Shown in pieces: positions 1-64,000 of a stretch of DNA of 64,000 nt. Under the pieces are notes generated by a model. The model worked only from the letters and a program-made list of their open reading frames with translations. It was not told the origin of the DNA and did not search any database. How positions within the stretch are numbered: position 1 is the first letter of the stretch; each line of letters begins with the position of its first letter. The DNA is taken from assembly GCA_030248215.1 (NCBI GenBank), contig JASANG010003345.1:434001-498000 (forward strand), in the 5' to 3' direction. The position numbers and the translations under genes are program-made. This DNA is from Enoplolaimus lenunculus. Lineage: Eukaryota.

Positions 1-1074
1 ACTAATTTTTTTTGCTTGACTTAGGCTTAGGCTTATGCTTAGGAATATGCTCTGTTCCGCCCCTGTTCTTTACATTGGCCGAACGGATTAATAGGTAAAG
101 CTTTGCAGTGTAGTTGGTCGGAAAAATTTAGAATCAACTAGAGGGGTATTGCTGCATCGTCTGGTATATGCTTGCTGCGACCATGGAAGTTTAGGGGTCT
201 GAGAACTTCGGGATTGAGCGAAGGCAGGTGTCATTCAAATGGATCTCTTTTCTCTGCACAACATTTTATAGTTGTCATGATGAATCAGCTGTTTTTGTGA
301 TGCGGTTTCACTGGCAATTGTAAACACTGATTCTAATTCGTTGAAAGCACGGCGCTAGAATTGGTGGAACAAGGATAGTGTAAGCAAGACTGAAAATTTT
401 TGTTTACAAATGGATTTGCTGCGCCATGCGGCAGTAGAAGTGCGCTGTAGTACAATGCCGAAGGTCGCCCGACGTTGACGTACAGTGTCGAACGATGACG
501 AAGGTAACGGACAAGGTGACGGCTGGCGCCTGATGTCATCAGAACTATACCGTTACACTAAAGGTGGGGCAGTAGTGTTTACAACTCAGGCGACAAAATT
601 TATTTCAATATAAAATAAAGCAGAAACCTGTTTAATATATACTTGGCCATGATTGGAGCGATTTAGTAGGCTCCTGTGCACATTCATCAAACCGTTTTTT
701 AAGTTTTAAATTTTAATTTAACTTGTTTACTTAAGATAGGCTTATAACTGTCCAGCTCTGATTTCAACGTCAGTCTCTAGGCGGGAGGCGTTTACCATCA
801 CCAGCTGTAACATGTATTAGTTGATTAACACAATACGTTGTTTATTTTATTGCATTTGTTCAGTGTACAGTTTTAGTTGCTCATAGTACACTCCATGCAG
901 AAAACGGTTAATAAACTTTGATTTCTTCTGCAGGACCTTAATACTTTTTGTTAAATTTTATTAATTAAAGAAACAAAAAAATATGTTTTAAAATAAAAAC
1001 GGTATTTTCATTTTATTTGCGCCGATTCGATAATGTTCATGCCGAATTTGCGTAACGAAACTATTGATCAGTGC

Positions 1075-4000
1075 ATGAAACGCGTATTGCTTTTGCAAAT
1101 TTTGTGGTCTGCAATTTTCACCACAGGTATGTACAGGCCGTGTAGCTCTATAAAAGGCGTTCGCAATGTATATTATATACAGGAATATGTCACTGCAAAA
1201 AACGGCGAGTCAAATTGACTCTCTCCGAAATAGGCTTTTTCTAACTACACAAACTGAGTCAAAATTCGACTCCGCCTGAGTCACATTCGACTCAATTTGA
1301 CGCTGGCGGAGTCGAATTTTGACTCAGTTTGTGTAGTCAGGAAAAGCGTATTTCAGAGAGTGTCGATTTGACTCACCATTTTTTGCAGCGTATCTATAGG
1401 AAATTTTTGAAAACGGTTGTATTTATGTTTAGTTTTAAAGGTAAGATACTGGTTCGTTGGCTACGCTCGATCGCCAAATTCTGTTCTTGGTTGCAATCGT
1501 GTTCCAGGGGCGTGACCGGGATTTTATTTCGGGAAAGGGATAACAGCGTTTGAAAGTGTTTTGCCAGTGGGGATAGCAAGAAATTTTTTTGTCCTCTGCA
1601 GATTATTCTAAATCCTACGAAATTGCCTTTTTATAGATTTTTTCTGGAAATTTCGGGGGGGGGGGTGGGGGTGCGTCCCTGAATTCGACATCTATCTAAT
1701 ATCATTAACCTGGGACGCTGTGATCGGTTTGCTAATTAGTTAGTCAACTCGTTTTGCAATATTGCAACCGATGACAACATATTTCCCGCAAAATGAAAAG
1801 TCAGACATTGGTTTTCTATTCAGTTCTAATATATGTAAATTTTTTGTCTTGTGTGGGTCTGCTGAAAGAGATCGATCCCGGGATAACCTCGGTTCTGTAG
1901 AATACACGTTGCAACGCAGCTAAAAATCATACAGGGCTTTTTTATATACATAAACAAAATCTATGCAACATTCAGTCTGGAATTTTGCTAGCAAAAAACT
2001 TCGGTAATTATCTTTTATGGATATGAAATAAATCGGCTGGAAGGATGCCCAAAATACGTATGCGCGATATTGACACTTTAATAAGACTAGTAATCTGTAG
2101 TTGTGCACATGTGCAACTACTGTCTTAATATACTGTGTTTTGGTATATTTTTTGAAAAATTTATTCAAGCAAATCTGTATATGCTTTTTAGCTTTAAAAC
2201 TTGGTTGACAATTGTGTATTCAATTGCTATACAAATTTTTCAGCCTGTGGGGGTCCGAAAGGAATGACGGACCCTAGGAACCACGATCCCTAAAGGAAAA
2301 TACGAGTCCCAACGATGTACTACAAGATTTAAAGTCTAAAATGACGTTCGGTTTCCATTGCTCGCATGTTCTTTTTCACTATTATATCTCGCGCGATCCC
2401 CTTTTAGAAATTTGTTGATCCGCCGTTGATTCGATGAAAATAGTTAAAAACAATTAGTTTAATGGTGAACCAAACTCATACCGGTATACCACAATCAATA
2501 AAAGCAGGTATTTCGTTTAATTCTCGCTGATGTTTGCGTATGGCAATTTTGCAGTTATAAAATTGTCACAGAGGAATTGTTTGCATATTGTCTAGATAAT
2601 ACGATTGGGTTTATGTCGTTTTATTCGGTACGTTAAACCTGGAACGACTTGGATATAATTGATTAAGTAATTAATTTTTAATCTGTTTTAGATGCTGCTC
2701 TCAATACAAGTTCGGATACAATATTGGAAAAAACGCCGATAGGTAAGGTTTATCAATTTTCATATATATATAAATACAAAATATATTATTGTAGATTTTC
2801 TGAAACATTTTGAATGATGTTTGGCATCTGAAGCGGTATTTTCGGCTCTTTGTAGTACCAATTTACCAGATAGCAATAGGTTCTGAAACAAGAAAACTGC
2901 GGAAGTTACAAACATCAAACTTGGTTCGCAAGTAACACCGCTCAAATGCGTAAAATGCGACAAGTTATGAAAATCTCCATTTTTTGGTTCAAAATTTACA
3001 AGTCTTTAAGAGTAATAATTCGAAATATTAACCTGACCTGGTGACAATTTGTGCCATGATTTCAGTTAAAATTATATAGTAGTTACAATGTTATCATTGC
3101 AGGCGGTTACTGCAAATCGCGATCTCGTATTCCTTTCATCAATCCAAAGAACAACTTTGCTCAAGGATGTCTGTTCAGTCGCGCGTGTCCCCAAGGATAT
3201 CGTTGTGAGCTGTCGACTTCAGGTCAACTGTTGTGTTGTGGTCGTCTCGGCTCTGTTGCATACCCGAACTATGTTCACGTTCGCGACGCCAGGCAACGTC
3301 CGGTACCGTGTGCCGGAATTGGCTCCCGCTCGTGTCCAAGTCATTCCGCATGTTTGCCCACCAAAAGCGGACCGAGGGTTCAATTCGTGTGCACAACGCT
3401 TGCAAGACTTGCGCTCGAAAAACGCTACTTGCAAACATTGTCGTCACAAATGAACCACATGCTGGCCAGCCTTCAAAACGACACTGCACTGAATCGCCGA
3501 AGCTTAAGCCTAAGCTTAAACCATTGTCCTGGAGACTACATTCCACAGACAGTCACACCTTTCGCCACGTCTATGCAGACTCGTACCGATATCTTGGCCA
3601 GAGGTCTAGTGACATGCGCTCGTTCTGGCAGCCAATCATTTTGCACCGCTCCAGCGATTTGCGTTCAATCCAGCTTGGACCGGTCTGTTTTTCTTTGTTG
3701 TAAGCCTCCGTCATCAGTGTTAACCCATCCGCTCACTGGTCAACGGCAATCTTCCGAGACAGTATTTTGTCCTGGGCACCAGCGACCACTTAGAAAAGCT
3801 GATGGCACCATTGAGCAATGTCTAGCGACACATCTTGGCCGCTCGTGCTCGAGCTCGAGTTATACCTGCCAGCGACCGCTTGGCCCGCCCACGCTACCGT
3901 TAATCTGTTGTGGTTTTGGTGAATTTTCACCTTCAGGTGGTATACGGTGTCCAGCGCGGTTTGGCATAGGGCGACAGCCACTACTTGCCGGCATAATTGC

Positions 4001-6803
4001 ATTGCGTTGCACTCCTGAGTTGAACAACTGTCCCAGGGATTTTAGTTGCGTTGTATCACCATCGAATGGACTGTATGTTTGTTGCAACTCTATAGATCCT
4101 TCGGATAGCCGTGGTACAAGTGGTGGCACAGCGCGATGCAGAGATGGAAGTGTTCCAGATGTAATCGAGGGTATGCCTACGCGATGTGACATTGGTGAGT
4201 GTCGAATGACATAGTTTTAATTGGGAAGGCTTTAGATACAGTACCGCCGGGTTCGGCGAACCTTAAAATCGGGACCGGACAGAACTGAGTTTGAAATCTC
4301 TCGGTTTTCGACATTTAATACGGTATTGACCCGAATAAGAGGGGGGTCCCCATTTTGAGTCCAAATCAATAGGAGTCCGTATCCCTAATAAGAGTTCGTA
4401 AGCGGATACAGTCCTTAAACCTTAATTAGAGTCCATAAATGTCAATTATCCCTAAGTTTACCGCATAAATGACTCTTGGACCAAATAATTTGAGTTCAAA
4501 ACTTTAACGTGTACCTAAATTTTGAAAGTACATTCATAATTATTACCTTGTATTATCGCTCAAGCTATTGACACAAGACAAATAAATGTTTAAATCAACG
4601 GATAATTGCAGTACCGGATATATATCAGTACCGAAGGGCGGCGGAGCGTGGGTTAAAAATAAATGACAGTCCGTAACCAAATAACAAGAAACCTTAATTA
4701 GAGTCCATAAATGTCAATTATCCCTAAGTTTACCGCATAAATGACTCCTGGACCAAATAATTTGAGTTCAAAACTTTAAAGCGTACCTAAATTTTGAAAG
4801 TACATTCATAATTATTACCTTGTATTATCGCTCAAGCTATTGACACAAGACAAATAAATGTTTAAATCAACGGATAATTGCAGTACCGGATATATATCAG
4901 TACCGAAGGGCGGCGGAGCGTGGGTTAAAAATAAATAACAGTCCGTAACCAAATAACAAGAGGGGTACCCTCAGGAGAGGCCAAATAAATATCAGCCCCC
5001 CTCTTATTCGGGTCAATACAGTACTCAAACAAGCGCGCGAGCGCAATCTCAATTGCACAAGGTTTACGATAACGTCCAATTTTGTAAATTCGGCAAATTA
5101 TCCACTTTAATTTTGGCACGCGTTAGGTAGATTTTGACTCGTAAATTAGTTTCACCAGAAAGCTGTCAAAAGCCACCGAAGCACTGCTAAATTAAAGTGG
5201 GTAATTGAAATTTCTAATAGAATAATGGCAAGCTAACACGAAACTTGTTAGAAATTCGAATCGCCAGTACATAGCATGGCGGAAATCATTCACAATTAAA
5301 TTGCAGCTTCAATACAAGTAATGCAGAAAAACATGATACAAATAGCTAACTAGCCAAGCCTAGGTAGCAAAATATATTTTAAAACAACTACAAAACTTCA
5401 ACTATTAATAAACTTTTGGGAAAATACTGTAGTGACCCGAATAAGACGGGGCTAATATGAAGGGGGTATCCATTTTGAGTGACAATCAATTGTAGTCCGT
5501 ATTCATAATAAGAGTCCATAAGCGGATAAAGTCCCTAAATCCTAATTAGAGTCCATAAACGTCAATTGTCCCTAATGGCAGTGAATCCAGGCCAAATAAA
5601 GTTGAGTTCGAAAGTTTAAAGCCTACTTAATATTTAAACGTGCATACCTAAGTATATTCTTGCATTATCGTTCAAGCTTTTGATTGAAGAAACATAAACA
5701 TTTAATTCAACGGATAATTGCAGTGCCGGATATATCAGTAGCGAAGAGTGGCGGAGCGTGGGTTGAAAATAAATAACAGTCTGAGTAACGAGTTTTAATA
5801 TGTTTAAATACTAGTGGATCAGAAGAACCGCCGTGAATATTGAGTCATTTTTATCCCAGGTACCCTTTGTGTCAAGGTTTAACCGTTTAACGGAACCTTA
5901 AAGTCTATACCTCCCATCTTTCCAGTTAAAATTCTTAAAACGCAAAGACACTATTTAATGTTGACGTGCTACATCGTAGCTGTTACTTAGGGTCACGCTA
6001 TAGCGGCGTGCGTCGGCACGCGGCTAAACGCGGCGGCGTGCTGCAGTGGCCCGCGTCGCCGTCTGACGCAGTACTCAAAGATTTGGCGTCTACGCATACC
6101 AGTTTGCACTTAGCCGTAAGGCCCAATGTAAAGAACAGTGGCGGAACAGTGTTATAAGCATATTCCTAAGCCTAAGCCTAAACCTAAACCTAGACAAAAA
6201 ACCATAAGAATGAGCATATTCCTAAGCCTAAGCCTAAGTGTAAACCTAGCGAAAAAAAATAGTCTAAAGCTTAAGCTTACTCTATTCTAGTCGCAAAGGA
6301 AAACGTTCCGCCCCTGATCTTTACATGGGCCGCCGTAAGGAACGCCATTTTGCAAATCAGACCCGTACGAACATTGCGCTAACGTATCAACTAAACGTCT
6401 GCTGTATTAAAAATTATTTACAGGCAGTCTTGACACTTGTAACTTGGGCTACACATGCCAACAAACAACTGAACCAGCGACGTCGGCGTGTTGCCCAACT
6501 CCAAAATGTCCCAACGGTGGCCAATTTGTTGAGACACAAAGTTGTAGCGCAACAAATCGCGATTGTGGATTTGATTCAGTTTGTTTGGAGACAACGTTGG
6601 GACAATTCGATTGTTGTACGCGAGGACGCGGCAGTGAACCAGGATATTGCCCGGGGAATGGGATTATCGATATTTTAAGGGTTTCATGCAGGACTGTTGG
6701 ATCCATTTCGGAGTGTAACGAAGGCTATGTGTGTACGCAAACGGATAACGCTGTGCCTGGGTGTTGTTTGGACGAAAATTCGTTGCTGATCACTAAACAG
6801 TGA
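1075..6803 (+). CDS. Secreted cysteine-repeat protein A (WR1/Lustrin-type Cys modules); predicted exons 1075-1126, 2692-2742, 3103-4194, 6424-6803 (~524 aa)
   Basis: Exon 1 encodes signal-peptide-like MKRVLLLQILWSAIFTT. All three introns are GT-AG and phase 1, and the join is stop-free to TGA 6801-6803. Repeated C-x(n)-C-x(n)-CPxGYxC-x(n)-CC modules. Exon 3 start (GGYCKSRSRIPFINPKNNFAQGC) aligns with paralog B. Confidence 0.8.
4417..4960 (+). repeat. 272-bp internal tandem duplication within the MITE at 4321-5021
   Basis: 4417-4688 and 4689-4960 are near-identical. Confidence 0.9.
6120..6331. mobile_element. TTAGGC-repeat MITE family (~180-220 bp), representative copy; others at 1-80, 7897-8115, ~15780-15980, ~17285-17480, 22139-22341, ~23740-23885, ~27247-27657, 49678-49816, 51286-51440, ~54218-54412, ~61485-61676, 63082-63260, 63384-63578
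   Basis: TIRs GGCC(C/A)ATGTAAAGA(T/A)CAGGGGCGGAAC around degenerate (TTAGGC)n; 7-bp TSDs GCCGTAA, GACAAAT, ACAGTTT, AGCTCCC. Confidence 0.85.
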
Positions 6804-7238
6804 TTTTGTGAACGATGAAACGTGGCCATAATGATGACTTAAACTTGTGGGATTCAGCGGACGCTTATCACAGACGGTTCGGCTCAATGGCCAATTGATA
6901 ATTTTGCACTGTGGACAGGATTGTTTTTGTTTGTGAAATTTTGTAATTGCTAAAAACCGTGAGTTTGGGCAAACAGATTTTTGGAACAAAAAGAGCCGAT
7001 GACGGAAACTTTTGAACTTGGGTCCGTTAATCATTGATTATTTTTCAGTCATTTGGCGAGAAAAAATATTTTGACCTTCGGATGAATTTATTTGTATAAC
7101 GAAATTTTTAACACCGCAGACCTGAACGGTGGACATTTTCATCATGGCACATCAAATCCGTCATTCGCGCTTTAATTGATTGGCGAGGCTAACCGGAATG
7201 ATTTAATGTTAGAGGTTGAGTTCAATTTCATCGGTTAA

Positions 7239-7553
7239 AAGGATACAACCAGAGGTCAGTCTCCTGCTCCGGCAGCTCAGGCAGAAAATCGATCTTCGGC
7301 TTCGGCTCTGGTAAAATTTTTGTCGGAGGTTCCGGCAGTTTCGGTAGTAAACTATGCGTAATTTTCCAAAATTTATCTGTTTAGCGCGTTTAAACATCTT
7401 AACTACATATTGTAGATATTGGCTAAAATTAACTAATTAATCATCATTTTAACTACCTAAGTTCGTCTCACCTCCGGCTTCACCTCCGGCTGCGGCAATG
7501 TTCGTTGATTGCTGGCGCCGGCTCCCGTATTCTTTACCTCCGGTTGTACCCTG
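7239..7553. mobile_element. hAT-like MITE (similar CAGGG/TAGGG-ended elements at 11454-11944 and 50467-50826)
   Basis: Imperfect TIR AGGATACAACCAGAGGT/ACCTCCGGTTGTACCCTG; 8-bp flanks TCGGTTAA/TCTGTTAA. Confidence 0.6.
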
Positions 7554-10500
7554 TCTGTTAAAGTTGTAATTCAGTAATTCCAATGAAACTTGTATACATT
7601 CGTGTGAATATTGTGTTGTTTTGGAAGATTTTTAAAAATATCGATTTCTTCCTTTATAAATACTGAGTTACAGTAAATTTTGTATTATAACAGACGTTTT
7701 GGTAGGTACACCGAGATGACATTCAACAAATGATTTATTGCATAAAACCAAATATTACAATTCTTTGTGTTTCTATTACGTAAGGGTCTATATTCTCATA
7801 TGCGTACATCACCTATCACCAGTCATTGAACGATTTTTTAAACAGACGAATTCCTGCAACTACAAAACTCAAAATTAATACAGATGTAGGACAAATCGGC
7901 CAATGTAAACAGCACGGGCGAAACAGTGTTATAAGCTTAATCCTAAGTCTAAGCCTAAGTGTAAGACCTTAAAGCCTAAGAGTAAGTATGAGTTTATTCT
8001 TAAGCCTATGCCTAAACCTAAGCGTAAAGCCAAGCAAAAAAAATTAGTCTAAAGCTTAACCTTACTGTATTCTAGTCTGTCAAAAAAAGTTCCGCCCCTG
8101 ATCTTTACATGGGCCGACAAATAAAAATACAAAAAATTTCCTGAGTTTCGAACCTTCGTCAATCGCTGGTTCGAAAATGGCAAGACCTATATAACCAACT
8201 TGTGATAGGTGCCTGGCATTACATGTTTGACTTTGTTAACTGCATGGTGGTATCAGAGATCTTATGGGACTTTAGCGTGTAAATGAGATATGACATTAAA
8301 ATTATTACCAACTAAGCTACTGTAGTGACCCGAATAAGAGGAGAGACTGATATTTATTTGGCCTCTCCTGAGGGTACTCTCCGGTTATTCGGGTACACTG
8401 CAAAAATGGTGAGTCAAATTGATTCCCTCCGAAATAGGCTCTACGGGACTACACAAACTGAGACAAATTCGACTCCGCCAGAGTCAAACGGGCGACTAAG
8501 TGAGTCGAATTTGACTCTGGTGGAGTCTGATTTGACTCAATTTGTGTAGTCCCGTAGAGCCTATTTCGGAGGGAGTCACTTTGATTCACCATTTTTTGCA
8601 GTGTACAGACTGTTATTTATTATTAAGCCGCCCTCTGTGCTTCGTTACTGAAATATCGGTATTGCAACTATCCGTTGAATTAAACATTTATTTGCCTTGT
8701 ATTAAAAGCTTGGGCAATAATGCAAGGTTATACTTAGGAATGAATGTACTTTAAAACTTTGTATGCTTGGAGGTTTTGAACTCAACTTTATTCGGCCCTG
8801 GAGTCATTTATGCACTACAATAAGGGATAATTGACATTTATTGACTCTAACAGGGTTTAAGGACTCTACCGCTTACGGACTCTTATTAGGGATACGGACT
8901 CCTATTGATTGGGACTCAAAATGGGCACCCCTTCGTATTACCACCTTTGTTATTCGGATCACTACTGTTAACAGTAATACATCATTACTGCATTAAGTCT
9001 TGTGTTATACGTGCAGAGGTAAATTAAAGAATTTTATCGCGTTGGCACTCGGAGAATAAGCTCAAAATGATCTTCGGTGCAGACAGCGAAATAAACAGCA
9101 GCCGTATGAGTGTTCAGGGGTCCAATCCCTCTTGGTTATTTTTGTCCAGAGATCTTAGAAATGATTTGAGTTACACTAAAAATGATACCCCCCTTTTGAA
9201 CTTTTATAAACATAATCCACCATTTCCAAAATTACCGGTATTGCAAATACAACGCAAACTTATATCCAACGAATTTAGCCGTATTTTGCTCACCGTCTCA
9301 CATTCCCAAGCACCAAACTCAATTTCAGGCCAGCAGCTTGCTCACCTTGCTTTTGGGTGTGGGGTAAAATTTTTTCAGGTGAGACATACATGGGTGTTCA
9401 AAGAATTATTACAAGCAAAATTAAAAAATTTTCTAGGTGGCCAAAATTTTTCCAGGGGGCTAAGCCCTTTTGTTCAACCACTTGGCTACGACACCACTAA
9501 ATTCATTTTAATAAGATCGCCGTAGTTAAAACTAAAAAGACTATTTATTTTGAAGCTAAGTATGCATAAAACACTGGATCTTTTAACTTATAGGAAAATT
9601 GTAAAAACAGCTTACACATAATATTGAAACATCTGTCAAATCTTCTCTCACAGGAGTCAGTGGTGCTTGCTGTAAATGGATTGCCCTTGAAAATAAAACA
9701 GTGGATACTTGTTTTAAGAGGTTTTTCGTTTTTCTCGCTGCAATTAGCAACAACAAACGTAAAAATGGACGATGATGCATATTGTCAGTTTTGCAGTATT
9801 ACAGATTGGTTGATGGAAAATAGAGTAACAGGATATTTAAGAGTAAAAAAAATAATTAAAAGTGAATAAAAGCTTCTATAAGATTTTATTTTATCTATTT
9901 CGGCTGTTTTAAAATTTACTTTGAACATTGGGGTATTTTATATTAATAGTTTTTAAGCATTAATTTTAGTATGGTAAAATTGTTTTTTACGCACCAAAGC
10001 TTATAGCGTCGCATAGACTAAATGCTTACAGTATGTGTTTACGCACAATTGTATTGCTTGCGCTCGGCTGCTGATTTATGATGGAAAATATATTTCAAAC
10101 TCGCTGAATATTTAAAGTCTTTTTGAAGGTTTGAATTTTTAAGGTTCTATTTCTCATAATTGTAGTATATTAACTAAAAATATTATAAACAATTAATTAA
10201 GACGCTGGTTTAAATATAAGTAAATGAAGCAAACGAAATTTAAAAACTGACAAGCAATAAAGATAGCAGACGACAGGCATTTATGTAGCTCAAACAAATT
10301 TCAAGTTGCCTGCGAAATGTTATTCGTTTTAACGATGGGCTAACTTTCTAGATCCAACATTTGGCAACTTTTGTGTGAAACTGTTTTTTGGATGGGTGTC
10401 TGCACAGCTATAAGCCACAAGCGTGAGCTCAGACAATCTTAGATCAAACACCGAGAAATTCTGGATCCATCTCAACGTTGCGGACTCCCAACATGGAGTT

Positions 10501-13500
10501 TGGGGCAATCCCTGACCCCTGTCTGCTTCGGCACTGAACGTATAGCATCGCCCCAATTGTATGCCTGAAATTAGGGCGACTTTACGAACAACAATTTGTA
10601 TTTGTTCATGTTTATTCACAGCGTAATTGTGACGTTTGCAGCACAAGCTTATTATAAGCAATTCCGCTTGATGTGTACATATTTGAGAATTTTTCTAAAA
10701 TATTTAAATCAAAAAATATGTATCTATAAATATCCGGTTGACTACTTTTTAAGTAATTTTTGTTTTCAAGCGACAATTTAAATAAAATCTTTTTACTTAA
10801 AAACTAATCTTAGCAAGTTTTTTTCAAATGAGCACAATTTAGGGCTGGTATCATCTAGAATCATATGGCAAAGGTACATTTTTTCGACAAGATATATGTG
10901 TTAAACGCCCCGTGCTTTTATGTGGTGGCTACATGTGCGTAACTTTTACAATTATTAGTCGCTAAACGTGGAAAATAGATATAAACGATACTAAGTAAGA
11001 ATTTTTTCATTCACAGCTTTGACTAAAAAATTTTCCGTGAATAAAACTTTGTGTTAATCTTGTTTAGTGTACAATTTAAAAACAAAGCAGAAAAATAAAA
11101 TAACCCTAAAACCAAGACGTTTGATAATGCTTTATAGATATTTGCTAAAATTAGCAAATCAACCATTGTTTAAACTATCTAATTTCGTGGGACCTCCGGC
11201 TTCACCTCAGACTCCGGCTCAAGCAACTTCGAGTTGGCCTCCTGCGCTGGCATTTGTCATTCCCGTTACACTTTGCTATGCAGTTTCAGCTACATTTTTA
11301 CCTATTTTATGCAGAACTTGAGGTAATAGTTTCTAAATATGCTAAAATTTTAAATTATATAATTGTTAATTTGCGAACGCAGCTGAGTTGATGAATCGTA
11401 TACAAAGGAATTAGGTGGGTGTACAAAGGATTTCATTTCGGAAGTAATAAAACTAGGGATGTGCCAACCAAAACTTTTGCCGATACCGGTTATTATTTTG
11501 AAATTTTCCGATGCCGAACCTACACCGAACTGATGTGGACGCCGATGCCGATTCAACCCTTATACACCATGCTTAATAAACAGATATGAAACTACATTTC
11601 ATCATTTTATGAAGATTAAACACTATTAACCATCATAAACGATTGTCATTTTATGAAGATTAAACACTAACCATCATAAACGATTGTAATTTTATAACAA
11701 CGGTCTATTTCAATTAATTTTTCCACACAAACACAAGCGAGATAACAGTTTTCCTAACCAAATAGCTGATATGCTCCCAGAAATGAAATTGGTGGCATTC
11801 CAATTAACTGTTATATGTAACAAGTATGGGTAAAGAAGCGGCAATTTTTTTGCAGTGCCGATGCGTATATCGATACTCATGAAAAGTGCCGATTAGTACC
11901 GATGCCGCTGCCGATGCTGATTCCGATTAATCGGCACACCCCTGGATAAAATATTGTTCTTCTGGATTTTACAGTCCAATTAGATTATCTAGAAATTTAT
12001 CAAAATGTTTTCTACATATCTCGACAGAATTGTCTGTCAGGTATATGCCACTGTGTGTATTCCTATTTGTATACGCCCCTGCAGCTAAAATAATATGTTT
12101 ATTAATACTTTGCGTCTATTTATGAGTTAATTTTAAATTTGAAACTTTTGAAATCTTTGAAAAAATAATATTTATTCTTCAAACTTTTACTATTTTGAAA
12201 AGTTTTTATTTAACTTTTGATTTTTAAATCCCAACTGTTTGGAGTTGTTTTTTTGTTTTAAGTGGACAATCGTGATTTGAGAATTTAGAGCGATACAGTG
12301 TTTTTGAGAACAAAAAATTTTGATCAGCATCTGTATATAAATATAGTTCATTGCATAATCTTTCAGATACTCGAAGATCCGCGAAGGCTGGCACCCATGC
12401 CGTATGTAAACCTGGACTCTAAAACCCACATTTTGAATTTAATTTTTTTACTAAAATTCTGTTTGGTTTGCGAGCTTATTTCATCATCAATATATCTTGA
12501 GGGCTGCTCTCAGAAATTTCTGGATCCGCCACAACCCACAACAAATTGACATTCACACTTTCAGCCATATCTACATCTGTCTATGGTAATTATAGGGCTC
12601 TGGAGATGATTAGGCTTAGGTATCCGCTATACCCTTTATGAGTATATATCTTTGCAATTTCACACAGACATGTATACAGAGCAAAGGCTCGTAGCAAGAT
12701 AACTTTGATAGGGGAAATAAACATTTTCCAGGAAGGGCATACAAGGGTTTCCGATGACTTACAAGCAACGTTGGAAATTATTTAGGGGGCGACTAAAATT
12801 ATTCCGAGTCGCAGTGCCGGAGCAGATAGGGGTGGTGGAGGCTCCCCCCAAACTCCTGGGTGAGGTCCCCAAACTAGCGAGCGACGTGAGCGAGAACCGA
12901 GACACATTTTAAAACTTCGACGGTTTTAGTTTCAACCGGTTAGGGTGGGGGGCCTCTTTAGAAGTAATGCCGCCAACGAGGGGCATGGGGGTGGCTACTC
13001 AGGGTCTGTCGGGATGGCAGAGTTATCCTGGTCCACCTTTGAATACGTGTCTACCAGAGCACCGAGGAAACTACATAAATGTCGGCGTTTGACAAATCAT
13101 TAACCGTTATAATCAATAGTTCGATGTCCTTGCCTGGCATAGGGTGATTTGGGACAGCGGCCGTACTTCTCCAGCTTACCATCTACGCTACCGATCCGGA
13201 ATATGGGTTTTACTTGCCAATATGATTTTCTATATTACATATGGTCATTGAATAATACTGCATTGTGAGACCACAATCGGACGGCAATTACTACGATTAT
13301 ACAACTGCAATTTTTGCAAAATTTTAAATAAATCATACAGAATTAAAATGCAAACACAGTTTCAATTCGATTCTCTTTAAATATTAATGATTGTTGAAAT
13401 AAATTTTAAGAATCGGTTGCTTAAAAGCGGTGTTGACGCTACTTCGAACTTTAAGATTTGCAATGTTTCTACAGTGAATACGTGTGTTGTAAAATTCTGT

Positions 13501-15647
13501 ATAATTTTTAGTTGTGTGTCTCAGAGTTGTATGATACCTGTGACAGATTTTAAATTTAGTAAAAATTATATTCAAAATTTAATAACCACAGAAGCTACTA
13601 AAAGGACAGTTAAAATAATTTTTCGAAGAGATACTTAAAAAACGTGATTTTGGCGTTTTTGAATGCAATCGCTAAAAGAAATTGATCCTGCTATTATTGT
13701 TTGTGGAATGTATCATAATCTTTTTTCGCTGTACCTTTGTTTGTTTTTAGACAAATTATTGTGCGAAATTAGTGGAAGTTATGGCTTTAGTGTGTATAAC
13801 GGGCGTGCAATTTCTGTCATTTATTTTCATCTGAAAATATTAATATAAAGAAACTTTTTATTTATAATGAACAATGAGGACGGAAAAACTAAATGCTTTG
13901 GTCAGGAATTCAGAAGAACTTTTTTGATATTTAGCGGTTACTACGGTAAGGTGGTACCAAACCAATTTTCAGTCTTAACAGATATTTTTCATCTGAAAAT
14001 TGTATCTCAAACTACGCAAATTGTTACTGCCTATGTCTTTGATAACTATTTTGGATAACAAGTTTGTTACCAGCAAACCCGCAGGGAATTCACCTTGCTA
14101 GGAAGGATGAAAATGTTCCAAGATAGACATACTAGGGTTTACGGTGACTTGCAACTAAGGTTGAAAGTTTTTTAGAGCACTGAGCCACCCTAGCCGTCCT
14201 GTGGCTACTGTAAACCGTAATTAGAGAATGTCAATGTCAATTATTTCTAATTATAGCGCATAATGACTCCATGACCAAATAATTTGAGTTTGAAACTACA
14301 TTTCTATGTATAACCTTGCATTATCGCTCAAGCTATCCACACAAGACAATTATAAGTTTAATTCAGCGGACAGTTGTAATACCGGATATATTTCTGTAAC
14401 GAAGGGTGGCGGAGCGTGGGTTATAAATAAATAACAGTCCGTAACCGAATAATAGGGGGGTAGTCACCCCTCTTATTCGGGTCACTACAGTAATAGTTTA
14501 AATCAATACATTTCTTCACTGCAAGAAATGGTGGGTCAAATTGACTTTCTTCGAAATAGGCTTTTGCGGACTACACAAACAGTCAAAATTCGCCTCCGCC
14601 AGCGTCAAATTAGACTCAATGAGTCGCTCAGTGAGTAGAATTTGACTATGGCAGGGTCGAATTTGACTCAGTTTGTGTAGTCCGGAAAAACCTATTTCGG
14701 AAAGAATCAATTCGACTCACAATGTTTTGCAGTGTTGTGACATTACAGCTATACGTTAGTGTCAACAACAGATTTTAATTGCTTAAATTTGAATAGCAAG
14801 TTTTCTTTTGAAAAAGTTTAAATCTTAACGTTCAATGAATTTTTTACCAGCCGTGTTTGAGGGATACATTAAAATTTAGTTTATCCTTTTTTCCAAAACG
14901 TCAGACATTTTTGTGTATAGGGAGCCAATTGCGTTTGAAGATTAGCAAAAAAGCACAAACTAAAATTCAAGCAGATCAATTGATTCTTTTAATATCGAGT
15001 TTCTGGCACTTGTATATTTCGTTCTGCCACAAACCATCAATCTTTCACACGTAATGTGCTAGAATAACAAAATGTATTTAGGCTTACGATTAGACTTAGG
15101 TTTAGGTTTAGCTTTAAGCATTTAAGCTTAAGCTTCTTACACTTTGGATCGTATTCTCAAGTGTGTGTAGCGCCTATCACAAGTTGGTGATAGGTCTTGT
15201 AACTTTCGAACCAGTGAATGCTGAAGCTCAAAATTCAAAACATTTTTCGCATATGACTTGCTCCTGCCGTACCAATGTGTGAGTTCAAGAACTGCAGTGA
15301 GTTTGAAAACCTATTACTAAACTGATGATAGTTGCTCCTACACATTTGAGATTATGGGGACACTTGGCCAAGGGTTAGGCTTAGGCGTCGGGGATGGAAA
15401 ATGAGATATGTATCAACCGAATTTCATTCTATTAAACAATTTGGGGTTTTATTTCAATGAATCATTTGTATGATTTTATTTCGAGTCTTCATATTGTAAA
15501 GGAATTTTTAGTAAATTACATACTGAAGTATAATTTTCACTCATAGCTTAACTGAATGCATTAACTTCAATTCGATAGCAGCACTTGTATTAAAGTATTC
15601 TTGAATCTAAACCGTTTATTTATTAGTAAGATTGCGAGCAAATACTT

Positions 15648-18600
15648 ATGACTCGTCAAACGAAACGCGCTGGAGCTGCCGTTACAGTTTCGTTCAGCTT
15701 GCTTGTGCTGTGTATTTTCCTAGTACTTAAAAAGGGCAATGATGTTCCTCAGGGTGAGTATGGAACGTTTTAGTTTTTTACCCCTGTAAAGATCAGGGGC
15801 GGAATGTTTTTCGGCGCGACTGCAATAAAGTAAGCTTAAGCTTTAGACTTTTTTTTTTCTTAGGCTAAGGCTTAGTTACGTTTTCCGTATGTGTAAGCTT
15901 ATTCTTGCAGTTTGGCTTAGGCTTTAGGCTTAGGAAAAGGCTTGTACTAACTGTTATGCTTGTGTTCATGACATTGGCCTCATTTCTATTAGATAAGTGC
16001 CTTTGATGACAGTCTTAAGTTTATGCTGAGAATTATGCTAGTCTCAGGCTCGGTATTATCAAGAGTGGATGATCACTCTTTATAACAAGAGTGTGCAACT
16101 GGGTACATTATGTGTATTAAAGAATGTACCAGCACGTGTTGCTTTTTGGCCTACCCCCTCAATCAGGGGGGGGGGTTAAGCAAGAGATTAACAGTATGCT
16201 TCAGTAAACCTACCCCCCCTAAACAACGGGGAGGGTTACAATTTCCTCCTTTACTAGAATATAAAACTGCATAAAGACCCCTAAACAAGGGGGGTAGACC
16301 AAAAACGCAACACGTCCGGGGTACATTCTTTAATACACAGAATGTACCCAATTGCACACTCTTGTTATAAAGAGTGATCATACAGCTTTGTTCCAAACAC
16401 GCTTGTTTGAAAGCGAAAAAACTCTGTCACATAAACTTTTTTACGCTACTTCGACATCAATATTTAACACTATAGAAAAACACGAAGAGCGTTTTGCCAT
16501 TTTGCTTAGGCTTAGCCTTAGCTTGACCCTAGAGTCTTTCGCTGACATTTAGACTTAGGCTCAGTATTATGCTTAGTGTAATGGTGCGTCCCTAAAATTA
16601 ACATTTGTATCCGTTATTTATGCGCTTGTTTATCCAATGGTCACAATTGTTTGTTTTATGTTTTAAAATTTTCAGCAAATGACCAACGTGATAAACGTCA
16701 AGTGATATCTGGCGGAAATCAACCGTTAGGTAAGTCATCACAGGTCGCGAGTGCAATGTTTTTTCAGGTTCAAACTTTCAAAAACTATAAATAAAATTGA
16801 CTTGGAGTTATTAAAATTAGCTAAGATCGCGAGCGTGGGATACTCTGATCTTTAAAGCCCGATTCACACGTACAAGTTTTTGCTGCGAGTCCTTGCAGCT
16901 GCAAATTGCACGCAAAACTTGCATTTTTTTCATCAGCCAATGAGAAAGCGGCCGCAATAAAATTCAGTGAACTTGCCATAGTTGTTCGCACATGTGAACT
17001 ATATTCCTAGGTATGATTTTTTAATGAATTATTTGCAGCTGCAAGTTTTCGAACGGGATTTTAGACAAAATTTGCAAGTTGCTGCTGCAATTTCTCGCAG
17101 GGAAAACTTGCACTTGTGAATAAGGCTTAAGACTTTTTTGCTATATGAACGTAGTAAAAATGAACTTTTTGAGAACTTTGACAATATCTGGTGATAAATG
17201 GTTTATACATAAATTTTGGCGAAACGGTTAAGTACTTATTTAGTAAAATTAACTAAACTAAAGAAACAGAAAAATTTTGTATTGCTAGCTCATGTAAAGA
17301 TCAGGGGCGCAGCGTTTTGCAGGACTGTAATAGTGTAACCTTAAGCATTAGACTAATTTTTTACTTTAGGCTTCGGCTAGACTTAGGTATAAGCGCATTT
17401 GTGCGCTTAAAATCAAACTTACGTTCAGGCTTAGACTTAAGAATATGCTTATACTACCGTTACGGCCTTGTTTTATATATTAGAAGTATTGCTATAATAT
17501 TTGAAGCAGGCAACCTAACGTTTTGTTGTACAATATTAAAAAATTACATGACCAATTACTTTTGTTTGCGCAGCTGGTCCGCATCTACAGGGAATCAAAG
17601 GGATCGCCGCCTATCCATAGGTCCCCAGAAACGTATTTTCCGAAACTTTACCCAAAATTTAGTTCCACGGCAATTTTATGTAAATGTCGAATAAAATTCC
17701 AGGAGGCTACTGCTCAACGCTAAACAGGGTACCGTTTATTAATCCTCAAAACAACATCGCTCAAGGATGTCCTGGCAATCGTGGATGTCCTTCGGGCTAT
17801 TCTTGTGAAACTTCGACGACGAACCAGTTCCTTTGTTGCGGTCCAATTGGTCGTCTCACTACTACAGGGTTGACTTATTATCGCGATCGAAACGGTCGAT
17901 TTCTCAGCTGTGGAAGCACTGCAAGCTCGTGTCCGGGCGCTGCTCGATGCGTCCCCACGTTCGGCGTCGGTCGTCAATTTATGTGCGCTGTCAGTGGTGG
18001 ATTTCCAATCAATCCAAATGTGGGCAACACATGCCCTCTCAATTATACTCCACGTTACATCAACGGACAACCACAGACATGCGCTATTAATCTTGCCGGC
18101 AGTTGTTCGCCACCGTTCGCGTGTGTTCAATCGTCGAATGGACGCACGTTTCTGTGTTGCCGTCCTACTATTTCTACCAATTTGTGCCCTGGCAATCAAC
18201 GAACCTTAATTGTAGGCGGTCAAACGCAATACTGTAACGTCCTGGGTCAGCCATGCGCTGCCCAAGGCTATACGTGCCAAAACGCTATGGCAGGCGGCCA
18301 GCGAATTTGTTGTGGTTTTGGCGAACTGGTCAATCAGCTGCGGTGTGCAAGCGGACAGCAGCCGTATTTGCTCGGCATTAATCCGTTTTATTGCACACCT
18401 CAAGCTGGTAATTGCCCGTCAGGCTACACTTGTGAGCTAGCGTCGACAGGGCAATATATTTGTTGTGCTGGCGCTGTGTCTGGTCAATGTCGAGACGGTA
18501 CTGCAGCTGAACCTGGAGTTTGCAGTCTCAATGGACCACTGACTCAATGTGGTTCTGGGTACGTATGTCAACAAACGGGATCGCCAGGTCGTGTTGCGTG

Positions 18601-19324
18601 TTGCCGCGAACCATTCTGTCCCCAGGGTGGAGTCTTCTACCCAGGAGCATCCTGCTCAGCGGCTAATTTGAACAGTTGTGGCGTGGGAAGAACTTGCGAG
18701 CAAACGTCGCCTGGTGTTTACGATTGTTGCGAACCTGGTAATATTCCAGGACGGTGTCGATCTGATAATTCAGCCGCAGACGGGCAATGTTCGCGTGTCG
18801 GTGCAGATTCTGAGTGTAGGGCTGGATTCTTTTGTGTCGCGACTGATAATAACGTACCAGGGTGTTGCCCTGGCGACGCACCTGGGCAGTGCCCATCAGG
18901 ATCACTGGAGCCAAACAACGCGTTATCTTGTGTTTCGGATAACGACTGTGGAATTGGGTACACATGCCAAGCGACTGATAACGGTATCCGAGGATGTTGT
19001 GGCGGTGGTGGTGGCGACCCAAACTCGTGTGCAAACAACGAGTTGCCCGATCTTCAAAACGGACAACCACGGCAGTGTAATCCAGCGAATCCGTCGTGTC
19101 GTCAAGGCTACTTGTGCCTTGACAATGGCGACGGATCGCGTACGATTTGCTGTCGCGGCCCCCGTTGTCCGGGCGGAAATACGATCGGAAGTGGTCCCGA
19201 CGGCAATCCGTTGCCGTGTACGCTCGGAGGAACCGAATGCCCAAGTGGTCAAACGTGCCGGACGTCGTCGAATTATCCAGACCGAGATATTTGTTGTCCG
19301 ACCAATCGACGAGTATTTTTTTAA
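15648..19324 (+). CDS. Secreted cysteine-repeat protein B (WR1/Lustrin-type Cys modules); predicted exons 15648-15753, 16676-16729, 17703-19324 (~593 aa)
   Basis: Hydrophobic N-terminus (VSFSLLVLCIFLVL). A 54-nt exon after a TTTTCAG acceptor encodes RDKR|Q (furin-like site). Phase-1 GT-AG introns. The 546-aa ORF 17684-19324 has about 11 six-cysteine modules ending in CC. Confidence 0.85.
16069..16381. mobile_element. Foldback/MITE with ~90-bp terminal inverted repeats in intron 1 of gene B
   Basis: ATGATCACTCTTTATAACAAGAGTGTGCAA... mirrored at the right end. Confidence 0.75.
16856..17127. mobile_element. PIF/Harbinger (Tourist)-like MITE
   Basis: TIR AGCCCGATTCACACGTACAAGTTTT/AAAACTTGCACTTGTGAATAAGGCT; TAA on both flanks. 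Confidence 0.7.
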
Positions 19325-20235
19325 TTTTAGGCAAAACAGAGAGTTATTTATTTTCATTTGTGTTGTTTTATATATTGTTGATTGAAATTTGACAAAATAT
19401 TTTTTGCCAAAATTAAACCGTTGGACAAATATTTCAGGTTGATTTCTGAACTTGTCAATTGTGTGTTGCACAAATCGCCTGGTAGATAGAATTTTGCACA
19501 CACACCGTCATCTGCGGATTTCAACCAATTAACAAAAAGGACAAATCAAATGCCGTAATCGTGTCAAATTTTGAATGGCTAACTAGAAAGTTATATCTAT
19601 CCACCAACTGGTGATAGGTGTTTTACACGTATTTAATAAGTATAGACAGTTACGCAGTTAATTGAAAGTCGTCCAATTATTCGGTAATCAAAATAATTGT
19701 TGTTATCCAAACAATTAACCACTATTCTCATTTGACTGCAGCACAACGAGCTGTATTTTTGAACATTTTTGTCAGTTTTCATGAGTGAAATTTGTTTACA
19801 AAAGTAATTTGTGCAAAAGCTGGAACGGTACGGAAGTTTTTTAAAGTCAAATTTTTGGCTAAAATCCGTGGTCAAAATTAAAATGATCCGCAACAAATTC
19901 GGTTACAGAATTAGGTGTTTAGTTGACTAAATATAGATGTAACAATTAAAATGCTTGTACAGGCAATACTTTTGTTAGAAAGCTTGTATTGGTCTCGCCT
20001 CAAAATTGGAATTAGCAACATTTTAAGGCAACAAAAGTTGTTGATGGCAAGAATTGCTTTTTAAGCACTGAAAGAATTATATGTTGGCTAAAATGCTCAT
20101 AGCAAAATTGTTGCTAAAAACATTTTTGCCAACATATAATTCTTTAAATGCCTAAACGTTTACTGGTACCATTTGTGTTGATTAATTCGCATTGCGCTCC
20201 AAATGTTGTTAAAGGCAAAAATGCTCTTTAGGCAT

Positions 20236-20850
20236 TTGAAGAATTATATGTTGGCAAAAATGTTTGTAGTAAGATTGAAGAATTATATGTTGGCAAAAAT
20301 GTTTGTAGTAAGATTGAAGAATTATATGTTGGCAAAAATGTTTGTAGATTATTGTTGCAAAAAGATTGAAGAATTATATGTTGGCAAAAATGTTTGTAGT
20401 AAGATTGAAGAATTATATGTTGGCAAAAATGTTTGTAGTAAGATTGAAGAATTATATGTTGGCAAAAATGTTTGTAGTAAGATTGAAGAATTATATGTTG
20501 GCAAAAATGTTTGTAGTAAGATTGAAGAATTATATGTTGGCAAAAATGTTTGTAGTAAGATTGAAGAATTATATGTTGGCAAAAATGTTTGTAGTAAGAT
20601 TGAAGAATTATATGTTGGCAAAAATGTTTGTAGTAAGATTGAAGAATTATATGTTGGCAAAAATGTTTGTAGTAAGATTGAAGAATTATATGTTGGCAAA
20701 AATGTTTGTATAGATTAAGAATTATATTGGCAAAAAGAATTATATGTTGGCAAAAATGTTTGTAGTAAGATTGAAGAATTATATGTTGGCAAAAATGTTT
20801 GTAGTAAGATTGAAGAATTATATGTTGGCAAAAATGTTTGTAGTAAGATT
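20236..20850. repeat. 39-bp minisatellite (GATTGAAGAATTATATGTTGGCAAAAATGTTTGTAGTAA)n, ~15 copies
   Basis: Direct inspection; partial forward copy near 20070 and an inverted copy near 20118-20146. Confidence 0.95.
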
Positions 20851-21708
20851 ATTGCTATAAACGTTTCTGCAAGATATAATTCTCGAAATGTCCAAACGTT
20901 TAGGTATCACTGGTATGAATTAATATGGCGCTCATTGGTGTATATACCAATAAATCATTATAACAGCTGTAAATATAAACATGTGTGTATCAAGATAAAT
21001 TCGTTGCTAAATATATTGAACTAAAAATATTTACACTAGTAAAACGTGGCTGTTTTAATATTTTCAACGATAGCATTATGATGCTAACGAAATATGCAAG
21101 AATTGTTCTGATTTTCTGTTAAATTTTTAGCCCATGTTACTTTTAGGGTTGTCCAGGTTTCTGATGGGTCCATAAACGTATCCATTGGCCCAATTTTTTA
21201 TCAAATTTTTGCACAGAAAAATGTTAATTTAGCTTCTGAAACATATTTTATTTGCATAATTGATTTTTATAACCTGACCATAACAGTAATAAAAGCATGT
21301 TCCTAAGCCTAAGCCTAAACGTAAGCCTAAGCGCAACAAAGAGCTTATACTTAAACCTAAGCCTGAGCTACTGGAACAAAGCCCAAATTAAATCGTAGGC
21401 GTTGGCAGCTTTATTTAAATATGCCAAACCAACAAGCTACTGATTTGAAATTGTAAGCGATCATGTTTCAGGCCTCAAATGAGCCATATTATGGTGTGAT
21501 CAAGAAATGACAATATGCATTAATATACTGCGACGTTAAAATTGGCAATTAAATTGCAATAATTTACACATCTTATTGCTAAAAATGTTATATTATCCAC
21601 TCAATAAATAGTATTTCTTTATTATTAGTAATTAATCTGCGTATTTTCAAGCAGAAACAATTTACATTGGTCAAGAATGATAAACAGCTTGTTTAAAGTC
21701 GATGACAA

Positions 21709-21929
21709 GGGCCATATACTCGAATTTGTGTAGCATCTATCAACATTTGGCGATAGGTCTTGTAACTTTCAACGCAGCAATTTGGAAGCTCACAATTTAG
21801 TACATTTGTCGCATACGATTTGCTCTATTCGTGTACAAATTTTAAGTTCAACAGCTGTAAATAGTTAATGAGTTGAAATCCTATTACTAACTGAACACAG
21901 TTGCGCATACACAATTGAAAATATAGGCC
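21709..21929. mobile_element. GGCC-ended MITE family (related copies ~7785-8270, ~15146-15361, ~28770-28958)
   Basis: Ends GGCCATATACTC/AAATATAGGCC; shared C(C/T)TATCACCAG and TGATAGGT internal motifs. Confidence 0.55.
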
Positions 21930-24444
21930 GAGGTTTGAAGGCGTGTTTCGCTAAACCCAGCTGATGATCAGCAGTGCTTGGGGCTAAAGCAGGTTTCTGC
22001 AACGCATTCAGCGTTAGAACTGAAGATTCTTTTTTGAATTTAAGTGTTTGAAACAATTGTTAATATTTTGTCTGAAAAGCGGGTTCGGAATTACTTACAA
22101 ATTTTAAATATATATATACATCTGTTATTTCGGATTTCGGTCTGTGTAAAGATCAGTGGCGGAACTTTTTCTGCGTAACTGCAATGGAGTATTAAGTTTT
22201 AAAGCTTTATGCAATTTTGGGCTTAGGCATAAGTATAAGCTTACGTATAAGCTCTCATTCTTACGCTTTAGGCTTGGGTTTAGGCTTAGGCTTAGGAACG
22301 TACTTATGCTACTGTTACGACCCTGTTCTATGCATTGGCCCAGATTTCTGACTTGCTGCAGAGTTACTTTCGTTTGCAATCAGCCAAATCTTAAGTTTAA
22401 TGTAGAACCTGCGCCTATAGGTAAACATATGTTTAATCCTGTATATGAAAACCAATATGTTCAGTCGTAACAATATCTCGTTGGCTTTAGCTCATACTTG
22501 ACTTGCCTATTTCCGTCTCTGTGTAGCATCTAACACCAGTTGATAATAAATTGTAGATTAACGTTTGAACTTAAAAATGATTGGCTTTCAAATTGAGCCC
22601 ATTTTTAGGTTAAACCTATCTTCCTACAGTGCGTGTATTTAGTTTCGCAACTCATGGAGATTTCCTGTTTGAATTTATTCAACGGCAGTTGGATATGTAT
22701 ACAGATAAATATGTACACCCCTACAACAAATGGTTTACATAAACCAAAAATTTCAGTTTGGCAACAATAAATCTTGTACTTCAGCGCAGCTTGGAACGCC
22801 TGCAATCAAGTCTGACGCTGAAATTTAAAAATCGCCGCAATATAAAGTGAAACGCCGGACGTCTCGCTTTTAAGAATGCTAAATTACAACTGCGCAAATA
22901 GTAATTTATTGTGGTTAATTTTGTGTTAATTTGGATAGTATCGTGTGCAAAAATGTAGCTTTGAAATTTACGTAAAAACATAATAACGTATTTTCGGCGT
23001 TTTTTTTGGTGAAAGATTGATACTATTTATCTAATAGCAAATTACCTACACATTTTGTAAGTTCAATTTTGCTGTTCATTTATTAATATTAAGCTTAAAA
23101 GACAAATTTTTTTCAAAATTTTCGGCCTACATTCTCAAGTATTATATTTTATCAAAGTCGCGTACGAAAAACAATAGGAAAACTTGTAGTATATATAATT
23201 TTAATTATTTTGACTTTTAAGTTTTCTAAAATCTGCAATTTTGCTTCGTACACTTAAACATGAATGGCTTGCAGCTCTTCGGTCGTCTTCAACTGTGCGT
23301 AGGTACTTTGAGATAGAAGCAGGCGCGTTGCAATAGCTTGACGTACAAGGAACTCGAACAATTTTATAGGTAGAATTAATTAAAGGTGTGTACACCAAGT
23401 TTGTTGTTAATTGAGTAATTCCTTTTTAAGGTGGAAACTATTTTGGTAACATAAGCTGTAATAAACATTACTGGGGTCAGATAATTTTGAAAAGCGTTTA
23501 ATAGGCAATTAACAGGGCGTTATATTTGGTGCCTAATTTATATTGTTGCGTTTGTTTTGGAATGTCATAGTTACAATTTTGGAATATTTGCAAATATTTT
23601 GCAAATACTGACCGTAGTAAAATAAACATGAGAGCAAAACATTTATACATATCACGTTCAAGCATATTAATACAATAAACTGCGGGTCTGGAGTTAGGCT
23701 CGCATGCAAGCTATGTGACGTTCACCTTGAAAATTTTTTGGGCGCATGTAAAGATCAAGGCGCGGAACGTTTTTCTGTGGAACTGCAATAAAGTAAGCTA
23801 AAGATTTCGACTCATTTTTTGCTTAGGCTTAAGCTTAGGGACATGGTTGTGCTACAGCTGCGGCACTGTTTCACATATTAGCCACAAATTTTTGCCCATA
23901 TCACTTTAAAGCTGCATGCAGGTAAACCTGATTTGCAGTGACAATTACAGAGCTTGTATATTTGTGTACGAAATTTATTTTCATTTTTTAGGCTAAATAT
24001 CACTAAGATTAGTTTAGTTATTAACACTGTTTAGAGGATAACCGTTATGAAAGAGCTAATGTGACCTGTACCTTTAAAAAATAGTAATGAAAATTTTGAC
24101 ATTACCCGTAGAACCCAAAGGCTATTGTTCAAAGCACAGATTCAAGTCAAAATTGTTGTTATCGTTGTTTATCAGCCATTTTACCACTCGCAATGGCAAC
24201 ACAGTGTGGACCCTGTTTTTCTTAAAACACCATAGGACAGGCTAAATTTGAAAATCAACGCTCAAATTCGTCTTCGTTGTGTTTGCTTTTTTCAAATTTT
24301 ATCCAACAAGGCTTACGTAGTTTGACATTAGAAAATCTATGAATCAAGCACAGCACAATAACGTATAATCCTGAATAAACTGAAAGACTAGTACGGACAA
24401 CTCACGTATGTTATGAAAATGTAATACAACACTATTGTGGCCCT

Positions 24445-24649
24445 CACTGCAAAAATGGTGAGTCAAATTGACTCTCTCCGAAATAGGCTTTTCCGGACTA
24501 CACAAACTGAGTCAAATTCGGCTCCGCCAGAGTCAAATTCGACGGTTAGTTTAATTTTTAGTCTGGTGGAGTCGAATTTTGACTCAGTTTGCGTTGTCCG
24601 GAAAAGCCTATTTCCGAGAGAGTCAATTTGACTCACCATTTTTGCAGTG
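24445..24649. mobile_element. Palindromic CACTG-ended MITE family (~205 bp; CMC/EnSpm-like); other copies 1191-1390, 8396-8603, 14517-14734, degenerate ~52200-52354
   Basis: CACTGCAAAAATGGTGAGTCAAAT...ATTTGACTCACCATTTTTGCAGTG; internal GAGTCAAAT/ATTTGACTC repeats; TA on both flanks of the 8396-8603 copy. Confidence 0.8.
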
Positions 24650-25536
24650 TATGGCAAACCGGTTCATCAGGTGTTGCTGGATTATTTGTGAATTTTGCAT
24701 GTTTTAGGGCTACTGTAATAAATTTGTTTTTCAACAATTAAAACTTTGAATCTAAAAATTAGATTTTCCAGGAATATACTTAGGGACATCCGGATAGAAT
24801 TTAGTACTAAGGTTTCAATGATATGTTACTGATTTAGGTTTGTGATATACTATCGTACGATGCAGCTGGTTTGTCAAAAAGTATATATAACGCCACCAAT
24901 GAATAAAATGTTAGTCTCTGTCGTGCATTTTATCTTGTGCCCACCATGTGAAAATTAGAAGCACCATTTACCAACTACGGTTGTGAAAAAATAATAAAAT
25001 TGAAAATATGATTTGAATACTGTTTCAATTTTCCACCCCTACAAATGTTTAAAATCTGACTAATCAATCAATAAGATCAATTGAAATCCGTATACTGCCA
25101 GTGATTGTATAAATAATAGAAAATGAACATTGAAACAGGTTTCATATTTCATTTTCGTTTCGAATTCAAATTTCAATTGGCTTAATGTGAAATAGAAGAA
25201 AAGTTTTAGTTTTATGCAAATAACATAGTTTCTGCCATCTACAACCCAAGTTTTGTTCTTCAATTTCTTACTAGACATTTTGGTTGTTTTAAAATAAATT
25301 TTCCTTTTGTTACCAAAAATTTCTTATCACTTTTCTAATGTTTTTAGCAACCGTTTCTATTTCCCATCGCTACAACTTTAAATATCGAAACTGGTAAATT
25401 TGCAACCAAAATGTACGTTTTAACTTTCGTATACGATTTATAAAATGCGTCAATTTTCCAACTGGCCGGATTTGATTTTAATTTCCATTTGCTATTTTTT
25501 CATAACCGTTGAATACGCCGTGAAATCGCATTAGCT

Positions 25537-25942
25537 GGACAGCGTCTCACATTTCCAAACCGAATGCGCTAAGTTGTTCTAAGTTAAGCTGTATCATATA
25601 GAGCCCTTCACAAAAATTTTGCAGTGGATGCAATGGGGCTCGAAACCACGAAGTGTACGAATTACCGGTCCGCTACTCAAAATAAGGAGCTAAGCAGCCA
25701 TGGTCAACTTTTCGCGACAATGACTCAAGTTTTGGTACTACAAAATACGAATATGAATACGACGCGAAATTGCAAGAGTCGGAGAGCGTTTCTCGCATTT
25801 CCAAACTGATTCCGCTAAGTAATTCTATTAAGTTAAGCAGTACCATATAGAGCGCTTCACGAAAATTTTGCTGCGGATGCTGTGTTGCTCAAACCCACGA
25901 AGTACGGATTAGCGATCCGGTACTCAAACCACTAAGCTACAC
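25537..25942 (-). mobile_element. Two tandem copies of a tRNA-derived SINE-like repeat (~25537-25700, 25781-25942)
   Basis: Minus-strand head GTGTAGCTTAGTGG...GGGTTTGAGC resembles Pol III A/B boxes; the following body is shared by both copies. Confidence 0.5.
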
Positions 25943-28900
25943 AGGACGCTTAAACTTTAGACCAAGGCATGGGCTTGATCCCATCAAAAAACTGCTGTAA
26001 ACATGAGATGGAAAGGGTATTTGAATCTTCATAAACAGTAACCATCCACGAAACATAGAATAACTAAATGAATATACTGTCTAAATACAAGTACCGTGCA
26101 AAAGATGTAAACCAATAACAAGATTCAATTCATATATTATGCTTTTATACGCCTTTTCTCACAATTTTTGAAGTGTTTAGATTTTGGCATTAATTAAGCT
26201 TAAACTTTGGTATGTTTAAACAAATGCCACGTAGGATGTAGCTTAACCTTATAATTTCATTTTTATTGCATCTTTTTTTTCATTTTTCCTGAATTAGAAA
26301 GTTACAAATTAACGTCTCTGTTTATTTTAGAACATTTATACCTACATATTAGATGTAAAATTTGCAGCTGATGATTTTGTCAATCACAACTGTATTTGAA
26401 TAATCACTCTCTTACTGTGATACTTGGTCATATTATTAACTCAAAGTTCACAATTATCTTCCATTAATATAATGAAAAGCACTTTTTAATGAACCAATCG
26501 TAAAATTACTGAATTAGCAGCCATAAACGCCCGTCTTTAATAACACTAAAAAACTGGAAACTGAAAGGTGACAAAAAACAACTCCATAACGAAAACGTCG
26601 GCTCAGAGCACGGTTCAAAAACGCTAACGGAAGCTAAAAAATCTTCAAGAAGAGCATTCGGATTTTTTACACCACTTACACACAACGCTTAAACTATTCT
26701 TCTGAAGGGCTAAAATTTCCCATATGGTGACTGAGCCCCTTTTATGGCCATCCCGAGTGAAAGGCCCCAATTGAACTTATTTACATATTAACAACGTCAA
26801 CTAATACTGATCGATGATTCGCCTTTTACAGTTCAGGTAGGCCAATGTCACTTTTAGGGGCGTTACGGTGATAAGCATACCCTTAAGCCTGAGTCTCAGT
26901 ATAAGGATAAGCTTATAAACGTATAAACTTTAAGCGGAAAACTTACGTCTGTAGCGTAACTTTCTATAGGAGTCTAGCGGAAAAAAAACGGCACGCCCCT
27001 CAAGGTATTCACATGATACAAAGTATTGCACCTCTGAAACTGTTGAAGAGGCAAATCCAAAAAAAAGTTAGCAATATTGCGAGAAAGATCAAAAAAACTT
27101 TTTGTCACAAGCTGTCTAAAAACTTGTTTATGACGCTTGAAAGCTTCACTGCGCGGACAAGAAATACCATTTCCGCAGACAGCGAATCTAAAGATTTGAT
27201 TTGGGTTAGTGACGACTAATTTAATGCCACTTGTTAATTGCTTTCAGGCCAATGTTACATTTAGGGCCGTAACTGTATAGATTAAAGCATATTCCTAAGT
27301 CTAAGCGTGAGCCTTAGCGTTGTAAAAAGTGTAAACTATAAAATAAGCATTGTAAATAGTAGAAACCTCGCGCCCGCACCCAAGGGGGGAGGGGCAGGGG
27401 GGCTCAACGCCCCCTGGAAAATTTTGGGCCCTCTACAAAGTTTTCCACCTTGCTTGTAACTCATCGAAAACCCTTGAACGCCCCTCCTGACAAATTTTAG
27501 CCCCCCCATAGCAAGGTGGACTGGCTACGGACCTGATAAGGCTATACCAAAGCCTAAGACTGCGCCTTAGCCTAAGTAATACGCAGTCTAAAATCGAAAC
27601 CTACACTTTTGCAGTTCGCACTAGAAAACAGAATGGCACTTAAAGTAAACATGGGCTAGGTATCACAACAACGTATCGCTATCATTACGTCCGCTGATCA
27701 TTCTACGCATGAATTATGAGTTTGAAAATTCCGTTTTTTGAGGTCATCTTATTTTTATGGCGCATACATTTATGCAATTCTGACTAAAGTCTGTTTTGGT
27801 CACCTTGGGGCTTTGACTCTTGTTTTCATTAACGGCAAAAATAACAAAAACACTCTAAGTGTGGATAGATTAAGTGTTTGCTTTGCTTGACGCGCGGTGA
27901 CCGTATATTTTACTATGACGCTAATTACTTGCTTAAGATATGATTTTACAAGCTGTGTGCTGCGCAGTTCCTTTGTAAAAGGATTATGCACTGTTACATA
28001 TATGGTATGGAGGAAACAAAGGGTAAAAATCCTTGTTTAGGAGCGAACAAAAAGTTCCACAATCTACATACCATTGGACGAAATTTGGCGTGCTGAGTCA
28101 AGCCGGGAGCCAAATGTAGTTAATATTATCGCAACGCAACTTAGAACCAGTTATCAAATAACTGTTTGCCAATTAACACAGCAACACAAACTGTATGATA
28201 TTCAAGAAATATTGTCTGAAATTTAACACTGAGTCCCGTTTGATTTCTTATGCGATTTTTTTAAAATCTTTATTTTAATAGATTTTTCAATTTTTAATAC
28301 AAGCAATAACAGATGATAACCTTTTGTTCGTGTATCATAGTCAGAATATCGCTAAGGAAATTGAAGGTATTTACCACTTTTTTACCTTGACAATTGCAGA
28401 TTTGGATCGGTGGTCCTTCACGCACCCATAAGTCTAACAGATTTATAAAGTTAACAATAATTTCATAATTCCTGTGCCCAAATTCTCGAATCTGTGTACT
28501 GTAGCGACCCAAATAAGAAGAGGCAGTATATTTATTTTGCCTCTCCAGAATACACCACCTGTTATTCGTTACATACTGTTGTTTATTCTTAACTCACTCA
28601 ATGTTAGTCCCAACATCCTTTTTATATTGTTTCTTTCGAGCAGAACTGACTTGCTCGGTTTGCCTGAGTATATGTTGCATGTTTGAGCAGTCTAGACTAT
28701 TCTTCTGCTTTGTTCTCTTTTATGCGCTCTAATTAAGGATACAGACGTTATTCCGGTCACTACAGTAGCAACTATCACCAGTCGTTGAAGTCTTCAAATT
28801 TCCGGCTCAGCAGATGGAAAATTTGAACGTTTGAAGCATTTTACGCATTTTTGGTCCTGGTTGTGACGCGAGTTTGGCTTTTGTAACTGTCGTAGTTAGG

Positions 28901-30597
28901 TGTTTTGAAAGCTGATTACTAACTGGTAATAGGTGTTACGCAGTTTTGAGAATATCGGATTGGTTCAAACAAAAATTCTTTCAACATTTTGTCTATTGTT
29001 TTGAAACTTGTCAGTTAAATACTCTATCCGCTGGGGATCAGTGTTACTGATGGACCTGCACCCTGGAAGGCGTAGGATTATAATTAAGCTTTGGTTTAGG
29101 ATTAGGTTTGGTCTTTAGTATACGTACTACAATGTAATTTTGAGTGAGTTGATTTTAACACATAATGAGTTGAATACACTCAGAGGTCTGAGCTCTGAAA
29201 TATGTATTTCAGAACTCATAAAATTCTGAATTGATTGAACTCATTCTGAGTTAATTAATCAATTACTAAAAATTAAATCAGCTCAGAATGCGTTAATGTT
29301 TATCGTTATTACCTTACAAATAACCAGAAATAACTATTAATTATCTCTCTCTCAGTTGATTAATCAACTCATCGAAATTTGCAGTGTAGGCAGGCCTTTT
29401 CAATTAAACATCGCCATTGCTTTTAAGGCTGCTTAGAGTACCAAAATAGCAAGCACTGAAAGAAACCAAAAATGTCTTCCTTTTCGGTGAGTTCTATTTT
29501 ATTTTCAATTTATATTTAAAGGCGTGGTGACAGACGTATATCTTTTGCCTAAAAACAAGACGCGTATAACATTATTCTGCTCTGCTTTTTCAAATCATTA
29601 ATGATCATGCTTTCATTGACTAAAAATCTCTAAAATAAACCGCATAATTTTACTAGCCTACTCTGTTTTAGATAAACAAATGATGTAAAAAACAAGCTTT
29701 ACCTGCTAATTTTACTTAACCATCTTTGTGCTTTTAATATGAGCACAGGAACTGCTGACGGATAAACCAATATTGGTGAGGGGCATAAGATTTTTTAAGT
29801 CGAAATAATAGTCAAAATGTGGTTATTTAGGAAATTTCATACTGGATTTTTGTAGATTTTATTCTTAGAGTTCAAAGTAAATATAAATTTTAGATAGTTG
29901 ATTTTAGCAATTGCACCGAAGCGGCAAACTCTTTCGCCACTTTGTCAAATAAAGTACTTGTTCATTTTGCTTCCACATTAATGTTAATTAAGTGGAAGAC
30001 AAAATCGCTCCCACCAAGCCTAATTCTTGGATTTACTTTTGGGCAGCAAGCACTGCTAATATTAAAAATGTTGCTTTATTAATAAATTCCAATAGGAGAA
30101 TACATCCTTATCCCTCTGAATGCATCAGTAATAATATTTTTGAAACTAAAACTAAACAATAAGGATTAAAAAATTTATATACTATATACCAGGGTCTGAG
30201 CATTTCTGGTCTCTTTTAACCACGGGTTTATAGTTCCAACCCTACAAACCAGGCCCGTAGCCAGCTATCACTGCTAAGCGGGAGCTAAAATATTTTCAGG
30301 AGAGACATACAAGGGTTTTCGTTGACTTACAAACGAATTAAAATTAGCAAACACGGTTTTATGCACATTATGTGCTGTTTGTGTGATACAAAGGACGTCG
30401 GTGTAGAATATATACCTGGACCATTGCGTTACGTTATATATGGGTAGACATATTTAAGGTTTTAACTGGATTATCGGTCTGCACATTTCTATATGAATCC
30501 CGAAAAACACACCTTTGCAATAGCAAAACCCAAATAAGAGGAGTAATAAGAAGGGTCAGAAAGGGGAGTTCTTATTTAGAAGCCAATTCAATAAGTA

Positions 30598-31039
30598 GGT
30601 ACGACTGCCATGTGCATCCCATGCTTCTCTGTACATTGTGACGTGTACGTATGACGTGTTGAACAAATAAACAAACACGTCAATACAGTCAAACAACCAA
30701 TGATAGATCTGCAACACATGATTTGTAGCAGTCTCAACAAATAGGATTGCGGCACGTATGCGGTTACTTGGAACAACCATTAAGAATGCTGCAACACTAA
30801 ATCAAGCAGCAACCAATAATCGTTATCTTCTAGAATGATCCGTGAGGGCTATAAAAGTCCAGTAAAAACTTTGACATTAGTTAGTGTTTCGTTTTTCGTT
30901 TATTCGCAATTGTTGCTTTACCATCGTCGTTTGTTTCAATAAAATCCTTGTTTCATTCAACTGTTCGTTTCGTTCCGGTTTACGACTTACAGGTCTTGTT
31001 TCATTCAACTGTTCGTTTCATTCCGGTTTACGACTTACA
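30598..31039 (+). repeat. LTR 1 (442 bp; first base G instead of T)
   Basis: Matches LTR2/LTR3; TATAAAA 30850-30856, TTAGT Inr-like motif about 30877-30885, AATAAA 30938-30943, ends TTACA. Confidence 0.95.
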
Positions 31040-32461
31040 ATGGTGACCCCGACTAGGAACCGTCAACATTTGTTTAGCGCCGCCCCAGTGTTTTTCTCAA
31101 TCCTGGTTTCCGTGTTATCCGCGCTCGAGTTGCGTTCCGTTTCTTCGATCCACGCTGATCCCTCGACTGTTCGGGAACACTATGCCGAGTTACCGTGGGT
31201 CGTTACTCCGCCCCGCTATGCCTCGAGTTCAAGGGTATTCATGGTATCAATCGCAATCGGATTTTCCATCCGCGGAGTCCATGGCCTCGACAATCGTCAA
31301 GCCACGAGTTTACGGGTCCTCCTGTTGATCGGGTGCGTCGAACCGAACCCTGGCCCAGTCAATCTCTCACATCAAACGAAGGAAACGTTGGCGGGTATGC
31401 TCCGGGTACTACATGCGAGCGATCCATCATTCGCGGTCTCCGGAACAAAGGACGACATCATCACAATGCTGAGCCCACATGGCCCCGATATCCTGCAGTT
31501 GGCATTCAATCAGGTCTCGATGGCGCATGTACAAGCCGCGTCCGTGCCGGCAGGTGGGCAACCGGGTCCAAACGGAATCGCTCAAGCGGGTTCGGGTGAC
31601 ACGATTCAATTCCATCGATTGCCGCAATTCAACCCAAAGACGCCCCAATGTTGGTTCAATCAAGTCGAACAAGTCCTCGGGGCAATCGACGATGACGTCA
31701 AGAAGCGAAACATACTACGGGTGATCGACAACGGTATGATTCACGAGTCAGGTGTCAACCTCAATGGGTCTTATGCCGAGATCAAACGAACCCTCATCGA
31801 GTTTTATGCCGACAGCGACAATCGAAGGCTGCGCAAGCTTTTAGAAGAAAAAGACCTCAAAGGCCGCAAGCCCTCAAGTGCCCTCCGGGAACTGCTGGAA
31901 CTGGCCCCAAACAGCCCCGAATTGGTCCGTCTACGCTTCCTCGAGATTCTTCCGGAACAAATCCGGCTCACCCTCGTATCAATGGACAGCGTTTCGCTTG
32001 ACCAACTCGCACGAATCGCTGATGCAATGCTGGATATGGCCGATCCAAATCTGGTCAACCATATCAACCGTGAGCCCCAGTCATCATCAACCACATATGG
32101 GTTATGGCAATCCCCAACCTCGAACACAACCGGGTCCTGGAAAGCCTCATCCTCAACCGCATCCGGGTCTTGGCAATCCTCAATCGAAAAGCAGATCGCC
32201 GACTTGACAAAGGCCGTCCGCCAACTAACGAACAGAGATCGCTCCCGCGGTCGCAATTCACGGGTTCGGGCGAATGATCAAAACGGAGTCGGGTCACGCA
32301 ATAGTCAACGCCCCCATTCGAGGTCCCAATCGGCCAGACGTTCAAGCGGGTTGTGTTGGTATCACTTCAAATTTGGCGACGAAGCCCAGCGATGCCCCGG
32401 TGCCGGATTTTGCTCATACGACGGACAGTCTTCAAGCAATGCCGCGTCGGGAAACGGATAG
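31040..32461 (+). CDS. gag: Gag, unit 1, with N-terminal leader and 2A-like motif (start uncertain: ATG 31040 or 31241; frame open from 30881)
   Basis: LPQFNPKTPQCWFNQVE capsid-like N-terminal motif, KPS..LRELLELA motif, Arg/Ser-rich linker, CWYHFKFGDEAQRC..C zinc-knuckle variant. Confidence 0.9.
   Translation: MVTPTRNRQHLFSAAPVFFSILVSVLSALELRSVSSIHADPSTVREHYAELPWVVTPPRYASSSRVFMVSIAIGFSIRGVHGLDNRQATSLRVLLLIGCVEPNPGPVNLSHQTKETLAGMLRVLHASDPSFAVSGTKDDIITMLSPHGPDILQLAFNQVSMAHVQAASVPAGGQPGPNGIAQAGSGDTIQFHRLPQFNPKTPQCWFNQVEQVLGAIDDDVKKRNILRVIDNGMIHESGVNLNGSYAEIKRTLIEFYADSDNRRLRKLLEEKDLKGRKPSSALRELLELAPNSPELVRLRFLEILPEQIRLTLVSMDSVSLDQLARIADAMLDMADPNLVNHINREPQSSSTTYGLWQSPTSNTTGSWKASSSTASGSWQSSIEKQIADLTKAVRQLTNRDRSRGRNSRVRANDQNGVGSRNSQRPHSRSQSARRSSGLCWYHFKFGDEAQRCPGAGFCSYDGQSSSNAASGNG
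31041..31053 (+). promoter_or_regulatory. Primer-binding site complementary to tRNA-Trp 3' end (second copy 36287-36299)
   Basis: TGGTGACCCCGAC lies 1 nt after the LTR and has the same first 13 nt as the tRNA-Trp PBS of avian leukosis/sarcoma viruses. Confidence 0.88.
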
Positions 32462-32491
32462 ACCCCACCGCAAATTCAGATGGCGGTGGGG
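32449..32491 (+). promoter_or_regulatory. -1 ribosomal frameshift signal gag/pol (second copy 37695-37737)
   Basis: G_GGA_AAC slippery heptamer in the gag frame, 7-nt spacer, 9-bp stem CCCCACCGC/GCGGTGGGG; pol is in the -1 frame. Confidence 0.85.
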
Positions 32492-35400
32492 ACGTCAACT
32501 GCGTGTACATCGATGCTACCCCTGTCGGTCGTTTCATTGCCGATAGCGGGAGTGCCTTTTCCTTCATTCTGCCATCGATGGCGCTCAACATTCTACCTCT
32601 CCGTAATCAATCGTTCGGTGCGCATACCGCAAATGGGTCTCCCCTCAACATCAAGGGTACGTGCCGAATTCCATTCACGCTCCAGGGAATCCCGAAACCC
32701 TTCCAGTGAACGTTCTTTGTAGCCGATGTCACTAATCCTATCCTGAGTCGCGATTTCTTCCGCCGCAACGGGTTTGCTGTCGATTGCGTCAACAACCGCC
32801 TAATCACCGTATCTCCTACAATGCCCCAGCGTCCCACGTCATCTTTCGGTCCCACCGACGCAATGACGGTCAGCTGTGCGACGACTCAACCACCTTATCG
32901 AGTCAACATGCCTGAGCAACTTCCGACGGTCCAGCAGCTGTTCGCCGAGTTTCCGAACATCTTTAAACCGGTCGACGCCTTCGCTTCCGCCCGCCATAAC
33001 ATACAACATCATATCGTCACGGTGGGCCCACCCTGTTTCGAACGACCTCGTCGAATCGTCGGTGCGAAACTCGCTGTCGCAAAAAGGGTCTTCGCGGAAT
33101 GGGAAGCCAGTGGGGTCGTGTATCGAGGAGAATCACCTTACGCATCTGCCCTTCATATGGCTCCAAAGGCAGATCCAAAGACACCATGGCGACCTACGGG
33201 AGATTACAGGAAGCTTAACCGACAAACCGTGCCCGACCGGTACCCGATGCCGAACCTCAACGATTTGTCAGGCGATCTTCATGGGTCTGCGGTATTTTCA
33301 AAGCTCGATCTCGTTTGCGCGTACACCCAAATTCCGGTAGCTGTCAGTGATCAACCCAAGACTGCGGTAACAACTCCCTTCGGGCTTTTCCTTTTCCGGC
33401 GTATGTTTTTTGGATTTCGCAACGCCGCCCAAACGTTCCAACGTTTGATGGACTCGATATTTGCCGACGTTCCGTTCGTCAGGGTATATCTTGACGATAT
33501 TCTTGTGGCCAGCACCAATCCCGAGCAACATCTAGAACACCTTCGTTGTGTAATCAGCCGTCTGGATATGCATGGCCTCCGTCTGCGCCCCGACAAATGC
33601 TTGCTATTCAGCTCAAAGGTGCAGTTCCTTGGTGTTGAAATTGACAATACAGGAATCCGACCAATTCCCGACAAAGTCAAGTCAATAGCAGAGTTCAAGC
33701 GACCAGAAACACTTAAAGGTGTCCGTCGTTTTCTTGGAATGGCAGGGTTCTATCACCGATTTGTTCCCGGGTTCTCAAAAGTCGCCGCCCCGCTCACCGA
33801 TTTGACACGCGGAAAGAAGGATAAAGGCAACTATAAAATTGAATGGAACGCCGACGCCATCAACGCCTTTGACAAACTCAAAGTCGCTCTCTCAAATGCT
33901 GTAACGCTGATTCACCCGCACCCAAAGGCCCAAATTCAGTTGGTGACAGATGCATCGAGTGTCGCTGTGGGTGCAGTCCTGAATCAAACACACAATGGAG
34001 TTACCGAGCCGCTTGCCTTTTATTCCGAAAAGCTGTCTGAGCTGGAATCCCGCAAATCAGCATTCGATCGTGAATTACTGGCGATTTACAAAGCCCTAAA
34101 GCATTTCTCGTGGTTACATGGTTCCACATTTGTCATCCGGACGGATCACAAGCCCTTGGTTCATGCTCTCGCTATGGCAAACCCGTCAGCACAACAATCC
34201 AGGTGGTTATCCTTCATTTCGGAGTTTGGTTGCACAATCGAACATGTAGCTGGCGCGGACAATGTTGTTGCGGATGCCTTATCCCGGCCTGTGTGCTCAA
34301 TTTCGGCAGCGTTCGATAACAAACTGGCCGACGAACAAGCAGCGGACAAAGCTTTGATCACGTTCATCAACTCTACAACTCTTCCAATAAAACAACTTCT
34401 AGTCGACGGCAAAACAGTGTATTGCGACGCTTCGCGAGCCAAGCTACGTCCTTATGTTCCAACTACATCTCGATTTTCTGTATTTCAATCGATACATAAT
34501 CTGGCTCATCTCGGATCAAGGGCAACCCTTCATGAAGTCTCTGAACAGTACGTATGGCCAAGTATGAATCGCGATGTAAAACTTTGGTGCCGCGAATGCT
34601 TGGAATGTCAGCGTAACAAGGTGGGCCGTCATACGAAAACTCCAGTGGGCACAATTCCAACAACCGGACGCCTTCAGACGGTACACGTCGATATTGTGGG
34701 TCCTTTTCCTCCTTCAGGCGGATTCAGCTACATAGTGACAATGATCGACCGGTTCAGCCGACGGCCCGAAGCAGTTCCTGTTCCAGACATCACAACCGAA
34801 TCCGTTGCAACTGCATTAATTTCTGGATGGATCAGTCGTTTCGGAGTCCCTCGAACGATTATTACTGATCGTGGAACCCAATTCGAGTCATCCCTGTGGT
34901 CAGCACTGATGGAAAGTTTAGGAATCGAACGCCGTCGGACGACAGCATACCACCCAGCGAGCAACGGAGCTGTCGAACGTTTTCACCGCACACTGAAAAC
35001 GGGTCTTCGAGCTCACTGCACAACCCGCTCATGGACTACATCACTTCCCCTGGTACTCCTGGGAATCCGGTCGGGTCTCAACGACAAGGGTTTCACACCT
35101 TGCCAAATGGTTCTTGGTGCAAGCGTCGATCTACCACATCATTATTTCACACCGGATACCACAAACAATTATGCCAATGTAAATGATTTGATGTCCAAGC
35201 TTTTCTCGTCTATCACTCGACTAAATGCTCCAGAGCGAAAACATGCCGTTCCTTGTTACGTACCAGCTGAGCTGAAGACTGCCAGTCACGTATGGATTCG
35301 CGACGACACCATCAAAACTGCCTTGAAGCCGCGTTATAATGGCCCGTACGAAATCAAGAATCTTGGTGACAAAACCGTGGTTGTCTCCATCAAAGGGATT

Positions 35401-35499
35401 GATGAACGTATTAGTCTCGACCGCGTGAAGCCCGCTTTTCTACACATGGATATACAACAAACGACGACTCAAAATCCGACACCTTCAGCGCAGCATCCT

Positions 35500-35742
35500 G
35501 ATGGAGAAAGACTGGTCTTGGCTAAAGTCAGAAATTGGCCTCAATGGCCAGCGATAATCATCTCACCTGAATCAACACCGCTAGCGACCAGCAAACGCCC
35601 TCCGAACAGCCTCCCTGTCAAGTTCTTCGGCACCAATCGCCTGGCATTCGTCCCGATGTCTGCAATAATGCCTTTCCAGGACGACTCTACAGTAAAACGA
35701 AAAGATCTTCAACGTGCATACGCGCTAGCACAGCAACACATA
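35500..35742 (+). other. PWWP domain at the C-terminus of integrase
   Basis: LVLAKVRNWPQWPA...LPVKFFGTNRLAFV...I.PF...KRKDLQRA.ALA matches the PWWP (HDGF/LEDGF-like) pattern. Confidence 0.85.
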
Positions 35743-35827
35743 ACGCAGAGGCTACCGCATCCGAATATGGTCAAACAGGAGACAGTCCGTTTTCAAGATC
35801 CAATGGTAACATTATAGGGCTCCGCTT

Positions 35828-35839
35828 AAAACGAGGGGG
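35828..35839 (+). promoter_or_regulatory. Polypurine tract (second copy 40995-41006)
   Basis: AAAACGAGGGGG just upstream of LTR2 and LTR3. Confidence 0.75.
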
Positions 35840-35843
35840 CCTC

Positions 35844-36285
35844 TGTACGACTGCCATGTGCATCCCATGCTTCTCTGTACATTGTGACGTGTACGTATGA
35901 CGTGTTGAACAAATAAACAAACACGTCAATACAGTCAAACAACCAATGATAGATCTGCAACACATGATTTGTAGCAGTCTCAACAAATAGGATTGCGGCA
36001 CGTATGCGGTTACTTGGAACAACCATTAAGAATGCTGCAACACTAAATCAAGCAGCAACCAATAATCGTTATCTTCTAGAATGATCCGTGAGGGCTATAA
36101 AAGTCCAGTAAAAACTTTGACATTAGTTAGTGTTTCGTTTTTCGTTTATTCGCAATTGTTGCTTTACCATCCTCGTTTGTTTCAATAAAATCCTTGTTTC
36201 ATTCAACTGTTCGTTTCGTTCCGGTTTACGACTTACAGGTCTTGTTTCATTCAAGTGTTCGTTTCATTCCGGTTTACGACTTACA
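35844..36285 (+). repeat. LTR 2 (shared central LTR)
   Basis: TGTACG...TTACA, preceded by a PPT and followed by a PBS. Confidence 0.95.
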
Positions 36286-37707
36286 ATGGTGACCCCGACT
36301 AGGAACCGTCAACATTTGTTTAGCGCCGCCCCAGTGTTTTTCTCAATCCTGGTTTCCGTGTTATCCGCGCTCGAGTTGCGTTCCGTTTCTTCGATCCACG
36401 CTGATCCCTCGACTGTTCGGGAACACTATGCCGAGTTACCGTGGGTCGTTACTCCGCCCCGCTATGCCTCGAGTTCAAGGGTATTCATGGTATCAATCGC
36501 AATCGGATTTTCCATCCGCGGAGTCCATGGCCTCGACAATCGTCAAGCCACGAGTTTACGGGTCCTCCTGTTGATCGGGTGCGTCGAACCGAACCCTGGC
36601 CCAGTCAATCTCTCACATCAAACGAAGGAAACGTTGGCGGGTATGCTCCGGGTACTACATGCGAGCGATCCATCATTCGCGGTCCCCGGAACAAAGGACG
36701 ACATCATCACAATGCTGAGCCCACATGGCCCCGATATCCTGCAGTTGGCATTCAATCAGGTCTCGATGGCGCATGTACAAGCCGCGTCCGTGCCGGCAGG
36801 TGGGCAACCGGGTCCAAACGGAATCGCTCAAGCGGGTTCGGGTGACACGATTCAATTCCATCGATTGCCGCAATTCAACCCAAAGACGCCCCAATGTTGG
36901 TTCAATCAAGTCGAACAAGTCCTCGGGGCAATCGACGATGACGTCAAGAAGCGAAACATACTACGGGTGATCGACAACGGTATGATTCACGAGTCAGGTG
37001 TCAACCTCAATGGGTCTTATGCCGAGATCAAACGAACCCTCATCGAGTTTTATGCCGACAGCGACAATCGAAGGCTGCGCAAGCTTTTAGAAGAAAAAGA
37101 CCTCAAAGGCCGCAAGCCCTCAAGTGCCCTCCGGGAACTGCTGGAACTGGCCCCAAACAGCCCCGAATTGGTCCGTCTACGCTTCCTCGAGATTCTTCCG
37201 GAACAAATCCGGCTCACCCTCGTATCAATGGACAGCGTTTCGCTTGACCAACTCGCACGAATCGCTGATGCAATGCTGGATATGGCCGATCCAAATCTGG
37301 TCAACCATATCAACCGTGAGCCCCAGTCATCATCAACCACATATGGGTTATGGCAATCCCCAACCTCGAACACAACCGGGTCCTGGAAAGCCTCATCCTC
37401 AACCGCATCCGGGTCTTGGCAATCCTCAATCGAAAAGCAGATCGCCGACTTGACAAAGGCCGTCCGCCAACTAACGAACAGAGATCGCTCCCGCGGTCGC
37501 AATTCACGGGTTCGGGCGAATGATCAAAACGGAGTCGGGCCACGCAATAGTCAACGCCCCCATTCGAGGTCCCAATCGGCCAGACGTTCAAGCGGGTTGT
37601 GTTGGTATCACTTCAAATTTGGCGACGAAGCCCAGCGATGCCCCGGTGCCGGATTTTGCTCATACGACGGACAGTCTTCAAGCAATGCCGCGTCGGGAAA
37701 CGGATAG
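36286..37707 (+). CDS. gag: Gag, unit 2 (intact, 2A-like motif at 36577-36603)
   Basis: Near-identical to unit 1 at +5246 offset. Confidence 0.9.
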   Translation: MVTPTRNRQHLFSAAPVFFSILVSVLSALELRSVSSIHADPSTVREHYAELPWVVTPPRYASSSRVFMVSIAIGFSIRGVHGLDNRQATSLRVLLLIGCVEPNPGPVNLSHQTKETLAGMLRVLHASDPSFAVPGTKDDIITMLSPHGPDILQLAFNQVSMAHVQAASVPAGGQPGPNGIAQAGSGDTIQFHRLPQFNPKTPQCWFNQVEQVLGAIDDDVKKRNILRVIDNGMIHESGVNLNGSYAEIKRTLIEFYADSDNRRLRKLLEEKDLKGRKPSSALRELLELAPNSPELVRLRFLEILPEQIRLTLVSMDSVSLDQLARIADAMLDMADPNLVNHINREPQSSSTTYGLWQSPTSNTTGSWKASSSTASGSWQSSIEKQIADLTKAVRQLTNRDRSRGRNSRVRANDQNGVGPRNSQRPHSRSQSARRSSGLCWYHFKFGDEAQRCPGAGFCSYDGQSSSNAASGNG

Positions 37708-40700
37708 ACCCCACCGCAAATTCAGATGGCGGTGGGGACATCAACTGCGTGTACATCGATGCTACCCCTGTCGGTCGTTTCATTGCCGATAGCGGGAGTG
37801 CCTTTTCCTTCATTCTGCCATCGATGGCGCTCAACATTCTACCTCTCCGTAATCAATCGTTCGGTGCGCATACCGCAAATGGGTCTCCCCTCAACATCAA
37901 GGGTACGTGCCGAATTCCATTCACGCTCCAGGGAATCCCGAAACCCTTCCAGTGGACGTTCTTCGTAGCCGATGTCACTAATCCTATCCTGAGTCGCGAT
38001 TTCCTCCGCCGCAACGGGTTTGCTGTCGATTGCGTCAACAACCGCCTAATCACCGTATCTCCTACAATGCCCCAGCGTCTCACGTCATCTTTCGGTCCCA
38101 CCGACGCAATGACGGTCAGCTGTGCGACGACTCAACCACCTTATCGAGTCAACATGCCTGAGCAACTTCCGACGGTCCAGCAGCTGTTCGCCGAGTTTCC
38201 GAACATCTTTAAACCGGTCGACGCCTTCGCTTCCGCCCGCCATAACATACAACATCATATCGTCACGGTGGGCCCACCCTGTTTCGAACGACCTCGTCGA
38301 ATCGTCGGTGCGAAACTCGCTGTCGCAAAAAGGGTCTTCGCGGAATGGGAAGCCAGTGGGGTCGTGTATCGAGGAGAATCACCTTACGCATCTGCCCTTC
38401 ATATGGCTCCAAAGGCAGATCCAAAGACACCATGGCGACCTACGGGAGATTACAGGAAGCTTAACCGACAAACCGTGCCCGACCGGTACCCGATGCCGAA
38501 CCTCAACGATTTGTCAGGCGATCTTCATGGGTCTGCGGTATTTTCAAGCTCATCTCGTTTGCGCGTACACCCAAATTCCGGTAGCTGTCAGTGATCAACC
38601 CAAGACTGCGGTAACAACTCCCTTCGGGCTTTTCCTTTTCCGGCGTATGTTTTTTGGATTTCGCAACGCCGCCCAAACGTTCCAACGTTTGATGGATTCG
38701 ATATTTGCCGACGTTCCGTTCGTCAGGGTATATCTTGACGATATTCTTGTCGCCAGCACCAATCCCGAGCAACATCTAGAACACCTTCGTTGTGTAATCA
38801 GCCGTCTGGATATGCATGGCCTCCGTCTGCGCCCCGACAAATGCTTGCTATTCAGCTCAAAGGTGCAGTTCCTTGGTGTTGAAATTGACAATACAGGAAT
38901 CCGACCAATTCCCGACAAAGTCAAGTCAATAGCAGAGTTCAAGCGACCAGAAACACTTAAAGGTGTCCGTCGTTTTCTTGGAATGGCAGGGTTCTATCAC
39001 CGATTTGTTCCCGGGTTCTCAAAAGTCGCCGCCCCGCTCACCGATTTGACACGCGGAAAGAAGGATAAAGGCAACTATAAAATTGAATGGAACGCCGACG
39101 CCATCAACGCCTTTGACAAACTCAAAGTCGCTCTCTCAAATGCTGTAACGCTGATTCACCCGCACCCAAAGGCCCAAATTCAGTTGGTGACAGATGCATC
39201 GAGTGTCGCTGTGGGTGCAGTCCTGAATCAAACACACAATGGAGTTACCGAGTCGCTTGCCTTTTATTCGAAAAGCTGTCCGAGCTGGATCCCGCAAATC
39301 AGCATTCGATCGTGAATTACTGGCGATTTACAAAGCCCTAAAGCATTTCTCGTGGTTACATGGTTCCACATTTGTCATCCGGACGGATCACAAGCCCTTG
39401 GTTCATGCTCTCGCTATGGCAAACTCGTCAGCACAACAATCCAGGTGGTTATCCTTCATTTCGGAGTTTGGTTGCAAATCGAACATGTAGCTGGCGCGGA
39501 CAATGTTGTTGCGGATGCCTTATCCCGGCCTGTGTGCTCAATTTCGGCAGCGTTCGATAACAAATAAAACCCTATATCAAAACCACACCTTAAGGGAGTT
39601 CCTGGCTCCATCTAGTCTCTCTTAGAACTTAACTTAGGCTTAGGCGTGGCTACAAAGCGTAGAAAATGTTAAAATCGATGTTATGGCGGCTGTGTCCGCA
39701 ATGTCAAACTTACCTGGGCCCTACGTGGCCATTGAATAATGTTGTATAATTGGTATAGCTGGATTTGCGGTTAACGACTTAGCTAGTCTAAGTCATCATG
39801 TCGTGAGTGTCCGACATGAGCGTGTTGTTGTTGTTGTTAGTACCGGATGTGTGGCTCTCGATCTCAACCGCATTGCGGACACCCAATTGTGGGTGTCGGC
39901 AAAAATGCAATTGAGGTCGAGATGCCGATTTGGGTAGCCAGGACCGGAATCAGTCTTGGTTTTGTTTTCCTACAAATCGGTTGGCTTTTATTGGTTGGCG
40001 GTGAGCGTTTATTTTTACATTGCTTCTTGAATTTTGGCTTGCGTTTGGAAATTTTAATAAGTAAGGTCGAACTGAAGTAATTTAAGATTGTCACGGTGGC
40101 ATAAGCATGTGAAGGAAACTACGGGATATCGGTTTAATCGGCGTTGCGCAAGGCGCGGTATCACCCAGTATAGAATACTGGTGGCATGTGTTAAAGGAAA
40201 CTTGGGGTATTAAAGGAAACCTGGGAAAAAGTAGTCTAATAAATCTAACGGGGTTAGATTTATTATTCTACAACGGCTGGGCCAAATCTAACGGGGTTAG
40301 ATTGGTCGGAAATTTGGTGTAACTCTAACGGGGTTAGAGTACACGGTTTAATGGGGTGTAATTCTAACGGGGTTAGAATTGCACGGATTCTGGAAAACGG
40401 CAAAAGTATTGGGTACGGTAAAGCCAGTGGCTGGATTAAATCAGATTCAGACGTCGGCTTTAAGGATTCCGGCTCGGGTTACCAGTTAAATTGCATAACC
40501 TGTGATTTGCTGGCCTTAATTTTGGGTATTTTGTGTCATACGGGTTGCGGGTTGGGATTATAATAAACATTTACCGGCCGCGTTTTACTAAATCAGAGCG
40601 ATACGCATACATCGAGGAAAGAACTATACAGGCGATACAGGATACAGGCTTAAGTCTAAATCACGAACTTCTCACAGACTGGTCTTGGCTAAAGTCAGAA

Positions 40701-40984
40701 ATTGGCCTCAATGGCCAGCGATAATCATCTCACCTGAATCAACACCGCTAGCGACCAGCAAACGCCCTCCGAACAGCCTCCCTGTCAAGTTCTTCGGCAC
40801 CAATCGCCTGGCATTCGTCCCGATGTCTGCAATAAAGCCTTTCCAGGACGACTCTACAGTAAAACGAAAAGATCTTCAACGTGCATACGCGCTAGCACAG
40901 CAACACATAACGCAGAGGCTGCCGCATCCGAATATGGTCAAACAGAAGACAGTCCGTTTTCAAGATCCAATGGTAACATTATAG
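37695..40984 (+). pseudogene. pol: Pol, unit 2: PR intact, RT/RH frameshifted, integrase replaced by foreign sequence 39565-40675, PWWP tail 40676-40984 retained
   Basis: Five 1-bp deletions relative to unit 1 (two near 38545-38552, one each near 39268, 39289, 39476). Homology to unit 1 stops at 39564 and resumes at 40676. Confidence 0.85.
39565..40675. other. 1111-bp non-homologous, G/T-rich, hairpin-dense segment replacing integrase
   Basis: No similarity to unit 1 on either strand; multiple stem-loops including four TCTAACGGGGTTAGA cores. Confidence 0.8.
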
Positions 40985-41010
40985 GGCTCCGCTTAAAACG
41001 AGGGGGCCTC

Positions 41011-41452
41011 TGTACGACTGCCATGTGCATCCCATGCTTCTCTGTACATTGTGACGTGTACGTATGACGTGTTGAACAAATAAACAAACACGTCAATACA
41101 GTCAAACAACCAATGATAGATCTGCAACACATGATTTGTAGCAGTCTCAACAAATAGGATTGCGGCACGTATGCGGTTACTTGGAACAACCATTAAGAAT
41201 GCTGCAACACTAAATCAAGCAGCAACCAATAATCGTTATCTTCTAGAATGATCCGTGAGGGCTATAAAAGTCCAGTAAAAACTTTGACATTAGTTAGTGT
41301 TTCGTTTTTCGTTTATTCGCAATTGTTGCTTTACCATCCTCGTTTGTTTCAATAAAATCCTTGTTTCATTCAACTGTTCGTTTCGTTCCGGTTTACGACT
41401 TACAGGTCTTGTTTCATTCAACTGTTCGTTTCATTCCGGTTTACGACTTACA
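41011..41452 (+). repeat. LTR 3
   Basis: TGTACG...TTACA, preceded by a PPT and followed by the AGTA TSD. Confidence 0.95.
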
Positions 41453-43330
41453 AGTATTTATATATCGCCAATCAAAGTTCGTAAATGGATAGTGTCCAGA
41501 AATCTTAACTTTGACCCGAATGGTCAATTATTGTCACTACAGTACGACAAAATTAAAATTTTTTTTACTTCGGGATCCAGCCAGTCTTATATTTATTTTT
41601 CACTAAAAATACAAAAATATTTCGTTGTCTTAATTTAAAATCGAAGCTAACAATGGTTCATAAAAAAACTAACAATATATTTTTCAATTAAACTTATTGT
41701 TTCCATGCAAGCAATACCGTTGCATGAATAAAAAATATCCAATGCACAAATCCCAATCGATTCAAAACAGAATTGGAAATAAAATCTCTTAAGCTCCATA
41801 CATATTTGGTTTCAACCAGTTTCGCTGTGTCACGGGTTTGCTGCTTTCTCCCTAACCTTTCATGCGATTACTGTATACAACATAAAGCCTAAAGTCTTAG
41901 GGAGTCCCGCGGAAATAAAGATGGTTCGCCTCTGAAACTAACTTGTGCCTCATATTGAATAATCTTCTCGTTTGCAGTCCGCTTTCTATGATTACTAAAC
42001 TGCTTCAGTGTTCTAATCAATAACCTTGCTCACACATGTAGGCGTTATGTTAAACTCAAGCCAAGTGCGTAGCTAGGATTTTATTTCGCGCAAGCATAAA
42101 CCACATTCAATAGATTTTTTCTAGTGAGAAAATTTTTTTCAACCTTTGCTAGCAACTATTCTACAATCTGTAAAATTACCTTTCATAGAAATCCCGCAGA
42201 AATTTCGTGGGATATATCATCGTTATCCCACCCCATTGCATACGTCACTGCCCTACGTATCAACGGCGATTTGTTTATTCGCTGTGTAGGCGTAGGTATA
42301 TCGCAACACAGTCGGTTGCTGTTCGCTAAAAACTTTCACAAGTTTGCGTCACAAATTGGTATACTTTGGACTGCACACACCAGGAAAGATTCAAGTTACC
42401 AGTTTATATTTTATAATGAAGTAAAGTGCAAAACTATTGAATTTTTATTTTTATCAAAGAATCGAGTTACGACTTTGTTTTTTCAAAATATTTACCATAT
42501 GGACATTATCTTCCCACGAATAAAATGTACGCCACTTGAGCGAAGCAAAATTCGTTTCGTTATGTAGAATAGCCGTATTTTAATATATTTTTCATTTGTT
42601 AATTTTATTAACTACAGCTGAAATCGGCATTACATTATAAACACTACAAATGATGGCATTTGACAAGAATTGGTGTGTTTTTCAATATAAAATTCGTTTC
42701 AACGTTTACAATTCCCTTCTTTTTTAGAATTGGTGCTATTTTTGTTATGTTTTTGAATATAAATTTCGTTCCCAAGTTTAAAATTGCCTTTTTTCTTCAT
42801 ATTGTTAACTAGAGCCTTTATTCTCTGCTGGTGCTGATGATAATTGCGATAGACCCTTTCTCAAATGAAGACGTTTAAGGCCGCGGCTGGGTCGAGCATC
42901 AAGCTTCTACAGCTTAATGGTGTTGGTAAACGCGTCTTACACGTGTGGTTGCAATTCCAGTCATGGCTTGAAATTATTTCTTCTATTCGAAATAGTCAAC
43001 AGTTATGTGAGAGCGGGTTTGAATGCGTTTCTTGGGTTGCATATCAATGCTGTGCTTTAGTGCTCCCATATCCCCAGTTGTGGGTCGGTTTAAAAAGGAA
43101 CCGGTGGTTGGAAAACAAAATCAATTTAAAAACTCTATTGGATCCAAAAATACAGTATTTTGAAAAGTTTCGATACACAAAATGCGCCTGACTTCTCGCT
43201 CGCATGGCTCGCGAACTTGACTAAGTATGGACTCATGTAAAATATATTGTCTCAAAATCAACCTATGCTTTTTACAGTTGATTTTATACATTGGCAGATC
43301 TAAAGGACATTTCTGCACATCGGATCCTAC

Positions 43331-43680
43331 ACTGGATCCGAGCAAACTCAAATTTTGTTTTAAAATCTAACACTAAAATTACGTCTGGCTTCTTGCTCGT
43401 TTCGCTCGCGAAGTTTTCTTTGCTCAATTTCTGTTTAATCATTGATTTCGTCGACACAAACCAAACTGACTGGATCCCAGCAAACTCAAATTTTGTTTTA
43501 AAATCTAATACTAAAATTACGTCTGGCTTCTTGCTCGTTTCGCTCGCGAAGTTTTTTTCTTTATTCAATTTCTATTTTAATCATTGATTTCCTCGACACA
43601 AACCAAACTCGAGTTCTGTACTGAAGTTTAAAATAACAAAATATCGTGTGTCTAATCTTCTCGTTTGTTTTGCTTGCGAA
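43331..43680. repeat. 138-bp tandem repeat, two full copies plus a degenerate third
   Basis: Units start at 43331 and 43469; the TCTGGCTTCT..CTCGTTTCGCT motif recurs in dispersed repeats at ~12811-12990 (inverted) and ~47820-48017. Confidence 0.85.
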
Positions 43681-43863
43681 AATTGTTTCAATTTCAACTG
43701 GTGCTCACGTGAGGATGCGAATTGGTGCGGTTAACTTAAACTCGGTCCGTGAAAATTAAGAGAGATTTCAAAAGTTTTCCTGAGCCTGGGAGCCAACTCG
43801 GGGGTCGGTCAAACTCAGATCAGCCGAGTAACAACCATTAAAATACCATTGTTAAATAGCTTA

Positions 43864-44311
43864 CTGTATTGACCCGAATAAGAGGGGGGTAATAAGAGAG
43901 GGTGGTTGCCATTTTGAGTCCGAATCAATAGGAGTCCGTATCGCTAATAAGAGTCCGTAAGCTGATAGAGCCCTAAACACTAATTACAGTCCATAAATGT
44001 CAATTATCCCTAATTGTAGCGCATAAATGACTCCGGGATCAAATAATTTGAGTTCGAAACTTTAAAGCGTACTTAAATTTTAAAAGTGCATTCCTAAGTA
44101 TATACTTGTATTTATTGCTTAAGCTACTGACACAAGACAAATAATCGTTTAATTCAACGGATAATTGCAGTACCGGATATATATCAGTAAACGAAGGGCG
44201 GCGGAGCGTGGGTTAAAAATAAATAACAGTCCGTAACCGAATAACAAGGGGGGGTACCCTCTCAAGAGGCCAAATAAATATAAATCCCCCGTCTTGTTCG
44301 GGTCACTACAG
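43864..44311. mobile_element. TA-flanked Tc1/mariner (Tc2/pogo-like) MITE family (~450 bp); other copies 4321-5021, 5427-~5781, 8320-8967, 14208-14490, 28499-28765, 55849-~56071, ~62010-62220, 62299-~62700
   Basis: TIR CTGTA(G/T)TGACCCGAATAAGAGG; TA on both flanks; shared internal sequence across copies. Confidence 0.85.
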
Positions 44312-47300
44312 TATCTCTAGTTTGGGAATATATCGTTTGCTGAAGTTAATCCGTAGAGAGTCTGTTAATAGTAACTTTTCGGAAAACCTTTTAGGTAAAA
44401 TACAGCAGCACTTTCGTGTATACTTTTTCTTGGCCCGCCTTTACTGATGCTTTATTATGGAGTTGTTGACGACCACAATTACGGAGAAATGAGACAATAA
44501 GGAAAACTGTCAACCTTGAACCGTTTTGTTTGCTCTATCCATGCCAACAAATAATATTGACAGCATCAGGAAATTTCATAAGAATATTTCTTTCTGTGCC
44601 CTCTACGAATCTGTATACTCGCGGTTTTTACTAAAAACTTTTTAATTTTCGCGCACGGTATCTATGTTCCTCGACGCAAACAACTGCAAATACTTTAGTT
44701 CAACCGACGAATATCTGATACGATTACCAATGACGCAAGTGTGTTGCCAGATCGAAGTTTACGCACCATAATAAACAAAGCTGTTTTATCACAGTTTTAT
44801 TCCATGAAATATATACACCTGTACAAATTAGAATATAGTGAAAAATATGTTTTGCCATATTATATTAATTAGCAATTAAAATAAAATTTGCGGTTTGAAC
44901 TTTACAGATCATTGTTATTATAAGTCACATCGCACGAAATACTGCGAAGGAAAGCTACGATATTTTGCTACAAGAAAGCTATCAGTTTGCTGTACTGGCT
45001 AGCATCAAGAACTCAAATTTAGTAAATGTTAGATTTTTACAATGTTTTCATTCTACCGCTACTGATATGCACTCGTATACGACTTATGAATTGCAAAGCG
45101 TTTGAAACAATTTGCAATTTGCCAACTGCGACTGTGAGAATGCAAAGTGCAAACTGTTATCAAACATCGGTCGGCATTTTATGTCAAAAATGAGTTCGAT
45201 TTCGAAATTTTTTTGCATGTTTGGGTTTTTGCTGCCACTGGCTATTCCGCACTAAGCGTTGAGTTTGAAGAATTCGATTGTTTATGTCTGTCGTCGGGTT
45301 GTTTTCTTCAAAAGCCGAAAAAACTGGCTTAAAAACTTGTCAGCTTTATACGTAGATATTCAAACGATAATAATGTTTTTATCTATTTTCACAGGCAGAG
45401 TTACGAGTTGTGCCATGTGAGATAATTGTTTTGGCACATTGTCAAACCCTCAGGGAGCAAAACAGTTATTTGATAATTGACTTCTGAATGAGTTTTTAAA
45501 CGACTAACTTCGTGATTTTACAATGCCTGATTAGCACGTAAAACTCAATGAAAGCGATAAATATATATGTATACATACATATACACACATATATATACAT
45601 ATATCAGGATTCAACCGTTATTCTTGTTCCGGCCGGAATTCCTGCAAAAATTCAATTCCTGTTCCTGTTCCTGTGCAACCCGAATTTTTTACGGTTTTGT
45701 GCACATTATTCATAATCATTTAAAAATTTAAAACATTGTCTCTAAGAAATTTTATTTCTAAATGAGTTTTTGCAATTAGTTCAATTTTTCGTTAATAAAC
45801 TGTTTGGTTAAAAATCTGACGTTGTTTCGCAAAACTTTATAATGAAATAGCTCAAAATTTGGTTAAACCATTTTTTGATAAGTTTTCTCAAAAATACTCA
45901 ATTGCAGTTCGGTGATAAAAATATCTGTACTTCCGGTTCCTGTTTCTGTTCCGGTTCCTGCACACAAATTCAGTTTCTATGTCCTTGACAAATGTATTTT
46001 TATTAATAACTCTACGATAGCTGAGATTTAAGCAAACAGGACCTCAAGTATAAACTTAAAGCAATATTGACAAGTTTTAAAGAGTAATTCAAGACAATAG
46101 GAAAATTGCGTCCGCTAGCACATTTTATTTGGCATTTGGCACGGTGTTCTGAAGTCATCTTGGTTGTATACAAAACATTATACTTAAATTTTGCGTATGT
46201 AAGTTGTGATAATCGTGCAGTGGTGATCATTAATAATAGATTTTTGGCTCATGTTTCCAAATAAACTTATTAACAATGGTTACGTCGTGCTGAGCTGAAC
46301 AAATTCATGACGCAGCTATATTCGTCATTAATATCTCAAAATCTAATTGTTTACGCAAACGAATGGCAACTTTTCAATGAACATAAATATATTTTTAGTT
46401 AAACATATTCTAATAATAGACTTATTAATTCGACTAGTGAATGAACAGTATTGCTCCTAATCAGATATATTGTTGCTGTTGAGATAAACGTGAAAACTTT
46501 CTAAAAATAGGCTTCATATTATTGTGAGCGTGTCCTGCAACCATTTGTGCCAGTTTTGGCACCTATCTGGTTTAATTTCTTATCTTAACCTGTTTATAGT
46601 ATCACTATGTTAACTTTAGTTGATTTTACTGCAAAGGCCAGATTTACTAGAATTTCCACGTCAGCAGCTGTGAACCTGAAAATTTTCAACCTAGAAACAA
46701 TATCTTAGATAAAGTTTTTACCAAAATTCCTTCATGTATAACTTAATAGGAGCGGATCGTTTTTTGCAGGACTGCAATAGAGTAAACTTAAGCTTTAGAT
46801 AAATTTTTGCGCTCGTGCTCAAGTTTAGACCTATGTTTAGTTCAGTTATAACGTGTGTTCTAACGCACAATTATGTCTATTAACGTATTTATTAAATATT
46901 GTTTTCCAAATCAGTTGTCAAATAATACATAAATTTTTAGTGGCAACACACAGGTGACTATCTGAAAATATATCCATAGGACGGACCTATAAATAACGGA
47001 CTCACGTCGCAAAAGTTGAGATTAATTTCAGTTTATAAAGTAACCATTCGAAAAACAGGCCAATGTATAGAACACGGCCGTAACCGTAGTACAACCGTAT
47101 TCCTAAGCCTAAATCCAAGCCTAAGCCTAAGTCAATGCCTAAACGAAAAAATTAGTTGAACACTATAACTCAACAGATTATATCGCTAAACGCCTTATGG
47201 CAAAAATGGATATAGTCTAATCCAACTGTTAACAAATTTATTTCAGCCTATTTGTAGGCTAAAACTGGTTACTTGGAGAAAAATGAACTACTGAACCAGT

Positions 47301-49357
47301 TTAGCGATGTTATATTCAGATTGAGTTGCAACTAAAAAAAGGTTAACACTTTGCGAAAATATTAAATTGTTGGGTTTGACGAAAGGTGAATGCTAACAAC
47401 CTACGGCATCGTTTGAAGTTTTATTAATTAACAACATTTGTTCACGTTATGTATGCAAATTTGCATTGCGATGCAAACTTTAGATGCGAACAAAATGTTT
47501 CGTAATTAATTTGTGACTAAATTTAGAAAAATATTTACATAAATCAAGCAAGAAAATTCCGAAAAGGACAGTTATTAAATCAATGTTCATACCATTTCTT
47601 CGAAATTAATTTTATGATGGTTATAATTTCAAACCGTCTAAAACACACAGAACCGTTTTAGGGTTGCGCTATACTTTTTGACTATTTGAATGCAGGTCGG
47701 CGTTGTTGTCCGGTAAACGGTTGGCACCGGTCACCATCGTACGGCAACGCGTATGAATTGAAGCATGACACCGAATAAACAATTTCTAAACAATTTTTTT
47801 TCAGCTCGTGATATTGCCAGAAAAGTGTAAGCCCTCCCCCCGTACCCCCATTTGGGGGAGCCCAAAACCTAAAGGGGCTCCCACCGTAACCGGTTGGAAA
47901 CGAAACCACCGAAGTTTTGAAATGCGTCTGGCTTCTCGCTCGTTTCGCTTGCGAGTTTAGGGAACCCCGCACCTGGAGTTTGGGGTTGAGCTTACACTCC
48001 TGCCTGCTCCGGTACTGGAATTTGCCAACGGGCTATGATTGTAGAAAAGAGTACGTTTTGTAGTTCTACAGTACCTCATCGCCTGGACAGAAGCCAATCA
48101 TACGTGAATTTATAGTAAAATGTTAGTAAAATGGTTTGGCCATTTATGGCAAAACGATGACGTTTTAAAACGCGATTATTGCGATAAGAAGCTTAAAACA
48201 CTAGCAATAAAGTTTGTGAAACTTTAATATTAATATGTTTATGTCAGTTGTGAAATGATTCTCTTGATTCGGACTTGGGGACAAAAACAGCCTTTGTTTA
48301 CAAGTTTTTGGAAAACCTCAGACCACAGCCAGAAAAAAATATAAATATTGAGATTTTTTTCAGTTTCAATAAAAACTGTGGCTTGGTACAAAACTGAAAT
48401 TCAATTCCAGAAAAAAATTCGAATCTTACATACGTAAAATTTTCGTGTTCTGAAATCGATCTAAATTTTCAATCAATGAAAATCACTCAACGCGTTTTTA
48501 TTAATTGAATAAAATTTCAATTCCAAACCACGCAAGTTAAAACAATGGCCTGTTTAATTAATTGAACAACAGTGTGAAAGTGTAGCCAGCGTTCGTTGAA
48601 TTGAATTTTGCTTCAGTTTTTATATCGCACAAACGATGTCAATATATAGTGAATGATAACTTTTAAAAAGTCCCCGAAATTTATTTCTCAAGTATTTTAA
48701 AATTTAAAATTGAATGCCAATCAGTTTGCTTATTAACAGAACAAGTAGAAATTGCAGCTGCAATGTTGCTTCAAAAACCCGTGCACGTATGAATGGTGCG
48801 TTGAAATGTCGAGTTGAACCGCCCAATACTTGTAGATAAAACGGTTTTCGCCTGAATTTCAAGTCTGTGAAATGTATAATTTTAATGGTAAACACGATTT
48901 TTATGACAAATATTCATTAATAAATTTATTTACCATTTTTGTAAGTGATTAGGGGTAACAGCATTCGCTGGATATGATAACATAAGATAAACTGAAAACT
49001 GTTACTTATCTTCATTGTAGGTACATGCTTACTTCTTAGGGTCATTCCATTTTTACACACGGGACTCTAAAAAAGTGTTAGGCTTGGACATGGTGTTTTT
49101 GCGTAAGTTTAATACTTGATTTACCTAAATTTATGGTTACGATGTCGCTGAAGCTTTTCGCTTTGGGCTTACACTTAGGAATATACTTCGGTGTGTTCCT
49201 AATATGGCCCTTAAAGTAAATATTGGTTCTAGATTTTTATTTGATTGCATTTGTTCAGAAACGAATCGTCTGTATTAATACTTGGAACAACTTAATGTAT
49301 TAAATGAAATAAATTTATTTATTTAACATTTCAAGTCATTACAAGACTTTGTATGAT

Positions 49358-50396
49358 ATGTCATATCCTCCATATTTGTTTATTGCTTTCGTTCTTATGA
49401 TACATCCTGTTCAAGCAAACAATTCATTCTTTTTAGCTGGCAGCAAACCCGATACTAATGCGTTGCTGTAAGTATTTAAATTGAAATTAAAAGTAAATAT
49501 CCAATTCTCAATTGACCAATTAACACGGCGACACAAAACATTACTCTTTTAACCGCATAAGGGTTTAGCGTAGCTGAAGCGCTTGACTATACAGCGCACC
49601 TTCTAAAATAATAGTTGCCGAGATTAGCCCGTATGATCGCTCAGAAATAAAATTGCAGGAACCCGTCATGTAATAGAGGGCCAATGTAAAAAACAGGGGC
49701 CAAACAGTATTATAAGCATATTCCTAAGCGTAAGCCTAAGCCTAAAGCCGAAGCGTAAGAATGAGCATATTCCTAAGCCTAAGCCTAAGCCTTTCGCCCT
49801 GATCTTTACATGGGTTCAATAGGTTTTTTGTATAGACTCAGCGGTTGTGCCATCACTAACCTATTGCGTTTTATATTAACCTAAGGTTTCGATATTGTTG
49901 TCCTAGGGTTAATTCGTTACTCAATTTTGTGGATTCCGTGACAAAATTATGGTTTACGGCGCTGTGGGCGTAGGCAAAATTTTGGTAAGGAGAATTACGC
50001 TGCTAAAATTTCGACGGAGCTGTGTCCTGTGTTGTAAACTGGAACCGTGTCTAAAAAGACAACGCCGTTGAATGGCGCATAAAAATGTTTTGCTTTCACT
50101 GTTTCAGATCACCAAAGCTGTCAAATTCTCACAATCTGTCAACCACGTACAGACGGCAGCGATCAAATGCTGAATCAAACGGTGTGCAGCTTAGACGACG
50201 CGGCTCAGTACGAGCCACTGTGACGCCATCAAAACTCAAAAGCCAATACCGTCATTTAATCAAAAACTGCTACTTAACCCCGGTTCAGTGTAGTATTTGG
50301 AAGCATTCTCAAATCAGAATTGTACTCCGAAAGCCGAAAAAACACTCCACTTTGAAAAAAAATCAAAATATAACTACTTTGCTGATTAAATTTTAA
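49358..50396 (+). CDS. Putative allatostatin-C/somatostatin-like neuropeptide precursor 1; exons 49358-49467, 50108-50396 (~132 aa)
   Basis: Signal peptide MSYPPYLFIAFVLMIHPVQA; phase-2 intron GTAAGT...TTTCAG; basic cleavage sites; KNCYLTPVQC motif (Cys-to-Cys 50268-50291). Confidence 0.7.
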
Positions 50397-53300
50397 GAAA
50401 ATATCAACAAAGTTTTGTAGTATACATATCGTATATTGTGCAATTGCAATACTTAATTGTATCGATCAAGGTGTAACCGGATATCCATTTCCGTTTCCGG
50501 CAAAAACCGGTATTCGTTTCAGCTTTCGGTTTCGTTATAGAAATATCAGAAATTCCGTTATTTTTACGTGTAAAATTTGTAATAATATATTCGTTTGAAA
50601 TGAAAAAAATTACGAAATTCATCCAAAATCTTAAATATTTCGTTGTATCCGCCATTTTTCCTTAATATTTGAGTAGGCTGTGCGAATATTATTACGTATC
50701 AATTGTGTTGGCAGAAAAATAAAACATATTTGAAACGTTTATACTTCAATAGCGGATTTTTTTTCGTTTCCGCTATTTCGATCACTACCTTTTTCCGTTA
50801 TCTTGTCTCTCCGTTTTTGCACCCTGATTGTATTAATGTTGTTGTGATAAAATTGAACGTGGGTTGTGAAGCATGAAGGTCAGTTTAAACACAAAAATTC
50901 AACGGTATATAAAATTACTATTTTGCACATTTTTGTACTAGATTGTTAGCATTTTAAATTTGATAATTATCGGGATGTAAACAGATAGTAAAAATGAAAA
51001 CTACTTGAAATAGAATAATATTTGCTGACGATAAATGTTTCAGACAACTTTCATAACAATACAATTGAGGGTTTCTGATTTTCTAAGTAACCGTTACGTT
51101 ATCATAATAACTAGTCATAAAACGCACATCTTTATCAAATATAATTCCGCCTTGGGCTAGCCCAAGTCGTAATTCCGCTTTGGACTAGCCGAATTCGGAA
51201 TTTTACTGAATTACGACTTGTGCTACGGCATATAATACATACTTGTAACAAATCGATTGTATCAAATAACACATAACAGAGTTTTGGGCCAATGTATGGA
51301 ACAGGGCCGTAAGACAAGTACAAGCAATATTCCCAGGCCTGTCCATAAACCGAAGCCTAAGCAAAAATATATCGAAAGCTGAAGCTTACTCTATGGCAAT
51401 CTTAAAGAAAAACGTTTCGCCCCTGATATTTACATGAACCTAGTTTTGAAATCATATTTTGTACCAAATAAAACGACAACTGTGTGATTATCTGAAAGCA
51501 AGTGCTCAACGTGTTGCATTATACCAATGCTGAAGCATCAAAAATAAATCATACCACCACGATGTATTAATAATATCTGTTACAAATTTCAACCTGACAC
51601 TAGGCGTTACATGATCAATTACTAAGGCGTTGCCGGGGATATTAGTTCACCGTAAAATTGCCTGATTTTTTGACCCCAATTTGTTCATCAGTTTACTCTA
51701 TAAAGCCTGTATAAAACTGTTTTTTGTATCTATCAAAAATTTCCGGGGCGATTATATCCACTGTGCCATTATACACCCGTTATCGCTAAACATATTTTAC
51801 TGTGCCAATGCATTACCGCCCTTTCTTCCTACTATACAATTTATACTCCCTCAACTGTTAGAGTGTCACTTAAAGCATTTCGCGACTTAAACGCTGAGAG
51901 CTAAAAGTTGGTTGATGTTATTTATAATACTTTTCCGCTGGCTACGCCCACGTTGACAATTAAGAGTCAATTGTAACATGAACGAATTTCAATTATTTTC
52001 ATTTTTTAGCTCATTTATTGGCGAAGGTGATTTAAAGGATTGATATTTTGCGTTAAATATACATCATAATTCTTGGGTTAATGTTGCTTTGATCTTAAAA
52101 ATTATCTTCCGCTACCTGTTTTGTGTAGTTTTTAGGTACATTGACTAACTAGTAAAGTTTTGAGTTGACGCGTGTTGAAAATTATACAGGAAAGGTTTTA
52201 CCCTGTAAAAATAGTGAGATAGGTTTTATTTGACTACGCTAACTGAGTCAAATTCGACTTCGCTAGAGTCAAATTCAACGCACTGAGAAACACATTTGAC
52301 TCTGACGGTGTTTGAATTGGAGAGAGTCCATTTGACTCACCATTTTTAGCAGTGTACAGCGAAGATTGAGACGATGGGAGGCTGGCCGGCCGGTAGACTT
52401 AAAATAAGGTTTCGGCCTTGGCGAACGTTTAGGCCTATAATACGGCATACGTTTAGGATCAGGCTTATAGGTTCAGGAGGCTTAGTGGGCTGGCCGTTAG
52501 GAGTTACAAAGTGTCGTATATATTTTGTGAATTTCGCCAAGTGTGGTAGTATTTGAAAATAAAGCAGCAAGTAATTATTGTGTGCCACACAGTATAGATA
52601 CAAAACTACCATGAGTGATGCTGTTTCGTTACCCATACAACAGTGTCAATCTTTAAATACACATTTTGAGGGCTTACCCATATTATTTTTTATTATAGGT
52701 GTATTATTCAACTTTTGTACATGTACAGCTCTGGGTGTAACCAGAAGTCAAAAATACGGGAGCCGGATGCTGATTTTCCGCCGGAATCGAAGCCAAACCT
52801 CCGGTTATACCCTGGTACAGATTAAAGAGTGCATACAAGCAAAAAATGTATCTGAATTTATTCAGAAATGTATTTTCTGTGGCAAGTTTGAAATGTTTTT
52901 CTGATCTTTTAGACAATTTTTCCAAAAATAATTGGAAAACGTTTATTTTCAGACTTTATTTCAAAACTTTTTTGGAAACTTCTCTGTTATAACATTGAAA
53001 TATTTTTCAAGTGCACCTTGTTAATCATATTTCTTATATGTAAGAAATTTTTTCTTAAATACCAGAAATATTGTTTTGAGTGTGCATACATACCAATTCA
53101 GCAACGACAAATATTCTACGCCGTAGCCAGATGATGGCCAGGGGGCTTAGCCCGTTCCCCTGGAAAAATTTCGCTCCCGTCCAAAAGTTTTCCACTTGCT
53201 TATAAGTCATCGAACACCGTTGTACGCAACTCTTGAAAATTTTTTAGAGCCAGGATTCGAATCGCGCAGCCTTAAATACGGACAGGGTTTTGAACCATGC

Positions 53301-54717
53301 ACCACCAGAGAAGGAATTATAGACAACATATCAAAATGTTTTCATTATAATAGAGCATTATATTTCGTAACTTTAACTATGATTTATAGTTAATATTTTA
53401 AGTTATTTTACTTTTGAATGTGAAAATTATTTAAATTTGCCATTTAAACAAAGCATTTTTTGAAAACAATACAAGCAAACACGGGATACGATTGGTGAAA
53501 ACTACCGTACAGGCGGAATTAGTTTCCAGAAACAACTTCCGGCAACGGATGTTTTTTTTTACTTTGAAACTTGTATGAAATCAAAATTTAAATAGTATAA
53601 TATCTATGCCGCATCCACAACAGAAATACCGAAATGCTTGAAAGTGAAAAAAGAACGAAAATTTAGCGAAAGCTGATGTTGCTAAAAATGACAAAATTCA
53701 TCACACGATAAACTATACGTTTGCAGTAGATTACAAAATCGCTAATTTAAGACATATAGCTATTTTATAACTGATTGTCTATTTTAATAGACGATTGCTT
53801 CGGAAAACTGTGCTGATGAACGATCGGCGTTCTTTGATTCAAATAAAGCAAACGTAGGCGGCTGGTTTTTGTCTCAACAGTCATTTCAAACAAATGATAT
53901 GTTTCATTATGTCAAATGAATTGTTTGAACCGTTTTTTAGTATGATTTAGTTGTCTTGTGTCGGTTTGGTGTCTGATTTTTTTACCGTACTCAAAGTTTA
54001 TTTTTAGTTGAACATTTACGGTGATTATACTTGTTTAGTTTCTTGGTTATCAATATTCAGATATGAGAATCAGACAGATTCACTCTTAAAAAGTGTCTAT
54101 GATTTAAAACGATGAAATATTTTGTCCATCTTTTACTGGGTGTAAAGCGTTTACGGAATCGTCCAGAAAGAGGACGAACAGAACTAAGTGATATCTATTG
54201 CTTGATTTAACAACTGCGTCTCATGTAAAGCTAAGGGGCGGAGCGTTTTTCTGCTGAACTGTAATAGAGTAAGTTTAAGCTTTAGTCTAAATTTCTACTT
54301 ATGCTTGGGCATAGGCTTAGATATAAGCTCATTCTTATGCTTAGGCTGAGGCTTAGGCTTAGTCTTAGGAATATGTTTATTACTACTGTTACGGCCCTGT
54401 TTCATACATCGGACGCAGTTGTTAACCTCGGTTACACGTACAAACGCAGGTTCTCGTCAGTGCAAAAACTGAGTATACTGGCCTGTAAAAAAGCTTATGC
54501 AACTTCCACAACATGCGTACATCAGAAGCCAAAAACCTTCAGTGTCCTGGACATTGAAGCATTTTTGGCTTCAAGTGTCCGGTTCAAGTTTGAACTTAGT
54601 ATGAAATTGTTTAAAATTTTCAGGCAAATTAAAAGCAATTTTGGTAATTTCTATTTAAATCTCGTATCAAATGTAAAAATTGATTAGTAATAACTTTAAA
54701 GCAACTACGCAACTATA

Positions 54718-56718
54718 ATGAAATACAAGATTTCACTTTCACTACGATTAATTTTGTTGGTGAATGTGCTCAATATAGAATGCTTTGTAACATCTGATCG
54801 CTTTGGTTTTATGCATGCTACACTGTAAGTTACTTCAAATAATATGGTTTTTGATTTAATAATGCTGTCTAATGACTATTGATTAGCGGAGAACGTACGG
54901 AATCTGGCCACTCTCCTAGGAATTTAATAAAATGCGGTTAATTTTGTACATTTCGACGCGCTGAGTTTTTTACGGTACCAATCGTACGGCTGCATGGCAA
55001 ACGGTTCAAAAGTTATAACGCACGAAATTGTACCTATTGCAAGTACGCACACAGATTCGAAAAGACAGCATAATGTGATTTACATATTTATAGAACATAT
55101 AGCTTCACCAGGTATTTGTTGCACAAATTTGGCACTATCCATGTTTAGTATATATATTAAAAATAGTAAAATTTAAAGCGCAACAACTTTTGAACCAGTG
55201 AGGGCGATGCAAATTTACAAATAATTCCGCTGAACTCAGTTTGTCCTGATCTATAAAACAAGCCGACAACGATGTTTGCTGGCCATTTTAATACCATTTC
55301 CACGCCTGAAACAATCTCCACGCCAACCCTGCAAATTCCAGCGAGTTGGTTAATCAAATCATCAAGCGAGTTAGCTGGTTAATTATGAGTTAAAAACAGT
55401 AAACATTAAACTCATTTCGAATTTAGTCGATTTTCACTCTGAATTGAGTTGATTCCGAATGACTTTATGAGTTAACACAGAATGAGTTAAATCAGACTGT
55501 GTGATTACAGGTCATTCATTGTGAGCTAAAATCAACTCAGTAGAATTTACAGTGTACAACGGCGCTCAAGAAACTGAAATAAGCAGGTCAACAGGTTCGT
55601 TGATATGCTAAATCAGTGTCTCTGATGAAATTGAGTTCTGAATGCAATTTTACCGCAGTCATTTTTTGTTTTTAGCTATTTCTGTTAACAAATGTCTATA
55701 TTTCCAATTTCAATTTGGCTGTTAAAATTGTGCGTTTCAGAATGGTTCAGATTGCTAAACTGCGACCACAAACCTAAATTTTAGACAGTTTACAAGACTA
55801 ATCTGAACCACCAGATATATGTCAAAGCAAATTAACCAAATGAATGTACTGTAGTGACCCGAATAAGAGGAGGACTGATATTTATTTGGCCTCTCCAGAG
55901 GGCCCCTGTTATTCGGTTACGGACTGCTATTTATTTTTAACCCATGCTCCGCCACCCTTCGTTACTGATTGATATCCGGTAGTGCAATTACCGGTGAATT
56001 AAACGTATATTTGTCTTGTTTCGCAACGCAAGGTTATACTTAGGAATGCACTTTCAAAATTTAAGTGCGCTTTATAGATAGTAAACTGAAAATTTTTCGC
56101 GTAACCCTTTCTCACATGAATATTTTCTATTTCCCCTGAGACCTACTTTTATGCTAGGATTCGAACTCCAGTGACTGGAGTGGGAGGCGTATACCATCAC
56201 TCCTCAGCTATAGGAGCTTGACGCTCGAGCCCGAGGGGGCTCTCACGTCTTGTGGGGATTTAGTACTATGTATACGTGTTGCCATTGTTAAACACGGTGC
56301 GATATATACTGTTTACCGTATATACACTGCGCTGAGCTGCCTACAGGCAACTCAATGTGAGAAGGGGTTAAAGTTCGATATAAAATCATATATGCTTTTC
56401 AGACAAGCACCAGAGTTAGTAAATGGCAAATTAATGAGCAGTGTAGTACTGTCAAAACAAAACAGGGATAGCGATTTTCGACGGCTTCTCAAAAACTGCT
56501 ATCTAACGCCAGTACAATGCAAAGTTTGGAAACATTCGCAGATTAAAGTACGAGTTCAACCGCGGTTGACAAGCTACCGAACAATGCGGAGATATTTATT
56601 CACACACGCAGATAGAACACGAGCAAGAAGAAAGTGGTTGGCAATGATGGCGGATCCGGCGGATTTTGGATTGCTAATTTGGCCACAGAAGGATTCAAAC
56701 TTTATCGGACCACCATAG
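54718..56718 (+). CDS. Putative allatostatin-C/somatostatin-like neuropeptide precursor 2; exons 54718-54824, 56403-56718 (~140 aa)
   Basis: Signal peptide MKYKISLSLRLILLVNVLNIEC; same phase-2 CT|GTAAGT...TTTTCAG|A intron; RR|LLKNCYLTPVQC (Cys-to-Cys 56497-56520). Confidence 0.7.
56150..56214 (-). mobile_element. tRNA-like head (SINE or tRNA pseudogene); degenerate relative near 765-812
   Basis: Minus strand TATAGCTGAGGAGTGATGG...GGAGTTCGAATCCTAGC has A/B-box-like motifs but no clean cloverleaf. Confidence 0.4.
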
Positions 56719-58368
56719 TTGTAGTTGACGAAATTGTCGAAAATAGGAAATATTGACCTTGACGTTTTAGTTTGGAATTTTTCGATGGCAGAATCACAAA
56801 AAATTGCTTACGGATCCGCCCACGAGGGAACTGTAATGTTTGAGCTGAATAGTTCGCACAAGCGAGATACCAGTTTTAGGACTTTTATGTTCATGGGCGC
56901 CGGCAGGCACGGTCATGATGGTGCAACTACACACCATCCCCTGGGGTGAGTAACCTAGCTTTTAAATAGGCCAATCAGGCCCGTAGCCAGCTCAGCGTGC
57001 TAGAGAGGCTAAACCACTAAGCGTCTTTCAGGAGGAGCTTACAAGGGTTTTCGATAACTGAAAATATTCTAACAGTGATAAAATTTTCTAGGGGAAAGGC
57101 TGATGCTCTCCTGGGCACCCTCTGACTACGTGTCCGAGGTAGTCATATAGATATTGGTAAATATTGTTTCCTATGGTATCAAACGGGCACAGTTACGTAT
57201 ACGTTTTGAACAAAAGCCCCGCTTGCACCTGCCATTTCTGTATTTTGGCGGCGCTCATATCAGTGTTCACGAAAAGAGATACTTTGATGTGATGTTGCAA
57301 CAACGATTTTATTACAAAAGTTACTTTTCGCACGACTTACGATGGCTTGCATGTACATTAAAGTGTGTCGATGAAATATAATGTGCTAAAAACACACCCG
57401 TAGCCAGCTCACCTTAATAGGGAGCGCTATTTTCAAGTGGGGCTTAGACGCACTTTCGATGACTTACAAGCAAGGTTGAATGTTTTCGAGGGGGGGGGCT
57501 AAAATTCTTCCCTGAGGGTTCAGCCTCTTGGCCCCTGTCTGGCCGCGGGCGCGTACCATAATAACCAGTACGAACCAGGCAAGTTTTGCATACTGTATAA
57601 TTTTTAAGTCAGAGTAGTCGCGTTACATTTTCTGGTTCGAACCATACAAATATTTCACCAAATATGTCACAGTAGTGGTCACCAGTGTGAATAATACAGC
57701 ACTTGCCAGAACATTAATAATTTTCATTTCATTTGGTGAGCGTCAGCTGTTGGCTTCTGCCGTTTCGGGCAACCATCGCTGCTTATATCAGACGATGTCA
57801 AAATAAATCGATTTAAAACGAGATTAACACTTTCTTCAACAAAATATTGAATTTAGATAAACCAAGACTCTATACAGCTTCTGTCAACTGTACGTTGAAT
57901 TGTTCAGTTCAAATTTAATATCACCAAAACAAGCATTGAAATCGAAGGGTAATTGGTGTAAATCGCATTTACGACTGCCAAGTCACACAGCACCCACCCG
58001 ATTGCATATTGGGATCGACTGAGTTTGCGGGGTCGGAATTTTACTCGAATCTGTTGCATTGTTGATAGGTTTGCCGCTTTTCACGTTTGTTTTCTAGATA
58101 TAAACGGTATATTGTTCGAGTTGTTCAGTGAATACCAGGTAGTATTGATATATCATCGTCCATTCAATATATTTTGGACCCGTACGTCCGGCAGCGATGT
58201 AAACACGACGTTTCGATGTGCGTACAGCAAGCAATAAAACCACACAAATTATGCTGTAAATACATCAAATATAGGAATATACAGTTAAAACAGAAGGAAC
58301 AACATTCAAACGTTGTGATATCTCGAAATGGTCAATTTTTTAAATTATCAAAGTTTTGACGAGCAGCG

Positions 58369-58557
58369 TTAGCCAGCTCCTAAACAAGATTCATCACACT
58401 CTTGATCAGAAGAACAAAATTGTTCGTTTGACTCAGTCAACGGAGGGCACGATTCAATACTTTGTGTTGATGGCCGTCTCTTATTTAAGTGCTGCATTTT
58501 TGTTTGTTTTGTTAACGCACTTCGCAGCAATAACGACTGTTGTTCTTGTGGCTGTGT

Positions 58558-58589
<32 letters not shown>

Positions 58590-61500
58590 GCTGATGCCTA
58601 CTGTTTTGGACCGACTCCAAACCAAAATCGGTAACATTAGACGACGACAATTTGGGGTCGCCGCATTTCACTGTTTTGAGCAACGGGATAGATTTGCGGC
58701 ATCGTGTCTTTTCAGAGCTTGAGCCGTCAGGTTTTCGTATTGACGACCACATCATTCGTCGAACTCTTGGAGGCATTCCGCGATACTTTGCGGTTCGTGA
58801 GCCACGAGAAAGCGCCGCTGCTGTTTTCAAGGGAGCATTCGCCAACAGCGCAGAACCTTTTGCAAAAACACCACCGCCGCTACCACCACCACCACAAGGC
58901 CGCTGGGGTATAGCGGTTGGTAAACTTTGAAGGCTAACACTTCGGTTTTCTAAACTCAAATTGCAATCAGCAATTGCGATACCGCGTTCTTGGAACGATT
59001 CTTGGTGTACAATTTTTTCTCGGGCTGACTAAAAACTACAACGAAGTATTAATATTATTAATATTTTTGCGGGTCGAACTCAAGTGCGTCAAGTGATTAA
59101 AGTTTTAAACAAAGCATGTCACTTAAAAATAGCAATCGTATTTACTGCAAATTGCGAAAAAAAGTATAATTTTACGATGACATTTCGTCAATCGACGTCT
59201 GCTGCAATGGATGATTGTGTAGTTTGGCGCATATATTATGTAAGGTACACACTTAGCTTAGAATGAATTTTATCGTATCATTTAAAGTTTTCCGCAAAGG
59301 CATCAATTAAAGTTCCCCTATGAATATTTAATTTAAGTTTGCTTCATTTCAACTGCTCAAAGGATCAAGGTGTTCAATAAGAGAACGTTGAACTTATACC
59401 ATTTCCATATTTTCACTATGGATGTCAACGTTTACGACGTTTCAAGCGCTCAAAGAGTAAAAGTGTGCAATGACAAAGCTGAACTTACCATTTCCTTCCA
59501 TAGGTGAACGGAAACATTTCAAGAAATATGACTAAATCTGCTCGAGTAGTATCGATCAGAGTAATCCCGTTATGATATCAATCAAAGTTTTGCTACCTTA
59601 GTTGAAAAAACATTAATTGACCAACACGAGTCAGAACAATTTTGCTCCTTAAATCTCAATTTTTAAAAGGTTAACTTTTGTTACGGACCTATCTGAGATG
59701 AGGTCGATTTCAGTTTATACAGCAACGTACCCTGATAGCTTGAGTTCTTTTCGAATTGATCAACGCGTAGTTGATAGCGTCGTCGTGTTTTGGCTGACAT
59801 AAGGAAGAGAAATCTCCTTGAGGGTCGTCAGAATTGCCAGGTTTGGGATCGTAGCCAACGCTCGCGACATCAGTAAATTCTATCGTCGACTAAAGTTTTA
59901 ACGAGCGTGTTTTAAGCCTTTTGATCTCTATGGAGCGTGAGACTTTTCTGTTCTCTCAGCGGTGGCGTTTGCCCAAAAATGGTTGGTTTTTGATTTTTTT
60001 GCATATTTGAGCTTCTCCATAACCTATCCCGATCATTCCACGCCTAAATTTGAATTTTTGAAAACTCGATTTTGAGACCCAAGGTCAACCCTTGGAACTA
60101 GAAAATTTTTTGCCCAAAAGTTAGACGGATCACATACCATTGGACGCAGCATGTAGAGCTGAGTCAATAGTGTAAAGCTTTTTGCAATGAGACGTTTGGC
60201 GAACGTGTTATATATGGTCAATTAACTGATTTGGCTCTGTTCCAAATCGTTGGCAGCGTGCCAAATCAGTTATTTGAAATAACTCGTTAACCAGACGTCT
60301 GATTACGAAAAATTTAACACCATTGGACTCAGACCGCAAGCTGCATCTTCAGACCTTAAAAATCGAATATTTTAGAAATTCAAATTTGGGCGTGGAATGA
60401 TCAGGGGAGATCATGAGAAACTCAAAAAATCGAATATTTTAAAAATTCAAATTTGGGCGTGGAATGTTCAGGAATGGTCGTGAGAAGTTCAAATCAGAAA
60501 AATTTAACACCATTGGACTCAGACCGCAAGCTGCATCTTCAGACCTTAAAAATCGAATTTTTTAGAAATTCAAATTTGGGCGTGGAATGGTCAGGGGAGA
60601 TCATGAGAAACTGAAAAAATCGAATATTTTAAAAATTCAAATTTGGGCGTGGAATGTTCAGAGATGGTCGTGAGAAGATCAAATGTACAAAAACTTTCAA
60701 AAACCAAACATTTATAGACAAACGGCAAGGGGATGGCCGAAAATATCACGAGAGGGGTCCAGTGCACTCGGTAAATTAAAGTTTCGCGGCACGATAAAAT
60801 TTGTTTACTAAAAATCGCCGCCCACCATCAAATAGATTGGGTTCATATCTTTATTAGCAACGCATAGCGGCGTGTGGCGGCGCGCGGTGTCGTCCGGCAC
60901 AGTAAAGTATATATCGCAACCGTAAAAGTTTACATCTCAGTTTTAAAGGTTTAACAAGATATTATCGAAATGGTTCATAATAAAAATATACCTTTTATTG
61001 TTAAAATAACATAACTTTCAAGCTAAATAAATCCCTTTTGAGGAGTTGAATAATTGCCGAAGTTTTTAATGAATATTTTTGCAAATTAGTCTGTAGCTAA
61101 TTTCGGTTTTTAATTCTACAATCAATGCTTAATAAACATGTCTGGCTGTGAATTTTATAACCAAACGTTGTAGCGTATGTATGGTAGTGATGCAAAACTG
61201 TTTATGGTTAATACTATGAGTCGAATTTTTATGTGAACAATTGACGAAAAGGGAACCCATGGACTCTGTAGCCGGTAGCGGTCCGGTAGCGCTATTTATG
61301 TAAGTAACAGGTTTGTTGCTTAAATGTGTTGAAAATGACCCAAATATTTGCAGTTTACCAGCTGGTTTGCTACGGCAAGTTAATGACCTACTCAACGTAT
61401 GCGAAATGGGGAAATTTTGCAAATTTTTGAAAAAGTTAACACTGCTTATAGCACAACTCGTAGCTTAGTACTGGCTTTGAATCGGCCCATATTACTTTTA

Positions 61501-63871
61501 GGGCCGCTCGGTTCTCTGATCGGACTGCAAAACCTGTAGGTTTAGATTTTAGACTATCTTTGTTTAGACTTAAGCGTAGATTTAGGCTTAGTCTTACACT
61601 TTTTCAACGTTTAGGCTTAGGCTTAGGCTTAACAAAATGCTTCATATACAGTTACGGCCCTAAACGTAACATTGGCGAATGTTGCAGTGAAATTTTGCTA
61701 CATGATAACCACATGACATCTTTGCTGGTTTTTATTCAATGGCTTTGCTTAAATAGCGTTTTGTAATATTTATAAACTTGTTTCAGTAATTAATTTCACA
61801 AAAGAAGGGTTCATTGAATTCCTCTTAGAGTTTCGACGATGTTTGAAAATCTCGTGGATTCCAGGTACAAAGATGAGAATGTTTGAATCCTATCTTATCT
61901 AAACACGGTTTTGGGCCAGTGAGATTTTTCCGGCACACATCGGTGAAGGGTAAAAACGGTTTCGAACCTCATCAAGATCTCGGATCATGTAAAGATCTGG
62001 GGCTGAACGTTTTTCTGCTACAGGTAACACATACTTTGATTCATTAATCAAACTCTCTACTGCCCCTATTCGGTCCAGGAGTCATTGGCCCATTATAATT
62101 GGAGTAGGTGTCATTTATGATATTTATGGGATTTAATTTGTGGTACAGTTTCCTATTGATTTAACTGAAATAGGGTCCCTAGCTCTCATTAGTCTACCCT
62201 TTTCATTTGGGTCACTACAGTAGTCTACTTACTGACAAAAATTGTACCAGTTATTTGAAGCACAAAATCTTCCAATCGTCTTAATGTTTTGAAGCTTACT
62301 GTAGTGACCAAATAAGAAGGGGGGAGGTAATAAGTATCCGGGATATTTAATTTGAGTATGAATCAATAGAAATCTATTTCCCTAATTACATTTCGTGATT
62401 GAATAGCGTCTAACACTAGTAAATATTTAGTCCATAAACGTCAATTACATTAATTAGATTGCGAAAATATTAAGTTCCGAACAGAATTTGGTTTATTACT
62501 CAAAGTATAACGTTACTTATATTACTAGCAGAATACTCATATCTTAAGAAAAGCATATTCCTTATGTAGTAAACTTTAAACCCTAAAAAATTGCTGGCGC
62601 AAGTTAAAATTGTGTGGTCCTAACATCTGAAGCTGGATTCAACAATAAACAACAGTCCGGAACCGAATAACAATGGAGGCACCCTCTTGCAAAGCAAAAT
62701 AATTATCAATTACCGCTTCCTGCTATATTGGAATCACTACATTCTAAATTACTTCTTACCTGGCGTGGTGTTGCAGGAGGTAAATTGTTGAATTGAACAT
62801 AATTGAGCTGCGGTACACCGGAGTTCGTATCTAAAAACTGTTGTTGATGGTCTGTTACGTCTGGGAATTGAAAAATTTGGCCACCGCCACTGCACATTGC
62901 CGTATTTGCCACAGAGCCCTAAAATATACTAAAATGTTTAAGCACAAATATTTTATAAGTTCACTTTTAGCTTTCAAATTGATTATTTGTAACTTTACTA
63001 ATGCGTCTAATGCACTACTGCGGTAGATATAATAGAAATTGCTGCAAGTATACCTAATCAGAGAGACAAGTATAACAGTTTTGGCCAATGTATAAAACAG
63101 GAAAGTTAAAATAGTACAAGCATATTGCTAAGCCGAAACCAAAGCGTAAAACTGAGCTTAGACCTAAGCCAATGCCTAATCAAAAAATCAGTCTAGTGTT
63201 TAAGCTTGCTTTATTGTAGTCGTGTAGAAAAACGTTCCGCCCTTGATCTTTACATGGACCACAGTTTTAGGCATTTCCTTGTTGTTCCAATCAATTTTAC
63301 TAAAGATTAAACGCGTCAAGCTAAATATTCTAGCAACTTTTGTCGAGTGGGCGATCCGAAATTCGTCAAAATGTTTAGCTCCCGGCCCATGTATAGAACA
63401 GGGCCGAATCGTTTTCTGGAGGGGCTATAATAGAGTCAGTTTAATTTTAGACCAATTTTTTGTTTAGGCTTAGGCTTAGGCTTAGGCTGAGGAATAGGCT
63501 CATCCATAAGTTTAGGCTTAGGTTTAGGCTTAGGAATATGCTTATACTACTGTTCCGGCCCTGTTGTATACATGGGTCAGCTCCCTATGCCCCCCACCCA
63601 CCCAGAAAAAACAAAAATTCCGAAACCTGTTGAATTTGGCGATTAATTCCGTTCTCAGGCGGTAATTGTATCACCGGCGTTGATGGCATAGGGCTTTGAT
63701 CTCCAGTTGTACTTGTTGAATCAACGCCTGCAGCAGACGCAACGCTGGCTGAGGGTGCACGATGGCGTCTTGAGTCAAATTTGGCCGCAGGAGGACGCAA
63801 TCGAGATGGCTGATGTGATTTCGACGCATGATGATGTTTCGGTAACGCTGGTTGTTCTGCTTGGCGATTGT
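58369..63871 (-). CDS. 3' part of an FRS2/Gab(DOS)-type RTK docking protein; exons 63871-63627, 62918-62760, 59889-59731, 59028-58369 (5' exons unresolved)
   Basis: GT-AG phase-0 joins give one frame: ...PMPSTP...PQLNYVQFNNLPPATPRQ|STIEF...DAINYALINSKRTQAIR|SARE..., i.e. a tandem SHP2-type tyrosine motif pair plus PxTP sites; polyQ near the C-terminus. Confidence 0.65.
59965..60726. mobile_element. Foldback-like element with an internal 189-bp tandem duplication (60308-60685), in an intron of the docking-protein gene
   Basis: Imperfect inverted ends (GCGTTTGCCCAAAAATGGTTGGTTTTTGA / TCAAAAACCAAACATTTATAGACAAACGGC); repeated AAATTCAAATTTGGGCGTGGAATG units with an inverted copy at ~60033-60060. 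Confidence 0.6.
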
Positions 63872-64000
63872 CTGTAACACAAAACAAACTGATTTCAAAC
63901 GGTTAATAAAACCGTAGCAAATCACTGACCTGAAAATTTCACTCAGCGCATACCGATGAACTCTCCTAACAAAAAATACGGCGGAAAGGTGCGAAACGTT

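Follow-up and report, generated by a model that had tools for sequence, protein, structure and literature searches.

The Pol protein of a Gypsy retrotransposon in the window, the whole stretch of 64,000 nucleotides of the Enoplolaimus lenunculus contig JASANG010003345.1 that was analysed, ends with a PWWP domain that follows the integrase in frame, and five divergent relatives carry the same fusion. Integrase–PWWP is a real, conserved, and apparently undescribed design that extends the reader-tipped integrase. We lean towards the view that the PWWP domain remains part of the mature integrase and serves to anchor the integration complex on nucleosomes, with a bias to H3K36-methylated chromatin. 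The further-reaching proposal that the integrase reads H3K36-methylated nucleosomes and targets transcribed gene bodies, which would be the first natural integrase–PWWP fusion and would match, for active chromatin, what chromoviruses represent, is put forward tentatively and is in our judgement slightly more doubtful than probable.

The peptide in which a first-pass annotation had recognized a PWWP pattern forms the in-frame end of a Pol frame of 1035 aa (32710–35817, forward strand) that contains, according to Pfam, RT, RNase H, H2C2, rve, and PWWP in this order. The PWWP domain comprises Pol residues 934–1010 (35509–35739, forward strand; E 2.1e-13 within Pol), and the isolated domain scored 55.9 bits with an E of 6.4e-15 against PF00855, the gathering cut-off of which is 25.6. 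The annotated arrangement of a GPY motif (35341), a Thr/Gln/Pro linker, and a PWWP domain at the end of Pol is thus correct. The element has the following features:

30594–30597, forward strand: left target-site duplication AGTA, identical to the 4 bases after the last LTR (41453–41456)
30598–31039, forward strand: LTR 1, 442 bp, from LTR comparison
31040–32461, forward strand: gag frame of copy 1, with a 105-aa hydrophobic leader, a 2A-like motif, and Gag
31041–31054, forward strand: primer-binding site of the tRNA-Trp type, matching that given for the CsRn1 clade in PMC2582038
32305–32709, forward strand: protease part of pol, with DSG at 32542 and, in copy 1, an in-frame stop at its end
32354–32413, forward strand: CHCC knuckle of the copy 1 Gag, which also contains DUF7041
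32449–32491, forward strand: predicted −1 frameshift signal, consisting of a gag-frame slippery heptamer and a 9-bp hairpin behind it (frame check, fold centroid)
32710–35439, forward strand: Pol of copy 1 with RT, RNase H, HHCC finger, DDE integrase core (D-35-E spacing), and GPY module (Pfam, motif positions)
35440–35508, forward strand: polar low-complexity linker between GPY and PWWP, 23 aa in the window copy (family alignment)
35509–35739, forward strand: PWWP domain fused to the integrase (Pfam, solved-structure search, AlphaFold2 model, fold searches)
35527, 35536, 35545, and 35623, forward strand: codons of the PWWP cage
35638, forward strand: codon of the PWWP rim Arg
35695–35703, forward strand: KRK
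35740–35817, forward strand: short Pol tail containing a V-x-F motif and ending in the stop codon
35828–35839, forward strand: polypurine tract, from the sequence
35844–36285, forward strand: LTR 2, common to both tandem units
36286–41010, forward strand: internal region of copy 2
41011–41452, forward strand: LTR 3, with the right-hand target-site duplication behind it

The first-pass annotation had proposed a structure prediction alongside the PF00855 comparison, and both gave a PWWP domain. An AlphaFold2 model of the domain, built from six sequences, had a mean pLDDT of 79.2 and showed five strands and a helix. In Foldseek, the top rows were the PWWP domains of HRP-2 and NSD3, and in VIA-align the model was superimposed on the BRPF1 PWWP domain with a Z of 10.5 and an rmsd of 2.1 over 86 aligned residues. 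Among the top 19 VIA-align rows, 18 were titled PWWP or LEDGF-type PWWP, the remaining one being an RBB1NT domain; apart from this domain, which reached 9.2, non-PWWP Tudor and SH3-like folds had Z values of at most 5.3. A 385-aa model of integrase plus PWWP had a poor core (pLDDT 52.6) and served the first fold search only. On the sequence level, the top matches among solved structures were the PWWP domains of LEDGF, HRP-3, and HRP-2, with E values from 8.7e-8 to 7.8e-7.

The PWWP domain of LEDGF binds by means of a cage of M15, Y18, W21, and F44 together with a basic surface that contacts the DNA of nucleosomes (PMC3663649). In the window copy these four positions are V, W, W, and F: V940 aligns with M15, and W943, W946, and F972 align with Y18, W21, and F44, so that the three aromatic cage positions are kept, as had been annotated. 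They are also kept in five of the six members of the family described below, whereas the cage is lost in P0058, the frame of which is still open. The annotated KRK is present at 35695–35703, and its match to LEDGF K73–K75 is suggested by extrapolation, as the printed alignments stop earlier. The net charges of the six PWWP domains are +8, +10, +8, +3, +5, and +2.

The rim of the cage differs from that of LEDGF. At the positions of LEDGF H48 and E49, the five members with an intact cage have N-R, G-K, N-R, G-R, and D-R, and the equivalent of E49 is therefore Arg or Lys in all five. In LEDGF, the exchanges H48A and E49A were reported to abolish mainly the methyl specificity (PMC3663649), and in HRP3 the exchange E53A weakened binding 5.7-fold (PMC6547440). 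DNMT3B also has a basic residue at the E49 position, preceded two places before by an Asp that is Thr in the elements, and as DNMT3B is described as localizing to H3K36me3 via its PWWP domain (PMC7615734), reading of H3K36 methylation is still possible despite the changed rim. With its basic rim, the cage may possess a reading specificity of a new kind.

As regards the origin of the domain, the annotated term "LEDGF-like" fits the window copy, which matched LEDGF/HRP best in the search of solved-structure sequences (35.6 bits versus 24 for NSD3), but it is not clearly suited to the family, as a profile of the six members gave practically the same scores with NSD3 PWWP2 (40.0 bits), HRP3 (39.9 bits), and LEDGF (39.7 bits). 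The PWWP domain of P0003 alone was most similar to those of MSH6 and DNMT3B. By these comparisons, LEDGF is not clearly the donor.

The element is arranged in tandem as LTR–internal–LTR–internal–LTR (30598–41452) inside one target-site duplication and is, as judged from its sequence, a recent CsRn1-like Gypsy insertion. The three 442-bp LTRs (starting at 30598, 35844, and 41011) differ pairwise by 2, 1, and 1 bases, and the family is young, though both copies in the window are incomplete. The AGTA duplication on both sides holds if the first base of LTR 1, a G and not a T, is a substitution. Classification as CsRn1-like, already made in the first-pass annotation, agrees with the tRNA-Trp primer-binding site, the CHCC knuckle, the 4-bp duplication, the GPY motif, the −1 gag/pol overlap, and the lack of env, which are described for the CsRn1 clade (CsRn1, PwRn1, AgCR1-14) in the consulted part of PMC2582038. 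There are also differences. The accessible text of that paper found no chromodomain in the clade and reports no reader, whereas our element has a PWWP domain after GPY. Compared with the pattern C-X2-H-X9-C-X3-C, the Gag knuckle agrees in its CHCC order and its first two spacers, but the last spacer is 5 instead of 3, the latter being found in all eight relatives with a Gag; imperfect knuckles are also noted within the clade (PMC2582038). The LTR ends read TGT...ACA, each followed by an A of ambiguous assignment, and may or may not conform to the pattern of the CsRn1 clade, TGT...AAA or ATA. The predicted frameshift signal had a z of −0.76 when the whole fragment was folded, which is not significant, and scanning the window for Rfam families and tRNAs gave no matches. 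The in-frame stop between protease and RT is specific to copy 1, as it is found neither in copy 2 nor in the contigs of the sequencing runs X1–X3.

A further difference from the CsRn1 clade is that the gag frame contains a motif resembling 2A/StopGo (31319–31357 and 36565–36603, forward strand), which divides the 105-aa hydrophobic leader, whose ATG overlaps the primer-binding site, from the 368-aa Gag. It agrees with eight of the nine positions of G-D-[VI]-E-x-N-P-G-P (PMC3708506), with the Asp replaced by Cys, and about 0.0002 such cores would be expected by chance in the gag frame. In the accessible part of PMC3708506, 2A motifs are reported for non-LTR elements, Gypsy is unmentioned, and the Asp is described as important for activity.

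A search of Gypsy Pol proteins for further fusions, as had been suggested in the first-pass annotation, was carried out by HMMER with integrase plus PWWP in a 50%-identity library. It found 65,863 proteins at E 0.001, the best 150 of which were examined, 27 of them by a Pfam scan. Five of these 150 had a PWWP domain behind the integrase, namely P0003, P0005, P0014, P0058, and P0093, all of them singletons from Logan or JGI; P0058 was below the Pfam PWWP cut-off with 16.5 bits, and the other four were above it. As the query with integrase plus PWWP favoured fusion proteins, we ranked the relatives again on the integrase alone, and the five fusion proteins took the first to fifth places among 142 scored, with P0003 tied with the PWWP-less P0007. 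In an integrase tree from 180 columns that excluded the PWWP domain (52 rows, namely the window copy, P0095, and the top 50 out of 144), the six PWWP members were found on one branch with a support of 98/93, together with P0012, which is truncated and ends at the GPY motif. With RT-RNase H only, P0003 was the nearest of 42 (512 versus 405 bits). The annotation had allowed for the domain being absent from other copies of the family; instead, five divergent relatives possess it.

The mean pairwise identity within the family was 61% for the core half of the integrase, 50% for the GPY module, 39% for the PWWP barrel, and 20% for the linker, which varies in length from 23 to 70 aa. At integrase identities of 45–57% among the PWWP members, the better conservation of the PWWP barrel compared to the linker implies long purifying selection. 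The simplest reading of this distribution is that the PWWP domain was gained once, in the ancestor of the clade.

Other searches added no further members. A word-index search with Pol residues 860–1035 yielded none at E 0.001 among 198 candidates, and a PWWP profile applied to 7752 longer candidates recovered only four known members, with P0014 being missed by this lossy index. Among 285 near-length candidates, P0152 had a weak PWWP match (E 0.26) and was rejected as unrelated-looking. In viral contigs, none of 19 pattern matches was related, and of 342 integrase relatives in metagenome contigs, the best 80, mostly distant and several of them cut short, had no PWWP domain. As a side aspect, residues 642–706 of P0101, in the interval between RNase H and integrase, weakly matched MLLE, the C-terminal domain of poly(A)-binding protein (E 5.4e-5, below cut-off).

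We also inspected the integrase tails, which were usable in 100 of 151 proteins. In the 88 PWWP-less tails among P0002–P0151, an RVxF pattern, which we take to be PP1-docking-like, occurred 36 times (2.6 expected from shuffles). In the PWWP members, a V-x-F/I is kept after the PWWP domain, and two of the six have the strict form. A basic R-x-G-R was present in 54 of the 88 PWWP-less tails (2.3 expected) and in none of the six PWWP members. A literature search on the integrase-tail motif found nothing.

With regard to known systems, the PWWP domain occupies the position at which chromoviruses carry their chromodomain. This had been claimed in the first-pass annotation for a non-chromovirus element, and up to an E of 1, Pfam indeed recognized PWWP and no chromodomain. 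In chromoviruses such as MAGGY, a histone reader of the Royal family is likewise encoded in cis behind GPY and is thought to guide insertion (bioRxiv 2021.11.30.470311, PMC3605345). Unlike these, our element has a PWWP reader and a primer-binding site, Gag knuckle, and target duplication of the CsRn1 type, and its predicted mark is that of active genes, whereas that of chromoviruses is H3K9me. The element works like a chromovirus but is not a member of this group. The second comparison is HIV-1, in which a PWWP domain of the same fold with the three cage aromatics links the integrase to nucleosomes (PMC3663649, PMC2706977, PMC10018349). However, LEDGF/p75 is a host protein that acts in trans via its integrase-binding domain, whereas the PWWP domain of the element is present in cis, and the rim Glu of LEDGF is Arg or Lys in the elements. 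Pfam found no integrase-binding domain in Pol, and the element therefore does not belong to the LEDGF-type trans tethers.

The capture of readers by transposons is in itself a known theme: a survey of 172 genomes lists 823 gene models in which a chromatin domain is joined to a transposon domain, with PHD and Chromo predominating (bioRxiv 2021.11.30.470311). The main text, as far as accessible, names PHD, Chromo, SNF2_N, SET "and others", and its two mentions of PWWP are unrelated to fusions; its Supplementary Table 6 may list PWWP. Our literature search, which covered mostly titles and the beginnings of abstracts, with subscription papers and Repbase largely outside, found no natural integrase–PWWP fusion and, in line with the first-pass annotation, no description of this architecture for CsRn1-like elements. 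As to PWWP in the Gypsy and integrase literature, the checked passages of three papers contain only LEDGF-type mentions, and the word PWWP is absent from a recent Gypsy survey (PMC13524379) and from a paper on engineered integrases (PMC5415309).

Because the cage aromatics are kept in five of the six members and the domain is basic, we regard a nucleosome tether in cis as the best reading of this domain. According to the mechanism that we propose, a host gene would have supplied the PWWP domain a single time, to the ancestor of the clade, where it was inserted behind the GPY module and ahead of the short terminal V-x-F motif. A −1 frameshift would generate Gag-Pol, from which the protease would free the integrase with the GPY module, the flexible linker, and the PWWP domain still attached. 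The PWWP domain's basic surface would then grip nucleosomal DNA while the cage takes up a methyl-lysine, as in LEDGF, and several integrase subunits could provide the avidity that offsets the weak affinity of a single PWWP domain. Insertions would consequently be enriched near nucleosomes that bear the methyl-lysine. A tether that prefers H3K36 methylation is supported by the fusion as such, the PWWP fold, the kept cage, the basic charge, and the conservation in a clade of six elements, as well as by the report that a chromodomain at the same position, the C-terminus of a Gypsy integrase, targets a histone mark (bioRxiv 2021.11.30.470311). It is weakened by the basic equivalent of E49 in all five members with an intact cage and by the loss of the cage in P0058. 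The single insertion in the window is separated by over 8 kb from the nearest exon-like stretch found, and 53 short host frames in the window had no Pfam match above cut-off; this distance neither supports nor refutes a bias.

The same basic rim residue and the cage loss in P0058 speak for a cis tether that is indifferent to H3K36 methylation, binds nucleosomal DNA or another methyl-lysine, and raises the efficiency of integration without choosing gene bodies, an explanation that we consider possible but rather doubtful. Such a tether would have replaced the basic R-x-G-R tail that is common in the relatives, in agreement with the occurrence of this motif in 54 of the 88 PWWP-less tails and in none of the PWWP members. 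It would also be in line with the reports that recruitment of HRP3 is mainly driven by DNA (PMC6547440) and that in HIV tethering as such, and not the particular ligand, matters and suffices (PMC2706977). However, the six members without R-x-G-R are not six independent cases, as they belong to one clade, the sister P0007 of which also lacks the motif. Moreover, the three cage aromatics have been kept in five of six members across integrase identities of 45–57%, and the equivalent of the first of them in LEDGF, Y18, is surface-exposed and affects specificity more than folding (PMC3663649); both points speak against an indifferent tether.

A role of the PWWP domain apart from target choice appears improbable to us. 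In such a scenario, the domain would be cut off by the protease or work on Pol before integration, for example by binding nucleic acid in the particle, by keeping Pol on chromatin until mitosis, or by competing with host readers. The long, variable, and polar linker (23–70 aa) could indeed be cut, and PWWP domains bind DNA without sequence preference (PMC3663649, PMC6547440), but the family alignment of the linker shows nothing conserved that resembles a cleavage motif, and the position of the domain is that of the chromodomain in chromoviruses (bioRxiv 2021.11.30.470311, PMC3605345, PMC3350952). An origin of the fusion as a chimera of the assembly, or as a neutral host-gene passenger in one copy, could be suspected from the rearrangement of copy 2 and the stop before RT in copy 1. 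This is extremely improbable and, in our view, refuted, as the fusion is common to five divergent relatives in one integrase clade (98/93), the join is bridged by contigs of X1 and X2, and the PWWP domain is better conserved than the linker.

The mentioned contigs stem from three DNA runs, X1–X3, which represent at most two samples of one study and are possibly the source of the window itself. The integrase–PWWP join is bridged by one contig of X1 (33853–35840) and one of X2 (34673–35840). The depth of the element contigs in X1 and X2 was a few-fold above that of the flanks, which, though no copy number, points to a low-copy family. Contigs of other runs also spanned both junctions of 30598–41452 with the flanks, their depth being roughly that of a single copy. 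Copy 2 differs from copy 1 at 17 sites over 3.3 kb, 5 of which are indels. In its integrase segment, 1186 bp are replaced by 1111 bp of other DNA (39565–40675), leaving an orphaned PWWP-coding stretch at 40676–40984 (forward strand). The right end of the replacement is a repeat of very high depth in the runs X1–X3, and no contig among the matches listed spanned the replaced segment; the replacement may be a real rearrangement or an assembly error. Records 18 and 19 of run X3 contain a variant that is about 95–97% identical over the PWWP region (40676–40978), which suggests a second subfamily in the same species. Across PWWP and tail, 6 of the 12 listed differences of this variant are at third codon positions, too few to test selection.

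The choice of insertion sites by retroelements has long been debated, and the tethers that are understood are few. An integrase that naturally has its own PWWP domain would represent a convergence with the HIV–LEDGF system and would extend the chromovirus design to a second class of readers. As LTR elements of flies are reported to favour H3K36me3 regions by an unknown tether (PMC10018349), a case with a cis-encoded PWWP domain is a useful model, and by comparison with PWWP-less relatives it permits a test within one genome of whether a reader of H3K36 methylation suffices to bias insertion.

Outside the element, two similar open stretches without Pfam match (50202–50321 and 56425–56550; 55% over 42 aa) may be an exon pair or a repeat. 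Dispersed repeats rich in TTAGGC-like units (for example 6144–6255, 49702–49806, and 63444–63555) and short elements whose termini are long inverted repeats (for example 1193–1388, 8402–8596, and 24445–24649) occur at many sites of the window. Taken with the cysteine-rich genes named below, the TTAGGC-rich repeats tentatively suggest that the host, an animal, is a nematode. A tandem array with a 39-bp unit is located at 20147–20920, and two paralogous cysteine-rich genes with Lustrin_cystein repeats are found at 3060–4214, 6411–6803, and 17684–19324 on the forward strand.
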